Shown here: positions 1-42,011 of the stretch, piece by piece | How the letters are laid out: the number at the start of each line of letters is the position of its first letter | How positions within the stretch are numbered: position 1 is the stretch's first letter | NCBI GenBank assembly: GCA_964348955.1 | Contig: CAYGEN010000002.1 | Coordinates: forward strand, 1-42,011 | Length of the DNA: 42,011 nt | Source of the DNA: an uncultured Candidatus Saccharibacteria bacterium | Lineage (GTDB): Bacteria > Patescibacteriota > Minisyncoccia > Phycocordibacterales > 2-01-FULL-51-21 | Direction of reading: 5' to 3' | Translations under genes and position numbers: made by a program | Notes under the pieces: generated by a model | Told to the model about the DNA's origin: nothing | Database searches by the model: none | The model's input: only the letters and a program-made list of their open reading frames with translations

Positions 1-28
1 TATCGGCGGTTTGTAGCCTAAGCACAAA

Positions 29-57
29 ACCGCGAGAGCTTTGCTCTCGCGGTTTTT
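29..57. terminator. Bidirectional intrinsic-terminator-like hairpin
   Basis: Perfect 10-bp stem ccgcgagagc/gctctcgcgg (30-39/43-52) with a 3-nt loop. A-run upstream and TTTTT (53-57) downstream. Lies 3' of the minus-strand toxin gene. Confidence 0.6.
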
Positions 58-124
58 ACTTTTAATATTTTAAAAGAAGTTATTTTCTTGATTCAATTAT
101 CGTCTGCGTCACGCGAGCCGCCAC

Positions 125-385
125 TTATCCGTAGAGTTCGGGATGTGTCCCGATTGTAATAAAAAGAGCGATATCAGGCTCAATCGGTTTATAGATAGTC
201 CTATAATCCCCCGTTATGTTGATACTTCGATATCCTGCGTACTTCCCATGCCGTGGGTGGTTATCGAGGGACGGGTGAAATGGATTTTCAAGAAATAAGT
301 CCCGGCGTTTTCAAAATTGACTTTGTATTTTCTTCGGTAACTTCTTGAACCTTTTTGCGAAAGTGTCGCTCAAAATTATTCTCAT
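125..385 (-). pseudogene. YafQ/RelE-family mRNA-interferase toxin interrupted by one in-frame TGA (codon 25, nt 311-313)
   Basis: Hand translation of the minus strand gives MRIILSDTFAKRFKKLPKKIQSQF*KRRDLFLENPFHPSLDNHPRHGKYAGYRSINITGDYRTIYKPIEPDIALFITIGTHPELYG*. The frame was checked codon by codon. The ATG (383-385) overlaps the antitoxin TGA (382-384) as ATGA. Absent from the ORF track because of the stop. Confidence 0.75.
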
Positions 386-663
386 CGATGTTTCGCAAGC
401 CACCTATCCATCTCCTTAACGGAAGAGAACGCAGGAGAGATGTTCTTTCCTTTACGGAAGTCAGCGCTTGCCTTCAGAAGTTCGCGTGCCGTTCGGGCAT
501 TCGGGATTTCTCTAGGTATGATGCCAACACTATATTCTCCTTCCGCGAACTTCTCGGTCGCCATTTTTAGAAACGAGGCAAACGGCACGCCCTCTTGCTT
601 GGCGCGCTTCATCGCCCTGGCTTTAATCTTGGGGTCTATGTTAAATACAATTTGCGTAGTCAT
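382..663 (-). CDS. DinJ/RelB-like ribbon-helix-helix antitoxin
   Basis: 93-aa ORF. The N-terminus TQIVFNIDPKIKARAMKRAKQEGVPFASFLKMA fits the DinJ/RelB beta-strand plus helix pattern. It overlaps the downstream toxin by 4 nt. Confidence 0.7.
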   Translation of the reverse strand: MTTQIVFNIDPKIKARAMKRAKQEGVPFASFLKMATEKFAEGEYSVGIIPREIPNARTARELLKASADFRKGKNISPAFSSVKEMDRWLAKHR

Positions 664-671
664 AGGTATAT

Positions 672-700
672 AGTTTATATATAGCGCAAATATATGTCAA
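672..700 (-). promoter_or_regulatory. Sigma70-like promoter of the TA operon, probably leaderless
   Basis: On the minus strand: TTGACA (700-695), 17-nt spacer, TAAACT (677-672), then 8 nt to the ATG at 663. Confidence 0.45.
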
Positions 701-724
701 GCAACATAGGGCTCTTTCTATCCA

Positions 725-2872
725 TTACTTACGTGATTCAATAATTGTCTGCGCGACGTTCTGCGGAACGGCTTCATAATGGTCAAACTCCATGGTAGAG
801 GTGCCGCGCCCTTCCGTCATTGAGCGTAGTGCGGTGGTGTAGCCAAACATTTCCGCGAGCGGCACTTTGGCGACGATAGCTTTGAGCATGCCGCGCTCGG
901 TCATGCTCTCAATCTGTCCGCGCTTTGAATTTAAATTACCGGTTACGTCTCCCATAAATTGCTCCGGCACAACGACTTCCACTTTCATAATGGGCTCAAG
1001 GAGCACTGGCGTGGCGCGGGAAGCGGCTTCTTGAAACGCTTGCGAAGCCGCGATTTTGAATGCGATTTCAGATGAGTCCACATCGTGGTAGGAGCCGTCG
1101 TAGAGCTCTACGGAAATGTCGGTCATCTTGTAGCTTGCCACAACACCGCGCTCCATTCCTTCGCGAACGCCTTTTTCAATCGCAGGAATGTATTCATGCG
1201 GCACCACTCCGCCCTTGATGTTGTTGATGAATTCAAAATTCTTTTCGCGCTTCACATTCTTTGCAATCTTTCCGCCTTCCTGAACCGGTTCAAGCGGCTT
1301 CACGCGAATCTTCACATGGCCGTACTGACCGCGACCGCCGGACTGGCGGATGTATTTCCCTTCCGCTTCCGCCGGTTTCTGAATCGTCTCGCGGTAGGCG
1401 ACCTGCGGCTTGCCGACATTTGCCGCAACGCCAAACTCGCGCTTCATGCGATCTACGATGATGTCCAGATGCAACTCACCCATGCCGGAGATGATAGTCT
1501 CCATCGTCTCTTGGTCGGTCGTAATTTTAAAGGTCGGGTCTTCGTCGGAGAGTTTTTTGAGTGCAAGACCCATTTTCTCCTGGTCTGCTTTTGTCTTCGG
1601 CTCAATGCGAAGGGAAACAACCGGTTCGGGAAAGACGATGCGTTCAAGGATGATAGGCGATTCCGGGTCGCACAAAGTGTCCCCCGTGCGCGTGCTCTTC
1701 AAGCCCACCGCCGCGGCAATGCCGCCCGCATGCACCTCCTTCATTTCTTCCCGCTGGTTGGCATGCATGCGTAAAATGCGGCCGATGCGCTCTTTCTCGC
1801 CATTCGTCGTGTTCAAAATGTAGGAGCCCGCGGCTAACACGCCGGAGTACACGCGAAAGTAGGTGAGCTGTCCGACGAAGGGGTCGGACTGAAGTTTGAA
1901 AGCGAGCGCCGCAAACGGCTCTTCGTCAGAGGGGCGCCGAAAAATCTCTTCCCCGCTCTTCGGGTCAATGCCTTTAACGGGAGGCACATCCATGGGCGAG
2001 GGCAGATAGTCAACCACGCCGTCAAGGACGAGCTGTACGCCTTTGTTTTTAAGCGCCGAGCCACAGAAAACGGGCACTATGGTGTTCATAATGGTTGCCT
2101 TGCGCAAAATCTTTTTGAGCTCCGCGAGCGGCACTTCTTTGCCATCAAGGAATTCCGCCATCGCTTCGTCATCATGCTCAACTATTCTTTCAATCAGCTC
2201 GGCATGATATTTTTCAGCTTCCGCCTTAAGCCCCTCGGGGATGTCTTTCATAACCACCTGGCTGCCCATTTCACCTTCAAAGTAGTACGCTTTCATGGTA
2301 AGCAAATCAACGACGCCTTCGTGCGCAGACTCCTCACCGATAGGAATCTGCATGCGGACGGCGGCTTTGGTGAGCCGTTCAAGAATTGATTGGAACGAGC
2401 GCTCAAACGAAGCGCCCATGCGGTCTAGCTTGTTAATGAAGCAGATGCGCGGCACACGGTAGTCGTCCGCATAGCGCCAGTTCGTTTCCGACTGCGGCTC
2501 CACTCCCGCAACGCCGTCAAAGACAACCACCGCGCCGTCCAAAACGCGAAGCGAGCGCTTCACTTCCACCGTGAAATCAATATGTCCCGGCGTGTCAATG
2601 ATATTGAAACGATGCTCAAGCTCCATATTCCCCTTGTCGTAGGTAGGCGTCCAAAAACAGGTGATGGCGGCGGAGGTAATGGTGATGCCCCGCTCGCGTT
2701 CCTGCTCCATCCAATCCGTCACGGTCTCGCCTTCGTGCACCTCGCCGATTTTGTGCGACATGCCCGTATAGAAAAGCACACGCTCGCTGGTCGTCGTTTT
2801 TCCCGCATCAATGTGCGCGATGATGCCGAAGTTACGAATTTTCTCTAGGGAGTGAAATTTTAATTCAGCCAT
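725..2872 (-). CDS. fusA: Translation elongation factor G
   Basis: ORF 725..2896. The N-terminus [33 protein letters not shown] contains the G1 motif, and the protein is EF-G-like along its full length. The ATG at 2872 is preferred over the GTG at 2896. Confidence 0.95.
2812..2860. repeat. 49-bp perfect direct repeat, copy 1 (inside the real fusA 5' coding region)
   Basis: tgtgcgcgatgatgccgaagttacgaattttctctagggagtgaaattt is identical to 3021-3069. Confidence 0.95.
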
Positions 2873-2887
2873 ACGAGTATGCATTAT

Positions 2888-3030
2888 ATCGCGCACATTG
2901 ATGCGCCGAAGGGGGTCGGGGAAACAGCGGTTTCCCTGTGGAGGAAACCAGTCCCGTTTAGGCGGGGCGTCAGAAACCGTGGGTTTCCGAAGAGGCGTGC
3001 GTAGCGAGCCGATGCACCATTGTGCGCGAT
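2888..3030. other. Structured GC-rich insert between the fusA repeats (core 2908-2998 closed by a ~17-20-bp imperfect inverted repeat)
   Basis: atcgcgcacattgatgcgcc (2888-2907) is an inverted copy of fusA codons and pairs with 3011-3030. Core hairpins are gggaaac-agcg-gtttccc, cccg-tttagg-cggg and gaaacc-gtg-ggtttc. The core is homologous to 26688-26792. Confidence 0.5.
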
Positions 3031-3069
3031 GATGCCGAAGTTACGAATTTTCTCTAGGGAGTGAAATTT
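3021..3069. repeat. 49-bp perfect direct repeat, copy 2 (decoy fusA 5' end)
   Basis: Identical to 2812-2860. Similarity continues with 2 mismatches into 3011-3020 versus 2802-2811. Confidence 0.95.
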
Positions 3070-3209
3070 GTTTTCGTTTGCCATAGTTACGGCTTGTAGC
3101 TTTTTAGCTTATAGCTTCTTAATTTTTTTAGGAAATAGCCACGTGCCACAAAAAGAAAAGCGCCGATGGCGCTCAATAAACATAACAGAAACCAACCGAA
3201 GCGCAACCG

Positions 3210-3452
3210 TTACTTTCGCAGCCCAATTTTGGTGCTGACGAGACGCATTTTGTCTTCAAGAACTTCAATTCGCCGCTCATGAGAGCTCAAATGAAATTCA
3301 ACGCGGTCAAACCGATGATTGACTTCTTTGCGGAAATTATCTACATCTTTGCGGAAATCTTCCAGATCAGATTTGGTTCCCGCAAAACCTCTTTGCACCA
3401 TGACCGCAAGACCCTCGACAAGTTCGTCTGTAGTTTTTTTCTTCTTTGCCAC
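3210..3452 (-). CDS. Hypothetical small coiled-coil protein (80 aa, GTG start)
   Basis: ORF with heptad-like charged repeats. TATACT lies 7 nt upstream of the GTG start. Confidence 0.55.
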   Translation of the reverse strand: MAKKKKTTDELVEGLAVMVQRGFAGTKSDLEDFRKDVDNFRKEVNHRFDRVEFHLSSHERRIEVLEDKMRLVSTKIGLRK

Positions 3453-3521
3453 GGAGGCTAGTATAACACAAACAAAAAAACGCGCGTAAGGCGTGACTAA
3501 CGAACAATGTTAAAAAACAAA

Positions 3522-3755
3522 TTATTTCCTCAGCAAGCGCAAAAATTCTTCCACCGAAAGCCGAGCCTGTTTCAGAACAGACGAGAGTAGCGCGCGAGAA
3601 ATATCTTTAGAGTGCAGGGGTACGGTTACGAGCCTCGTCGTCTCCTTTACATGCCGCAATCGTACATGACTTCCTGTTTGACGGATAATTTTAAATCCGC
3701 CTTTTCGTAATGCCCGAATGATTACGGCGGCACGCAGCGCTGGAAGAATGCTCAT
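3522..3755 (-). CDS. hicA: HicA-family toxin (YcfA-like mRNA interferase)
   Basis: 77 aa. IIRALRKGGFKIIRQTGSHVRLRH is the typical HicA dsRBD-like motif. Overlaps the upstream gene by 4 nt. Confidence 0.8.
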   Translation of the reverse strand: MSILPALRAAVIIRALRKGGFKIIRQTGSHVRLRHVKETTRLVTVPLHSKDISRALLSSVLKQARLSVEEFLRLLRK

Positions 3756-4033
3756 ACTACAAGCGCAATGGGGCCTGAATGATGCATCAGTTTCCCCCGT
3801 GCGTAGATATGTCGTTCATCGTCGATAACCGCCTTACCTTCGCTCAAAGCCTCCTCGGCAAGCAGTTCAATTAAATCGGCCGCCATCTTTTTTACTTGAG
3901 CAAGAGTACTCCCTTGCGTCAGGGCATTCTCAAAAGCCGGTACTTCGGCAAGATAAACCTTATCTCGCTTATCAAACCAAATCACGGTCTGAAAAGAGCC
4001 GTAGGTTGTTTTAATAGGATATTTTTTCTTCAT
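3752..4033 (-). CDS. hicB: HicB-like antitoxin (UPF0150 fold)
   Basis: The ORF contains WFDKRDKVYLAEVPAFENALTQGSTLAQVKKMAADLIELLAEE. The start is taken at ATG 4033 (MKKKYPIK), which is preceded by a TATATA/TACTAT -10-like box. The ORF track extends it to 4069. Confidence 0.7.
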   Translation of the reverse strand: MKKKYPIKTTYGSFQTVIWFDKRDKVYLAEVPAFENALTQGSTLAQVKKMAADLIELLAEEALSEGKAVIDDERHIYARGKLMHHSGPIALVV

Positions 4034-4238
4034 TGCACCTATATAGTATCCTCTTTTTTCTATATACACAATAAAGAAAAAACAAAAAAATGCACTTCAG
4101 GCGTCGTTACGAGAATTGCATAAGTTCAGATACCTTTAGCACTCCTCTTAATTTGAGACTGCCACTTAATCCTGCCAGGAATCATTGAATGGAGTTGAAT
4201 CAGCGACCATGGGTAGGCCGCCGATTATTTTGTGAAGG

Positions 4239-4706
4239 CTACCACGCAAAGTGGGCAAACGCTTTGTTTGATTCCGCCATGCGATGCGTGTCCTCCTTCT
4301 TTTTTACCGCCACTCCTTCATTGTTGGACGCGGCAATAAGCTCCTCCGAAAGACGCAGGTACATGGGTGCACCCTTCTTTGACTTTGCGGCGGCGATAAT
4401 CCAACGATACGCCAGCGAGAGTCGGCGCTCGGGACGCACTTCGCGCGGCACCTGGTAGTTGGCGCCGCCGACGCGGCGCGAGCGCACCTCAACCGCCGGC
4501 GAAACATTTTTTATCGCCGCTTCAAATACCGGCAGAGGGTCGCTCTTTGTTTTTTCTTTTATTTCGTCAAACGCGCGGTAGACGATTTTCCGAGCCGCGT
4601 TTTTCCTGCCCTCCTGCATAAGGTAATTCATGAGTTTGGTAACTTTCACCGAGCCATACACGGCATCGGGGGAAAGTAGCTGTTTCGTTTTAAGTTTTCT
4701 TCGCAT
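4239..4706 (-). CDS. rpsG: 30S ribosomal protein S7
   Basis: 155-aa ORF that is S7-like throughout (e.g. [15 protein letters not shown]). Confidence 0.95.
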
Positions 4707-4708
4707 GA

Positions 4709-5122
4709 TTATTCAATCTTCGCTTTCTTCGCCCCATAGAGACTGCGGCTTCGACGGCGGTTCTCAACGCCTCCCGCATCAAGTTTGCCGCGCACAATTG
4801 TGTAGCGCACGCCAATGTCTTTCACGCGCCCGCCGCGCAGAAGCACCACGGAGTGCTCTTGGAGATTATGCCCGATGCCGGGGATGTAGGCGGTTACCTC
4901 CATGCCGTTCGTGAGCCGCACACGCGCAATCTTTCGGATTGCCGAGTTCGGCTTCTTAGGCGTTTTCGTCGTAACCTTAACACAGACCCCGCGTTTAAAC
5001 GATGACGGATAATAGGTCGGGCGATTTTTCAATGAATTAAAACCGCGCGAAAGTGCCACCACTTTTGACTTTGTAGCGACTTTTCTGCGCTTCTTTTTTA
5101 TGAGTTGGTTAATGCGCGCCAT
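4709..5122 (-). CDS. rpsL: 30S ribosomal protein S12
   Basis: Contains [49 protein letters not shown]. Lies 2 nt upstream of rpsG. Confidence 0.95.
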
Positions 5123-5222
5123 ATGAAAAACGGCTTGCGGCCGTTGCGGGATACTGTACTACACACATCTTTTGAATGCAAACGCGGTGTACGAGTCCAA
5201 TACCACGTGGCACTCCCAAATT

Positions 5223-5870
5223 TTACCGCCCGGTAATAAGCGAAAAGACAACTGAGACAATGTTTAGAAGAACAGGAAGAAAGAGAAATCCAAAAAGAAT
5301 GAGAAATAAGAACAGGCCGAGAAGCCCGAGCCCTGCAAATCGGTTGCCGAAGTCCATAAACCGCCGGTGTAGATGATAGGGTAAAAACGCGGCAAGCACT
5401 TTAGAACCGTCAAGCGGCGGGAACGGGATGAGATTGAAAATCGCGAGCATAATGTTGTAAAAGACCACAAGAGACGCCAGCGAGATAAACGAGGGAGGCA
5501 GGACCGACGCGCCAAAGCGGATGACGAATCCAAAGATAACCGCAATGAGAAGATTTATGCCCGGTCCGGCGCCCGCAACCATTGCCTCACCCCACCGCGC
5601 ATTTTTCAGGTTATATGCGTTATACGGCACCGGTTTCGCCCATCCAAAAAAAAGGTTTGAGTTTGTGATGACCAGGAGCGCGGGAATGATAATTGAGCCG
5701 AGTGGGTCAATGTGTTTTAGGGGGTTTAAGGTAAGCCGCCCTGCGAGACGCGCCGTAGGGTCGCCAAGCCAGTTGGCGACCACGCCGTGCATAACCTCGT
5801 GTATGACGATAGAGAAAACGAGTATAAGAATGCCAAAAAGAGTTTCAAGTTGCATGCAATGTAGCGTCAT
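5223..5870 (-). CDS. Site-2 protease family (M50) membrane metalloprotease
   Basis: HEVMHG zinc motif, multiple TM segments, and a NLIPFPPLDGSKV motif. The N-terminal 126 codons of track ORF 5223..6248 were discarded because they are antisense to rpmB. An alternative start lies at 5855. Confidence 0.8.
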   Translation of the reverse strand: MTLHCMQLETLFGILILVFSIVIHEVMHGVVANWLGDPTARLAGRLTLNPLKHIDPLGSIIIPALLVITNSNLFFGWAKPVPYNAYNLKNARWGEAMVAGAGPGINLLIAVIFGFVIRFGASVLPPSFISLASLVVFYNIMLAIFNLIPFPPLDGSKVLAAFLPYHLHRRFMDFGNRFAGLGLLGLFLFLILFGFLFLPVLLNIVSVVFSLITGR

Positions 5871-5957
5871 GGTAGCATGACGAAACACTAACGGACAACC
5901 AACCACCGACCACTCATTATGCTCTCGGTTGTGGGTTGTGTGATGTTGGTTATTTTT

Positions 5958-6200
5958 ATGGCAAAAATTTGTCCCGTAACTAAAAAGGGCTCCCAAGTCG
6001 GTGGCGGCTATTCCAACCGAACGCGCGCGACGCAGTTCAATCCTGTTGGCAAAAGGCGGCGTCAGCCCAATCTCCAGAAAAAGCGGATTTTTATTCCGGA
6101 GCTCAATAGGCGCATCACCCTGAAACTCTCCACGCAAGCACTTAAAACCATCAATAAGAACGGCGCCTACCAGACGCTCAAGAAAGCGGGACTCATTTAA
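5958..6200 (+). CDS. rpmB: 50S ribosomal protein L28
   Basis: MAKICPVTKKGSQVGGGYSNRTRATQFNPVGKRRRQPNLQKKRIF is L28-like. The start is the internal ATG of ORF 5919..6200. Confidence 0.9.
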   Translation: MAKICPVTKKGSQVGGGYSNRTRATQFNPVGKRRRQPNLQKKRIFIPELNRRITLKLSTQALKTINKNGAYQTLKKAGLI

Positions 6201-6236
6201 TAGCTTGTCAACTTTCTCGCTTTCAAGCTTATTGGC

Positions 6237-6263
6237 TTTATCAAACACCGAGTGTTTGATAAA
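6237..6263. repeat. 27-nt perfect palindrome TTTATCAAACAC-CGA-GTGTTTGATAAA (copy 1 of 3)
   Basis: Lies between the convergent rpmB and MBL genes. The same 12-3-12 palindrome occurs at 24924-24950 and 25112-25138. Confidence 0.9.
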
Positions 6264-6278
6264 GGGGGAAACTCTGGC

Positions 6279-7133
6279 TTATGGTCCGATGAGCACGCCG
6301 TTTGAGTGCATAATAATCGTTCCGGATTCGTCCGTGCGAAACACGGTAACGCCGGCGCCCTCGAACGTATCAAGCGTCTCTTGGTGCGGGTGACCGTAAC
6401 GATTCTCCTTACCATCGGAGATGACCGCGTAGGTTGGCGCGACCGCCGCGACAAACGACTCGCTCGTTGAGGTGCGCGAGCCGTGATGTGCAACTTTTAA
6501 CACATCGCTCTGGAGCTTTTTTCCGTCAAGTGCGACCAAGTAACGCTCCATACGCTTGGTGGTATCGCCCGTGAACATAATCTCCGTATCGCCGTAGATG
6601 AGCTGCATCACGATTGAACCATCATTCGTTTTTTCCTGCGTCACGGCGCGGTCTGGGAAAAGAATGTTGAGGTACGCGCCGCCGCCTAAATCAACCATTT
6701 GCCCGCGCCTTGCGAATACGCGCGCCGCCGCCTCCCTATCAACCGCTTTTTCAAATTCCAGATAGAGTTTTGACTTCCCCATCGTCCCCGGCTCCATGAC
6801 GCTTTCAATGCTATATCGCTCCAGCACCGCTAAAAACCCACCAAAGTGGTCTTCATCCGGATTAGTCACGATGAGCATATCAATGGTTCTGTCATACAGC
6901 GGCATAACCGCGCCGAGTGCGGAAAGCACCGCGCCGTTTGCCGGTCCGCCGTCAACGAGCACTTGGATTTTGCTTGGTGATTCTATATAGACGGCATCCC
7001 CTTGCCCGACATCCAAAAACGCGACCGTAAGTTCCTGCGGCCCATCTGCATAGACCGCGTAGTATATGTATGCATTGGCAAAAATAAGCGCTAACACAAG
7101 GTATCTACCCGAATGTCGGCGAATGCGCTCCAT
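6279..7133 (-). CDS. ComEC C-terminal-type metallo-beta-lactamase-fold protein with an N-terminal TM anchor
   Basis: 284 aa with VGQGDA, NPDEDHFGG and KVAHHGSRTS motifs, typical of the ComEC/Rec2 MBL domain. Confidence 0.8.
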   Translation of the reverse strand: MERIRRHSGRYLVLALIFANAYIYYAVYADGPQELTVAFLDVGQGDAVYIESPSKIQVLVDGGPANGAVLSALGAVMPLYDRTIDMLIVTNPDEDHFGGFLAVLERYSIESVMEPGTMGKSKLYLEFEKAVDREAAARVFARRGQMVDLGGGAYLNILFPDRAVTQEKTNDGSIVMQLIYGDTEIMFTGDTTKRMERYLVALDGKKLQSDVLKVAHHGSRTSTSESFVAAVAPTYAVISDGKENRYGHPHQETLDTFEGAGVTVFRTDESGTIIMHSNGVLIGP

Positions 7134-7436
7134 CTATTCAGTATGTCATTCAATCACCGAGAACACGATATTCGCCGCCAAAGAATGGAGATTATATTCG
7201 CGCCTGCTCAATTTTGGAAGCATTGAGCGATGTATCCGTATGCCGCTTGGAGACGCCCTTCGCGGTTCCAATCGGTTTCGCAATGTCTGATGAAGATATG
7301 GCTCATAATGGTTTGAAAAAACTTCGGCGCTACACTGCTTTAAATTATCCTAAAAAAGTTAACGTGCGAGAAAGCGGTGAGTCACCTGCATGGTATACTA
7401 TATATGTATGACATTTACCCGCTAATTGATTGTCCT

Positions 7437-8093
7437 ATGGCCTACGAAGCAAGAACGTTCCGCCTGCCTGAACTCAAAGGCCTTTCACAAAAACAGCTTG
7501 AGGTGCACCTCGGGCTCTATCAGGGTTATGTCAAATTTTTGAATACGCTTGAAGAGACGCTTGCAGACATGAAGAGGGACGCGGAGAAACACGCCTATGC
7601 CTTGGGAGAAGTAGCCAGGCGGCGCGGATTTGAATTCGGCGGCATGCGCATGCACGAGTACTACTTCGGCGCCATGGAAGAGCGCGCGGAAGCGCCGGGG
7701 GTCGGGTCGCCCCTCATCCAAACGCTTGAAAAACAATACGGCTCGTTTGAAAACTGGATGACCGAGTTCAAGGCAACCGGCATGATGCGGGGCATCGGCT
7801 GGGCAGTGCTCTACTATGACCCCGCGGCCATGCGGTTCCACAATGCATGGATTGCCGAACACGAACTGGGACAGCTCGCCGGACTCCCCATCATTCTCGC
7901 CATGGACATGTGGGAGCACGCCTTCATGGTTGACTATGTTCCCACGGAAAAGAAAAACTACATTGAAGCCTTTTTCTCAAATTTGAATTGGAATGTGCTT
8001 GATGAGCGATTTAGCGTGGCGCGCGAGAGCTCATTTTTCCAAAGAAAAGAGCCCGGTACCAAAGAAGCGCGAGACGAGAAACTATTGTCTTAG
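7437..8093 (+). CDS. Fe/Mn superoxide dismutase family protein (divergent, with a C-terminal tail)
   Basis: The DMWEHAFMVDY C-terminal metal-ligand motif is present. FRLPELKGL...LEVHLGLYQGYV is the N-domain. An alternative upstream start lies at 7404. Confidence 0.75.
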   Translation: MAYEARTFRLPELKGLSQKQLEVHLGLYQGYVKFLNTLEETLADMKRDAEKHAYALGEVARRRGFEFGGMRMHEYYFGAMEERAEAPGVGSPLIQTLEKQYGSFENWMTEFKATGMMRGIGWAVLYYDPAAMRFHNAWIAEHELGQLAGLPIILAMDMWEHAFMVDYVPTEKKNYIEAFFSNLNWNVLDERFSVARESSFFQRKEPGTKEARDEKLLS

Positions 8094-8886
8094 ATTGAAT
8101 CGAGCGAGGCGGATGATGCGGCGCTTTGGTGCAAACGAATTGGTACAGGTTCAACAGGTCGCGCGCGTGTTCATAGTTTTCAAATTCAGAGCGTTCTAAT
8201 ATGCGCGTCAATTCCGGAAAGGTGAACGCGGCGCGAAGCGAGGCGAGAGAGTCGTTGTAGAGAAGTGAGCCACGCGCGTGAATGTAAGTATCGCAAATCC
8301 ATAGGGCAATCGCGTCGGTTTTTGGTCGGACGAAGTCAAAAATGAGAAGGGTTCCTCCGGGTTTCAATTTCCGCACGCAGTCATTAATGAGTCGCACTGC
8401 CGCTTCCTCATCTTGCGCATGATGGAGCATTAAACTCAATAAAATAACATCAAAAGATTCCGGGAGTGTTTGGATTTCGTCACTGTGCATTTTTTTCACA
8501 CCCAGATTGACCATACCTTCTTCTCGTATGCGTTTTTCAGCAAGCGCAAGCATGGCGTCCGACCCGTCAATGCCGAGCCACTTGGTCTTTGGGAACGCCG
8601 ATGCCATTTTTGCGGTTAGTATGCAAGGCCCGCAACCTACCTCAAGCGCGGTACCCTCTTCCTCAAACCGAAGTACCCGAGAGAGTTTTGAAAGAATAAG
8701 CGTATACGCGAGGCCATAGTCACTTTCCATAGCACGGAGGTACTCATGAACCCCCAACGGATTCTCCATAATTTCGTCCGCTTCTTTCATGCGCGTATTT
8801 TGTTGCGGTAGAAAATTATTCTTAAGCCCCATAAGCCCCGCGCGGAGTGTCTTATTATAGAGTGCGAAAAATTTCTGCATGTGCAT
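8011..8886 (-). CDS. Class I SAM-dependent methyltransferase
   Basis: LEVGCGPCIL glycine-rich SAM motif, followed by FDVILLSLMLHH and LKPGGTLLIFDF. Confidence 0.8.
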   Translation of the reverse strand: MHMQKFFALYNKTLRAGLMGLKNNFLPQQNTRMKEADEIMENPLGVHEYLRAMESDYGLAYTLILSKLSRVLRFEEEGTALEVGCGPCILTAKMASAFPKTKWLGIDGSDAMLALAEKRIREEGMVNLGVKKMHSDEIQTLPESFDVILLSLMLHHAQDEEAAVRLINDCVRKLKPGGTLLIFDFVRPKTDAIALWICDTYIHARGSLLYNDSLASLRAAFTFPELTRILERSEFENYEHARDLLNLYQFVCTKAPHHPPRSIQSKTIVSRLALLWYRALFFGKMSSRAPR

Positions 8887-8908
8887 GTAAGGAGTATACT
8901 ATATCATT

Positions 8909-10396
8909 CTACGCGCGTGTAAAATAACGACGCATATTATTTCTAAAAAGGAAAGCTCCTAAGGCCAGATACAGCGAGACCATGAGCCATGCGGGGAAAT
9001 AGCTCAAGGAAATGGACGCAAAAGGGAGTGCGGAAAAGAATTCAACAACGTAGAGTTCGTACGCAAGGAACGCGTATGAAATGAAGGCAAACGGCAGTGA
9101 AAGCACGGGCATAATAAAGCCAAACGCGCCGGTTAAAAAGCCAAAAAACATCGTGGCGGGAATGGCGCCGAGAACGAGAAGATTCACCGGCAGACTCACG
9201 ACACTAAATGTTCCGGTTTGATAGAGAAGAAATGGCAATACGAAAAGCTGTGTTGCAATGGTCGCAATTGCCGTCTCGCGCAGTCCCAAATGCTCCGGCA
9301 CAAACCCGAGCCGGCGCTCAATCAGGGGCGAGAAATAGATAAGCCCGAGCGTGGCGAGAAAAGAAAGCTGGAAGGACGGATCAAAGACGAGAATGCGCGG
9401 ATTTTGGAGAAGCATAACGAATCCGGTCAAGATGAGCGCACGCGTAACGTCGGAAGTTCTCCCGGTCGCTCGCGCAAGGAGAACTAAAAGCGCCATCGCG
9501 CCGGCACGCACGGCCGTCGCGGAGGCGCCGACCATAATGACGAAGAGGAAAATGGCAAGCGCGCCGACCGCGATACCGACGCGCTTCCTAAAAAACAAAC
9601 CGAAAAACCACCGCAAGGCATTGGCAACAATCGTTATATTGTAGCCGGAGAGCACCACAATGTGAATGATGCCGACCAAACGAAAGTCATCCAAAAGTTT
9701 TTTTCCGAGCGACTGTTTCGCGCCGATTAAAAGTCCGCCCAAAAGCGCCGCATGCGGTTCTGGGATAACGCGCTCTATGCGCATGAGAAATGCACGCTTG
9801 AGAGAAAAGAGCGCGCGCTTTAACGCACTGCCGTGTCCCGCGGACAGATACGAGACATCGGCGAAGTTTAGTTGATAAAAAATGCCATTTTTCGCCAGGT
9901 AGCCGGGATAGTCAAACACGCGACCGGTTTCTGTTTCAAAGCGCTCGGGTTTTTGAAGCGCCCCTTTAACCGCCACGCGGTCACCATAGCGAAACGTCGG
10001 GTAGCGTGGAGCGCCGACGAGCACTTTTGCCGACGCCGCTTCGCCGTCGGCGAGGTCAACGCCGACGGTAAGAAGCGTCTGATTCTCTCGCACATCCGGC
10101 TCATCAACGACGACGCCTTCGGCTGAAATCGTCCTGCCAACTTTTGCATCAAGCACCGGGCTACCGCGATTGAGGTCGGCGAGGTCAAACCGCAAAAGAC
10201 CAACGCCGACGGAAAACACAGAAAGCGACAAAAAAAGAAGGGTGCGCCTCTTTCCCGAAACTAATCCGGCGATGAATAGCGAAAGACCTAACGTGGACAC
10301 GAATGCCGAAAACGCAAAACCAAAATCAAAAAATGAGCGAAGGAGAACGCCCCCGATAAATCCGCCGATGGCAACATAGAGCCAGCGATTCTGCAT
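8909..10396 (-). CDS. comEC: ComEC/Rec2 DNA-uptake channel (OB/DUF4131-like plus competence membrane domain, no MBL domain)
   Basis: 495-aa polytopic membrane protein. The core LLGGLLIGAKQSL...GIIHIVVLSGYNITIV is typical of the Competence domain. Confidence 0.85.
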   Translation of the reverse strand: MQNRWLYVAIGGFIGGVLLRSFFDFGFAFSAFVSTLGLSLFIAGLVSGKRRTLLFLSLSVFSVGVGLLRFDLADLNRGSPVLDAKVGRTISAEGVVVDEPDVRENQTLLTVGVDLADGEAASAKVLVGAPRYPTFRYGDRVAVKGALQKPERFETETGRVFDYPGYLAKNGIFYQLNFADVSYLSAGHGSALKRALFSLKRAFLMRIERVIPEPHAALLGGLLIGAKQSLGKKLLDDFRLVGIIHIVVLSGYNITIVANALRWFFGLFFRKRVGIAVGALAIFLFVIMVGASATAVRAGAMALLVLLARATGRTSDVTRALILTGFVMLLQNPRILVFDPSFQLSFLATLGLIYFSPLIERRLGFVPEHLGLRETAIATIATQLFVLPFLLYQTGTFSVVSLPVNLLVLGAIPATMFFGFLTGAFGFIMPVLSLPFAFISYAFLAYELYVVEFFSALPFASISLSYFPAWLMVSLYLALGAFLFRNNMRRYFTRA

Positions 10397-10451
10397 GGAC
10401 TTGCGTGTACAAAAAAATCAGGCGATATATCGCGCTATTATTGATTGGTCT

Positions 10452-10880
10452 TTACCGCCCCTCACCATCCATCGCCTTGTTGGCGAGGCGGTCCGCCTCC
10501 TTGTTTCGCTCACGCGGCACATGCACAAAGGAAAGATGCTGAAACACGCTCACGCGGAGATTGTGCACCTTAATAAATTGCGGGAAGAGCGTCGGTTCTT
10601 TAATTTGGTAGATATCGGAAAGTTGGCGCGCGATAAGCTCGCTGTCCAAGCGAACTTCAACGACAAGGTTTTTACACACCGACGCGCCAAAAAGTTTCTT
10701 CACTCCCTCAAGTCCCTGAATAACCGCTTCATATTCGGCGAAGTTGTTGGTTTGGCGTCCAAGAAATTTTGAAATTTCTTTCAGCACCTTCCCGCGCTCG
10801 TCTTGAATGACCACGCCCAGGCCGGAGGGCCCCGGATTTCCGCGTGCGCCGCCGTCCGTGTACAGCACTACTTTTTGCAT
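10452..10880 (-). CDS. rnhA: Ribonuclease HI
   Basis: MQKVVLYTDGGARGNPGPSGLGVV...NNFAEYEAVIQGL...ERNKEADRLAN. Start at the internal ATG 10880, with TATACT 7 nt upstream. Confidence 0.85.
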   Translation of the reverse strand: MQKVVLYTDGGARGNPGPSGLGVVIQDERGKVLKEISKFLGRQTNNFAEYEAVIQGLEGVKKLFGASVCKNLVVEVRLDSELIARQLSDIYQIKEPTLFPQFIKVHNLRVSVFQHLSFVHVPRERNKEADRLANKAMDGEGR

Positions 10881-10937
10881 ACGCTTTAGTATACTCCACA
10901 AAAAACGCACGGCGGCAGGTTGATACCTGCGGGTAAC

Positions 10938-10983
10938 CCCCCGTACGAATAACTCTTCTGTTGCCGAGTTATTCGTACGGGGG
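10938..10983. other. 18-bp perfect hairpin in the divergent rnhA / pilin-operon intergenic region
   Basis: cccccgtacgaataactc (10938-10955) and gagttattcgtacggggg (10966-10983) with a 10-nt loop. No flanking T-run. Confidence 0.85.
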
Positions 10984-11162
10984 TGGGAAATACGAAAATG
11001 CGGCACACCCTTGGAGAGTGGGCGTGGCAAGGCCGCGGATGAATGCGGTTAAAAATGTCAAACATTAAACACGCCGTGCATTGAAGTGCGTAATTAACAC
11101 TTTAGGACGGCGCGCAAGAAAGCAGGGCATCGGGTTTGGTAGTATACTGGTAAAAATGCTCC

Positions 11163-12959
11163 ATGCAATCTAGACACTATCGCGCCGGTTATACGCTCCT
11201 TGAGGTACTTATCGCCATGCTCATCTTGGCGTTAGTTTCGGTGGCGCTGTTCCAAAGTTATGGGAGCATCGTTACCGTCATCAAGGCGGCGCGCGTAAAA
11301 TCTATCGCGACCAATCTGGCGAATGAACAGTTTGAAATCGCTCGCAACCTGCCCTTTGACGCCGTCGGTATCGTAAACGGTATTCCCCCGGGGCTTTTGG
11401 TACACGAACAAACCGTCCCCCGAGATGGTTTTAACTTTGAAGTCATAACAACCATACGCAATGTTGACGACCCGTTTGACGGCACCATCGGCAGTACGAC
11501 AAACAAGGACCTCGCGCCGGCAGACTACCGTCTGGTCGAAATCAACATCGGTTGCGCAACCTGCGTGCCGCCGCTTCTGCCTATCACGCTTACCAGCACC
11601 ATCGGCCCGCGCAATCTTGAAACGACCTCTAACAACGGCGCGCTTTTTGTGAATGTTTTTGATGCCACAGGGCTTCCGGTCGTGGGCGCCGATGTGCACA
11701 TTGAAAACAACACCCTCACTCCCCCCATCATCATTGACGACATCACTAACGCAAAAGGTGAACTGCAAATCGTCGACGTGCCGCCTGGCGCGGGTGCGTA
11801 CGCCATTTCGGTCTCAAAATCCGGCTACTCATCAGAACGCACATATCCAACCGGAGACCCCGACAATCCAAACCCCGTGAAGCAAGATGCCACGGTCGCT
11901 ATACAGGAACTTACCAACACCAGTTTTGCCATTGATGTTACGAGCGCGCTCAATGTGACAAGCTCAAACAACACCTGCGAAGCTATCGGCGATATTGACT
12001 TCAAGTTGAGCGGCACGAAACTCATCGGTACCAGCCCTGACATCCTGAAGTACACAAGCAACAATGCCACGAACGCGCAAGGGACGTTGAATGTACCAAT
12101 TCTTGAATGGGACGCCTACGCGCTTTCGCTCACCGACGCGGGGTACGACTTAGCCGGTTCCATTCCGTCCTTGCCGCTTGCGCTTAATCCGGGCGTCTCA
12201 CAGGATATGCGGCTTATCGCGGTGCCAAAAAATCCGAAGGGCCTCTTGGTAACCGTGAAGGACACCGCAACAGGTCTGCCGATTTCGAGCGCCGATGTAT
12301 CGCTGTCCGCCGGTCCACTTTTCCAGGTGGCGACCACCGGTCGCGGATTTCTTTCCCAGACGGATTGGTCGGGCGGTAGCGGGCAAGCCGACTTTATAGA
12401 CAAAACCCGCTATTTAAGTTCAAACGGCAACGTTGACACGACCAGTTCGCCGGGCGATCTGTATTTGAGCTTCTTTGCCGGCGAATACCAGCCAAACGGC
12501 ACGCTCATCTCGTCTTCTTTTGATACCGGCGCGGAAAGCAATTTTGCGCAATTATCTTGGGAGCCGCAAAGTCAGCCCCAAGATACCGGCGCGGACAGCG
12601 TAAAACTGCAACTCGCCACCAATACCGATAACGCAACGTGGAACTTCATCGGCCCCGACGGCACCGCGGGCACGTATTACACGCTCGCGGACAAAAACAT
12701 CAGCAGTGCCCACAACGGCAACCGCTATCTGCGCTACCAACTCTACATGAATTCGGCAAGCACCACGTTTACGCCGACCGTTTCCGATATCACCTTTACC
12801 TTTTCCTCCGACTGCATTCCCTCCGGCCAAACTTTTTTCTCCGGACTCTCCACCAACGATTACACGCTTACGGTAGAAAAGAGCGGCTACCAAATATATA
12901 GCGGCACGGTCACGGTCGCCGCGCCATGGCAGGAAGCGGTGGTTAATTTAACGCCATAA
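11163..12959 (+). CDS. Large prepilin-type (pseudopilin) protein with CarboxypepD_reg-like beta-sandwich repeats
   Basis: The N-terminus RAG/YTLLEVLIAMLILALVSVALF is a class III prepilin signal with Glu at +5. Repeats such as VNVFDATGLPVVGADVHIENN and LLVTVKDTATGLPISSADVSLS are present. Confidence 0.8.
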   Translation: MQSRHYRAGYTLLEVLIAMLILALVSVALFQSYGSIVTVIKAARVKSIATNLANEQFEIARNLPFDAVGIVNGIPPGLLVHEQTVPRDGFNFEVITTIRNVDDPFDGTIGSTTNKDLAPADYRLVEINIGCATCVPPLLPITLTSTIGPRNLETTSNNGALFVNVFDATGLPVVGADVHIENNTLTPPIIIDDITNAKGELQIVDVPPGAGAYAISVSKSGYSSERTYPTGDPDNPNPVKQDATVAIQELTNTSFAIDVTSALNVTSSNNTCEAIGDIDFKLSGTKLIGTSPDILKYTSNNATNAQGTLNVPILEWDAYALSLTDAGYDLAGSIPSLPLALNPGVSQDMRLIAVPKNPKGLLVTVKDTATGLPISSADVSLSAGPLFQVATTGRGFLSQTDWSGGSGQADFIDKTRYLSSNGNVDTTSSPGDLYLSFFAGEYQPNGTLISSSFDTGAESNFAQLSWEPQSQPQDTGADSVKLQLATNTDNATWNFIGPDGTAGTYYTLADKNISSAHNGNRYLRYQLYMNSASTTFTPTVSDITFTFSSDCIPSGQTFFSGLSTNDYTLTVEKSGYQIYSGTVTVAAPWQEAVVNLTP

Positions 12960-13579
12960 TGCGGTCTGTGGCACACAACAATTTCTCGCGGGGCATGTCG
13001 CTCATGGAAGTGTTTATAGGAATGGCTATCGCCACACTCATTTTAGCCGGCCTATGGGCCATTCAGAAAAACTTTACGTCGTCCAATACCTTTTTGGAAA
13101 AAAGCCTGCGTGCCCAGGAAGAGGTGCGGCGCACATTTAAAATGATGGTCACGGAGATACGCTCCGCATCCGGCTCAAATACCGGCACCTACGCCGTAGA
13201 GCAAGCGAGCAGTACCTCCTTTATCTTTTACGGCGACATCGACGACGATGTGCTCAAAGAGCGCGTGCACTATTATTTGGACGGCACGACTCTCAAAAAG
13301 GGGGTGGTTAAACCAACCGGCACGCCTCTTTCCTACAATCTTGCCTCGGAGTCGGTCTCGGAAGTGCTTCACAATATAGATAACGGCATAGTGCCGCTTT
13401 TCAGTTTCTACGATATTTCTTACGCAGGCACCAGTTCTCCCCTTGTTGAGCCGGTAAACATCGCTTCTATCCGTCTGGTAAAAATAACCGCCAAAAGCGA
13501 CGAGGACGCTGCCAAGCCGCCCGGTCCAATCACTTTCACAACACAAGTGACTATTCGGAATCTGAAAGACAACTTATGA
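12959..13579 (+). CDS. Prepilin-type N-terminal cleavage/methylation domain protein (minor pilin-like)
   Basis: SRG/MSLMEVFIGMAIATLILAGLW. The start overlaps the upstream stop (TAATG). Confidence 0.75.
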   Translation: MRSVAHNNFSRGMSLMEVFIGMAIATLILAGLWAIQKNFTSSNTFLEKSLRAQEEVRRTFKMMVTEIRSASGSNTGTYAVEQASSTSFIFYGDIDDDVLKERVHYYLDGTTLKKGVVKPTGTPLSYNLASESVSEVLHNIDNGIVPLFSFYDISYAGTSSPLVEPVNIASIRLVKITAKSDEDAAKPPGPITFTTQVTIRNLKDNL

Positions 13580-15021
13580 AAAACGCAAAACACGGACAGC
13601 TTTTGATACAGGTATTGGTGTGGAGTGCTATCGCCGCCATTTTCGTAAGCGGTTTTGTCTCCTGGGCGGCCATCAATCTCAAAGCGGCGCGTACCGTCGT
13701 TGCGCGCGAGCAGGCGATACAAATTGCCGAAGCGGGCATTGACTACTATCGCTGGCATCTCGCCCATGCGCCTACCGATTACAAAGATGGAACCGGTGCG
13801 CCCGGCCCCTACCCTCATCTCTACTACGATAAGGACGGCAAAGTGCTCGGTTCTTTTACGCTCGCTATCACGGCGCCGCCGCTTGGCTCGTCGCTCGTAA
13901 CCATTCGCTCAACCGGTGTGGCAAGCTCAAGCGAAGGCGTATCGCGCGCCATTGAGGCGAAATTCGCCAAACCGTCATTTGCAAAATACGCGGTCGCGGC
14001 AAACGACGCTATGCGTTTCGGCGCCGGTACCGAGATATTCGGACCCATTCACTCAAACAACGGGGTGCGCTTTGACGGCATCGCGCACAACCTTGTTACG
14101 AGCGCCATGGCTAATTATGACGACCCCGACCACAGTGGCGCAGATGAATTTGGAGTCCATACACACGTTAATCCGCCGCCCGGCTCCGGTATTAACGACA
14201 CCTTCCGAGCAAATGAGGCCCTGCCAAACCCCACACCAACGCGAAGTGACGTATTTTGGGCGGGACGGCAATTCCCCGTTCCGGCGATAGACTTTGCGGG
14301 TATTACCGCCGACCTCTCGCAGATGCGCACCGATGCGCAGGCGAACGGTTTTTATCGCACTTCCTCCGGCGCGCTTGGCTACCTCGTCGTTCTCAAGACC
14401 AATGATACCTTTGATTTGTATAAAGTTACGAGTCTGGTCAATCCGCCGAGTCAGTGCTCCAACACGCTGAATCAGTTGGGCTGGGGCACCTGGAGCGTCA
14501 ACAACAAAACGCTTCTCGGCAACTATGCCCTCCCGAACAACGGCGTCATCTTTCTTGAGGACCACACCTTTGTTGAGGGGAAGATTACGACGGCACGCGT
14601 CACTATTGCCGCGGCAACATTTCCCGACAACCCGGCGACGCGGAAAAGTATTACGGTCAATCATAATCTTCTCTACACTACCTACGACGGGCAGGATGTG
14701 ATATCCCTTATCGCTCAACAAAACATCAATGTCGGTTTTGTGAGTGATGACACGCTCCGGATTGACGGCGCGCTCATCGCGCAAAGCGGCAGAGTGGGTC
14801 GGTACTACTACTCAAATAAATGCACCACATACTATGTGCGCAACACCATCACCCTCTACGGGATGATCGGCACAAATCAGCGCTACGGCTTCGCCTATAC
14901 GAACGGCACCGGCTACGGGATTCGAAATATCAACTACGACGCCAATCTTCTTTACGCGCCGCCGCCGAGCTTCCCCCTTACGTCGGACCAGTACGAGATT
15001 GTTTCGTGGGAAGAAATGTAA
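13576..15021 (+). CDS. PilX-like / pilus-associated large protein with an N-terminal hydrophobic helix
   Basis: KHGQLLIQVLVWSAIAAIFVSGFVSWAAI is an N-terminal helix without the +5 Glu. It overlaps the upstream gene by 4 nt (ATGA). Confidence 0.6.
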   Translation: MKNAKHGQLLIQVLVWSAIAAIFVSGFVSWAAINLKAARTVVAREQAIQIAEAGIDYYRWHLAHAPTDYKDGTGAPGPYPHLYYDKDGKVLGSFTLAITAPPLGSSLVTIRSTGVASSSEGVSRAIEAKFAKPSFAKYAVAANDAMRFGAGTEIFGPIHSNNGVRFDGIAHNLVTSAMANYDDPDHSGADEFGVHTHVNPPPGSGINDTFRANEALPNPTPTRSDVFWAGRQFPVPAIDFAGITADLSQMRTDAQANGFYRTSSGALGYLVVLKTNDTFDLYKVTSLVNPPSQCSNTLNQLGWGTWSVNNKTLLGNYALPNNGVIFLEDHTFVEGKITTARVTIAAATFPDNPATRKSITVNHNLLYTTYDGQDVISLIAQQNINVGFVSDDTLRIDGALIAQSGRVGRYYYSNKCTTYYVRNTITLYGMIGTNQRYGFAYTNGTGYGIRNINYDANLLYAPPPSFPLTSDQYEIVSWEEM

Positions 15022-15041
15022 TCCCCTGCAATGCAATCCAC

Positions 15042-15077
15042 GCGAATAAGTGTACGATATATCGTACACTTATTCGC
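15042..15077. terminator. 36-nt perfect palindrome 3' of the pilin operon
   Basis: gcgaataagtgtacgata|tatcgtacacttattcgc. An outer extension atccac (15036-15041) pairs with gtggat (15087-15092). No T-run, so its function is uncertain. Confidence 0.45.
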
Positions 15078-15173
15078 CTTAGTTGCGTGGATGCCGATAT
15101 CCCAACCAAGTATGGAGCTCTCCGACTCAATTCAAATAACAATGTATTCCTTCGCGCTACGATAGCCACACTC

Positions 15174-15212
15174 AAAAAAACGACCCGCCACAAAGCGGGT
15201 CGTTGAGTTTTT
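15174..15212. terminator. Bidirectional intrinsic terminator
   Basis: aaaaaaa-cgacccgc-cacaaa-gcgggtcg-ttgagttttt, located between the convergent pilin operon and the 15223 gene. Confidence 0.6.
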
Positions 15213-15222
15213 GAATATGGCG

Positions 15223-15720
15223 CTACGGAAGCAGTGTTATTTCAGCTTTCTGAGTGATTTGCCCAATTTGGCACAACCCATCAAATTTCATCAGCTTGCG
15301 CCAGCCGATTGGGGCGCAAATCACCACCTCGGTCTCACGGTTAATTCTTGTCTCGTTTCCTTCAGCATCCAGTGGAACCGCAACCAATTCCACCCTTTCT
15401 TTGGGTACCCATCTGTTCAGCTTCCGCCGAACTGAAATGGTCTGCCTGATCGAAGACCCCAGCTGAAGAGGACGATTCTTACCCAGCGCCACCTCGCTTA
15501 GCAACCTGACTTCAAACGATCCAACACCTCCTATCCGCGCCGCCTCGAGCGCCACTTGCATGCGCTGGCATGCTGGTCGGTGATTTTTGGATTCTCTGAA
15601 AACAATTTGCACCGCTTTTTTCTTTTTCGGCGTTCTCCGCTTTCTTGGCTTTCTTGGTTCTTTCGGCGACCCTCCCCCCGTCAACATATACAGAGATTGT
15701 TCGAGTATAGACGGAAACAT
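15223..15720 (-). CDS. Hypothetical protein with a Lys/Arg/Pro-rich N-terminal region
   Basis: ORF 15223..15768. ATG 15720 is preferred because AAGGGGGTG (SD-like) lies 5 nt upstream. I recognise no family. Confidence 0.5.
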   Translation of the reverse strand: MFPSILEQSLYMLTGGGSPKEPRKPRKRRTPKKKKAVQIVFRESKNHRPACQRMQVALEAARIGGVGSFEVRLLSEVALGKNRPLQLGSSIRQTISVRRKLNRWVPKERVELVAVPLDAEGNETRINRETEVVICAPIGWRKLMKFDGLCQIGQITQKAEITLLP

Positions 15721-15783
15721 ACCCACCCCCTTCTTTGTACAATTACCTATCCTCTGACAGATTATCAAATCGTAATGAATTTG

Positions 15784-17523
15784 TCAAACTTCGGGAGTAA
15801 CGAGTGCGACGATGCGCAGGCGCAACTCCGGAAAATTACGAAAAGTGGAACGCTCAATCGTTGCGAGAAGGTCAACCGAGGCGCCGACGGCAATCGGCGT
15901 ATCAAAATCATTCGGCTCCGCGAAAAATTTAATCGCCGAAACCGCCTTTCCTTTTTGGCGCGCAAAGGAAAGCTCTAGGTGCTGTTTTTCTTTTCCAAAA
16001 AGGCGGACATTTTCAATGAGCGCGTTTCTAAACAACCAAAGTGGTTTTGGGTTCCCTTCGCCAAACGGCGCGAGCCGCGCAATATGGCGATAGGTATTCC
16101 AATTAACATCTTCAAGCGAGAGCTCGCGGTCAAACGCTGTTTTCTCCGGAGCTAACGACATCGTTTGTAAGGAGAGAAAGGATTCGCTTAACTGCAGTTC
16201 AAGTAAATGTACATTCTCGTATGCGACCGAAAATCCGCCGGCAAATTGGTGTCCCCCAAATTCAATAAAAAGTTCGCGGCGCGACTCCATGAGCTGAAAC
16301 ACACTCACGCTACCCCCCGAGCGGCACGAGCCCTTGAGTAGCATAGTACCTTCCCGCCCCCAGAGAAATACCGGACGCTCATACTCCTCGGCAAGGGTAT
16401 TTGCCGCAAGTCCCAAAAGCGATGGCTTCCAGCGCGGGTCTCCCGCAACAACAACACTGCCAAGCGGTCGGTCGGTCACGCGTTTTCGTATTTCTTTTAC
16501 CATACTCGCCACAACCCCTTTTCGTTCATCATTAATACGATTCAAATGCGCGGCAGAGCTTGCCGCCACCGTTTCCTCTTCAGTGGTAAGCAAACGAAAC
16601 GCCTCCATGGGCGCGTCCATGCGCGATGCCGCATTAATGCGCGGCACCAGCATAAAATAGGCATCGTCCTCGGTGAACTCGCGCTGTACGACCCGCATGA
16701 GGCGACAAAGCTTCATCAGCCCGAGGCGGGGCGACTTTTTAAGAACCGCGAGTCCGAAATAGGCAAGTGCGCGATTCTCTCCCGTGAGCGGCACCATATC
16801 GGCGAGGGTGCCGAGCCCCGCCATATCAAGGAGCCATTTCTCCCACCCCTTGTGTATTCGCCAGCTTGCAGAGCCCTCTGCGAGAAGACCCTGAACCAGT
16901 TTGAAGGCGACGCCGGAACCGCACAAAAGTTTGAAGGGATAGGTCTCACCAACCTGTTTTGGATTAAGGAGCGCGTACACCTGAGCAGGATTCTCGCTCG
17001 GTAAATGATGGTCAACCACAATAACCTCCACCCCGAGCTCTTTGGCGCGAAAGGCGGCGGCGGTGTCGTTCGTGCCGCAGTCAACGGTAATGATGAGCGT
17101 GGTGCCACATAAGGCGAGCTCCTCTACCGCGCCCGCATGAAATCCATACCCTTCTTCATGCCGATGAGGAATGTAGTTGGTAAAGTGCGTATAGCCTATC
17201 TTTTTAAAAAAGTCGTGGAGTAATACGCCTCCCGGAATGCCGTCGCAATCATAATCGCTGTAAATCGCGATTCGCTCCTCTGCCTGAAGCGCGCCGAGAA
17301 TACGAGAGACGGCGCGCGCCATATTGCGCATTAAAAATGGGTCATGCAGGTCGCGCGTGTAATCGGGCGCAAGAAACACCTCTGCAGCATCGCGGGATAA
17401 AATGCCGCGCGTGTAGAGCATGTCTTGGAGAAATTCGGGATAAGAAATGAGTTCAGCGCGCACCCCATCAGGCGCAGATTCCCGAACGCTATATTTTTGC
17501 ATCCCCCTTTGAGCTGACTTCAT
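15784..17523 (-). CDS. recJ: Single-stranded-DNA-specific exonuclease RecJ
   Basis: 579 aa with the DHH family motifs IYSDYDCDGI, VDCG and VVDHH, and a DHHA1-like GGHQFAGG. Confidence 0.9.
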   Translation of the reverse strand: MKSAQRGMQKYSVRESAPDGVRAELISYPEFLQDMLYTRGILSRDAAEVFLAPDYTRDLHDPFLMRNMARAVSRILGALQAEERIAIYSDYDCDGIPGGVLLHDFFKKIGYTHFTNYIPHRHEEGYGFHAGAVEELALCGTTLIITVDCGTNDTAAAFRAKELGVEVIVVDHHLPSENPAQVYALLNPKQVGETYPFKLLCGSGVAFKLVQGLLAEGSASWRIHKGWEKWLLDMAGLGTLADMVPLTGENRALAYFGLAVLKKSPRLGLMKLCRLMRVVQREFTEDDAYFMLVPRINAASRMDAPMEAFRLLTTEEETVAASSAAHLNRINDERKGVVASMVKEIRKRVTDRPLGSVVVAGDPRWKPSLLGLAANTLAEEYERPVFLWGREGTMLLKGSCRSGGSVSVFQLMESRRELFIEFGGHQFAGGFSVAYENVHLLELQLSESFLSLQTMSLAPEKTAFDRELSLEDVNWNTYRHIARLAPFGEGNPKPLWLFRNALIENVRLFGKEKQHLELSFARQKGKAVSAIKFFAEPNDFDTPIAVGASVDLLATIERSTFRNFPELRLRIVALVTPEV

Positions 17524-17722
17524 CGGAATAGATTAGATTCTCATGGGAAATATGCACCCGCGACTCAAGATGGAACACATGGCACTATGTTAGCATATCC
17601 ATCTGCGCGACTTTTCACGCCATTTCTTCAATCCCATTTGATAAGACGCTAAGCGCCTTATCAAATGTCTTATCAATTAGGTACGTATGCAGCGCTCTAA
17701 TAATTTGTGTAGAATGAAAGAA

Positions 17723-18109
17723 ATGCCTAACTGTATATTCTGCAAAATTGTTTTGGGCGAGATTCCCTCAACAAAGGTCTATGAAGACGAGCACTTTCTC
17801 GTCTTCACCGATATTCACCCTCAATCCCCCGGTCATGTGCAGGTCATTCCAAAAAAGCACTTTCGTTTTGTATGGGATATGCCGGACGTTAGCGCAATGT
17901 CGCCAAATATCGGCAGTTATTTCAGTGTGGTGCGCAAAGTAGCGCGCGCCATGCAAGGCGCCTTCGGCACCGACTACGTGTTCAGCAAAGTGATGGGCGA
18001 CGAGGTGCCGCATGCGCATGTCTGGCTCTTTCCTCATCCAACGTATGCGCAGGGCGACCCGCAAGATTTTGAAGGCAATGCTGAAAAAATACGAAGCGCG
18101 CTCCGCTAG
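17723..18109 (+). CDS. HIT-family nucleotide hydrolase
   Basis: MPNCIFCKI N-terminus and HAHVWLFP histidine-triad motif. TGTGTAGAAT extended -10 lies 7 nt upstream of ATG 17723. Confidence 0.85.
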   Translation: MPNCIFCKIVLGEIPSTKVYEDEHFLVFTDIHPQSPGHVQVIPKKHFRFVWDMPDVSAMSPNIGSYFSVVRKVARAMQGAFGTDYVFSKVMGDEVPHAHVWLFPHPTYAQGDPQDFEGNAEKIRSALR

Positions 18110-18119
18110 ACTTTAGTTT

Positions 18120-18752
18120 TCATACTTCAATAAAAGCGCGGTCATGAGAGCGGCGATGATAGTAGAAACGGATGAATATCGCCGCGCTTATGGCGCCAAG
18201 TGCGTTAAAAACCAAATCAAGCGCGGTGTTTGTGTATCCGCCGACGCCCGTATTCGGCACAACCAAAACCGCGACAAACTCCACAATTTCATTCAGAGCG
18301 CCAAACCCCATCCCCGCCGCAATGATGAGAGGATACACGACCAGCCAGTTCGTTTTTTCATTTAAATACGGGCGAAGAAGATGATAGACCACGAGTGTTG
18401 CGACGGCAAAACCAAAAAAGTGCACCGCTTGGTCGTATTTTAAAATATAGAGTTCGCCGGAGCCGATTATCGGCACAAGATGCAGTTTATAGAGGACGGC
18501 ACCGTTTACCTCTATTCCCCCGCCGGCAAGATGCAGGAGTCCCCACAGTGAGAGGCCAAAGAGCGTCAGATAATCAAAGCGCGACCGGCGGATGGTGGTA
18601 AATATTAGCGCGAAAAATCCTGCGAGCACCAGAAGATACCAGATAAATTCAGCGTTTGCGATGCGCACATAATACGCCGCAAACGCCGTGATATAGATAA
18701 GCGAAAACACCGCAATCGCTTTTTCTCCTCCGGTAAGTCTAGGGAGTGACAT
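18120..18752 (-). CDS. Polytopic membrane protein (DUF2238/YjdF-like, tentative)
   Basis: 210 aa with about 6 TM helices and a NEIVEFVAVL motif. The family assignment is from memory only. Confidence 0.55.
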   Translation of the reverse strand: MSLPRLTGGEKAIAVFSLIYITAFAAYYVRIANAEFIWYLLVLAGFFALIFTTIRRSRFDYLTLFGLSLWGLLHLAGGGIEVNGAVLYKLHLVPIIGSGELYILKYDQAVHFFGFAVATLVVYHLLRPYLNEKTNWLVVYPLIIAAGMGFGALNEIVEFVAVLVVPNTGVGGYTNTALDLVFNALGAISAAIFIRFYYHRRSHDRAFIEV

Positions 18753-18764
18753 GCTATAACCGTT

Positions 18765-19730
18765 TTAATAGCCGATGATGTCTATCTGCCCCGAGCGGTT
18801 AATGTCAAACTTCTTTCCAAAAATAATCGGGGTCGTTGAGGTTGCATTCGGGGGCACATAAAACGTGTCAATGGTCGTCTGGATGAAATCAGTGCCGTGT
18901 GAGCTGGTCCCTTGTATGGTGTAGGTGATTTCGTAAGTCCCGGGATTAGCCGCGCCATTGTACACGCCGACATACTCACCCGGAGCATTCTCGGTTAGCG
19001 TTATGAGTGTCACTTCCTGATTCGGGTTCGTAATATGCGCCACGACCGTCACGCCGCCGACCGGTGTTGAGTTTCCACCGCCGCTCTGCTCAACCTGTAG
19101 CGTGATAATGACTTTTTGAGGAGCCGCGGCTACGCTCTCAAGCCCCGGCGAAACAGAAATGGGCGGCGCGCCGACCGGCACTTCAATGGTGTATGGGTCG
19201 GGAGTGTCTCCCTCGTTTGAAAGAACGACCGTCCAATTGCCCGCCGCTTTGTTGTTCGCCACCGTAATGGTGGTTGAGGTTGTTTTGCCGTCTTCCGCAG
19301 ACACCTTCTTGACACTCACCTTTGTTTTCCCCACACTTTGCGTCGTTGTTTCCTTGCTTGGTTTAAGCACATTCCCGAGTGGGTCAATGAGGGTAATGGT
19401 CGTTTGTGTGCCGGCTAACACCCTAAACAGAAGTGTGTTTGCGGGACCGATGGTAATAACCTGATTCGTTTCCGCATGAGGCGGCGTAAAACTCTTGGTG
19501 ATATTCGGCTGCACATTACTCCATATTAAACGAGCGCCGGATGTCCCTGCCGACCCTGCGCTTTGAGTTCCCGAGCCCTGTGCGAGGATATCAGCTACAT
19601 CCTGTACATTCTGCGGAGTCTGCTCGGGAGATGTTTGAAATTGGAGTCCCGCATACCCCGCGCCGATGAGAATAATGAGTGAGGCAAGCACAAGAGCTAC
19701 CGGAACAATCCACCCTCTGTTCATTTGCAT
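18765..19730 (-). CDS. Secreted or anchored protein with Ig-like beta-sandwich repeats
   Basis: N-terminal TM/signal WIVPVALVLASLIILIGAGYA, then T/S/V-rich beta repeats. Start ATG 19730 is preceded by TATACT plus 7 nt. Confidence 0.55.
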   Translation of the reverse strand: MQMNRGWIVPVALVLASLIILIGAGYAGLQFQTSPEQTPQNVQDVADILAQGSGTQSAGSAGTSGARLIWSNVQPNITKSFTPPHAETNQVITIGPANTLLFRVLAGTQTTITLIDPLGNVLKPSKETTTQSVGKTKVSVKKVSAEDGKTTSTTITVANNKAAGNWTVVLSNEGDTPDPYTIEVPVGAPPISVSPGLESVAAAPQKVIITLQVEQSGGGNSTPVGGVTVVAHITNPNQEVTLITLTENAPGEYVGVYNGAANPGTYEITYTIQGTSSHGTDFIQTTIDTFYVPPNATSTTPIIFGKKFDINRSGQIDIIGY

Positions 19731-19816
19731 ATATAAAAGTATACCCACACATGGGCGTCGTGCAAAGCCCTCGCGTGGGTATACCTGCCGCGCCCTCATT
19801 GAGAGAAAAAGAGGGG

Positions 19817-20950
19817 TTAAGACTCCACGTGAGCGAGAAGCGCCTCAATACCGGGAAGCGTCCCTTGGAGCAAAAATTCAAGCATTGCCCCGCCGCCCGT
19901 TGAAACAAATGCAAAGTGGTCCATGAGATTCAATTTTGAAATAGCCGCTATGGTGTCGCCGCCGCCAACAACACTGTAAACGCCGGAGCGCGCGATAACC
20001 CTCGCCAATTCTTCCGTTTGCCGCATATAGCCATGCTCGTAGTACCCCATGGGACCGTTCCAGAGAACAAAATTTGATTTTTGAATCTTTTCTTCCACAA
20101 ATGCAATCGTTGCCGGTCCGACATCCAAAATATTTTCTTCTGGGCTTATTGCGGTCGGCGGCACGACTCTAATACTGCCGCCCTTCGCGGCCACCACATC
20201 AATCGGGAGCAGTAATTTCTCATTGGCAAGAATAGAGGAAAAATCATAGGGCGTCGTTGAAACAAGCGACTTCCCCACCTCGTAACCCTTTGCGCGATAG
20301 AGGTCGTTTGCAACCGCGCCTCCGATAAAAACGCAGGAGTAACTTGCAAGAAATTTTTCTATAAGGGGCCCTTTCGTTTCAAACTTTGCTCCGCCGATAA
20401 TGGCAAGCGCCGTGCCCCTCGGCGCGAGCGCGCTCCTAAGTTCCGCTATCTCTTTTTGTAAAAGAAAGCCCGCGTAACTTTGAAGCAAACGCGGCAGTAG
20501 AACTATGGTCGCGTGAGGGCGGTGCGACACGGCAAAGGCGTCGTTCACATAGCACTCGCCAAATGCGGCAAGCGCCCGCGCAAATGCCATGTCGTTTTCC
20601 TCCTCGCGGCGGTCACGGCGCACATTCTCAAGAAGAAGCACCTCGCCGTTCTTGAGTGCGCCCACGGCGGCCTCTGCCGCAGAGCCCAAAAGCTCGGGAA
20701 TGAATTGAACGGGGAAGGACTCCGAAAGTTTTGCGGCAACTGGCAGGAGCGTGTCCCCCGCCCGCCCAAGATGGCTTAGCATCACGGTACGCGCGCCCTC
20801 TCTGGATAAAAATTGGATAGTTTCAAGCGCTTTGTCCAGACGAAAAGTATCAATCACTCTGCCGTTTTCAACCGGCACATTTAAATCCGCGCGCAAGATG
20901 ACGCGTTTCCCCCGAAAGGAAGACGCGCTTCGTATATCGGGAATGTGCAT
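19817..20950 (-). CDS. pgk: Phosphoglycerate kinase
   Basis: 377 aa with RADLNVP, a MLSHLGR-type motif, and GGGDT near the C-terminus. Confidence 0.95.
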   Translation of the reverse strand: MHIPDIRSASSFRGKRVILRADLNVPVENGRVIDTFRLDKALETIQFLSREGARTVMLSHLGRAGDTLLPVAAKLSESFPVQFIPELLGSAAEAAVGALKNGEVLLLENVRRDRREEENDMAFARALAAFGECYVNDAFAVSHRPHATIVLLPRLLQSYAGFLLQKEIAELRSALAPRGTALAIIGGAKFETKGPLIEKFLASYSCVFIGGAVANDLYRAKGYEVGKSLVSTTPYDFSSILANEKLLLPIDVVAAKGGSIRVVPPTAISPEENILDVGPATIAFVEEKIQKSNFVLWNGPMGYYEHGYMRQTEELARVIARSGVYSVVGGGDTIAAISKLNLMDHFAFVSTGGGAMLEFLLQGTLPGIEALLAHVES

Positions 20951-20956
20951 ACCTTC

Positions 20957-21712
20957 TTAGCGAGCGCGGTTCGCAATGCGGAGCATTTCCGAAAACGCCT
21001 CGGCATTGAGACTGGCGTGCCCGACCAAAAAACCATTGACTCTGCCGCGAGAGATGAGCGCGGCAATGTTTTGTGGTTCAACCGAGCCGCCATAGAGAAC
21101 CGGGGTGGATTCGGCAAGGGGGCGGGTAAACATCTCGGAAAGAATTTTACGGACAAAAATAACCGTCTCGTGTACCTCTTCAGGCGGCATGGCATCGTGA
21201 GCCTCTTTACCGATGGCCCAGATTGGTTCGTAGGCGATGAGGAGGCGTTTTATCTCCTGTGCCTCTACGGCGCGCAGTGCAAAGCGTAATTCTTCTTCAA
21301 GAAACGGCAGAGAGGTGCCTTGGTGGTCGCGCGTTTTTTCGCCGATACACAACACCACCGAGAGCCCCGCGGAAAGCGCCGCGCGCACTTTTTTTTGCAC
21401 AAGCTCATTATCTTCCCCGAGCGCGCGGCGCTCCGAATGTCCAATGATGCAGTAACGCACGCCCAGGTCTTTGAGCATGGCGGGGCTAATTTCCCCGGTG
21501 TGCGCTTCACCGTCGTCAAAAAAAACATTCTGCGCCCCGAGCGCGCTCTTTTTATCGCCGCGGAGCTTGGCAAGATACACCGATGGCGGACAAAAAACCG
21601 CAACGACATTTTTTTGGCGCGCCGCAGAGCGTTTCAATGCGCTCAAAAGCTTGACTGCCTTTTTGAGTGTCGCGGGATTCATTTTCCAATTTGCAATGAG
21701 ATACTGCCGCAT
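20957..21712 (-). CDS. tpiA: Triosephosphate isomerase
   Basis: 251 aa with ANWKMN, IIGHSERR, AYEPIWAIG and YGGSV motifs. Confidence 0.95.
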   Translation of the reverse strand: MRQYLIANWKMNPATLKKAVKLLSALKRSAARQKNVVAVFCPPSVYLAKLRGDKKSALGAQNVFFDDGEAHTGEISPAMLKDLGVRYCIIGHSERRALGEDNELVQKKVRAALSAGLSVVLCIGEKTRDHQGTSLPFLEEELRFALRAVEAQEIKRLLIAYEPIWAIGKEAHDAMPPEEVHETVIFVRKILSEMFTRPLAESTPVLYGGSVEPQNIAALISRGRVNGFLVGHASLNAEAFSEMLRIANRAR

Positions 21713-21726
21713 AGAAAATGAGTATA

Positions 21727-22944
21727 CTATATAGCACCTGAAAGCGAGTAGATGGGCGAAATGACCGATATGGCAAAAAAGCCCACGCCAAGACCGATGA
21801 AAATCATAAGGAACGGTTCAATGACCGTGGTCATATTTTTTGTTTTTTGTTCCACTTCATTTTCATAAAAGACGGCAACTTGGAGAAGCATCGCGGGAAG
21901 CTGGCCGGTTTCCTCACCGACCGCGATGAGTTCGCCGACGAGTGGGGGGTACAAATCTTCGTGCGAGGTAAAGACCGAGGCGATGGGGTTTCCTTTTTCT
22001 ATATTCCCTCGCGCCTCATCAATAACCGCCTTGAAATGCGAATTCTGAACGACCTCACTCGTTATCTCCAGTCCGGAAATTATCTCAACACCTGATGAAA
22101 GAAGTGATGAGAGCGTGCGCGCCGTGCGCGCCGCATTTACCTCGCGCATTATAGTGCCGATAACGGGCGACCGCAAAAGTATATTTTCAATCACATGTTT
22201 TCCCCGCACGGTTTTAACGAGGCGCAAAAAAAACGCCGTAAACGCCGCGACGCTAATGAGTATGACGTACCAGTAGTGCAAAATAAAGTTGCTTGTGCCG
22301 ATAACCATGCGCGTCGGCAGGGGCAATTCCACATCAAACGATGCGAAGGTGGCGCTCAACGTGGGAATAACCACGACGAGCATCGTGATGCCGATGGCAA
22401 TCATAGCGGTAAAAATGACTCCGGGATATATCATCGCCCCGCGAATTTTCTTGGTCAGGTTATACGCGCGCTCCGTTTGCTCGGCAACCACCAAAAGACT
22501 ACTCCCCAGCTTTCCGCTTTCCTCTCCGGCTTTCACCATGGCGGTAAAAAGTTTTGGAAACACTTTGGGAAAGCCCTCCATTGATTCGTGAAAACTGATG
22601 CCGCGCTTAATATCGTTTGAAAGCGCGCTCAACACTTCTTTGAAGTTGGTGTTTTTCGTCTGGCGCTCAAGAACGGAGAGTCCGCGCGAGAGGGGAAGTC
22701 CTGCGCCAATCATAGCGCCAAGGTTGCGCGCAAAAATAATTTTGTCGCTCTGCTTTACATTATCCAGAAAAATATGGAAACGCTTCAAATCAATCCGCAA
22801 ACCGGTGCCGATTTCTTCAACGGATAGAACGGTCGCGGAACTTTTTCGCACTTCCGCATATACGGCAAAGCGGTCCGGCACCAAAACGGTGCCCTCCATA
22901 GGTTCCCCATCGCTCCGAACCGCTTTGTAGTGAAATTTAGGCAT
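21727..22944 (-). CDS. pilC: Type IV pilus / T2SS platform protein (GspF/PilC family)
   Basis: 405 aa with two T2SSF repeats, e.g. FTAMVKAGEESGKL and LIAVGEETGQL. Confidence 0.9.
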   Translation of the reverse strand: MPKFHYKAVRSDGEPMEGTVLVPDRFAVYAEVRKSSATVLSVEEIGTGLRIDLKRFHIFLDNVKQSDKIIFARNLGAMIGAGLPLSRGLSVLERQTKNTNFKEVLSALSNDIKRGISFHESMEGFPKVFPKLFTAMVKAGEESGKLGSSLLVVAEQTERAYNLTKKIRGAMIYPGVIFTAMIAIGITMLVVVIPTLSATFASFDVELPLPTRMVIGTSNFILHYWYVILISVAAFTAFFLRLVKTVRGKHVIENILLRSPVIGTIMREVNAARTARTLSSLLSSGVEIISGLEITSEVVQNSHFKAVIDEARGNIEKGNPIASVFTSHEDLYPPLVGELIAVGEETGQLPAMLLQVAVFYENEVEQKTKNMTTVIEPFLMIFIGLGVGFFAISVISPIYSLSGAI

Positions 22945-23063
22945 GGAATGAGAAGTCGACGTAAGAATTACGAAGTGTAATGTACGAAAAGTACGAAAAA
23001 GAGGTTCTTGACTCTTCTGCGTAATTCGTAATTCTTACTTCGTAATTCGTTCATGGTTATTGG

Positions 23064-24818
23064 TTATTCCGAAACAACGCGTAGCACTTCTTCAATGGTC
23101 GTAATGCCCTGCACCGACTTAAAAATACCGTCTTGAATCATCGGGAGCATGCCTTCGGAAATGGCTTGCTTTTCTATGGTATCGGAAGTGGCACGCTTCA
23201 TAATTAGGTCTTTAATGGTCGGTGTCACCGCAAGCACTTCGTGAATTCCGATGCGTCCGCTGAAACCATCTGGACACTCGGGTGACGCTTTGGGACGATA
23301 GAACGGAACTTTTTCCCAGGTGACATCGGCGGCGACTATTTTTTCCTCCTTGAGCACCGCGAGCACATGGTCAAGGTCAACCGATTTGGCAAGCGCGGCA
23401 ATTTCCGTTTTCGTCAGACGATACTCTTCCCGCGACTGACAGAGTCGGCGCACCAACCGCTGACCAATAACCACATTCACAGTTGAAACCAGAAGAAACG
23501 GCTCGGAGCCCATGTCAATCATGCGCGGAATGGCGCCGGCGGCGGAGTTGGTGTGAAGTGTGGAGAGTACCAAATGGCCGGTGAGCGACGCATTAATCGC
23601 AAGCGAAACCGTCTCGCTGTCGCGAATCTCGCCAACCATAATAATATCGGGGTCTTGGCGCACGAACGAACGGAGTCCCGCGGCAAACGTAAAACCAATG
23701 TCCGGTTTGACCTGCGTTTGATTAATGCGCGGCATCTGATATTCAATCGGGTCTTCAATGGTTGAAATATTTACCTCGGGAGTATTCACCATATCAAGAA
23801 GCGTATAGAGCGTGGTTGTCTTCCCCGAACCCGTTGGGCCGGTGGTGAGAAGCATGCCGGTTTTTTGCTTGAGCGCGTTGTGGATCCGCTCCAATCCCTC
23901 GCCATGGAACCCGAGCCCCTCCAGAGAAAATCCGCCCGCGCTCTCACGCAAAAGACGCATGACGACTTTCTCTCCGTAAAACACCGGCAAAATGGAAACG
24001 CGCAGAGACACTTGTTGTCCGTGCACATCAACCTTGAACCGGCCGTCTTGCGGCAGGCGTTTTTCGTCAAGCTTTAAGTTCGCCAGCACTTTGATGCGCG
24101 CGGTGATGGACGAGCCGGCCGATTTCGGCAGTGACATCGCGTCATGCAACATGCCATCAATACGATACCGCACGATGACCTCGCGCTCCATCGGCTCAAT
24201 GTGCACGTCGGATGCGTTTTGCGTTACCGCGTGGCTGAGTAGCGTATCAACAATTCTAACCACGGGCAGATTTTCGGCGAGTTTCTTGAGGTCAGTGACC
24301 GTCGCGTCGCTACCCGCCTCCATACCAGCGGCATTGAGAGACTCCGCCTCTTTTTTAATAATGTCTCCGAACTCGTCTTTGAGCGTCTTCTGATACTGCA
24401 ACAACACGCTCTTGATTGACTCGGCGTCAGTGAGACGCGGAAGAATTTTTAAGCTGACTTTTTTCTTGACAAAATCAATCGCCTCAAGGTCGTCCGTGTC
24501 AAGCATCGCCACTTCAAGCGAGTCCCCTTCCCGCTTAAATGCAATGATATTGTTGTTGCGTGCTATGGGCTCGGGAATAAGCGAGAGTACTTCTGCATCA
24601 ACTTTTTTCCCTTTGAGATTGACGAACGGGATGCCAAGCACATAAGCCTGCATGCGCCGCAGGTCGTCCTCGGTCAAAATATCGCGATTAACGAGGACGG
24701 CGCCAATGCTTTTTCCGCCCTCTTCCGCCGCCACCTTTTCAGCCGCCTCAAATTCCGTCCGCGACACCAGTCCCGAATCAACGATAAACCCCTTTAACTG
24801 TTTTTCATCAATGTGCAT
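23064..24818 (-). CDS. pilB: Type IV pilus assembly ATPase (GspE/PilB family) with an MshEN-like N-domain
   Basis: Walker A GPTGSGKTTT, Asp box, and a Walker B-like DPDIIMVGEIRD. Start at the internal ATG 24818 (MHIDEKQLKGF). Confidence 0.9.
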   Translation of the reverse strand: MHIDEKQLKGFIVDSGLVSRTEFEAAEKVAAEEGGKSIGAVLVNRDILTEDDLRRMQAYVLGIPFVNLKGKKVDAEVLSLIPEPIARNNNIIAFKREGDSLEVAMLDTDDLEAIDFVKKKVSLKILPRLTDAESIKSVLLQYQKTLKDEFGDIIKKEAESLNAAGMEAGSDATVTDLKKLAENLPVVRIVDTLLSHAVTQNASDVHIEPMEREVIVRYRIDGMLHDAMSLPKSAGSSITARIKVLANLKLDEKRLPQDGRFKVDVHGQQVSLRVSILPVFYGEKVVMRLLRESAGGFSLEGLGFHGEGLERIHNALKQKTGMLLTTGPTGSGKTTTLYTLLDMVNTPEVNISTIEDPIEYQMPRINQTQVKPDIGFTFAAGLRSFVRQDPDIIMVGEIRDSETVSLAINASLTGHLVLSTLHTNSAAGAIPRMIDMGSEPFLLVSTVNVVIGQRLVRRLCQSREEYRLTKTEIAALAKSVDLDHVLAVLKEEKIVAADVTWEKVPFYRPKASPECPDGFSGRIGIHEVLAVTPTIKDLIMKRATSDTIEKQAISEGMLPMIQDGIFKSVQGITTIEEVLRVVSE

Positions 24819-24920
24819 AGCGAGAAACGATATAGGATATAAGATATAGATAGTATAGCGCACCCCGCGCGCCTACTCGCGTCCGTTTTCAACAGGAACA
24901 GAATTGTTTATCAAACACTC

Positions 24921-24953
24921 TTGTTTATCAAACACCGAGTGTTTGATAAACAA
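24921..24953. repeat. Palindrome family copy 2 (27-nt core 24924-24950, extended to 33 nt) plus an adjacent half-site at 24907-24918
   Basis: ttg-tttatcaaacac-cga-gtgtttgataaa-caa. The half-site tttatcaaacac lies 5 nt upstream. Confidence 0.9.
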
Positions 24954-25111
24954 TGATGAGTGCATCATAGGAGTGTATGTATACACCACCCCAAAGCTAT
25001 GTTTTGGAGATGAATGCGCGAAGACGCGAAGATGAAAAACACGCGATGCGAACACACAATGCAGAAATGGCAGAGAAAAGGTATAGGAAGGCATAAGAAA
25101 AATGTACACTC

Positions 25112-25138
25112 TTTATCAAACACTCGGTGTTTGATAAA
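25112..25138. repeat. Palindrome family copy 3 (centre TCG, i.e. inverted relative to copies 1 and 2)
   Basis: tttatcaaacac-tcg-gtgtttgataaa. Confidence 0.9.
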
Positions 25139-25217
25139 TCAGAGGGATGGTGGAATGAGGAACTTATATGTTCGCGCTTTGCCATGCCAACACCAATCCC
25201 CTACTTACTGGACTGGG

Positions 25218-25245
25218 TTGACAAATTTTTGTGAAAGTATATGTT
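25218..25245 (+). promoter_or_regulatory. Candidate sigma70-like promoter of the nusA leader
   Basis: TTGACA (25218-25223), with TATGTT at 16-nt spacing or TATATG at 14-nt spacing. Confidence 0.35.
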
Positions 25246-25258
25246 GTAGGTATCTGCA

Positions 25259-25286
25259 GTCCGCCCCGAAGGGGCGGACGTTTTTA
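25259..25286 (+). terminator. Strong intrinsic terminator / attenuator in the nusA 5' leader
   Basis: gtccgcccc-gaag-ggggcggac followed by gttttt. Located 68 nt upstream of the nusA ATG, with no plus-strand gene upstream. Confidence 0.7.
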
Positions 25287-25353
25287 GAAAATAACAAGCA
25301 GAACGAGTATATTTTTTAGGTTTTCCCATTAGTTTCACTCATAAAAAACTGCT

Positions 25354-26589
25354 ATGTTTGACCTTAAAGTAATTCATTCGGTGCTGGACCAGCTTGAAGA
25401 AGAGCGCGGCATTCCGCGCGCAAAAGTGCTTGAAGCGATAGAAACGGCGCTTGCAACCGCATACAAAAAAGAATACGGGAAGCGCGGGCAGATTGTCCGA
25501 GCGTCTTTTGACATACATACCGGCAAGGCGGAATTTTCCCAAGTAAAAATCGTGGTTGACCCTGCGCAGGTCATTATGGATGAAGAAGAACATGAGGAAC
25601 GAGAGGAGAGCGGCGAGCGCGTTCGCTACAATCCCGAGCATCATATATTTCTTGAGGATGCGCAAAAAATGAAAAAGGACGTGCAGTTGGATGATGAGCT
25701 TATATTTCCTCTTGAAACAAAAGGAGACTACGGGCGTATCGCCGCTCAAACCGCCAAGCAGGTGATTATTCAAAAAATCCGCGAAGCGGAGAAGGTGTCC
25801 GTACTTGAAGAGTTCGGTAAACGGGAGGGAGAGATTGTCTCGGGAACCGTCCAGCGCATTGAGCGGGGTAATCTTTTTATTGACCTTGGACGGGCAACCG
25901 GCATTCTCCCGTACGAAGAACAAATTCCCGGCGAGCGGTATCGCCAAGGGGAGCGCATCCGCGCGCACCTCGCCTCGGTTGAAGAAAGTCCTCGGGGTAT
26001 TTTCCTGCGCCTTTCGCGCGCCCACCCGCAATTTCTCGTAAAGCTCTTCGCCCTTGAAGCGCCCGAGGTGGCGAGCGGTGCCGTTGAAATTAAAGCTATC
26101 GCCCGCGAGCCCGGCTCGCGGTCAAAAATTGCGGCGCGTTCACACGACGAACACATTGACCCCGTTGGTTCTCTCGTCGGACAGCGTGGGGTACGCGTTT
26201 CAACCGTCATGAGCGAGCTCGGCGGAGAAAAAATAGACATTATTGAGTGGTCAGAAAAACCGCAAGAGTTTATTGAGGACGCGCTCTCACCGGCAAAGGT
26301 GCTCTCGGTTACGATTGACGAGGGCGCGCACAAAGCCGTTGTTGAGGTCTCTCCCGACCAACAGTCGCTTGCCATAGGTAAAGGCGGGCAAAATGTGCGT
26401 CTTGCCGCAAAGCTGACGGGTTGGAAAATAGACATTCAGTCCCTGCGCCGAGAGCCGCTTGCAGAGAGTGAGGCGGCGGCAGAGGAAGTTGCAGATGAAA
26501 AGCCCCCTGATGTAGCACGTGATGCGATGACCACCGAGCCAGAAACGGCAGTCCAGGAAAACCAGGAAAAAACTCAAAACAAAGAATAA
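25354..26589 (+). CDS. nusA: Transcription termination/antitermination factor NusA
   Basis: 411 aa with an N-terminal domain, S1 (GEIVSGTVQRIERGNLFIDLG) and KH1/KH2 (GSRSKIA..., GKGGQNVRLAAKLTGWKIDI). Confidence 0.95.
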   Translation: MFDLKVIHSVLDQLEEERGIPRAKVLEAIETALATAYKKEYGKRGQIVRASFDIHTGKAEFSQVKIVVDPAQVIMDEEEHEEREESGERVRYNPEHHIFLEDAQKMKKDVQLDDELIFPLETKGDYGRIAAQTAKQVIIQKIREAEKVSVLEEFGKREGEIVSGTVQRIERGNLFIDLGRATGILPYEEQIPGERYRQGERIRAHLASVEESPRGIFLRLSRAHPQFLVKLFALEAPEVASGAVEIKAIAREPGSRSKIAARSHDEHIDPVGSLVGQRGVRVSTVMSELGGEKIDIIEWSEKPQEFIEDALSPAKVLSVTIDEGAHKAVVEVSPDQQSLAIGKGGQNVRLAAKLTGWKIDIQSLRREPLAESEAAAEEVADEKPPDVARDAMTTEPETAVQENQEKTQNKE

Positions 26590-26603
26590 AAAAAGACGAC
26601 ACT

Positions 26604-26633
26604 AAAAAGCCGCTCGATTACGAGCGGCTTTTT
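26604..26633. terminator. Bidirectional intrinsic terminator after nusA
   Basis: aaaaagccgctcg-atta-cgagcggcttttt. Confidence 0.75.
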
Positions 26634-26687
26634 AGTTCATGATAAATAAACTAACCCCAAAGCATAGTTTTAGGGCAATTTATTTTT

Positions 26688-26792
26688 GAGAACCGAAGGT
26701 TCAAAACGCTGACCCGCCCTTTCCGCAGAAAGAGCGGGTTCACGGCTCTCCTCTACGGGGAACCGGGTACGGTTCCCCGACCCCCCCTCCGC
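26688..26792. repeat. Second copy of the GC-rich structured core found inside the fusA duplication (inverted orientation)
   Basis: The reverse complement aligns with 2908-2998. Shared blocks are GGGGGTCGGGGAA, GGTTYCCCYGTRGAGGA and GGCGGG..TCAG. All three hairpins are retained with different stem sequences. Confidence 0.5.
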
Positions 26793-26969
26793 ATAGATAA
26801 CAATAAGACGGCTATAGTTGTCTTATTGTTATCTTTTCAATTTCTCTCATATACGCATACTGCCAAATACAAAGTACAACGAGTATGAATACTTATGCTA
26901 TAGCATAAGTATTCATACTCGTTGGGTTGATATTGGCGTTGATATTGGTGTTAAGGCAATCGTAAAATA
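26789..26969. repeat. Conserved 3' module of the beta-propeller paralogs, copy 1
   Basis: Contains hairpin gataacaataagac/gtcttattgttatc (26796-26833, followed by TTTT) and a 46-nt perfect palindrome (26878-26923). Confidence 0.9.
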
Positions 26970-29276
26970 TCAGAAATTCTTGAATCCTGTTTGTACTCTG
27001 GTTGCGGCTACATCCACCGTAAGATAAGAGTCCGGTACATCGGAAACCTCTCCGTCGCTTCCCACTATCGTAATGGCGAAATTTTTTGGCAGTCCGGCTG
27101 GCGCTTTGGAAAAGGTAACGGTCATAACCGAACTAGCCGAAGAGTCACCGCCTTGGGAAGGGTCCAAGGAAGTAAAGGGTGAAAATGTAACGGTACTCCC
27201 CGGCGGCAGTTCTGGCGAGTCCGAAACAAGCGTAAGCGTTATGTTGGAAAGCGGTCTGTTCGGAGTTGCATATCCAGCAAACGGCACGGCAACGATGGTG
27301 GTTTTAGCGACCGCACCGCCCGTGCCGATAAATGTAACGCTCGTCTGAATATTGGGACTATAAATATAGAATCCCGCGGGCGATACCGTTACCGATGTAT
27401 CTGCACGCGCCTCTCCCGCAAGCCCCTCGCAGTGAAGTGAAAGCTGATAGGTGTTGCCTACTCCCGTGAATGGCCCGACGTCGCTTTGCACCTGTGTTAT
27501 GGTCGGCACCGATTTAGGCCCTCCCCAGTTTAAAACCCCAGGGTTCGCGCTCGCCGTGCAAGTATTAAAGCTGTTAGAGCCGAACCATGAGAGTTCAGTA
27601 TTCTGGCCATCCCCGACAACTGCCGGATTTGCCGTGAGTGTGAGCGTCTGCGGCGACTTTTTATGCACGCCGCCCTTTGCCGGACTGAACTCAATCCAGC
27701 CGATAACATCGCCGCCCCACGCATGGCCGTAGAAATCTTTGCCTTCGGTGATGCCGACTTGGTAGTTGGAAGTGCCACACCCGGCAAAATCACCTTCGCC
27801 AATTGCTGACTCACAATCCAAACTAATCCACCCGTCCCAGCCGCCTGCCTGAGCGTCAATCGCGGAGAGTGCCCGCGCCCAGCCCGTTATTATTGCATCT
27901 GGAGAACCATTGTTGGAATAGGCATCCGGGTGAAAAGGGTCCCCACCCTCATTACTTTCCCCAAACGCAATCCACCCCACATTATCGCTCCACGCATACC
28001 CGGTCATGTCTCCAGTAAAATCATCAATCGTAACGCCGTAGGGAGGTATTGGCGTGCCTCCGAGGGGACACCCGGGAAGCGTTGTGCCGTCAAGAATCCA
28101 ATCCAGAGGGTTTGACAGTGGAGCGCTGAAGATTGAATCTGTGGCTACTCCAGTCTCACCTTCAACACCCCCAAAGAGATAAACGCGGTCGCCGATGGTT
28201 GCAATGCTTGAGAATACGAGCCCCACGGGGAGCTTTGCTCCTGTATTAACCCATCTCAATGGATCAGAAACCGGGGCGCGGAATATCATGTTGGTTATAC
28301 TACCCGGACCTTCGTACCCCCCAAAAAGGTAGACATAGTCGCCGATGACTTTGAGTTGGGAATGTGCAAGGCCGTTAGTGAGCGTGGCACCAGTATTGAT
28401 CCAGTTCGTGGGATCAGAAACTGGGGCGCTGTAGATGGTGTTGAGAGAATTAGAAAAAGCATCTCTTCCCCCAAAGAGATAAACATGGTCGCCGATGACG
28501 GCAAGTTGGGGGGCATAAAGACTACCAGGGAGTGTGGCATTGGTATTAATCCAGTTCGTGGGATCAGAAACTGGGGCGCGGAATATCATGTTGGTTATAG
28601 TGCCCGGACCTTCGTACCCCCCAAAAAGGTAGATATAGCCGCCAATGACAGCTGATTGGGAATGTGCAAGGCCGTTAGTGAGCGGGGCGCCGGTATTGCT
28701 CCAGTTCGTGGGATCAGAAACTGGGGCGCGGTAGATGATTTTGCTAGCAGAACCAAAAGGAAGGCTTCCCCCAAAGAGATATACATAGTCATCAGTGCCG
28801 TCACTATCAACATCAACGACAGCAAGTTGGGAACCATAAAGACCACTGGGGAGTGGTGTGCCGCCGGCATTGCTCCAGTTCGTGGGATCAGAAACCGGGG
28901 CGCGGTAGATGGTGTTGGTGACAAAAAAGTTAGTTCTTCCTCCAAAAAGATAAACATAGTCATCAGCGCCATCGCTATCAACATCAACGACAGCGAGAGA
29001 AGAGAGGTAGAGGGGCTCGTGAAGTTTGCCGACGACCACATTGTCGGAGGTACCATCGCCGTTTAAGTCGCAGTTCGCCGAGCTGAAGCTAATCCATCCC
29101 ACATTGTCGCTCCATGCCCAGCCGTAGACATTGTTAGAAGAAGCCGCGCGTGCAATTACTCCTTTTGAAAGAAGTATGTCAATGGCAAAAGAGCCGCCGA
29201 CCGTGAGAAGCGCCACGAGAAGCGCAATGAATATCTTGCGGTTCATAATGAGTGCGATACCGTTCATATCACTCAT
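26970..29276 (-). CDS. Secreted six-bladed Kelch-like beta-propeller protein with three GWxW..GWIxF motifs and C-terminal Ig-like domains (paralog 1)
   Basis: 768 aa. Signal-like MNRKIFIALLVALL. YGWAWSDNVGWISF, GYAWSDNVGWIAF and GHAWGGDVIGWIEF motifs. Six blades of the pattern YVYLFGG...I(Y/F)RAPVSDPTNW. The true start is probably ATG 29267 or 29246 because TATACT abuts the first ATG. Confidence 0.8.
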   Translation of the reverse strand: MSDMNGIALIMNRKIFIALLVALLTVGGSFAIDILLSKGVIARAASSNNVYGWAWSDNVGWISFSSANCDLNGDGTSDNVVVGKLHEPLYLSSLAVVDVDSDGADDYVYLFGGRTNFFVTNTIYRAPVSDPTNWSNAGGTPLPSGLYGSQLAVVDVDSDGTDDYVYLFGGSLPFGSASKIIYRAPVSDPTNWSNTGAPLTNGLAHSQSAVIGGYIYLFGGYEGPGTITNMIFRAPVSDPTNWINTNATLPGSLYAPQLAVIGDHVYLFGGRDAFSNSLNTIYSAPVSDPTNWINTGATLTNGLAHSQLKVIGDYVYLFGGYEGPGSITNMIFRAPVSDPLRWVNTGAKLPVGLVFSSIATIGDRVYLFGGVEGETGVATDSIFSAPLSNPLDWILDGTTLPGCPLGGTPIPPYGVTIDDFTGDMTGYAWSDNVGWIAFGESNEGGDPFHPDAYSNNGSPDAIITGWARALSAIDAQAGGWDGWISLDCESAIGEGDFAGCGTSNYQVGITEGKDFYGHAWGGDVIGWIEFSPAKGGVHKKSPQTLTLTANPAVVGDGQNTELSWFGSNSFNTCTASANPGVLNWGGPKSVPTITQVQSDVGPFTGVGNTYQLSLHCEGLAGEARADTSVTVSPAGFYIYSPNIQTSVTFIGTGGAVAKTTIVAVPFAGYATPNRPLSNITLTLVSDSPELPPGSTVTFSPFTSLDPSQGGDSSASSVMTVTFSKAPAGLPKNFAITIVGSDGEVSDVPDSYLTVDVAATRVQTGFKNF

Positions 29277-29320
29277 AGTATACTAGACTATGCGCATCAC
29301 TGGAGAGGGCGGTGTGGATT
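29212..29320. repeat. 109-bp perfectly identical 5' module (promoter plus first codons), copy 1
   Basis: Identical to 32032-32140. Contains the TAGTATACT -10 and a start-region hairpin. Confidence 0.9.
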
Positions 29321-29342
29321 CAAAAATCCCAAACCATAGGGG

Positions 29343-29367
29343 TGTAGCAAGGTGACACCTTGCTACA
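29343..29367. repeat. Solo copy of the IS200-like hairpin tgtagcaaggtg-a-caccttgctaca
   Basis: Perfect 12-bp arms. The same hairpin flanks the Y1 transposase gene 3.3 kb away. Confidence 0.85.
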
Positions 29368-29368
29368 C

Positions 29369-29534
29369 GGCACCGCATAGATAACCATAAGACGACTATA
29401 GCCGTCTTATGGTTATCTTTTCAATTTCTCCCATATACGCATACTGCCAAATACAAAGAGTACGAATACTTATGCTATAGCATAAGTATTCGTACTAGTT
29501 GGGTTGATATTGGTGTTAAGGCAATCGTAAAATA
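29369..29534. repeat. Conserved 3' module, copy 2
   Basis: Hairpin gataaccataagacg/cgtcttatggttatc (29380-29417, followed by TTTT) and a 38-nt palindrome (29459-29496). Confidence 0.9.
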
Positions 29535-32096
29535 TCAGAAATTCTTGAATCCTGTTTGTACCTTGACTGCTTTCACGAGCACGGTGACGGTGGAGTCCGG
29601 AGAAGGGTTGTTGGTGTCGCTTCCCACCACTTTAATATAAAAGTCTTGCGGCAGTGGGTATGGCGCTTTGGAAAAGGTAATGGTCATGAGCGAACCCTCG
29701 CTATACGCGGAAGAGCCGGTAAATGAGGAGGGTGCGAAGGTAATAGTACTTCCGGGTGGCAATGCGGGAGAGACCGTCCATGAAAGGTTTATGGTATTGT
29801 CCGTATTATAACCGGCAACCGGCGTGGCAAATATTTTGGTTTTAGCAACCGCGCCGCCCGTGCCGATAAACGCAACCGTTGGGTCACTAAGACGAGAAAT
29901 GGAAAAATAAGGAGCTACTACCGTTACCAATGTACTAGCATACGCTTCTCCCCCAGACCCCTCGCAGCGAAGTGAAAGCTGATAGGTGTTGCCTACTCCC
30001 GTGAACGGCCCGACGCTACTACTCGAAACAGGCGGGGGCGACTTTTTCTCACTCCCGACCTCGTTCCAGTTGCCAACTTCCACACCAGTGCCAGCCTGAC
30101 TCGCGCTCGCCGTACAAGTATTAAAGCTGTCAGAGCCGAACCATGAGAGTTGAGTATTCTGGCCATCTCCGACAACCGCCGGATTTGCCGTGAGCGTGAG
30201 GTTCTGCGGCGCCTTTTTGTGTACACCAAATTTTATGGCACTGACAACATTTGCCGGCTTGAACTCAATCCAGCCGATAACATCGCCGCCCCACGCATGG
30301 CCATAGAAATTTTCGCCCCCTGTAATACCCACTTGGTAATTGGAAGTGTTATTACAGCCGTTATCGGCAAAACCACTTTTGTCTTCTGCTGATTTACAAT
30401 CCAAGCTAATCCACCCGTCCCAGCCGCCTGCGTCGGCGTCAATCGCAGAAAGCGCCCGCGCCCAGCCGGTTATTTTCGCGTCGATAGAATCATTGTCGCT
30501 TCGCGCTTCGCACAACGGCTTGCAGAGTTTGCTTGCTGTTTTGTCCCGTCCATCAATGCGACCATCTTTGTCATTATCACCAAACGCAATCCACCCCACA
30601 TTGTCGCTCCACGCATACCCGGTCATCGCTCCGGTAAACTCGTTAATGGTAACGCCATAGGGAGGTACCGGCTCTCCCTCTAAAGGGCAACCGGGAAGCG
30701 TCATGCCGTCAATAATCCAATCAGTCGGGTCGGAAAGGGGGGCGCGAAAAATGTAATCATGTACTTCCACCCCTACTTTCAACCCGCTACCCTCACCTAA
30801 GTTGTCAATCCCACCGAAGAGATACACATAGTCGCCGATGGTTTCAATATTTGAATACGCACGCCATGCAGGAATTCTTGCACCCGTATCAACCCACTTC
30901 GTTGGGTCGGATACGGGGGCGCGGAAGATATTGCTGTAGAAAGTGCTTCCGAAAAGGTAGACGTAGTCGCCGATGACAGCGAGTGATGAGTTAACGACTC
31001 CCGGCTCGCCACCATTAAAATTGCCATCGCACGGCGTACCGGTATCAGTAAACGGGAGTTTCTTACCGGTATCCTCCCAATTTCCAGGGAAATATGGGTC
31101 AGTGATATCTGCGCGAAGGATGGAATCACTGCGGCCATGAAACCATACAACCGAATCGCCTAAGTATTCATCATTTGTCCCGCCAAAGAGGTAGGCGTAC
31201 TTGCCGATAACAGCTATATGCGACTTTTGAAGGCCGTGCTCCACATACTGTGTAAGAGTTTTTGGACACGTTCTAGGAGACATCTCACGCCAAAAAGTGA
31301 TTGGCGGAAGTTTTTTGCCGGTGTCTACCCAGTTTGCCGGGAATGTCGGGTCGGTGGTGTCTGCGCGGTAGATGACATCGGAACTTTGGTTGAAGGTATC
31401 ACGGATGGAGGCACCACCGAAGAGGTAAACGTATTTTTTGCCATTGGAGTCGGGGATGATGGCGATGGAAGAGTGTTCAAGTTTACCCGGAAGACGTATG
31501 GCCGAGTTTGCCTCCGTCATGTTCATCCAGTTCGTCGGGTCAGAAACGGGAGCGCGGTAAATAATGTCTTGTATGCCCCCGCTGTAATTACCTTCTTCGT
31601 TCACAGTATAGTCGCTCCCACCGAAGAGGTAGATGTATGGGTCTATCTTTATAATGCTTGAATTGCCGAGATTGCTCGGGAGCACTTTGCCGGTGTCAAT
31701 CCACTTTGTCGGGTCGGCGGTGTCTGCGCGGTAGATGACATTGGTGTAAGGGCCATATGAGCCCCCGTCCTTGTCAGTGCCCCCGAAGAGAAAAACGGAG
31801 TCACCGACAACTTGGAGGTGCGAGCTGGCAAGCGGTGCGGGAAGTCTGCCGGCAATTACATTGTCAGAAGTCCCGTCGCCGTCCAAATCACAGCTGTTTG
31901 AGTTGAAACTTATCCACCCGATGTTGTCGCTCCATGCCCAGCCGTAGACATTATCAGTAGAAGCCGCACGGGCAATCGCTCCTTTTGAAAGAAGTGAGTC
32001 TAGGGCAAGAGAGCCACCGAGCGCGAGGAGTGCCACGAGAAGCGCAATGAATATCTTGCGGTTCATAATGAGTGCGATACCGTTCATATCACTCAT
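29535..32096 (-). CDS. Secreted Kelch-like beta-propeller protein, paralog 2
   Basis: 853 aa. The N-terminal 24 aa are identical to paralog 1. It has the same three GW motifs and the same C-terminus VQTGFKNF. The blades are more divergent (YRADTADPTKW, YRADTTDPTFPANW, LRADITDPYFPGNW). Confidence 0.8.
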   Translation of the reverse strand: MSDMNGIALIMNRKIFIALLVALLALGGSLALDSLLSKGAIARAASTDNVYGWAWSDNIGWISFNSNSCDLDGDGTSDNVIAGRLPAPLASSHLQVVGDSVFLFGGTDKDGGSYGPYTNVIYRADTADPTKWIDTGKVLPSNLGNSSIIKIDPYIYLFGGSDYTVNEEGNYSGGIQDIIYRAPVSDPTNWMNMTEANSAIRLPGKLEHSSIAIIPDSNGKKYVYLFGGASIRDTFNQSSDVIYRADTTDPTFPANWVDTGKKLPPITFWREMSPRTCPKTLTQYVEHGLQKSHIAVIGKYAYLFGGTNDEYLGDSVVWFHGRSDSILRADITDPYFPGNWEDTGKKLPFTDTGTPCDGNFNGGEPGVVNSSLAVIGDYVYLFGSTFYSNIFRAPVSDPTKWVDTGARIPAWRAYSNIETIGDYVYLFGGIDNLGEGSGLKVGVEVHDYIFRAPLSDPTDWIIDGMTLPGCPLEGEPVPPYGVTINEFTGAMTGYAWSDNVGWIAFGDNDKDGRIDGRDKTASKLCKPLCEARSDNDSIDAKITGWARALSAIDADAGGWDGWISLDCKSAEDKSGFADNGCNNTSNYQVGITGGENFYGHAWGGDVIGWIEFKPANVVSAIKFGVHKKAPQNLTLTANPAVVGDGQNTQLSWFGSDSFNTCTASASQAGTGVEVGNWNEVGSEKKSPPPVSSSSVGPFTGVGNTYQLSLRCEGSGGEAYASTLVTVVAPYFSISRLSDPTVAFIGTGGAVAKTKIFATPVAGYNTDNTINLSWTVSPALPPGSTITFAPSSFTGSSAYSEGSLMTITFSKAPYPLPQDFYIKVVGSDTNNPSPDSTVTVLVKAVKVQTGFKNF

Positions 32097-32140
32097 AGTA
32101 TACTAGACTATGCGCATCACTGGAGAGGGCGGTGTGGATT
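32032..32140. repeat. 109-bp identical 5' module, copy 2
   Basis: Identical to 29212-29320. Confidence 0.9.
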
Positions 32141-32228
32141 ATCGCCCCCTAGCCCTCTACTCTACTAACTCTCTACTCTATGAGCACAAACCCACGCGAG
32201 CAGTCACATAGCCACGCGAGCAAAACAA

Positions 32229-32245
32229 GCAAGGTGCCACCTTGC
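32229..32245. repeat. Degenerate copy of the IS200-like hairpin (gcaaggtg-c-caccttgc)
   Basis: Occupies the same position relative to the 3' module as the copy at 29343-29367. Confidence 0.7.
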
Positions 32246-32250
32246 GGCGC

Positions 32251-32436
32251 GGCACCGCATGCATAGCAATAAGACGGCTATAGCCGTCTTATGGTTATCT
32301 TTTCAATTTCTCCCATTCTCCCATATACGCATACTGCCAAATACAACTAGTACGAATACTTATGCTATAGCATACGTATTCGTACTAGTTGGGTTGGTAT
32401 TGGCATTGATATTGGCGTTAAGACAATCGTAAAATA
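32251..32436. repeat. Conserved 3' module, copy 3 (orphan)
   Basis: Hairpin ataagacggcta/tagccgtcttat (32269-32292) and a 42-nt palindrome with one mismatch (32347-32388). Confidence 0.9.
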
Positions 32437-32472
32437 TCAAAAATTCTGGAATCCTGTTTGTACCTTAACTGC
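32437..32472 (-). pseudogene. Stump of a third beta-propeller paralog (last 11 codons plus stop)
   Basis: The reverse complement reads AVKVQTGFQNF*, compared with KAVKVQTGFKNF* in paralog 2. Similarity ends at about 32472, 8 nt from the hairpin at 32481. Confidence 0.6.
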
Positions 32473-32480
32473 AAGGGGGG

Positions 32481-32505
32481 TGTAGCAAGGTGACACCTTG
32501 CTACA
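32481..32505. repeat. IS200-like hairpin plus duplicated left-end sequence (32481-32527)
   Basis: tgtagcaaggtg-a-caccttgctaca followed by gagcattaaaggtatagttagt. The same ~45-nt unit recurs at 32680-32728. Confidence 0.85.
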
Positions 32506-32679
32506 GAGCATTAAAGGTATAGTTAGTCGTATAGTCTCAATAGCCTTGCACCATTTGATGGAATAACATCAAGCTATGGCATACACATCAAATCAGAATC
32601 TCCTATCTTCCTAAGATAAGACAAGAGGCAACACAGCTGGTTCATAGGGGCTGGAGTGCTTGAAAAGTCGGGTGGCAAG

Positions 32680-33471
32680 GTAGCAAGGTGTCACCTTGCT
32701 ACAATAAGCATTAAAGGTATAGTTAGTTAAAGGTATGGGAAACCGAGTGCCGTTTGCGCCAGATGAATGGTACCATTGTTATAGTCGTGGTGTTGAGAAA
32801 CGCCGCGTATTTGAAAACACCAGAGACTACCAACGTTTTATACAAACTCTATACTTAGCTAACAGCACCGAACCGATTCATCAAGACAACCTGCGTAAAT
32901 TCTCCCATGAAGAAATACTGAGCCAGCGGCGCGGCGACTTACTCGTTGCGGTCGGTGCATATTGCCTAATGCCAAACCATTTTCACTTACTATTGAAAGA
33001 GCTTGTAGATGGCGGGATTACACAGTTTATGCGTAAGGTAGGCACTGCCTATACTATGTATTTCAATATTAAAAATGAGCGTGTTGGTAATCTGTTCAAC
33101 AAACCATTTCGTTCAAAACATATCAATGACGATCGATATTTGAAGTGGGTGCCTCAATATTTACACCTTAATCCTGCTGAACTCTTCGAGCAAGGATGGA
33201 AAGAGGGCAAAGTAAAGAACTTCAAAAGTCTTACACAAAAACTGCGGCACTACCCATATAGCAGTTTTAGCGACTACTGCGGTATACAGCGTGTGGAAAG
33301 ATCAATTCTTCATGAGCCTTCGGTGGAAATGTTGAATGAGGATATGACTCCTGCCGCTAAACTCATTTCCAAAGCGCGTGGTTACTATCAAGAGCTTTCT
33401 TTGTGACAAAGTTATAGCTAGCGTTATAGTAAGGTAGCAAGGAGGAGAGGTAGCAAGGTGACACCTTGCTA
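32680..33471 (+). mobile_element. IS200/IS605-family (tnpA-only) element or REP/RAYT-like unit bounded by cognate hairpins
   Basis: Hairpins at 32680-32702 and 33451-33471 flank the Y1 transposase ORF. GC content is visibly lower than in the surrounding sequence. Confidence 0.7.
32735..33406 (+). CDS. tnpA: HUH-Y1 transposase (IS200-like / RAYT-like)
   Basis: 223 aa. The HUH motif is in YCLMPNHFHLLLKE. The catalytic Tyr region is QYLHLNPAE. Confidence 0.85.
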   Translation: MGNRVPFAPDEWYHCYSRGVEKRRVFENTRDYQRFIQTLYLANSTEPIHQDNLRKFSHEEILSQRRGDLLVAVGAYCLMPNHFHLLLKELVDGGITQFMRKVGTAYTMYFNIKNERVGNLFNKPFRSKHINDDRYLKWVPQYLHLNPAELFEQGWKEGKVKNFKSLTQKLRHYPYSSFSDYCGIQRVERSILHEPSVEMLNEDMTPAAKLISKARGYYQELSL

Positions 33472-33539
33472 TAGCGCCAGTTGCTTTTGTGCTGTGTGTC
33501 TGTGTGTTAAGCTAGAAAATATTAGCGGCGGGAATAACA

Positions 33540-34091
33540 ATGAAAAAGGGTATGAATCTATGGCACGATGTTGAGTTAGGCGAGCGCGTACCGGAAGAAT
33601 TCAATGCCATCATTGAAATTCCGCGAGGTTCGTCCAATAAGTATGAGGTTGACAAGAAAACCGGTCTCATTGCGCTTGACCGCGCCAACTACTCCTCGGC
33701 CCCCTTCCCGTTTGATTATGGATTCGCTCCCAAGACGCTCTGGGACGATGGCGACCCGCTTGATGTTATTGTCCTCACCACTTTTCCGCTCCACCCGGGC
33801 ATTCTCGTCTCCGTCCGCCCGGTCGGTCTCATGGAGATGATTGACTCCGGTGAATCGGACTTTAAGATTCTTACCGTTCCCGTCGCGGACAAGCGCTGGG
33901 AGGACACGAAAGAGTTGGGCGACATCAACAAGCACACTTTGAAAGAAATCCAGCATTTCTTTGAGACCTATAAAGAGCTCAAGGGCAAAGGAGATGTGGT
34001 GGAAGTACAGGGATTTAAAGACCGTGGCGCCGCGTGCGAAGCGATTAATAAATCCATTCAGCTGTACCGGCAAAAATTTCCTTTAATGTAA
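33540..34091 (+). CDS. ppa: Inorganic pyrophosphatase (family I)
   Basis: 183 aa with EIPRGSSNKYEVD, YGFAPKTLWDDGDPLDV and DFKILTV motifs. Confidence 0.95.
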   Translation: MKKGMNLWHDVELGERVPEEFNAIIEIPRGSSNKYEVDKKTGLIALDRANYSSAPFPFDYGFAPKTLWDDGDPLDVIVLTTFPLHPGILVSVRPVGLMEMIDSGESDFKILTVPVADKRWEDTKELGDINKHTLKEIQHFFETYKELKGKGDVVEVQGFKDRGAACEAINKSIQLYRQKFPLM

Positions 34092-34217
34092 GTGCGGCTT
34101 TAATATACGTACGGTTTGTGCACATGAAAATTTTGCGGCTGGTGTCTGCTATAGTATACTAATCGTTGAAAGGAGCGCGAAGAAAATTTTTTATTAATTA
34201 TCAATTTCTCATCTTGT

Positions 34218-34970
34218 ATGAATAACACTACTTTTACGCTTCGCTTGCGCGTAACGGTCGCTTGCGCGGCCGCACTCGCCGGAGTGCTGTTTGCAAACGT
34301 TGCCATTGCCGCGACGCACGAGGAAAGTGCGCAACCGCCATCGCCCACAACGGACGTCCGAGCACAGACGAAACCGCAAAGCGCACCGGGTATTCGGGCA
34401 CAGGACGTTCGAGTAAAAACGCAGGAAAAAAAGGCGGAAGTCCGGACGAATGTTCAAGAAAAAAGGGCTGAGGTAAAAGAAAAACTTGGGGACAAGAAGG
34501 AAGCGCGACAGGAAAAGCGCGCCGAGGTTGGACAGCGTCTTGAAAAGAAACAGGCGGAGCGCATTAAAAATTATGTTGGCCACGTGATTCAACGCCTTGA
34601 AGCCGCCATCACCCGCTTAACGCGAATCGCCGACCGCCTTGAGGAGCGTATCGTGAAGCTGGAAGCGGCAAAGTTGGATTTAAGCGAAGCGCGCAAACTG
34701 CTTGCCGTGGCGCGAACTGAAATAGAATCTGCGCGGCAGGTCATTGCCGGTATCCCTGCGGTGGTGGAAGCCATGGCGAGTTCAGATACCCCTAAAGACA
34801 ATTTCAATCAGGTGCGCGAGATTATAAACGGTGCAACCGCAAGTCTTAAAAATGCTCACCGAGCGGTAGTTCAAGCCATTGCGGCGACCAAGGCAAAAGG
34901 AGGAGTACGGGCGGACAGCGACAATGGCCAAGTGCCGGCGACCACGAACTCGGGAGATTCCAACCAGTAA
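34218..34970 (+). CDS. Secreted coiled-coil protein, hypothetical
   Basis: Signal-like LRVTVACAAALAGVLFANVAIA, then K/E/R/A-rich heptad sequence. Confidence 0.5.
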   Translation: MNNTTFTLRLRVTVACAAALAGVLFANVAIAATHEESAQPPSPTTDVRAQTKPQSAPGIRAQDVRVKTQEKKAEVRTNVQEKRAEVKEKLGDKKEARQEKRAEVGQRLEKKQAERIKNYVGHVIQRLEAAITRLTRIADRLEERIVKLEAAKLDLSEARKLLAVARTEIESARQVIAGIPAVVEAMASSDTPKDNFNQVREIINGATASLKNAHRAVVQAIAATKAKGGVRADSDNGQVPATTNSGDSNQ

Positions 34971-34998
34971 TAATTATTAGAAATAACTCATACCATCT

Positions 34999-35340
34999 AT
35001 GGAAGAAAACGAGCAAGTACGTTCGCAAGAACCGCAAGGCGACGCTCCTACTTTGAATAACGCCTCGCCCGCCACAGGCCACAAACCCATTGGCCCCGCC
35101 GTCGGTATTATTGTTATTATCGCCATTCTCTTACTCGGCGGAATCTACTTCTGGATGCAAGCGCGTGATGAGGTTCAGTACGGCGACCAACCATACACCG
35201 ATGCCCTCCCTGGGGCAGACTCCAAGGTGCAAGCGCTTCAACAGCAAAGTTCATCGGACAAGGTAAGCGACATTGAAGCGGACCTGCAATCAACCGACCT
35301 TGATAATCTTGACGCGGAACTAAATTCAGTAACATTTTAG
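34999..35340 (+). CDS. Small single-pass membrane protein, hypothetical
   Basis: 113 aa with one TM segment (IGPAVGIIVIIAILLLGGIYFW) and an acidic tail. Confidence 0.45.
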   Translation: MEENEQVRSQEPQGDAPTLNNASPATGHKPIGPAVGIIVIIAILLLGGIYFWMQARDEVQYGDQPYTDALPGADSKVQALQQQSSSDKVSDIEADLQSTDLDNLDAELNSVTF

Positions 35341-35370
35341 GAAACGCCTTACGGGTATGTAATGCCAAGC

Positions 35371-35400
35371 AAACCGCCGCGTGTTCACACGCGGCGGTTT
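35371..35400 (+). terminator. Intrinsic terminator
   Basis: aaaccgccgcgtg-ttca-cacgcggcggttt, a 13-bp perfect stem with a T-rich 3' side. Confidence 0.7.
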
Positions 35401-35444
35401 GACTTTCTTGCACTGCCTCACTACCCGAAGTACACTGGCCATTT

Positions 35445-36482
35445 ATGTACGAACATATCACCGTAACCGAACTGCCCGATTCTGAAATTGAACTAACGGG
35501 AGAAATTCCGCTTGCCGACGTCGCCCGCCACCATGCGCGCGCGCTTAGGGAAGTCAATGATTCGGCGAACATCCCCGGTTTTCGCAGAGGCCATGTGCCC
35601 GAGGACATACTCATCAGAAATGTTGGCGAAGCGCACATCATGGAGAAGACTGCAGAGTTTGCCTTTGCCGAGAGCTACCAAAAAATCATTGCCGAAAAAA
35701 ACCTCGCGGTCTTGGGGTCGCCGCACCTAACCATTACCAAGCTCGCGCACGGAAACCCCATCGGCTTTAAAATAAAAGTGGCTCTCTTCCCTTCTTTCAC
35801 ACTCCCCGATTACAAATCGCTCGCGAAAGACGCGCTTGTAAACACACGTGCAAAAAAGAAACCTGCGGATATTGATGTTTCGGATGCAGAGGTAGAACAA
35901 ATGCTTGCTCACTTCCGTCCGCCACTCGCGCCCGAAGAAGTCCCGAAAGGCGATGTCAAAGGAAAAGAACCGTCCCCGCTCACCGACGAGGATGTAAAGA
36001 AATTTGGGAACTTTAACGACCTTACCGATTTCAAAGCGCGCCTCAAGAGCGACCTGCTTGAGCAGAAGAAACGCAAAGCGCGAGAAGAGGTGCGCGGCGC
36101 CATTGCGGAGAGGATTATAGAAAAAACCAACCTGCCGCTTCCCCCCGTGCTCGTGGAAAGCGAACTAAAAAGAATGTTTGCGCAGTTTCAAGGCGACATT
36201 GAACGCATGGGCGTCTCCTTTGACGACTATCTGATAAAAATTAAAAAAACAAAAGAGGAGCTCGAAAAAGAGTGGCGTCCGAATGCCGAGAAGCGAGCCA
36301 AGATGCAACTCATCTGGCAAAAAATTGCCGAAGTTGAACACCTCGCACCGTCCCCCGAAGAAGTTGAGCTGGAGGTGAAACATTTCTTGGAACAGCACCA
36401 CGACATTAATCCCGCGAATGCTCGACCCTACATTACCGAACTCCTCCAAAACGAAAAAGTCTTCGCCTTTCTAGAATCATGA
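35445..36482 (+). CDS. tig: Trigger factor (short form, apparently without the PPIase domain)
   Basis: The ribosome-binding signature IPGFRRGHVP sits in the N-domain, and the C-terminal arm domain is present. It is only 345 aa. TACACT lies 8 nt upstream of the ATG. Confidence 0.85.
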   Translation: MYEHITVTELPDSEIELTGEIPLADVARHHARALREVNDSANIPGFRRGHVPEDILIRNVGEAHIMEKTAEFAFAESYQKIIAEKNLAVLGSPHLTITKLAHGNPIGFKIKVALFPSFTLPDYKSLAKDALVNTRAKKKPADIDVSDAEVEQMLAHFRPPLAPEEVPKGDVKGKEPSPLTDEDVKKFGNFNDLTDFKARLKSDLLEQKKRKAREEVRGAIAERIIEKTNLPLPPVLVESELKRMFAQFQGDIERMGVSFDDYLIKIKKTKEELEKEWRPNAEKRAKMQLIWQKIAEVEHLAPSPEEVELEVKHFLEQHHDINPANARPYITELLQNEKVFAFLES

Positions 36483-36577
36483 CGGACGTGATGAACGTCC
36501 GATGAACAATGGGTTTTTGAAAAAAGTGGACAGCTCGTGAAAAACTGTTACACTTCTGCCATTAACGTTGCAAAAAT

Positions 36578-37165
36578 ATGCTTATACCAACCGTCATTGA
36601 GAAATCGCAGTTCGGCGAGCGCGCATACGACATCTACTCGCGACTCCTGCGCGAGCGCATCATCTTCCTCGGCGGCCCCATTGAGGACGACACCGCAAAC
36701 ATCGTCATCGCCCAGCTTCTCTTTCTTGAATCCGAAGAGCCGAAAAAAGACATCTCCCTTTACATTAATTCCCCCGGCGGCTCGGTGACGGCAACGCTCG
36801 CCATGCTTGACACGATGAACCACATCAAACCCGATGTTTCTACGGTGTGCGTCGGCATCGCCGCCTCCGGTGCGGCAATACTTCTCTCGGCGGGAAAGAA
36901 AGGCAAGCGCTTCGCGCTCCCAAACGCCGAGGTGATGATTCATCAGCCCTGGGGCGCGGCACAAGGCCAAGCCACTGAAATTGAAATTACCGCAAAACAC
37001 ATTCTCTCGGTGCGCGACAAACTCAATAAAATCCTCTCAAAAAATACCGGCCAACCGCTCACGAAAATAGAGAACGACGTTGACCGCGACTTCTTCATGA
37101 GCGCGGAGGAAGCAAAAAAATACGGCATCGTTGACGAAATCTTTAAGAATGCCAAGAGCGTGTAG
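36578..37165 (+). CDS. clpP: ATP-dependent Clp protease proteolytic subunit
   Basis: The sequence starts with MLIPTVIE. The active-site serine context is GIAASGAA, and the catalytic-His region is MIHQP. Confidence 0.95.
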
Positions 37166-37519
37166 GAGTGCTCATAGGTTTTCCGAGCGGCTCCGTCCAC
37201 TCACGATCCCTCACAAAAAAAGACCGTGAGGTGATATGTAAGTTTTTATCATGTGGCGCATTTCAAGGCTGAATTCGTCTTTATCCTGCGATGTATTGCA
37301 AAATAGGCTATGGTGGACAAATGAGAAGAGCTCTGGTATTGTGAGCAGGTACCCATATTGAACATTAATTTGAGGTGTCGCTTTTCACGAATCCTGCAGT
37401 AACTGTATGAACGGAAGTTTCACTCTATGCTACCCCTATCAACTAATGATATAGCGTTCGCCAGATCCGGTAACGTGGCCTAAAACTTTCAGACTGAAAG
37501 GCGGCATTTTCTTACGAAT

Positions 37520-39049
37520 ATGTCGCTTACCATTATTTTTATTTTACTCGGACTCACCGGCCTCGGCGGGGTCGCGTTTGGGTATTTCTTGCGTTGGATT
37601 ATTTCCCTCGGCAAACGCGGTTCCATGGAGCTTGAAATCAAGCAGATGATGCTTGAGGCAAAAGAGGGGGCAACGCGCATCACCGCCGAAGCAGAGAAGA
37701 AAGTGGAGGAATCGCTTGAGCACGCGCGCGCCGAGTTTAAGGAAAAAGAGGACGAGCTGAAACGCACCACGGAGCGATTGGTAAAGAAAGAGGAACTCCT
37801 GGACAATCGCCAGCGTGATATTGACAAAGAGGTTGAAAACATAAAAAGCCGCATTGTTGATATTCGGGAAGTTCGCGACAAAGCGCAGGCGCTCCTTGAA
37901 AAACGAGCCCGCGAACTTGAAAAGCTTGCCGGCATAACGCCCAAAGAAGCCAAAGAAGAATTGCTGGTCGTGCTAGAGCGGCAATTTGAGGAAGACCTGA
38001 TGGTTCGTATGCAGAAGCTTGAGGTGCATGGACAAGAAAAACTGGAGCAGAGGGCGCGCGAACTCCTGACGACGGTCGTCCATCGTCTCGGCAATTCCGT
38101 TGCGTCCGATGTTATGACCTCCACGGTCACGCTTCCCTCCGATGAAATCAAAGGGAAAATTATCGGCAAGGAAGGACGCAACATCAAAGCGTTTGAGCGC
38201 GCGACCGGTGTGGACGTCATCGTAGACGACACGCCGGGCTCCATCGCGCTCTCCTGTTTTGACCCGGTGCGCCGTCAAATCGCGCGCATCGCGCTTGAAA
38301 ACCTTATCATAGACGGGCGCATCCAGCCGGCAAAAATTGAAGAGTCGGTGCAGAAGGCAAAAGAAGAAATCAACAAAATAATCAAAGAAAAGGGTGAGCA
38401 AGCGGCCTACGAGTGCGGCATCTTTAACTTGGACCCCCGCATTATTTCCATCCTGGGACGGCTCCACTTCCGCACGAGCTACGGGCAAAATGTGCTCCAG
38501 CATTCTATTGAAATGGCGCATATTTCCGGCATGCTCGCCGAAGAGCTCGGCGCAAATGTTTCCGCCGCGAAAGCCGGCGCGCTCTTGCACGACATCGGCA
38601 AAGCGGTGGACCACGAAGTACAGGGCACGCATGTGGAAATCGGCCGCAGAATACTGCAGAAATTCGGCGCGAACGAAGATATCATAAAAGCGATGCAGTC
38701 GCATCACGAGGAATACCCCTACGAAAATATTGAGTCAATCATCGTGCAGGTCGCCGATGCCATTTCCGGCGGACGTCCGGGCGCGAGGCGCGATAGCGTA
38801 GAGAACTACTTGAAGCGCCTCGGTGAGCTTGAGGCAATAGCGACAAGCTTTGAGGGCGTTGAGAAGGTGTTCGCCATTCAAGCGGGGCGTGAAATCCGCA
38901 TATTTGTAACGCCGGATAAAATTTCCGATATTGAAGCGAAGCAATTGGCGCGCAACATCGCCCTTCGCGTTGAGAAAGAGCTCAAATACCCCGGAGAGAT
39001 AAAAGTGAATGTAATCCGCGAAACGCGGGCAATCGAATTTGCTCGATAA
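37520..39049 (+). CDS. rny: Ribonuclease Y
   Basis: 509 aa with an N-terminal TM segment, a coiled coil, KH (GKIIGKEGRNIKAFE) and HD (LLHDIGKAVDHE) domains. Confidence 0.95.
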   Translation: MSLTIIFILLGLTGLGGVAFGYFLRWIISLGKRGSMELEIKQMMLEAKEGATRITAEAEKKVEESLEHARAEFKEKEDELKRTTERLVKKEELLDNRQRDIDKEVENIKSRIVDIREVRDKAQALLEKRARELEKLAGITPKEAKEELLVVLERQFEEDLMVRMQKLEVHGQEKLEQRARELLTTVVHRLGNSVASDVMTSTVTLPSDEIKGKIIGKEGRNIKAFERATGVDVIVDDTPGSIALSCFDPVRRQIARIALENLIIDGRIQPAKIEESVQKAKEEINKIIKEKGEQAAYECGIFNLDPRIISILGRLHFRTSYGQNVLQHSIEMAHISGMLAEELGANVSAAKAGALLHDIGKAVDHEVQGTHVEIGRRILQKFGANEDIIKAMQSHHEEYPYENIESIIVQVADAISGGRPGARRDSVENYLKRLGELEAIATSFEGVEKVFAIQAGREIRIFVTPDKISDIEAKQLARNIALRVEKELKYPGEIKVNVIRETRAIEFAR

Positions 39050-39105
39050 TTGCCTTCCTGCAACAAACTGCAACGAAAATTAAACTACCAACTAAACTGC
39101 CAAGG

Positions 39106-39142
39106 TGTTCCTTAAGTTAAACGGTCGTAAGAACAAGGAACA
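39106..39142. repeat. 37-nt direct repeat A flanking the PaaX/Cas2-fold gene (3' side)
   Basis: tgttccttaagttaaacggtcgtaagaacaaggaaca. About 80 percent identical to 39852-39888. It is internally self-complementary (gtgttcctt/aaggaacac). Confidence 0.8.
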
Positions 39143-39212
39143 CTTTCTGTTCTGCATTTAATATTTAATTATTTAATCAAATGACCAACAGGTGGAGTGG
39201 AAGCCGTCCTGC

Positions 39213-39848
39213 TTAGTCTTCAGACAAATCAAAATGCCTACGTAATTCGCGGTCATTTTCAATCTCTTCAGCGACTATGTAGAGCATTCCCCGCCCGAGA
39301 CGAAGATCAGTTCTCAAGAATGTAAAGAAATCTTCGCAGGGATATGGATAGACCCATACACTGTCTTGAATCTTCATAAATCCTATTCCTGCAAGTTTGC
39401 TCCGTAGTTGGTCGCGGGTTCTTCGCCGTCGTTCCCACACATCAAAAATAACTATTCGCCATTTTTTATCCCAGCGCCTTGGTTTCTGGGGCAGAGCATG
39501 TTGTTCAGATTCAAGCAACTCCGCAAGTTGTTTCCCTTTTTGTGTAAGAAATAACGCGATCCCATTCCTTGATTCCTTTCTCTCAACAAGTCCTTTGACA
39601 ATGAGACGCGTAACTGATTGGCTAATACGGCGATTAAGTTTTGGTTTTGGACCAATAAATTTTTCAACATGCCGCAACAGCTGAAGAGCGTTTGGCCCGG
39701 CGGCGACCATGCCAAGTGCCGTTATGGCGAGCAGAGACCCGAGAACAATGGTCTGTATCTTTTCCCTCTTCGCTCGGCGAGCCACTCGCCTCTCCATTTT
39801 TTCTTTAGGACCTTCTTTGAAAGACTTGAAAGACTTGTTGGAAGTCAT
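39213..39848 (-). CDS. Membrane-anchored winged-helix protein with a Cas2-like/PaaX-C-like ferredoxin-fold C-terminal domain
   Basis: A TM segment (IVLGSLLAITALGMVAAG), a wHTH (ISQSVTRLIVKGLVERKESRNGIALFLTQKG), then WRIVIFDVWERRRRTRDQLRSKLAGIGFMKIQDSVWVYP. The fold call is an inference from the sequence pattern. Confidence 0.6.
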   Translation of the reverse strand: MTSNKSFKSFKEGPKEKMERRVARRAKREKIQTIVLGSLLAITALGMVAAGPNALQLLRHVEKFIGPKPKLNRRISQSVTRLIVKGLVERKESRNGIALFLTQKGKQLAELLESEQHALPQKPRRWDKKWRIVIFDVWERRRRTRDQLRSKLAGIGFMKIQDSVWVYPYPCEDFFTFLRTDLRLGRGMLYIVAEEIENDRELRRHFDLSED

Positions 39849-39851
39849 AGA

Positions 39852-39888
39852 TGTTCCTTAAGTATAACGGTCGTAAAGATAAGGAACA
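39852..39888. repeat. 37-nt direct repeat B (5' side; carries the TATACT -10 and an AAGGA SD of the gene)
   Basis: tgttccttaagtataacggtcgtaaagataaggaaca, ending 4 nt from the start codon. Confidence 0.8.
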
Positions 39889-39950
39889 GGTATGGAAACA
39901 CACCGATGTGGATAGGTGGATAGGAAGTTAGGAAGTGCAGTGGACACATA

Positions 39951-39977
39951 AAGAAAAACCACCCATTGACCGGGTGG
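39951..39977 (-). terminator. Intrinsic terminator of the 118-aa gene
   Basis: On the minus strand: ccaccc-ggtcaat-gggtgg followed by TTTTTCTTT. Confidence 0.6.
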
Positions 39978-40019
39978 CTGCTTATAATTTATATCCCGCG
40001 TATGCACCGCGATGGAGAG

Positions 40020-40376
40020 TTAATGAGGGGGAACGTGGATCTCGACTTCCGCCTCGGGGAACCTCCGTCGAAGGATTTCGATGGTCTTCAGCTTATCATC
40101 TTCGCCGAAGTCCATGCTGTAATCCCAGAGCATCATCGCGCCCCTGTAGCCGACGGAAAGTGTCCCGCCGCCTTCGCAGGTGACCTTGAGCTCCCCGGTC
40201 ATTTTCTGTAGTCCAGGCAAGAGGTCCCGGTGATACGAAGCGGAGAGATTATCGTTCCACATTATCCGTTTCGTCTTGCCCTCGGCATCTTCGAGAAGGA
40301 ACACGAGATACCGCACGTTGCGCTCTTTGCCGTCGAGTTCGATACTGAACTCGTTGATTTCGTCGAGATTGGTCAT
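40020..40376 (-). CDS. Hypothetical 118-aa protein, no recognisable family
   Basis: Clean ORF with its own terminator. Divergent from the TrmB-like gene across an AT-rich 204-nt spacer. Confidence 0.5.
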   Translation of the reverse strand: MTNLDEINEFSIELDGKERNVRYLVFLLEDAEGKTKRIMWNDNLSASYHRDLLPGLQKMTGELKVTCEGGGTLSVGYRGAMMLWDYSMDFGEDDKLKTIEILRRRFPEAEVEIHVPPH

Positions 40377-40580
40377 GTTGCCCTCCTAAGGCAATGGGCT
40401 CTCGGCCCGGGTTTCGATGAACTATCTGCACACAGTGTAGCAGAAATGCCATTGACAGTAAAATTTAGTATGGCCTAGAGTATTTTTTCTCCAAAATACC
40501 CTTATTTCTAAACAATTTATACACAATCCAATATGTCCAAAATACTTTACACATTGAAGTAATTTTGATACATTTCTTAC

Positions 40581-41408
40581 ATGGCTATCAAAAACAACCT
40601 TCAGGCGCTTGGACTATCCCGCAAGGAGGAAAAAGTGCTTTTGGCTCTGCGGGATGGAACAAATACGCCGCTACTCCTAAACCGAAAGACGGATGTTTCC
40701 CGCCCTGCCGTGTACGCCATCCTAAAAAATCTTAAAGAAAAGGGATTGGCCGACTATCGCACACACAATGGAAAGAAGTATTGGCAGATGTGCGACGAGC
40801 GGGAGATTGACCGAGCTATAGCCGACGCCAAACATACCTTGCTCAAGATTCCCGAGGGAAGCGAGGCAATACACGGGCTTTCTGATTCAACTGTTATCGT
40901 TCATCGCGGCGTAGAGGCCGTAAAAAATACAATGCTTACCTTGTTTAGCGGAAGTAGAGAAGAGCAATTCCTATGGGGCTTCCAAGGAGACACTGCGACC
41001 ATAGGATGGAATAAGACCTTCACCGTAGCCGAGACCAATCGTATCAATCGCGATATCAAGAAAAATGGCGTTATTACTGTAGCGCTTTTGCCCGATGGGT
41101 GGTTTGAAGACCAGACGCGAAAGCTTGGTATTGAGTGGGCGAAGGATTTTGAGGGCCGAACAACGCGAGTAAACGTCATTGATCCAAAATATTTCAAGCA
41201 CGGTGGACAGATGTGGGTTTTTAAGGGTTCGTTATATCTTTTTTCTCTTAATGAAGAGCTTATTGTAGAAATACGTAATTCAGAAATTCAGAAAATGATT
41301 CTCTCCATATTTGAATTCATGCAGGAAAACTCACATGCCATTGATGCAAATGAACTTTTGAGGAAATTGATGGCTGAAATGACATTAAAAAGTGATACCG
41401 GACGGTAG
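40581..41408 (+). CDS. TrmB-like winged-helix transcriptional regulator with an uncharacterised C-terminal domain
   Basis: N-terminus LGLSRKEEKVLLALRDGTNTPLLLNRKTDVSRPAVYAILKNLKEKGLA. Confidence 0.65.
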   Translation: MAIKNNLQALGLSRKEEKVLLALRDGTNTPLLLNRKTDVSRPAVYAILKNLKEKGLADYRTHNGKKYWQMCDEREIDRAIADAKHTLLKIPEGSEAIHGLSDSTVIVHRGVEAVKNTMLTLFSGSREEQFLWGFQGDTATIGWNKTFTVAETNRINRDIKKNGVITVALLPDGWFEDQTRKLGIEWAKDFEGRTTRVNVIDPKYFKHGGQMWVFKGSLYLFSLNEELIVEIRNSEIQKMILSIFEFMQENSHAIDANELLRKLMAEMTLKSDTGR

Positions 41409-41476
41409 TGTGAGGTATGACCACACCACACTCGCCATGCCCTGTATAGGGCATTTGGGGTGTCCCCATTTCCCTA

Positions 41477-41504
41477 TTGCGTAAAAAATGGCTCATCCTA
41501 TAAT
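41477..41504 (+). promoter_or_regulatory. Sigma70-like promoter upstream of hup
   Basis: TTGCGT (41477-41482), 16-nt spacer, TATAAT (41499-41504). Confidence 0.5.
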
Positions 41505-41582
41505 TAATTATGCTTCGGCAGAAGCCGGGCTTTGTGCGAAATTATCCGGTCGATTTTAATCAATTGCGTAACAACCCACACA

Positions 41583-41855
41583 ATGAATAAAGCGAGTATC
41601 GTTGATAAGGTTCATGAGGTGCTCGGTGACACCAAGGCGCAGGCAGAGCGTGTCGTTGACACCGTTATGGATTCAATCGTTAACGGCCTAAAGAAAGGCG
41701 ACGAAGTATCTATCGCAGGCCTCGGCATTTTCTCCACAAAAATGCGCCCCGCAAGGCAAGGCCGAAATCCGCGCACCGGTGAATCAATCCAGGTTCAGGC
41801 AATGCGCGTTCCCAAGTTTCGTCCTGCAAAAGCACTCAAAGAGGCAGTTAAATAA
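41583..41855 (+). CDS. hup: HU/IHF-family nucleoid-associated DNA-binding protein
   Basis: MNKASIVDKV...GLGIFSTKMRPARQGRNPRTGESIQVQAMRVPKFRPAKALK. Start at the internal ATG of ORF 41532..41855. Confidence 0.9.
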   Translation: MNKASIVDKVHEVLGDTKAQAERVVDTVMDSIVNGLKKGDEVSIAGLGIFSTKMRPARQGRNPRTGESIQVQAMRVPKFRPAKALKEAVK

Positions 41856-41870
41856 CTTCCTTTTCCCATT

Positions 41871-41908
41871 AACCACAAAACCCGCCACGGTTGGCGGGTT
41901 TTGTGGTT
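41871..41908. terminator. 17-bp perfect hairpin 3' of hup
   Basis: aaccacaaaacccgcca-cggt-tggcgggttttgtggtt. Confidence 0.6.
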
Positions 41909-41940
41909 CCTGTAAACAAAAATCCCCGACCTGTTACGAG

Positions 41941-41977
41941 AAGCCCCACTTGGAAGCTCGGCTTCCAAGTGGGGCTT
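41941..41977. other. Second 17-bp perfect hairpin
   Basis: aagccccacttggaagc-tcg-gcttccaagtggggctt. Confidence 0.6.
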
Positions 41978-42011
41978 TCAGTATTCTAAAAATAGTCCGA
42001 GCGCATTTCGC

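Follow-up and report, generated by a model that had tools for sequence, protein, structure and literature searches.

A conserved structured element of Paceibacteria as a probable insertion in the 5′ end of fusA

In this study we describe the 5′ end of the fusA gene, coding for elongation factor EF-G, in a 42,011-nt stretch of bacterial DNA, which as a whole is referred to as the window. Two copies of the beginning of the gene are located there on both sides of a GC-rich structured core, denoted element E, and the region comprises the following features:

725..2872, minus strand: functional fusA (EF-G, 715 aa), starting with ATG 2872; 84% identity to Kaiserbacteria EF-G
2805..2860, no strand assigned: gene-body copy of the duplicated host segment (fusA codons 5-23), of which 49 nt (2812-2860) equal the other copy
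2861..2887, minus strand: 27-nt junction segment, unique in the window, supplying ATG 2872 (MAEL...) and the ATAAT of the -10 box
2888 to 2883, minus strand: TATAAT, a putative promoter box that bridges the end of the inverted copy and the adjoining 27-nt segment, 10 nt ahead of ATG 2872
2888..2905, plus strand: inverted copy (t′), in which the opening 18 nt of the duplicated host segment are repeated directly next to the 5′ end of E
2906..3013, plus strand (antisense to fusA): element E, GC-rich (63%) structured core of 108 nt, with covariance-model matches of 130.8 and 117.9 bits
3014..3069, no strand assigned: displaced copy of the duplicated host segment, with 2 mismatches, both within the 7 nt adjoining E
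2884..3084, minus strand: relic ORF of 66 codons, reading from the displaced fusA start ATG 3084 through the complement of E, with its TAA 12 nt before the functional ATG
3158..3174, minus strand: terminator-like hairpin belonging to an 80-aa ORF upstream; after it comes the presumed promoter region of native fusA (3085-3150)

Several of these elements had been named in a preliminary description of the DNA, and they are present. The 49-nt identical repeat reported there (2812-2860 and 3021-3069) extends to 56 nt (2805-2860 and 3014-3069, 96% identity), the two mismatches being T/C and A/T on the plus strand. The downstream copy does continue from ATG 2872 into full-length EF-G, ending at 725, and the product is equal in length to that of the closest relative (P0002); the gene caller placed the fusA start at ATG 2884 (P0001), not at ATG 2872. 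The upstream copy, as had been noted, has its own ATG at 3084 and stops after 66 codons, at 2884, with the TAA (2886-2884) falling within the TATAAT. In this relic ORF ATGGCAAACGAAAAC is similar to the native ATGGCAGAAAAC of the relative L088. Exact-protein look-ups with both possible EF-G starts and with the 66-aa ORF gave no match.

The inverted copy of fusA codons was located at 2888-2905 and is 100% complementary over its 18 nt to 2804-2821, while with 3014-3030 it is 88% complementary over 17 nt, with one A.A mismatch and one G.U pair on the fusA strand. A 49-nt repeat and an 18-nt perfect inverted repeat within 300 nt are beyond chance expectation. The two alternative helices proposed from these segments have duplex energies of -27.8 and -34.6 kcal/mol and a fold z-score of -5.2 against shuffles; folding of the whole leader gave -102.5 kcal/mol with the upstream helix forced and -108.2 kcal/mol with the downstream helix, which is the minimum free energy structure. 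The TATAAT, perfect as described, was created where the inverted copy (...GCGCGAT) meets the segment ATAATGC..., and a search for an acceptable -35 partner of this box found none. Similarity of the 27-nt segment to the displaced native fusA start was not significant. Hairpin-plus-T-run motifs are located upstream of fusA also in the relatives L082, L085 and L088. Apparent fusA inserts in many relatives, indicated by long tblastn spans, turned out to be the downstream tuf gene.

The same DNA was found in two further contigs from independent assemblies, k141_1229721 of ENA ERZ27247830 (L081) and k141_595505 of ERZ27247820 (L120), which equal the window across 2800-3100 and differ from it by a few SNPs outside this region; the three strains are mutually 99.8-99.97% identical. 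The relic ORF was not called as a gene in either contig.

The core, previously given as three hairpins at 2908-2998, corresponds to element E, which in the window begins with GAAGGGGGTCGGGG, forms four hairpins and terminates with GCGAGCCGAT. Covariance models R1 and R2 matched it at 2903-3016 (118-131 bits), together with five other copies in four other Paceibacteria lineages. The copies and their flanks are as follows:

Window copy: 56-nt direct repeat and 18-nt inverted arm
L066, 5119-5239, after fusA, 121-138 bits: 73-nt direct repeat (63 nt exact) and 15-nt inverted arm
L066, 2120-2236, after rpsG, 45-85 bits: 16-nt direct repeat and 11-nt inverted arm
L070, 7211-7326, after rpsJ, 66-110 bits: 22-nt direct repeat and 15-nt inverted arm, with a 4-nt loop
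L133, 8470-8583, rplD 3′ end, 90 bits: no recognisable duplication or inverted copy
L134, 12128-12230, after fusA, 57 bits: 92-nt perfect direct repeat and 15-nt inverted arm overlapping the last 6 nt of repeat copy 1

These six confident copies all come from str/S10-operon neighbourhoods, which are the regions that were fetched. Both copies of L066 are present in an independent assembly (L122). The copy in the window and that at 5119-5234 of L066 share 83% column identity with compensatory stem changes; between their hosts, EF-G identity is only 66%. In the alignment of the six copies 94.1% of pair cells are standard pairs, and at 14 of the 26 pairs both sides have changed in a compensatory way. 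These counts were taken from a model-fitted alignment and are thus biased towards structure; the pairing statistics were reached by none of 500 shuffles, and slid controls gave 39-60%. The pairs include 16 G.U against 6 A.C, which favours the GGGGTCGGG strand, and the alifold energies of the two strands are -27.6 and -16.9 kcal/mol. GC content of the copies is 54-63%, as compared with 37-50% for the hosts. The 3′ end is GCGAGCGA(C) in five of six copies, and the 5′ ends vary (CCGAAGGGGG, CAGAAAGGGG, ACAAGGAGGGG, CACAGAAAGGGG, AGAGGGG and TCAAAGAGAGGG), with leader variation of up to 7 nt and no deep 5′ truncations among the six.

Comparison of the window with the covariance models of Rfam 15 gave no match at the gathering score and no tRNA or tmRNA; over 2700-3300 Rfam returned solely a spurious SNORD70 (E = 3.5), and over the copies of L066 and L070 nothing at E values up to 10. 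Six scans of IMG/VR, including consensus patterns, and BLAST against phages and plasmids did not find the element. A metagenome scan gave 29 pattern-level look-alikes on high-GC soil contigs, with no blastn homology; its pattern predates the L066 copy and used window-specific stems only, so it is not a census of E. E is a previously undescribed conserved structured element of 100-165 nt, occurring in several Paceibacteria (CPR) lineages.

The surroundings of the copies follow one order at five of the six sites: a host segment, an inverted copy of its first 10-18 nt, E, and a direct duplicate of the segment (16-92 nt). In all five informative copies the inverted copy ends at most 1 nt from the left edge of the duplication, and the repeat sequences are unrelated among these sites. 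Element-free relatives allow the direct duplicate to be recognized as a target-site duplication. L123, with EF-G 91% identical to that of L070, has no E at rpsJ, and its gene end (EIEVKTT*) equals the first copy of L070; in L133 fusA is not followed by E, and the native gene end together with the sequence downstream of it agrees with the displaced copy of L066. At both empty sites the segment is single-copy. For the window locus the nearest E-free relative has 84% EF-G identity. The hairpin upstream of E is made from target sequence in at least L070 and L134, and the empty site of L123 lacks it. The two post-fusA copies, in the L066 and L134 lineages, are located at the same fusA nucleotide and represent independent insertions. 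The gene-side copy in L066 contains a synonymous recoded patch, which the insertion model leaves unexplained.

As a source of the inverted copy in the window we also considered the tuf codons for YAHIDAP (19 of 19 nt in tuf of L015, 17 of 18 in the host's own tuf); these were rejected in favour of fusA (18 of 18), because every other such inverted copy derives from the flank of its own site. A foreign donor of the gene-side ends was likewise rejected, as the repeat copies are mutually identical yet differ between lineages.

We consider it probable that the insert in the window is one copy of E, acting as a small, GC-rich, structured and non-autonomous mobile element, and that the 49/56-nt repeat is its target-site duplication. 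The 18-nt inverted copy adjoining the 5′ end of E is a junction by-product of the insertion, which incidentally also created the decoy ORF, the alternative helices and the TATAAT. The preliminary description had also suggested a small inserted element which supplies a replacement start and promoter; the first part holds, the core being the dispersed, conserved E, while the second does not, since start and promoter box both lie in the 27-nt junction DNA (2861-2887).

E would have entered the plus strand, antisense to fusA, at about codon 23-24, just before the P-loop codons. We propose that one target strand was nicked at the left edge of the duplicated segment, and that the nicked 3′ end primed the copying of E from its fixed 3′ end. 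The new strand would then snap back on 10-18 nt of neighbouring target DNA, and the other strand, cut 16-92 nt off, would anneal via 1-6 nt of microhomology, by which the insertion would be completed. The displaced native start would have given rise to the relic ORF, and fusA may now be expressed from the junction TATAAT with a near-leaderless mRNA, or by re-initiation after the stop of the relic ORF, 12 nt upstream. Since fusA is essential, an insertion could persist only if the gene side was left with a start codon in frame and a -10 box. Target-primed synthesis with snap-back fits the sites because the duplication length is variable, the 3′ end apparently fixed, the 5′ end ragged, and the junctions carry microhomology. 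We infer the target-primed mechanism with its RNA intermediate, the enzyme involved and the present mode of fusA expression. The gene tables of the loci and Pfam scans of the window revealed no reverse transcriptase, nuclease or transposase linked to any copy of E, the scans returning only a RAYT-like Y1 transposase 30 kb away and RNase H.

In a bolder form of this explanation, which we put forward tentatively, E would be a bacterial SINE: a structured RNA copied by reverse transcriptase into the nicked chromosome by target-primed synthesis, leaving long variable duplications and snap-back inverted junctions, with a preference for the ends of highly expressed translation genes, whose read-through transcription would supply new template RNA. 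We know of no endonuclease-reverse transcriptase of the LINE-1/R2 kind in CPR bacteria. Like SINEs and non-LTR retrotransposons (LINE-1, R2), E is a short structured non-coding unit without its own enzyme and has target-site duplications of variable length; its 5′ end is ragged, and its 3′ end, apparently fixed, bears a short tail of simple repeats (GCGA motifs). Microhomology and inverted copies of nearby target at the 5′ junction are also shared (R2 PRINT, PMC11371274), and for target-primed insertion by the R2 protein it is documented that neighbouring target DNA can be copied by snap-back at the 5′ junction (PMC11371274). E differs from those systems in its bacterial host, in duplications of up to 92 nt, in an RNA intermediate that is only inferred, and in the frequency of the inverted target copy, found in five of six copies as against a minor junction class there. 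Tandem inversion duplications (TID, DUP-TRP/INV-DUP) share with the E sites the direct-inverted-direct order and microhomology at the turn, but at the E sites the inverted copy, only 10-18 nt long, is always separated from the second direct copy by a conserved foreign element.

Among the other explanations, the best surviving one, though in our opinion unlikely, is that E is a MITE- or PATE-like DNA element, moved by a transposase or HUH/Y1 enzyme encoded elsewhere that acts on single-stranded hairpin DNA, and that the host, in repairing staggered breaks, produced the duplication and the inverted copy. A structure rich in hairpins and biased to one strand would suit such an enzyme, and among the genes of the window is one for a Y1_Tnp (RAYT-like) protein, accompanied by REP-like palindromes of its own; E, however, does not resemble the GTAG palindromes of the window and lacks the GTAGCAAGG palindrome flanking the Y1_Tnp gene. 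L013 contains an IS200-like element that likewise has a direct repeat on its flanks, 57 nt of a gene 3′ end, but its sequence is unrelated to E (scores against its ends are within the shuffle range), and it was rejected as a relative. Like bacterial MITEs and palindromic repeats (Correia, RUP, ERIC, Rickettsia palindromic elements), E is a non-autonomous unit (100-170 nt in those families) with stable hairpins, situated at gene ends or inside genes of small genomes, where the genes stay functional, and both can create promoters at junctions. In MITEs, by contrast, the terminal inverted repeats are encoded by the element itself, and the duplication is short and of fixed length. Terminal inverted repeats common to all copies of E are absent, the apparent ones being local target sequence, different at every site, and the duplications (16, 22, 56, 73 and 92 nt), accompanied by a ragged 5′ end, are unlike the products of transposase-cut ends. 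Furthermore, Rickettsia palindromic elements are translated in frame, whereas at the E sites the gene is rescued by the duplication. Group IIC introns, IS200/IS605, PATE and REP-RAYT systems resemble E in strand-biased hairpin structure, in location, several copies of E lying just 3′ of a gene-end stem-loop, and in site preference, seen for E as two independent hits at one fusA nucleotide. E has a target duplication, whereas these systems leave none; IS200/IS605 and REP elements are not known to make one. E is also too small for a group II ribozyme and has no Rfam match.

The preliminary description had further offered a cis-regulatory switch for EF-G, in which translation of the 66-codon decoy ORF and the mutually exclusive helices would set fusA expression, possibly exapted from an insertion. 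We regard it as rather improbable, and it is not supported by comparative evidence. The helices are strong, the relic ORF stop lies close enough to the real ATG to permit termination-reinitiation, and the arrangement is retained in three strains, but strains of such high identity make this retention uninformative. The same segment triplet and helices surround E after the stop codons of rpsG, rpsJ and fusA elsewhere, where a leader function is impossible, and for this reason the helices are read as an insertion signature. Since E is antisense here, its conserved structure is absent from the fusA transcript. Conservation in related genomes had been named as a check, and none of about 90 relatives (80 GTDB relatives and L082-L090) has such a fusA leader, a duplication at the fusA 5′ end, or E upstream of the gene.

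Less probable still is an attL/attR scar of a site-specific integrative element which brought a surrogate fusA 5′ end and promoter and decayed to 160 nt, in the manner of SXT/R391, whose integration into the prfC 5′ end was reportedly described by Hochhut and Waldor in 1999. A direct repeat does border DNA that holds a replacement start together with a -10 box, and small accessory genes, for instance HicAB, have a hot spot in the spacer between rpsG and fusA. As in SXT/R391 and phage or island surrogate ends, the 5′ end of a translational GTPase gene was hit, the new start and promoter lying towards the gene body and the native 5′ end being displaced upstream. Those elements, however, measure 100 kb, carry a tyrosine integrase and use a single fixed att core, whereas here the insert has 160 nt, the targets are many, and no integrase or recombinase is present in the 42-kb window. 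Moreover, at five other sites, where the 'att' sequences are unrelated, the insert consists of the 100-165-nt core and nothing else, unlike a decayed remnant, the repeat length ranges from 16 to 92 nt, and an inverted junction copy is foreign to att sites.

Finally, joining of two strain variants of the fusA 5′ end by the assembler, also raised before because the repeat sits in a metagenome-assembled contig, has a negligible probability and is refuted by three concordant assemblies from different samples, agreeing base for base over 2800-3100, with a 56-nt repeat shorter than typical reads and than the k = 141 used for the contigs of L081 and L120, and with the L066 structures recurring in L122 and that of L134 in L135-L138. 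Other identities were rejected as well: a diversity-generating retroelement, as A positions are unchanged in the 49-63-nt identical repeats and no reverse transcriptase is adjacent, and an inverton, a group I/II intron or internal guide, translational bypassing, an integron attC, a CRISPR or omega-RNA guide and an SRP-derived sequence, each of which failed a defining feature or Rfam.

Copies of E lie at the ends of translation genes in distantly related CPR bacteria, and the fusA arrangement is not a purpose-built EF-G switch. What appeared as a one-off oddity becomes a testable family, a conserved 100-165-nt element found across Paceibacteria whose EF-G is only about 65% identical, which implies either horizontal spread or strong constraint. 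Its signature, a 16-92-nt duplication with a 10-18-nt inverted target copy, differs from the signatures known for bacterial MITEs, IS elements, integrative elements and introns and resembles target-primed retrotransposition, a process which to our knowledge has not been described for non-intron elements in bacteria. In annotation, caution is needed with short relic ORFs and with alternative leader helices near CPR translation genes, as they can be insertion scars; the covariance model of E may be used for masking or cataloguing them. An essential gene survived an insertion in its P-loop-proximal codons, with its end duplicated and a putative promoter box at the junction. If E is indeed a bacterial SINE, it would represent a mode of retrotransposition undescribed for bacteria, and the tolerance of CPR genomes to hits in essential genes would be explained, because the long duplication regenerates the gene end.

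In the window, fusA is encoded on the minus strand (ATG 2872 to stop 725, 715 aa) and is preceded by rpsL, rpsG, a HicA/HicB-like pair and an 80-aa ORF. The pair (window 3522-4069, minus strand; HicA toxin, Pfam E = 1.5e-17, plus a HicB-like partner) lies between rpsG and fusA. In the relatives L082, L085 and L088 the small ORFs found in this rpsG-fusA spacer are different ones, which marks it out as an accessory-gene hot spot. The unusual fusA 5' end reported in the preliminary description is genuine, and more general than its author could see. It comprises:

2805-2860 and 3014-3069: direct repeat of 56 nt, 96% identity, 49 nt exact
2888-2905: inverted copy, 18 nt, perfect complement of 2804-2821, 88% complementary to 3014-3030
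ATG 3084 to TAA 2886-2884, minus strand: upstream ORF of 66 codons (relic ORF)
2888 to 2883, minus strand: TATAAT, 10 nt ahead of ATG 2872

The two alternative helices are also real, with duplex energies of -27.8 and -34.6 kcal/mol; the whole leader folds at -102.5 kcal/mol with the upstream helix versus -108.2 kcal/mol with the downstream one, and during transcription the upstream helix is the first of the two to form. A sigma-70 promoter search at the fusA 5' end gave no full promoter, the TATAAT being without a -35 partner.

Mis-assembly, one of the readings offered earlier, is contradicted by two assemblies from other ENA samples (L081, ERZ27247830; L120, ERZ27247820), which have an identical structure, down to the single base, in contigs assembled at k-mer 141, the repeat being far shorter than that k-mer. 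L120 differs from the window at 1 position in 3527 nt, and L081 by one fusA SNP, one contig-end difference and compensatory changes in the fusA terminator. In this terminator hairpin (window 34-58) both arms are changed, GCGAGAGC/GCTCTCGC against GCTGGAGC/GCTCCAGC, the strains being otherwise 99.8% identical.

A second reading, a decoy-leader switch controlling EF-G, draws on the real helices; yet neither a duplicated fusA 5' end nor similar upstream sequence was found in 80 species-level relatives and the three closest Kaiserbacteria loci. The host is a Kaiserbacteria-like CPR bacterium, whose best relatives have 84% identical EF-G. Judged by this comparison of sequences, the structure is not a conserved fusA leader. 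Both repeat copies encode one lineage-specific 16-residue peptide where relatives carry RDYPLEKVRNFG; the duplication therefore arose inside this lineage. Relic ORF, decoy start and both helices are an automatic outcome of insertion architecture.

The third reading, a small element supplying fusA with a new start and promoter, stands in part: the core belongs to a dispersed family, here called E, while ATG 2872 sits in 27 nt (2861-2887) outside E. A short-range direct-repeat scan of fetched loci led to a copy in L066, a Nealsonbacteria-like genome (37% GC), where 63 nt at the fusA 3' end are repeated exactly at a spacing of 219 nt. Between the repeats lies a homologue of the window core in plus-strand reading (83% column identity), with compensatory changes in the stems, and EF-G of the two hosts is only 66% identical. 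Covariance models (R1, R2) built from both cores were used to find copies, listed here with the duplicated host segment (H) and the short inverted copy of its start (t').

Copies of E and their flanks
Window 2903-3016, plus strand: 118-131 bits; fusA 5' end, antisense; H 56 nt, t' 18 nt
L066 5119-5239: 121-138 bits; after fusA; H 73 nt (63 exact), t' 15 nt
L066 2120-2236: 45-85 bits; after rpsG; H 16 nt, t' 11 nt
L070 7211-7326: 66-110 bits; after rpsJ; H 22 nt, t' 15 nt
L134 12128-12230: 57 bits; after fusA; H 92 nt, perfect, t' 15 nt
L133 8470-8583: 90 bits; rplD 3' end; no duplication found

Both L066 copies were recovered in the independent assembly L122, and the L134 copy in L135-L138. 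No E copy matched Rfam, and searches of phages, plasmids and IMG/VR gave zero matches to E. A weak second E-like match in the window, beginning GGGGGGGTCGGGGAACC, occupies 26692-26794 on the minus strand (17.8 bits, E about 0.01), directly after a 15-bp hairpin (AGATAACAATAAGAC...GTCTTATTGTTATCT), which also precedes the two paralogous Kelch genes, there without E. High-GC soil contigs (L091-L116; e.g. L094 1340-1420, after clpX) contain CATGGGGGAAACCGGGTTTCC hairpin units in tandem, with GAGCCCCCTCC behind them; a stem pattern picked these contigs up, but blastn shows no homology to E, and they were rejected as relatives.

Across the six copies standard pairs fill 94.1% of pair cells and 14 of 26 pairs are changed on both sides, values that are supportive and not conclusive, the alignment being model-fitted; no shuffle matched them, and slid controls reached 39-60%. 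The distal stem of the long hairpin A differs wholly from copy to copy. Because G.U pairs outnumber A.C (16 vs 6) and the GGGGTCGGG strand gives the more stable consensus fold (-27.6 vs -16.9 kcal/mol on the opposite one), this strand, antisense to fusA in the window, is the folded species, as RNA or ssDNA. The stretches conserved outside the stems comprise GGGGTCGGG, CCGTGNAGGAAAACAG, ACGTNAGAAACCG and a 3' tail rich in GCGA, which ends GCGAGCGA(C) in 5 of the 6 copies.

On the E strand five of six copies show the order H, at times a few extra nt, t', 2-9 variable nt, E, H, where t' repeats the first 10-18 nt of H in inverted form. Its length stays in this range independently of duplication length, and its end falls within 1 nt of the H left edge (5/5 copies with the signature). 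In L134, the youngest-looking copy, the repeat takes in 26 codons from the end of fusA, its stop codon and 13 nt of 3' UTR, and the final 6 nt of the first repeat copy are shared with the inverted arm (AAATTC pairing with GAATTT), a junction microhomology whose role in L070 is taken by the last 5 nt of rpsJ (CTTAA). E lies at the identical fusA nucleotide in L066 and L134, GGAAC^CTTTACAATGG; as right-hand ends and repeat sequences are lineage-specific, these are independent insertions at a preferred site, with which the window target has CAATG in common at the same offset. The gene-side fusA end of L066 (5079-5106 vs displaced 5298-5320) has seven synonymous substitutions, to codons that are minor ones for that genome, and a T6 insertion, in or just past its last six codons, next to 63 nt that do not differ between the two copies.

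Empty sites were found in L123 (EF-G 91% identical to L070), where rpsJ ends ...EIEVKTT* directly, like the first L070 copy, and in L133 (84% identical to L066), which has no E after fusA and whose native end with the sequence downstream of it, gaaggaaaaaggagataa|ATAATCCACAAG, matches the displaced second L066 copy, GAAGGGAAAAGGAGATAG|AATAATCCACTAC. H is therefore a target-site duplication. The original gene end is the H copy distal to the gene body; the window likewise has a displaced start, ATGGCAAACGAAAAC, similar to the native ATGGCAGAAAAC of L088.

We infer that E spread by copy-and-paste insertion through target-primed synthesis, which fits the variable duplication length, an apparently fixed 3' end with short-repeat tail, a 5' end that looks ragged among the six copies, microhomology and the inverted copy beside the priming site. 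A nick at the H left edge would prime copying from the E 3' end, the new strand would snap back on 10-18 nt of neighbouring target DNA, and the other strand, cut 16-92 nt off, would anneal and finish the insertion. R2-protein insertions are documented to include a class of 5' junction made by snap-back on target DNA close by (PMC11371274). Pfam scans of the window and gene tables of the other loci revealed no candidate mobilising enzyme near any copy, and a DNA-based route via an unlinked HUH or other nuclease is possible. With its retroposon-like signature, E is best filed among small non-autonomous mobile elements, as a new one.

Other mobile sequences were noticed. L134 carries an rve-type transposase and a large serine recombinase (837-2963) about 8 kb upstream of the E-bearing str operon, no link to E being established. 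In L013, an IS200-like element (3691-4396; 143-aa Y1 transposase, hairpin at each end), with zero sequence similarity to E, sits between the copies of a direct repeat of 57 nt (2 mismatches), in which the 3' end of a gene for a RelE-like toxin is duplicated; such a repeat is unusual, target duplication not being known for IS200/IS605 elements. The window encodes a 223-aa protein with an IS200-like Y1 domain (32735-33406, plus strand; Pfam E = 3.4e-5), flanked by GTAG-headed palindromes GTAGCAAGGTG(A/T)CACCTTGCTAC (29343-29368, 32480-32505, 32680-32703, 33450-33471), an arrangement that resembles a RAYT and its REP sequences, here in a CPR genome. The two large Kelch-repeat genes (26970-29276 and 29535-32096, within 26762-32463) have internal 150-nt repeats and conserved upstream regions with palindromes of 48 nt that are perfect or nearly so (26877-26924, 29454-29501, 32344-32391). 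Another palindrome, TTTATCAAACACCGAGTGTTTGATAAA, recurs in intergenic DNA (6237-6263, 24924-24950, 25107-25144) and could be a terminator or operator-like repeat.

E struck fusA antisense at about codon 23-24, and the gene side retained the 56-nt duplicated segment plus the 27 nt, which may be filler or the outer portion, much diverged, of a longer duplication. They contain the in-frame ATG and, joined to the final T of the inverted copy, form the perfect TATAAT. From this junction -10 box fusA could now be expressed as a near-leaderless transcript, or else by re-initiation once the relic ORF has ended. An intact MANENKF... gene would come back if the DNA between the 49-nt repeats were deleted, and the locus may therefore be polymorphic in nature.

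Follow-up and report, generated by a model that had tools for sequence, protein, structure and literature searches.

A conserved folded sequence family at gene ends in Patescibacteria: a candidate small mobile element

Two copies of a structured core at fusA and at the nusA/Kelch junction

The window (the whole stretch of DNA analysed here, 42,011 nt of contig CAYGEN010000002.1) carries a working fusA gene (725-2872, minus strand) and, further along, the ORF 25354-26589, which was confirmed as NusA and is followed by genes described earlier as beta-propeller genes and now identified as Kelch-repeat genes. Two GC-rich stretches, one at each of these places, had been proposed to be copies of one structured element, and by reading the sequence directly we have located both at the predicted positions. 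For the 12-mer GGGGTCGGGGAA, the window contains exactly two occurrences, one at 2912-2923 (+) and the other at 26773-26784 (-). The covariance model matched at 2906-2994 (+) with 74.8 bits (E 1.3e-16), here called copy A, and at 26682-26790 (-) with 54.6 bits (E 8.9e-12), here called copy B; both copies are among the 52 family members from which the model was built, so these scores are not independent of it. All the remaining window matches had E >= 0.05 and corresponded to sub-hairpins of copies A/B on the other strand. The covariance-model search proposed in the original prediction thus returned exactly two copies in the window; >118 family loci with the exact pattern lie elsewhere.

The core of copy A (2906..2994, +) was delimited by the covariance-model match, the alignment and pair counts. 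It contains, on the plus strand, the hairpin P1 (2917-2924 with 2931-2938), the variable hairpin P2 (2953-2956 with 2963-2966) and the hairpin P3 (2970-2978 with 2982-2990), with GAAGGGGGTC and GTGGAGGAAACC as purine-rich joining strands. Upstream of it lie the left direct repeat L (2805..2860), corresponding to codons 5 to 23 of working fusA, a spacer defined by sequence and ORF reading (2861..2887) and an inverted arm T' (2888..2905, +), derived from the fusA segment ATCGCGCACATTGATGCG (codons I-A-H-I-D-A). T' is the reverse complement of 2805-2822 in working fusA at 18/18 positions, and its score against this upstream copy was 36 (shuffled 95th percentile, 16). The spacer holds the short palindrome CATAC-GA-GTATG and, on the minus strand, provides the present fusA start (ATG 2872-2870, N-terminus MAELKF). 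On the other side, the core is followed by the linker GCGTGCGTAGCGAGCCGAT (2995..3013, +), which comparison with the family loci revealed to be a degenerate form of the GAGTGAGATAGCGAAGCG linker of the family, and by the right direct repeat R (3014..3069), the displaced old fusA 5' end. L and R are identical at 54 of 56 positions (repeat family D20), both differences falling in the 17 nt of R that adjoin the element and the other 39 nt being identical. The old fusA start codon (3084-3082) opens a 66-aa ORF that runs through the element (2884-3084, minus).

Copy A had been described as lying inside a fusA duplication. It does lie there, but the core belongs to a larger gene-end footprint (see below), and the direct repeat and the inverted fusA fragment that make up this "duplication" are therefore the footprint of the element itself. 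Copy A would have inserted in the P-loop-coding region of fusA, with EF-G now being read from a new start within the footprint. The EF-G of the window is full length and 84% identical to a Kaiserbacteria EF-G, the closest found. Relatives contained neither MAELKF nor MANENKF. When an unoccupied fusA allele was searched for, the metagenome runs of the window gave only the occupied form, and the exact S7 protein was found in a single contig of 1.9 kb.

The core of copy B (26682..26790, -, covariance-model match) comprises P1 (26756-26779), a long P2 hairpin (26712-26739) and P3 (26688-26702), all on the minus strand, and its G-rich strand gave a fold z-score of -3.6. Directly 5' of the core on this strand, and separated from it by ATGCGGA, there is a long palindrome (26795..26834, -; inverted repeats I5, I6 and I8, family D7), which forms a terminator-like hairpin after the Kelch gene 26970-29276. 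Since it is present in all three Kelch modules, the palindrome is regarded as native. As predicted, the other two modules carry the GTAGCAAGGTGACACCTTGCTAC hairpin at the same junction (families D7 and D10). An imperfect AT-flanked hairpin (AAAAATAAA...TTTATTTAT; 26643..26687, -) follows the core and has the form of the terminator-like hairpin found after the core in the "GGGATGAATGCG" subclass. The flank statistics revealed no significant direct or inverted repeat left around copy B. Copy B sits just after the Kelch-gene terminator palindrome and is probably an old, eroded copy. The window also contains a separate REP-like family of GTAG...CTAC hairpins (29339-33478, D10).

Structure, distribution and targets of the core

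We have found the core at >118 exact-pattern loci from about 100 species, all Patescibacteria, each species carrying 1-3 copies with the exact pattern. The family is confined to Patescibacteria (Paceibacteria/Parcubacteria). The viral contigs scanned with the core pattern gave 0 matches, and hence no sign of a phage origin.

The core has the layout GGGGGTCGGGGAA-hairpin-CCCGTGGAGGA-(optional hairpin)-xAACC-GNG-GGTTx. It is formed by two covarying hairpins of similar sequence, P1 and P3, and an optional third one, P2, joined by purine-rich strands that are invariant across orders of Paceibacteria. Covariation of the hairpins had been put forward from the two window copies; two sequences alone could not show this, but the 52-member family does. 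P1 plus P3 were paired in 98.7% of the cells, and double-sided changes numbered 74 versus 20.7 in shuffles, with 0/500 shuffles reaching the observed value. The covariation also far exceeded that of slid controls. P1, the variable middle hairpin and P3 proved all to be real stems. The long-range helix that had been suggested in addition (GGAAACC/GGTTTCC) was not kept, being 75% paired with one pair unpaired in 37 of the 52 members, and it competes with P3. G-U pairs exceeded A-C pairs on the G-rich strand by about 12 to 3.

Rfam 15 at the gathering threshold gave 0 matches in the window. The 24 related loci yielded nothing but tRNA, tmRNA and, away from the element, one group I intron, so that the element itself was unmatched there too, and a permissive scan of copy A produced only a chance match to SNORD70 (E 2.9). 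We found no publication containing the motif, and text searches for papers on RNAs or mobile elements of the candidate phyla radiation (CPR) also gave nothing relevant. The family of ~100 species, its covariation and the empty Rfam result support the original prediction of a conserved structured element that belongs to no known RNA family.

A same-strand tRNA gene was found 32-198 nt upstream of the core in 60 of 119 cases, covering 19 amino-acid types, and an opposite-strand tRNA just upstream in 0 of 119. At seven loci, the core lay between two same-strand tRNA genes. Further targets were tmRNA and the 3' ends of protein genes, and rplL sequence was also among the target arms. Opposite-strand 5'-end targets were fusA plus a putative glycosyltransferase-like gene, murD and RNase H, the last three being named from N-terminal motifs read by eye and not from tool results. 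The element as an insert within a tRNA gene was rejected, ARAGORN and Rfam placing complete tRNAs upstream. A single spurious call, a "tRNA-His" in L010, fell over an element.

The footprint at gene ends and signs of movement

The loci share a defined order: the conserved gene end (x), a hairpin centre that is often the terminator of the gene, an inverted x, the core, the linker and a direct repeat of x. The inverted copy of the upstream gene end was present in 78/104 loci and the direct repeat was significant in 75/104, with lengths ranging from ~15 to >70 nt (56 nt in the window, 63 in L001 and 71 in L116). A long hairpin, often a terminator, stood 5' of the core in 84/112 loci, its 3' foot preceding the core. 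An inverted copy of the gene's own 3' end was located downstream of 82% of the core-bearing tRNAs versus 19% of those without it, the tRNAs behind this 19% having other cores in the same scaffold. Without exception, the complete gene was located towards the 5' side along the G-rich strand, an arrangement in which the gene survives.

The inverted arms were considered under two further ideas. A primer-binding site for mature tRNA was rejected, as the arm often runs into genomic sequence past the tRNA end and not into CCA. A selected RNA helix was likewise rejected: the arm mismatches were 35 G.T, 23 A.C and 64 transversions, and with transversions prevailing and no wobble excess the arms behave as decaying DNA copies.

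The right repeats differed among loci. Read by eye, those of L006, L027 and L051 were in frame with synonymous changes, for which an att-like exchange with a foreign gene end would fit better than a simple duplication, whereas those of L116 and L001 were nearly perfect. In view of this, more than one route may exist. The arms gave conflicting observations as well, L001 showing that the arm can travel with the element and L065 and L069 having arms that are local.

The portable unit spans about 110-120 nt, from GGGAG-GGGGTC to GAGTGAGAT(AGCGAAGCG). The sequences at its two ends, GGAATCGAAC and GTGAGATTCC, are inverted relative to each other with an 8/10 match and mimic the tRNA T-loop region, which makes them indistinguishable from target sequence. 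Core and linker were 100% identical in L065 (tRNA-Thr), L069 (tmRNA) and, from a different genome, L070 (tRNA-Gln), with the flanks matching each local target. Copies were 85% similar within one genome versus 68% between genomes, although gene conversion, and not recent movement, could be the source of the identity within a genome. L001 has the features of a young insertion, with its 63-nt direct repeat and an inverted arm matching a different tRNA. The spacing of a tRNA-Thr pair was 13-31 nt in metatranscriptome contigs from other organisms versus 148 nt in L007, where it holds the element. No presence/absence polymorphism was found within a single species. L037 contained tandem arrays from repeated insertion.

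We have then looked for a partner enzyme. Clustering of the ORFs within 3 kb of the 119 cores gave no recurrent protein family; the top-ranking clusters consisted of false ORFs that cross the element, and a LAGLIDADG-like family was near only 4-7 loci and so judged incidental. The Pfam scan of the 28 larger window ORFs revealed no transposase, integrase or reverse-transcriptase domain, and no TnpA, TnpB, integrase or reverse-transcriptase gene was near the core among ~118 loci. The search for a cargo-carrying version yielded only L061, in which 2.2 kb of ordinary-looking genes separate tRNA-His from the element. Judged by eye, these genes code for a membrane protein and for dCTP-deaminase-like and acetyltransferase-like proteins; there is no mobility enzyme among them.

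The core was also present in contigs of four wastewater metatranscriptomes (word depth 20-140), assembled contigs without strand information in which DNA carry-over is possible. Together with the cores located between same-strand tRNAs, these contigs make transcription of the element likely. The G-rich strand would be the one transcribed, together with the upstream tRNA or gene. A search for RNA-seq runs covering the window returned none.

A putative mobile element and the competing explanations

In our preferred reading, to which we assign a probability of about one half, the 100-nt stretch represents the conserved core of a non-autonomous mobile element that is small, measuring about 110-210 bp. 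Of the three options raised in the original prediction (small RNA, ribozyme-like motif, miniature mobile element), the last is the one that best fits the target copies in the flanks and the identical units at different targets. Insertion could be a copy-and-join event performed by an enzyme encoded elsewhere. In such an event, the folded single-stranded unit (RNA or ssDNA) would engage a short conserved target sequence, and DNA synthesis that switches strand at the hairpin close by would generate the direct-inverted-direct triplication of the target end. Presumably, only the insertions leaving a complete gene copy would survive.

This layout has a parallel in template-switch rearrangements (fold-back inversion, duplication-inverted triplication-duplication, quasi-palindrome), which would leave the same order of x, hairpin, rc(x), insert and x. 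Those are sporadic and without a defined insert, whereas here the same 110-nt unit is found each time; the likeness is one of layout only. That one strand carries conserved hairpins suggests a folded single strand as the form recognised, and a hairpin-adjacent site is shared with CTX-phi attP(+), integron attC, IS200/IS605 and PATE, IS1111/IS110 and group IIC introns. None of these systems leaves a direct-inverted-direct target triplication, however, and no TnpA, TnpB, DEDD transposase, Xer-type gene or intron domain is near the element, which also leaves the Rfam intron and IS-linked RNA models unmatched. More specifically, target duplication is the rule here, which sets the element apart from an IS200/IS605 PATE or a TnpB guide RNA. 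Group IIC introns have a similar position after a hairpin, but the element is ~100 nt long and no group II intron model matches it. Retron ncRNAs have inverted arms too; those of the element copy the neighbouring gene, and no reverse-transcriptase gene is adjacent. Of the features expected of a SINE-like retroelement moving by target-primed reverse transcription (variable-length target duplication, an RNA intermediate, a partner reverse transcriptase), variable repeats were seen, and transcription is likely.

Miniature repeats (MITEs such as Correia/NEMIS, Rickettsia palindromic elements, ERIC, REP/REPIN) are likewise short, ORF-less, multi-copy and structured, often co-transcribed with their neighbours and tolerated in or beside essential genes. 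The element has the short, ORF-less and multi-copy character of a classical MITE but not its fixed short target-site duplication; its flanks are direct and inverted target copies of no fixed length. It also differs from REP/REPIN in lacking a GTAG/CTAC foot and in having two different hairpins instead of a simple palindrome.

The rival that survives best, although we hold it to be unlikely, is a gene for a small RNA that serves the cell in connection with tRNA or translation; the core would act as a three-way junction to which a protein or ligand binds, and the spread to many loci would be secondary. The gene-end copies would then be a closing stem (at tRNA loci, a minihelix resembling the acceptor/T-arm), and RNase P, RNase Z, the CCA-adding enzyme or RNase III would release the RNA from read-through transcripts. 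Purifying selection on a cellular RNA would likewise agree with the extreme conservation of the core sequence, and the joining strands invariant across Paceibacteria orders, the covariation of P1 and P3, the constant sense orientation with the upstream tRNA, the seven loci inside tRNA operons and the metatranscriptome contigs are all compatible with such an RNA. Moreover, the inverted arm, core and right repeat were predicted to fold as a closed three-way junction (z -2.9 to -8.6), and on a reading by eye the closing helix at tRNA loci would contain G.A pairs in tandem (AUCGAAC opposite GUGAGAU), a feature that proteins commonly bind. A closing stem, however, is difficult to reconcile with the arms themselves, which were closer to the upstream gene copy than to the downstream repeat in 89/104 loci, paired significantly with the downstream repeat in only 50/104, and had mismatches that were mostly transversions without wobble excess. 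The fusA, rplL, RNase H and murD arms carry no tRNA-like meaning, and one to several copies occur per species at different places, with other cores sharing the scaffold.

Targeting of tRNA/tmRNA 3' ends, restoration of the gene and direct repeats of variable length are the hallmark of integrase-borne islands. The element could accordingly be the attachment-site remnant of an integrative element, a mini-island moved by a tyrosine integrase acting from elsewhere, with the repeats as attL/attR, the left gene end as the replacement copy and the core as the arm binding the integrase or an accessory protein. The resemblance to tRNA/tmRNA islands (tyrosine-integrase att sites, cis-mobilisable elements) covers the 3'-end site, the intact gene, the flanking direct repeat and the tandem arrays. 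It is strengthened by the clustering of L/R differences at the element-proximal end of R (2/17 versus 0/39 in the window), by the same GGAG to GCGT/GTGT change in four genomes and by the in-frame synonymous right repeats of L006, L027 and L051, as expected of gene ends from different lineages. We nevertheless regard this origin as improbable. The unit measures just 110-210 bp and not kilobases, no integrase is inside or near any copy, and 19 tRNA types, tmRNA and several protein genes, including unrelated targets at protein-gene 5' ends, are too diverse for one sequence-specific integrase. In addition, covarying hairpins indicate a folded single strand and not duplex protein-binding sites, and the att model does not predict the inverted target copy.

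Least probable of all, and in our view very doubtful, is a cis-acting RNA-level 3'-end element of the upstream gene (a processing site, self-cleaving ribozyme or stabiliser/insulator) carried along by gene-end duplication, for which REP elements and theta ribozymes are the comparators. Theta ribozymes directly adjoin the tRNA and fold into the HDV double pseudoknot. The core resembles them as a small structured RNA downstream of tRNA in sense orientation; it is always just downstream of a gene end plus hairpin, and in one subclass a terminator-like hairpin follows it. Yet its 32-198 nt distance from the tRNA end, with the inverted repeat in between, precludes abutment, its fold is different, its exact motif is absent from the viral contigs scanned, and at fusA and the other opposite-strand targets the G-rich strand is antisense. 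An HDV-like fold was rejected by inspection, the G-rich core having too few C-runs for the nested pseudoknot. As neither a ribozyme nor another Rfam model matches, no evidence supported the ribozyme-like option of the original prediction. A precedent for catalytic RNA 3' of tRNAs exists in the HDV-like theta ribozymes reported 3' of phage tRNAs (PMC10879173).

Returning to the mobile element, its sequence family is, at the least, well supported as a candidate new entry of Rfam, and it has two sister motifs. A bolder and quite tentative reading, on which we would not insist, is that of a new bacterial mobile-element class: a ~110-nt folded nucleic acid whose ends, mimicking a short conserved target such as the tRNA T-loop region, would base-pair to each of the two strands once the target is opened and which would be stitched in by strand-switching, hairpin-assisted replication or repair. 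The gene end would be left in direct-inverted-direct triplication, with no protein encoded by the element nearby. Together with families 2 and 3, found in the same scaffold and seen here as sister elements, it could constitute a Patescibacteria-wide superfamily using essential-gene ends as safe harbours.

The element accounts for puzzling partial gene duplications in Patescibacteria metagenome-assembled genomes and for mis-annotations such as the 66-aa ORF of the window and the spurious "tRNA-His" of L010. In Patescibacteria, genomes are tiny and few mobile elements have been recognised, and here a conserved, protein-less folded element of more than 100 species repeatedly lands in essential genes, those for tRNA, tmRNA and EF-G among them, and the genes are not destroyed. 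It would represent a novel type either of genome parasite or of RNA, and strand-switch insertion, if true, would represent a previously unknown way to insert DNA at chosen conserved sequences.

Structure and distribution of the core

The two GC-rich structured stretches of the original prediction were both found in place, and the 12-mer GGGGTCGGGGAA had exactly two occurrences in the window, one per strand. The covariance-model search suggested at that stage was run with a model built from the wider family and returned two strong matches, copy A at 2906-2994 (+; 74.8 bits, E 1.3e-16) and copy B at 26682-26790 (-; 54.6 bits, E 8.9e-12), scores that are not independent of the model since its alignment contained both copies. 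No further strong match to this model was found anywhere in the 42-kb window. The G-rich strand of copy B folded with a z of -3.6 relative to shuffles.

Structure was analyzed in alignment A2, comprising 52 distinct family members. Hairpin P1 is formed by GGGGAAAC/GTTTCCCC with a free loop and hairpin P3 by xxxAACC-GNG-GGTTxxx. In P1 and P3, 98.7% of the cells were paired, and 74 double-sided changes were counted vs 20.7 in column shuffles, 0 of 500 shuffles reaching the observed count; the result is also far above slid controls. The hairpin covariation first noticed between the two window copies was thus borne out for both stems. The outer four pairs of P3 vary freely (e.g., GC 24, AU 12, CG 6, GU 4, UA 2) and at its apex AACC-GNG-GGTT stays constant. 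Between P1 and P3, about 60% of the members have one more hairpin, P1 and P3 aside, whose sequence is free and whose tip is often GCGAAGC. No variation occurs in the joining strands, GAAGGGGGTC and GTGGAGGA, which the search pattern itself forces in part. As G-U pairs exceed A-C pairs on the G-rich strand (about 12 vs 3), this is the structured strand. The long-range helix that had also been proposed is not conserved: it competes with P3, is 75% paired and has one pair broken in 37 of the 52 members.

Three loci in other Patescibacteria genomes (L026, in its first core, L074 and L115) have an extra 40-60-nt insert within the P3 loop, after CCGTGGG. The inserts of L026 and L074 have a common end, GAAGTACTCTTGTGGTG, suggesting a second tiny element, one that may target the core's own loop.

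Scanning a one-genome-per-species collection with the pattern GGGGTCGGGGAA-N(6-20)-CCYGTRGAGGA recovered at least 118 stretches from about 100 different genomes, so that copies in relatives, whose existence had been left to be checked, do exist. All matches listed were from Patescibacteria, mostly Paceibacteria/Parcubacteria lineages, including Kaiser-, Taylor-, Yonath-, Nomura-, Wolfe-, Campbell-, Lipton- and Zambryskibacteria; the EF-G of the window is 84% identical to a Kaiserbacteria EF-G. Viral contigs gave no match to the pattern. In agreement with the earlier view that no known RNA family applied, neither the window copies nor the elements of 24 related loci matched an Rfam family, and the literature searched did not contain the motif string in a relevant context. 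Whatever its mechanism, the element makes a solid candidate for a new family of RNA/DNA motifs, along with two sister motifs.

Footprint, targets and sister families

Read on the G-rich strand, the footprint starts with the targeted gene end (x), followed by a short spacer, in most cases itself a hairpin or terminator, then T' (x in inverted copy), the core, a linker, a direct repeat of x (R) and the native flank. T' ends 6-8 nt 5' of the core, and the linker is often GAGTGAGAT, with or without AGCGAAGCG. Among the 104 loci with enough flank for these statistics, T' significantly matched the upstream gene end in 78 and the downstream repeat in 50; in 89 it matched the upstream end better. A significant direct repeat was present in 75. 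A single long hairpin (median 23 bp, 72-nt span), whose 3' arm precedes the core, is present in 84 of 112 loci and is unbranched in 75 of the 84.

At seven loci two same-strand tRNA genes enclose the core and leave almost no spacer, which places its G-rich strand in a tRNA precursor. The core was also present, in several contexts, in contigs of four metatranscriptomes (word depth 20-140), data that are without strand information and may include DNA carry-over. Transversions predominate among the arm mismatches, without an excess of wobble pairs. Hence, the arms behave as decaying DNA copies and not like a selected RNA helix.

The targets comprise 3' ends of same-strand genes and, on the opposite strand, 5' gene ends. 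A same-strand tRNA gene ends 32-198 nt 5' of the core in 60 of 119 cores, 19 amino-acid types being represented, and an opposite-strand tRNA occupies that position in none of the 119. An inverted copy of the tRNA's own 3' end lies downstream of 82% of these core-bearing tRNAs vs 19% of tRNAs without this core. Other targets are tmRNA (L048, L069, L088), an RNA-like 3' end common to L044, L079, L095 and L100, and, among same-strand protein genes, the 3' ends of rplL and of a small gene ending in ...APQWSKR*. Opposite-strand genes are hit at conserved motifs: fusA in the window (copy A) and, as named from motif reading, a glycosyltransferase-like gene (KSNWGGAQRYV), a putative murD and a putative RNase H (DGGARGNPGP). 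Whatever the target, the whole gene is always on the 5' side of the element. It is demonstrated that the element favours gene ends and the feet of hairpins, as are the direct-inverted-direct target copies.

Some loci deserve separate mention. ARAGORN called a 93-nt "tRNA-His" across the L010 element, beginning ~6 nt ahead of the core and extending 87 nt beyond the core start, likely a false prediction due to the T-arm retained in the right repeat. In L061 (400-2700), 2.2 kb with three ordinary-looking genes (by eye, membrane protein, dCTP-deaminase-like and acetyltransferase-like) separate tRNA-His from the core and the inverted arm and direct repeat that match this tRNA; either a version with cargo or an insertion of later date could explain this. 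In a Kaiserbacteria contig (L087), a group I intron (6498-6708) precedes the element by ~1.3 kb, and LAGLIDADG-like genes adjoin the target tRNA in L011, L036, L103 and L107.

Transfer RNAs with an inverted 3'-end copy but without the studied core carry other cores in the same scaffold, which consists of tRNA, terminator, inverted tRNA 3' end, core, GTGACCGA and direct repeat. Family 2, assigned by eye in L002, L003, L039, L040, L045, L077, L088, L103 and L107, reads GGCCGGAG-hairpin-CGAGGCGGGGTCGCGA-hairpin-TCGTGACCGA before the direct repeat; family 3, likewise assigned in L021, L025, L084 and L103, reads GCCCGATTGAG-hairpin-CCAATCGGGGTACTGA-hairpin. The pieces in common comprise TCGAA, which follows the arm, GTGA(CC)GAGAT, which precedes the repeat, and a GGGGTCG/GGGGTAC motif. 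These data suggest that the studied core and families 2 and 3 form a superfamily of tRNA-end elements.

The two copies in the window

At copy A, fusA is intact (CDS 725-2872, minus strand). The left repeat (2805-2860) is followed by a spacer (2861-2887) that provides the current fusA start codon (N-terminus MAELKF), an inverted copy of the fusA P-loop-coding segment (2888-2905, 18/18), the core (2906-2994, +), a degenerate linker (2995-3013) and the right repeat (3014-3069), which is the old fusA 5' end and whose start opens a 66-aa ORF running through copy A. The repeats differ at two positions, both within the 17 element-proximal nt, the other 39 nt being identical; at other targets too, changes in the right repeat cluster at the end next to the element. 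Since both repeat copies carry a lineage-specific peptide absent from relatives, the fusA repeat arose in the window's lineage. Between rpsG and fusA of the str operon, the segment 3210-4069 is located, with an 80-aa coiled-coil-like ORF (3210-3452, -), a HicA toxin gene (3522-3755, -) and an overlapping upstream 105-aa ORF (3752-4069, -), likely a HicB-type partner despite having no Pfam match.

Copy B lies 3' of a Kelch-repeat gene (26970-29276) on the same strand, 7 nt past the gene's terminator-like palindrome (26795-26834), which is common to all three Kelch modules. An imperfect AT-flanked hairpin follows it, as in the "GGGATGAATGCG" subclass, and flank statistics revealed no significant repeats left around it. 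We read copy B as an old, eroded copy at a native hairpin.

The region (26970-32130 and 32228-32463) holds two tandem Kelch-repeat beta-propeller genes (768 and 853 aa, 150-nt internal repeats) and, after them, three copies of their 3' module, with the terminator palindrome and a second palindrome of 48 nt, CAACGAGTATGAATACTTATGCTATAGCATAAGTATTCATACTCGTTG. As had been noted, modules 2 and 3 have another hairpin at the junction occupied by copy B in module 1. It is REP-like, GTAGCAAGGTG(A/T)CACCTTGCTAC, with five copies (29339-29372, 32221-32254, 32477-32510, 32675-32708 and 33445-33478) and the GTAG...CTAC foot typical of RAYT-mobilised REPs. A perfect palindrome, TTTATCAAACACCGAGTGTTTGATAAA, occurs at 6237-6263, 24924-24950 and 25107-25144, two of its copies flanking a 101-aa ORF just upstream of nusA; it may act as an operator or represent a further small repeat.

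Evidence for mobility and possible insertion routes

Copies after tRNA-Thr (L065) and tmRNA (L069) of one genome and after tRNA-Gln of another (L070) are 100% identical from GGGAG-GGGGTC to GAGTGAGAT, with arms on both sides that match each local target. Copies from the same genome are more alike (median 85%) than those from different genomes (68%; 95th percentile 80%). L001 has a nearly perfect 63-nt repeat, yet its inverted arm derives from a different tRNA, so the arm can travel with the element. A tandem pair with a tRNA fragment in between was found in L037, and the tRNA-Thr pair flanking the element in L007 is 148 nt apart vs 13-31 nt in wastewater metatranscriptome contigs of other organisms. 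No protein family recurred within 3 kb of the cores, and the larger window ORFs scanned contained no transposase, integrase or reverse-transcriptase domain. A folded, conserved and portable unit of ~110 nt with no linked enzyme is demonstrated.

We class the element with the miniature mobile repeats, as one whose core is structured, and give its being a non-autonomous mobile element a probability of about 0.5. Any particular insertion chemistry deserves far less confidence, and a categorically new route is unlikely. In the route envisaged, a trans-acting enzyme would insert the single-stranded folded unit, whose ends, GGAATCGAAC and GTGAGATTCC, appear similar to the opposite strands of the T-loop region and so could base-pair with an opened target on both of its strands. 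DNA synthesis would switch strand at a nearby hairpin, giving x, hairpin, rc(x), unit and x, and selection would retain only the events leaving a whole gene.

The rivals to the mobile-element reading are a cellular small-RNA gene, with the arms as processing stems, a cis-acting 3'-end element and an integrase att remnant. Some right repeats look like another lineage's gene ends, in frame and with synonymous changes, which would fit att-like exchange or import by transformation; others look like fresh duplications (L116, L001). This mixture counts against a single simple insertion route. The element shares gene-end targeting and gene restoration with tRNA-integrating islands, small size and structure with MITEs, REPs and Rickettsia palindromic elements, and hairpin-foot placement with group IIC introns and the IS200/IS605 and IS1111 families, but departs from each in defining features.

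The window also encodes ComEC, a pilin-like protein (N-terminal methylation motif), RecJ and PilC-like and PilB-like proteins (8909-10396, 11163-15021, 15784-17523 and 21727-24863). Such DNA-uptake machinery is typical of Patescibacteria, and it bears on how elements of this kind could spread.

Follow-up and report, generated by a model that had tools for sequence, protein, structure and literature searches.

Gene pair and domain architecture

Two adjacent genes, which we call P1 and P2, were found on the minus strand of the window (the whole stretch of DNA analysed, 42,011 nt), and their open reading frames agreed exactly with the original prediction of proteins of 768 and 853 residues. They are intact tandem paralogues, with 52% identity over 883 columns (16% gaps) in a BLASTP alignment. 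The scan of P1 and P2 with NCBIfam gave no match, scanning the window for Rfam families and tRNAs gave none either, a full-text search of the literature on Kelch proteins in CPR and on the hairpin motif strings found no relevant paper, and a search for RNA runs returned none. The regions of the two genes are listed below.

26970-29276, minus strand: P1, 768 aa, made up of the leader, hairpin 1, a six-blade Kelch propeller nested in the scaffold, hairpins 2-4, a pair of Ig-like domains and the tail (from the ORF, Pfam Kelch matches and alignments to P2 and the relative P0061)
29535-32096, minus strand: P2, 853 aa, P1-like architecture with long propeller-loop insertions (from the ORF, Pfam Kelch_6 and the blade alignment)
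29139-29276, minus strand: putative N-terminal leader of P1, aa 1-46 (from hydrophobicity, the small-x-small statistics of the family and a TM helix in the P0061 model)
31959-32096, minus strand: counterpart of this leader in P2
29085-29123 (P1) and 31905-31943 (P2), minus strand: hairpin 1, motif GWAWSDN(V/I)GWISF
28083-29024, minus strand: Kelch propeller insert of P1, aa 85-398, six regular blades of ~50 aa
30702-31844, minus strand: Kelch propeller insert of P2, aa 85-465, six blades of 48-84 aa
27672-28082, minus strand: predicted hairpins 2-4 of P1, aa 399-535 (from the invariants of the family alignment and AlphaFold2 models of relatives)
about 30222-30701, minus strand: counterpart of hairpins 2-4 in P2
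26997-27671, minus strand: two predicted Ig-like domains of P1, aa 536-760 (36% identity to P0061, modelled)
about 29562-30221, minus strand: counterpart of the Ig-like domains in P2
26973-26996 (P1) and 29538-29561 (P2), minus strand: tail VQTGFKNF, identical in both

The N-termini had been described as identical, which holds for the first 24 residues but not beyond, the identity over the first 85 residues being 81%. The start codon of P1 is likely Met11 (MNRK...). In both proteins MNRK is followed by a 22-residue hydrophobic stretch and then by ARA|AS, located 6 residues ahead of hairpin 1, and a small-x-small pattern was present within 14 residues ahead of hairpin 1 in 141 of 148 family relatives. 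The number of cysteines is even in P1 and P2, and they are at paired positions. With a hydrophobic leader, ARA|AS at the small-x-small position of the family and paired cysteines, both proteins look exported, in agreement with the secretion that had been proposed for them. The signal peptide would be cleaved and the mature proteins located on the cell surface, although the leader could instead be an uncleaved membrane anchor, because its hydrophobic stretch is 22 residues long.

Kelch propellers

The Pfam profile PF24681 matched P1 with an E-value of 1.3e-24 (87.2 bits, cut-off 50), and Kelch_6 (69.1 bits, cut-off 25.3) and Kelch_1 (42.2 bits, cut-off 20.1) matched it as well. P2 was matched by Kelch_6 (E-value 3e-13, 49.6 bits, cut-off 25.3), and its PF24681 score of 39 bits was under the cut-off of 50. 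In the alignment of all 12 blades (six from each protein), YVYLFGG and IyRAPvSDPT..nW were conserved. Judged from these profiles and from the blade count, which is the one originally predicted, both inserts appear to be six-bladed Kelch propellers. The blade subtype YxYLFGG...IYRAPxSDPxxW was also found in metagenome proteins of 2,000-7,000 aa.

The blades of P1 are less alike than the near-identity first ascribed to them. Blades 3 and 5, the closest pair, share 82% of amino acids and 88% of nucleotides, blades 1 and 2 share 72% of amino acids, and the remaining pairs 46-65%. Blades 3/5, 2/4 and 1/2 of P1 are related by intragenic duplication, and the DNA-level repeats reported in this gene were found again, the 21-mer CCAGTTCGTGGGATCAGAAAC occurring in four exact copies in P1 and in one copy with two mismatches in P2 (0 expected by chance). 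The diversified blades described for P2 carry insertions at four sites: after LP, in the loop ahead of the YxYLFGG strand, after LFGG and ahead of the final W. The length differences between the two propellers are confined to four blade loops and are largest after LP and after LFGG. The two extra cysteines of P2 are located in the insertions of blades 4 and 5.

Hairpin scaffold and nesting of the propeller

Three copies of an aromatic motif had been noted in each protein, and they were found at 29085-29123, 27963-28001 and 27687-27728 in P1 and at 31905-31943, 30582-30620 and 30261-30302 in P2, with no further copy elsewhere in the window. A fourth, degenerate hairpin motif, GWARALS..GGWDGWISL, was observed in both proteins. 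The four motifs, GWAWSDN(V/I)GWISF, GYAWSDNVGWIAF, GWARALS..GGWDGWISL and GHAWGGDVIGWIEF, fit the invariant Gly and Trp columns of two family alignments. The constant, non-Kelch part has at least 636 relatives, and those named in the source are Patescibacteria or 'bacterium' MAGs. No Pfam model covered the hairpin region of the family, NCBIfam held no model for the scaffold family, and a search of the family profile against PDB sequences gave no match.

The AlphaFold2 models of two relatives, P0061 (pLDDT 81) and P0210 (pLDDT 82), both consist of a TM helix and then four hairpins, to which P0061 adds two beta-sandwiches and a disordered tail. P0210 is a minimal family member of 219 aa with leader, hairpin domain and tail. 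Foldseek searches with the hairpin-domain model gave nothing significant, the best E being 0.17 in PDB and 0.54 in BFVD, and a likeness to the hairpin repeats that bind choline or the cell wall was thus unsupported in these two databases. As modelled, the hairpin domain appears to be an uncharacterised, Patescibacteria-specific domain with no solved structural neighbour. The two beta-sandwiches of P0061, a Kelch-less relative with 36% identity, matched tandem Ig/FN3 structures in Foldseek, and the Ig-like C-terminal domains proposed originally stand for P1 and P2 as domains predicted through the model of this relative.

The alignment of P0061 to P2 covered residues 42-78 and 470-853 and skipped the propeller, and the insert falls between the two cysteines of the family consensus FNCxNxxxCxxxxYGV. 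By these alignments, the propeller is a nested insertion in the first loop of the hairpin domain, flanked by two cysteines, and its base is probably bridged by a disulfide between C69 and C403 in P1 and between C69 and C470 in P2. Hairpin and Kelch modules were paired independently in other proteins, by insertion within hairpin 3 (P0039) or by N-terminal fusion (P0005, P0010 and P0041). A propeller in the first loop was found in no other protein among 5.8 billion indexed protein clusters and 1.84 billion cluster representatives.

C-terminal tail

The last eight residues, VQTGFKNF, are the same in P1 and P2, as had been noted. A tail motif, P-x-hydrophobic-x-E-x-COOH, was located at the C-terminus of 14 of 1315 ORFs, compared with 0-1 at internal control offsets. 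Thirteen of these 14 have an N-terminal hydrophobic segment and nine are without the hairpin domain, and PKD, DUF11, TSP1 or InlB-repeat domains were present in the members of the set that were scanned, so far as sequence can tell a common tail of exported Paceibacteria proteins. The Pro at -6 and the Glu at -2 of this signature are missing in P1 and P2, which have Thr and Asn at these positions (Q-T-G-F-K-N-F), and relatives form a graded series from PGFEEF (P0322) through PTGFENF (P0061) to QTGFKNF (P1 and P2). The tail of P1 and P2 can be read as the positional homologue, in degenerate form, of the family-wide motif, and it may work differently from the family tail because Pro and Glu are missing.

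The terminal GFKNF, with its C-terminal Phe, had been suggested as a sorting signal. A signal of the outer-membrane type was ruled out, as the signature of the family is the Glu at -2 and not the terminal Phe. Patescibacteria are generally regarded as having no outer membrane, and we know of no processing enzyme for the P-x-hydrophobic-x-E-x tail. Compared with a tripartite sorting signal, P1 and P2 end at ...GFKNF with no hydrophobic segment.

Synteny, duplication and divergence

In the related genome L003, a single Kelch-less gene (P0061) is located between the genes for pyrophosphatase and NusA, in the same slot as P1 and P2. Most related species have no such gene there. The slot is empty, with NusA directly next to pyrophosphatase, in 36 of 80 related species, and none has a hairpin and Kelch gene nearby. 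These observations support a lineage-specific and expanded locus.

The central region had been described as strongly different in sequence and length. The two propellers are ~38% identical and differ in length in the four loops, compared with 60.5% identity for the constant parts, which are mutual best matches. Many unrelated proteins match the P1 propeller at 50-56% identity. Between P1 and P2, the leader, hairpin and Ig1 regions have a dS of 0.40-0.67 and Ig2 has a dS of 1.0, whereas the propeller is saturated. By these values, 0.4-1.0 across the scaffold and saturation in the propeller, the duplication is old. The stronger divergence of the propeller could come from module replacement and not from diversification in place.

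Third copy and flanking repeats

The following features were found at the ends of the two genes and next to them.

29212-29320 = 32032-32140, minus strand: identical 109-nt block, 44 nt upstream of the ATG and the first 22 codons
26949-26996 = 29514-29561, minus strand: identical 48-nt block, spanning the final 8 codons, the stop and 21 nt past it
32437-32472, minus strand: third-copy stump, 11 codons, AVKVQTGFQNF and stop; the 3' intergenic region follows it at 32263-32436, in its third copy
26877-26924, with copies at 29454-29501 and 32344-32391: perfect palindrome of 48 nt centred on GCTATAGC, the first one located downstream of P1
26795-26834: 40-nt palindrome; copies at 29379-29418 and 32263-32300
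29344-29366: REP-like palindrome GTAGCAAGGTGNCACCTTGCTAC, between P2 and P1
32482-32504 (9 nt from the stump), 32680-32702 and 33450-33472: other copies of the REP-like palindrome, with a degenerate one at 32229-32256
32735-33406, plus strand: RAYT-like Y1 (IS200-type) transposase gene, between the REP-like palindromes at 32680-32702 and 33450-33472

The sequence around the 109-nt and 48-nt blocks is 60-88% identical. The stump that had been described as part of a third copy is real, and its AVK resembles P2. The copies of the 48-nt palindrome differ by compensatory changes, and the palindrome is terminator-like on the minus strand. In place of the recombinogenic repeats that had been suggested to flank the genes, we found three strong hairpins per 3' region and REP-like palindromes around the RAYT-like gene. 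This gene scored 24.4 bits with Pfam Y1_Tnp, just above the cut-off of 23, and 31.7 bits with NCBIfam REP_Tyr_transpos, far under the cut-off of 80. Judged by its position, the REP/RAYT cluster may have had a part in truncating the third copy.

Search for variation at the locus

Among the ORFs scanned in the window, there was no invertase, no reverse transcriptase of a diversity-generating retroelement (DGR), and no invertible element or other recombinase for variation. The RVT_3 match at 10452-11030 is an RNase H-type protein and was rejected as a reverse transcriptase, and a DGR at the locus was dismissed, the scanned ORFs of the window containing no reverse transcriptase. DGRs occur in other CPR genomes. 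No simple-sequence tract was present in the coding or promoter regions.

Neither a SNP nor a confirmed rearrangement was found in the three assemblies and the four runs compared, which all come from a single study (contigs, not raw reads), and the variation in blades and copy number that had been anticipated was not confirmed in this set. The four runs showed no variation inside 26970-32500, and the two assemblies other than that of the window were 99.99-100% identical. The contig joints 27843/31914 and 28916/30949 were rejected as variants; their matches extend over only ~24 nt with unlike sequence beyond, and they probably come from homologues of other community members. Of the variable surface family first proposed, the modular build, the divergent propeller, the tandem arrangement and the truncated copy were confirmed, and no sign of an active variation system was found.

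Discussion

We favour, with moderate confidence, the reading that P1 and P2 are paralogous exported cell-surface binding proteins of a Patescibacterium of the Paceibacteria type. Their architecture, family membership, nesting, synteny and divergence pattern are described above. A Sec-type leader would export them, and the four aromatic beta-hairpins would form a Patescibacteria-specific domain at the start of the mature protein. The six-bladed Kelch propeller, held in the first loop of this domain between two conserved cysteines, would act as the ligand-binding head, the two Ig-like domains as a stalk, and the short flexible C-terminal peptide probably docks or sorts the proteins at the envelope. 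Both copies kept the blade core YxYLFGG ... IYRAPxSDPxxW. P1 and P2 most likely bind different ligands, because most of the length difference is in the D-A loops, which come after LP, and the B-C loops, which come after LFGG; together these form the canonical binding face of Kelch propellers. We infer the binding role and the role of the tail, and any part in host attachment, from these features.

The history of the locus may have begun with the entry of a Kelch-less family gene into the NusA/pyrophosphatase slot. The propeller would then have been gained once, since its junctions are identical in place in P1 and P2. Tandem duplication to at least three copies may have followed, with divergence of the propellers (in P1 partly via intragenic blade duplication) and reduction of the third copy to 11 codons beside the REP/RAYT cluster.

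Kelch propellers can be enzymes too, and P1 and P2 might be secreted, scaffold-tethered enzymes acting on host or environmental glycans, such as a sugar mutarotase similar to NanM or an oxidase similar to galactose oxidase. P1 does have a Pfam NANM match (PF24996), but at 27.5 bits it is under the cut-off of 45, and P2 has none. Some Kelch homologues carry 'N-acetylneuraminic acid mutarotase' as source annotation, but such names are automatic labels, and NCBIfam is without a match. A conserved blade core with loops free in length would be unusual for a fixed active site, and we consider an enzyme improbable. Structural components of the envelope or of an appendage, associated with an S-layer or pilus and assembling through the hairpin domain or the tail, are rather unlikely as well. 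The family is very widespread, with a member as small as P0210, its tail is common to many exported proteins, and type IV pilus genes (T2SSE, T2SSF and pilin-like ORFs) are located near the locus. However, the proximity to the pilus ATPase is conserved backbone synteny in which the slot itself is usually empty, a pilin-type N-terminus is absent, and no conserved gene partner was present in the family contexts examined. An origin from receptor-binding, tail-fibre-like phage genes integrated in the chromosome would explain the Peptidase_S74 or tail-fibre labels on some Kelch homologues and the weak PHROG match of P1, which is to an entry of unassigned function. This origin is highly improbable: the flanks are housekeeping genes in conserved synteny with no phage genes nearby, P2 has no PHROG match, and the hairpin domain has no structural match in BFVD.

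The locus could also be one of programmed antigenic or phase variation, in which the identical ends would serve as recombination handles, gene conversion would swap propeller segments between expressed and silent copies, and the stump would be a remnant donor. The exactly identical 109-nt and 48-nt blocks at the gene ends, the mosaic divergence and the tandem units with their stump fit this scheme, as does one contig in run X2, which joins 26937 to 29503 and omits exactly one 2565-nt unit. The X2 joint, however, may be an assembly artefact, because it is located in a 59-nt shared repeat and was seen in the assembled contig only. The four runs without variation inside 26970-32500, the two nearly or fully identical assemblies and the lack of recombinase, invertible element, DGR and simple-sequence tract in the scans also speak against this scheme. 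Only two full copies are present, with no silent-cassette archive within 42 kb, and the saturated synonymous sites of the propeller argue against recent exchange between P1 and P2. We therefore give programmed variation a low probability.

Host recognition and attachment by Patescibacteria are largely unexplained, and most of their exported proteins are unannotated. Under the reading that we favour, of paralogous surface binding proteins, P1 and P2 are a natural pair with one scaffold and different propeller faces, and the gain of the propeller can be dated from the related genome that has a Kelch-less gene in this slot. If the propellers bind ligands on the host surface, specificity could be approached directly by comparing the loops of P1 and P2. 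Two uncharacterised features, the hairpin domain and the P-x-hydrophobic-x-E-x tail, are lineage-wide, and their function could explain the display of many surface proteins. As a tentative and still doubtful extension, the four-hairpin domain may be a new fold and a platform on which Patescibacteria generally display or anchor their surface proteins, and the TM-less tail a new lineage-wide sorting or docking signal; the locus would then be an example of a platform gaining binding heads, with a propeller in a disulfide-closed loop, tandem duplication and loop diversification changing partner specificity.

Comparison with known systems

Variable surface-protein families with conserved ends include Neisseria pilE/pilS, Borrelia vls and Mycoplasma vlp. 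P1 and P2 share with them the constant 5' and 3' ends, the variable middle, the tandem copies and a truncated copy, but have only two full copies of old divergence, and no recombination machinery, archive or variation was found at the locus. As in REP/RAYT systems (NCBIfam NF047646), a Y1-transposase-like gene is located between copies of a 23-nt palindrome, with further copies dispersed in the vicinity, although the NCBIfam score is below the cut-off and the palindrome has five copies in 42 kb.

In tripartite sorting signals (LPXTG, PEP-CTERM and MYXO-CTERM), a signature motif precedes a transmembrane helix and a basic cluster (10.1101/2023.06.07.544157). The family tail resembles these signals as a short conserved C-terminal motif on many exported multidomain proteins of one lineage, and differs in that no TM segment or basic cluster comes after the motif, the protein ending 1-4 residues past the Glu. 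PilX2 of Saccharibacteria is a propeller-bearing adhesin candidate (PMC12206443). Like PilY1 and PilX2, P1 and P2 would present a beta-propeller outside the cell of an epibiotic Patescibacterium as a candidate host-binding module. The propellers of PilY1 and PilX2 are seven-bladed (RCC1 or PilY1 type) and pilus-associated, whereas P1 and P2 have six Kelch blades and a putative Sec-type leader and lack the N-terminus of a pilin.

The propellers themselves are similar to Kelch-repeat propellers (PF24681, PF13964 and PF01344) in their six ~50-aa blades, each with a hydrophobic strand and GG and then a conserved aromatic residue and Trp, while differing from the usual ones in being, as predicted, extracellular and nested in the loop of another domain. 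Whereas the usual members of the 'GxAWSxxIGWISF' hairpin family are 300-470 aa long and have no propeller, P1 and P2 share with P0061, P0322 and P0210 the family plan, in which a leader and four hairpins of invariant Gly and Trp are joined by Ig-like domains and a tail.

Tandem paralogues with six-bladed Kelch propellers

Two tandem paralogues, P1 and P2, and the remnant of a third copy were confirmed, and the coordinates of both ORFs were the same as in the original prediction:

26970-29276, minus strand: P1, ORF of 768 aa
29535-32096, minus strand: P2, ORF of 853 aa
32437-32472, minus strand: third-copy stump, AVKVQTGFQNF and stop, then a third copy of the 3' intergenic region

P1 and P2 align end to end with 52% identity and 16% gaps, and both end in VQTGFKNF, as predicted. 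The predicted three aromatic motifs, G(W/Y/H)AW(S/G)...GWI(S/A/E)F, were found in each protein and nowhere else in the window in a motif search. The N-termini had been described as identical, which is true of residues 1-24, but identity drops to 81% over the first 85. The proposed six-bladed Kelch propeller was supported by Pfam matches in both proteins (PF24681, 87 bits, E 1.3e-24 in P1; Kelch_6, 49.6 bits, E 3e-13 in P2), and cutting the sequences at the conserved Trp gave six blades each. The 21-mer repeat reported for P1 occurs four times exactly, but "near-identical" was too strong for its blades: the top pair shares 82% of amino acids and 88% of nucleotides, and most pairs are 46-65% identical in amino acids. 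P1 contains six cysteines and P2 ten. Both counts are even and the two additional cysteines of the P2 propeller sit in insertions of blades 4 and 5, which suits an extracytoplasmic protein.

DxDxDG-type motifs resembling calcium-binding loops occur at aa 65-83 and in blades 1-2 of P1 (VDVDSDGxDD) and at aa ~507-519 of P2 (DNDKDGRIDGRD), and are not alike in the two proteins. Pfam FG-GAP scored 20.1 bits, slightly under its 22.1-bit threshold.

The propeller is inserted into a hairpin-domain scaffold

The post-propeller region (query P1 aa 395-768) matched at least 636 proteins, usually 300-470 aa long, and the source-named members come from Patescibacteria or "bacterium" MAGs. The family alignment runs from a hydrophobic leader through four hairpin motifs and at least one Ig-like domain to a short tail; Gly and Trp are invariant in the motifs, and motif 3 is degenerate (GWARAL..GGWDGWISL). 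AlphaFold2 gave confident models for two relatives, P0061 (pLDDT 81) and P0210 (pLDDT 82), the latter a minimal member of 219 aa with leader, hairpin domain and tail and nothing else. Both models show a TM helix, four β-hairpins and two connecting strands, to which P0061 adds two β-sandwiches, assigned by Foldseek to tandem Ig/FN3 domains, and a disordered tail. Profile scans gave no Pfam or NCBIfam model for the motif region, and the motif strings were absent from the literature covered by full-text search. Foldseek searches with the hairpin domain returned nothing from the PDB (best E 0.17, probability 0.07) or BFVD (best E 0.54), and no PDB sequence matched the family profile. This uncharacterised domain is among the most useful by-products of the analysis, together with the tail motif and the Kelch-less gene P0061 found at the corresponding position in a related genome.

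The alignment of P0061 with P2 covers P2 residues 42-78 and 470-853 and leaves out the propeller. The family consensus at the insertion loop is FNCxNxxxCxxxxYGV, and the insert is bracketed exactly by two cysteines (C69/C403 in P1, C69/C470 in P2); a disulfide would probably span its base. Kelch and hairpin domains have been joined repeatedly, inside hairpin 3 in the relative P0039 and as N-terminal fusions in P0005, P0010 and P0041; evidently the hairpin domain can accommodate large nested insertions in different places. In P0039 (837 aa, on a 3.3-kb contig) the independent Kelch insert lies between GWIRAVAGDG and TNGWDGWISL, with a Gly-rich segment before it. The P1/P2 arrangement was unmatched elsewhere when 1.84 billion cluster representatives were scanned exhaustively with HMMER and 5.8 billion protein clusters were queried in two indexed searches. 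In the same searches the scaffold was covered end to end only by P0061 and another relative, P0322, both without Kelch.

Divergence of the propellers

The post-propeller scaffolds of P1 and P2 are mutual best matches at 60.5% identity (next best 35-37%). The propellers are about 38% identical to each other, and that of P1 is 50-56% identical to unrelated proteins. P1-P2 dS is 0.55 in the leader, 0.67 in the hairpins, 0.40 in Ig1 and 1.0 in Ig2, and synonymous sites of the propeller are saturated (pS 0.77). Positional correspondence between the copies is retained by blade 6 only (72% nt). Intragenic duplication in P1 links blades 3/5 (88% nt), 2/4 (81% nt) and 1/2 (77% nt). An alignment of all 12 blades gave the core LP..gL..S.lavI..gdYVYLFGG ... 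IyRAPvSDPT..nW and located the length changes at four sites:

Site 1, after LP: +22 aa in P2 blade 4, +19 aa in P2 blade 5
Site 2, loop immediately preceding the YxYLFGG strand: DVDSDGxDD in P1 blades 1 and 2, PDSNGKK in P2 blade 3
Site 3, after LFGG: +4 to +9 aa in P2 blades 1, 2, 4 and 6
Site 4, before the final Trp: three residues (FPA, FPG) in P2 blades 3 and 4

In a Kelch blade GG closes strand B, Tyr/Phe lies in strand C and Trp in strand D, and the D-A and B-C loops jointly form the canonical ligand-binding face. By this standard assignment, the two largest length sites are the D-A and B-C loops.

Both copies have the same insert junctions and an orthologous blade 6, which speaks for one insertion predating the duplication. 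The propeller interior may have diverged in place or been partially replaced from other Kelch genes.

Identical ends and flanking repeats

The P1 and P2 units share two blocks without a single nucleotide difference:

29212-29320 = 32032-32140: 109 nt, 44 nt upstream of the ATG plus 22 codons
26949-26996 = 29514-29561: 48 nt, last 8 codons, stop and 21 nt past the stop

Since the sequence beside these blocks is 60-88% identical between units, their identity is not due to chance. Either gene conversion has acted here, or the promoter, leader and 3' end are constrained at the nucleotide level. In the stump, the corresponding 3' block carries 4 mismatches in 50 nt (read from the sequence by eye), and this drift would fit relaxed constraint on a dead copy.

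Each 3' region has one 48-nt and one 40-nt perfect palindrome centred on CTATAG, with compensatory changes between copies; in the window both are confined to these three regions. Compared with shuffled sequence, they and a third hairpin give much more stable folds (z = -9.3), and they look terminator-like. A 23-nt REP-like palindrome, GTAGCAAGGTGNCACCTTGCTAC, forms the third hairpin, and copies of it lie near a transposase gene:

32680-32702, 33450-33472, 32482-32504 and 29344-29366: 23-nt palindrome, four copies
32229-32256: degenerate copy
32735-33406, plus strand: RAYT-like Y1 transposase gene, flanked by the copies at 32680-32702 and 33450-33472

Together, the gene and palindromes resemble a small Patescibacteria REP/RAYT system. 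One palindrome copy lies 9 nt from the stump, and from position alone it is plausible that a REP/RAYT-associated event truncated the third copy.

Other repeats were also seen. A 21-nt direct repeat, AGCATTAAAGGTATAGTTAGT, adjoins two palindrome copies (32507-32527 and 32707-32727), a 12-nt tandem repeat (2.4 copies, 26922-26948) occurs in the 3' region of unit 1 only, and short direct repeats (gctcgcgtgg twice, gtagag-type) lie at 32141-32230, solely upstream of P2 and just beyond the 109-nt block.

Genomic setting and variation of the locus

The window encodes EF-G, S7/S12, ComEC, RecJ, PGK, TIM, NusA, pyrophosphatase, trigger factor, ClpP and RNase Y, as well as a type IV pilus ATPase, a platform protein and pilin-like genes. 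Its NusA shares 65-77% identity with that of MAGs labelled Patescibacteria/Parcubacteria, the nearest named relatives being Ca. Taylorbacteria (73-75%), which places the organism among the Paceibacteria-type lineages of the candidate phyla radiation. Two further loci were noted:

11163-15021, plus strand: pilin-like operon of three ORFs, 598 aa (prepilin N-methylation motif and CarboxypepD_reg domain), 206 aa (prepilin-like) and 481 aa (no family match)
18765-19799, minus strand: exported-looking 344-aa ORF with a weak Invasin_D3 match, in the PGK/HIT slot, which in the syntenic locus L009 holds a hairpin-family gene and then a 353-aa ORF of no known family

P1, P2, the stump and the RAYT-like gene occupy the slot between the pyrophosphatase and NusA genes. 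On the related metagenomic scaffold L003 (NusA 76% nt identity), P0061 is the sole gene in this slot, and the palindromes are absent downstream of it. Among 80 NusA loci of GTDB species representatives, the two flanking genes are directly adjacent (<160 nt) in 36; the gap is 0.5-1.5 kb in five others, the two widest containing unrelated ORFs. None of the 80 has a hairpin+Kelch gene within 9 kb, and several carry hairpin-family genes elsewhere, frequently between the pilus ATPase and NusA. This survey and L003 mark the locus as a lineage-specific insertion in a conserved backbone, elaborated later by propeller gain and duplication.

The window matches two further assemblies at 99.99% and 100% identity, and 26970-32500 showed zero differences in four DNA runs of one study. 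A search for RNA runs returned none. In one run, X2, a contig joins 26937 to 29503 within a 59-nt shared repeat, omitting exactly one unit; the joint could reflect a genuine one-copy variant or arise from misassembly. The proposed variable surface adhesin family is supported in part: P1 and P2 appear to be exported modular paralogues in which the propeller face has diversified, and their locus is lineage-specific and expanded. The ORFs scanned, three assemblies (including the window) and these four runs gave no evidence of a programmed variation mechanism.

The C-terminal tail

Among 170 hairpin-motif relatives, 95 have a penultimate Glu (90) or Asn (5); 67 of these 95 have Pro at -6, and an aromatic or aliphatic residue at -4 is usual. 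Another 29 of the 170 carry a ...W-K-E-I-x-P-x extension. In 1.24 Mb of related Paceibacteria DNA, P-x-hydrophobic-x-E-x-COOH ends 14 of 1315 ORFs (loci L007, L009, L011, L016, L037, L042, L050, L056, L071, L077 and L088), compared with 0-1 at ten internal control offsets. An N-terminal hydrophobic segment is present in 13 of the 14 (background 34%). Nine lack the hairpin domain; of the eight of these scanned with Pfam, five carry PKD, DUF11, TSP1 or InlB-repeat domains and three gave no match. The tail thus marks exported multidomain proteins of the Paceibacteria lineage in general.

The terminal ...GFKNF of P1 and P2 had been proposed as a sorting signal. It is related to the family tail through a graded series, PGFEEF (P0322), PTGFENF (P0061) and QTGFKNF (P1/P2), but at the end of this series both signature residues are absent. 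A sorting or docking role is therefore plausible for the P1/P2 tails, less strongly than for the canonical tail. While known tripartite sorting signals have a TM helix and a basic cluster, the Paceibacteria tail is without both, and we propose P-x-hydrophobic-x-E-x-COOH as a candidate for an undescribed sorting or docking signal.
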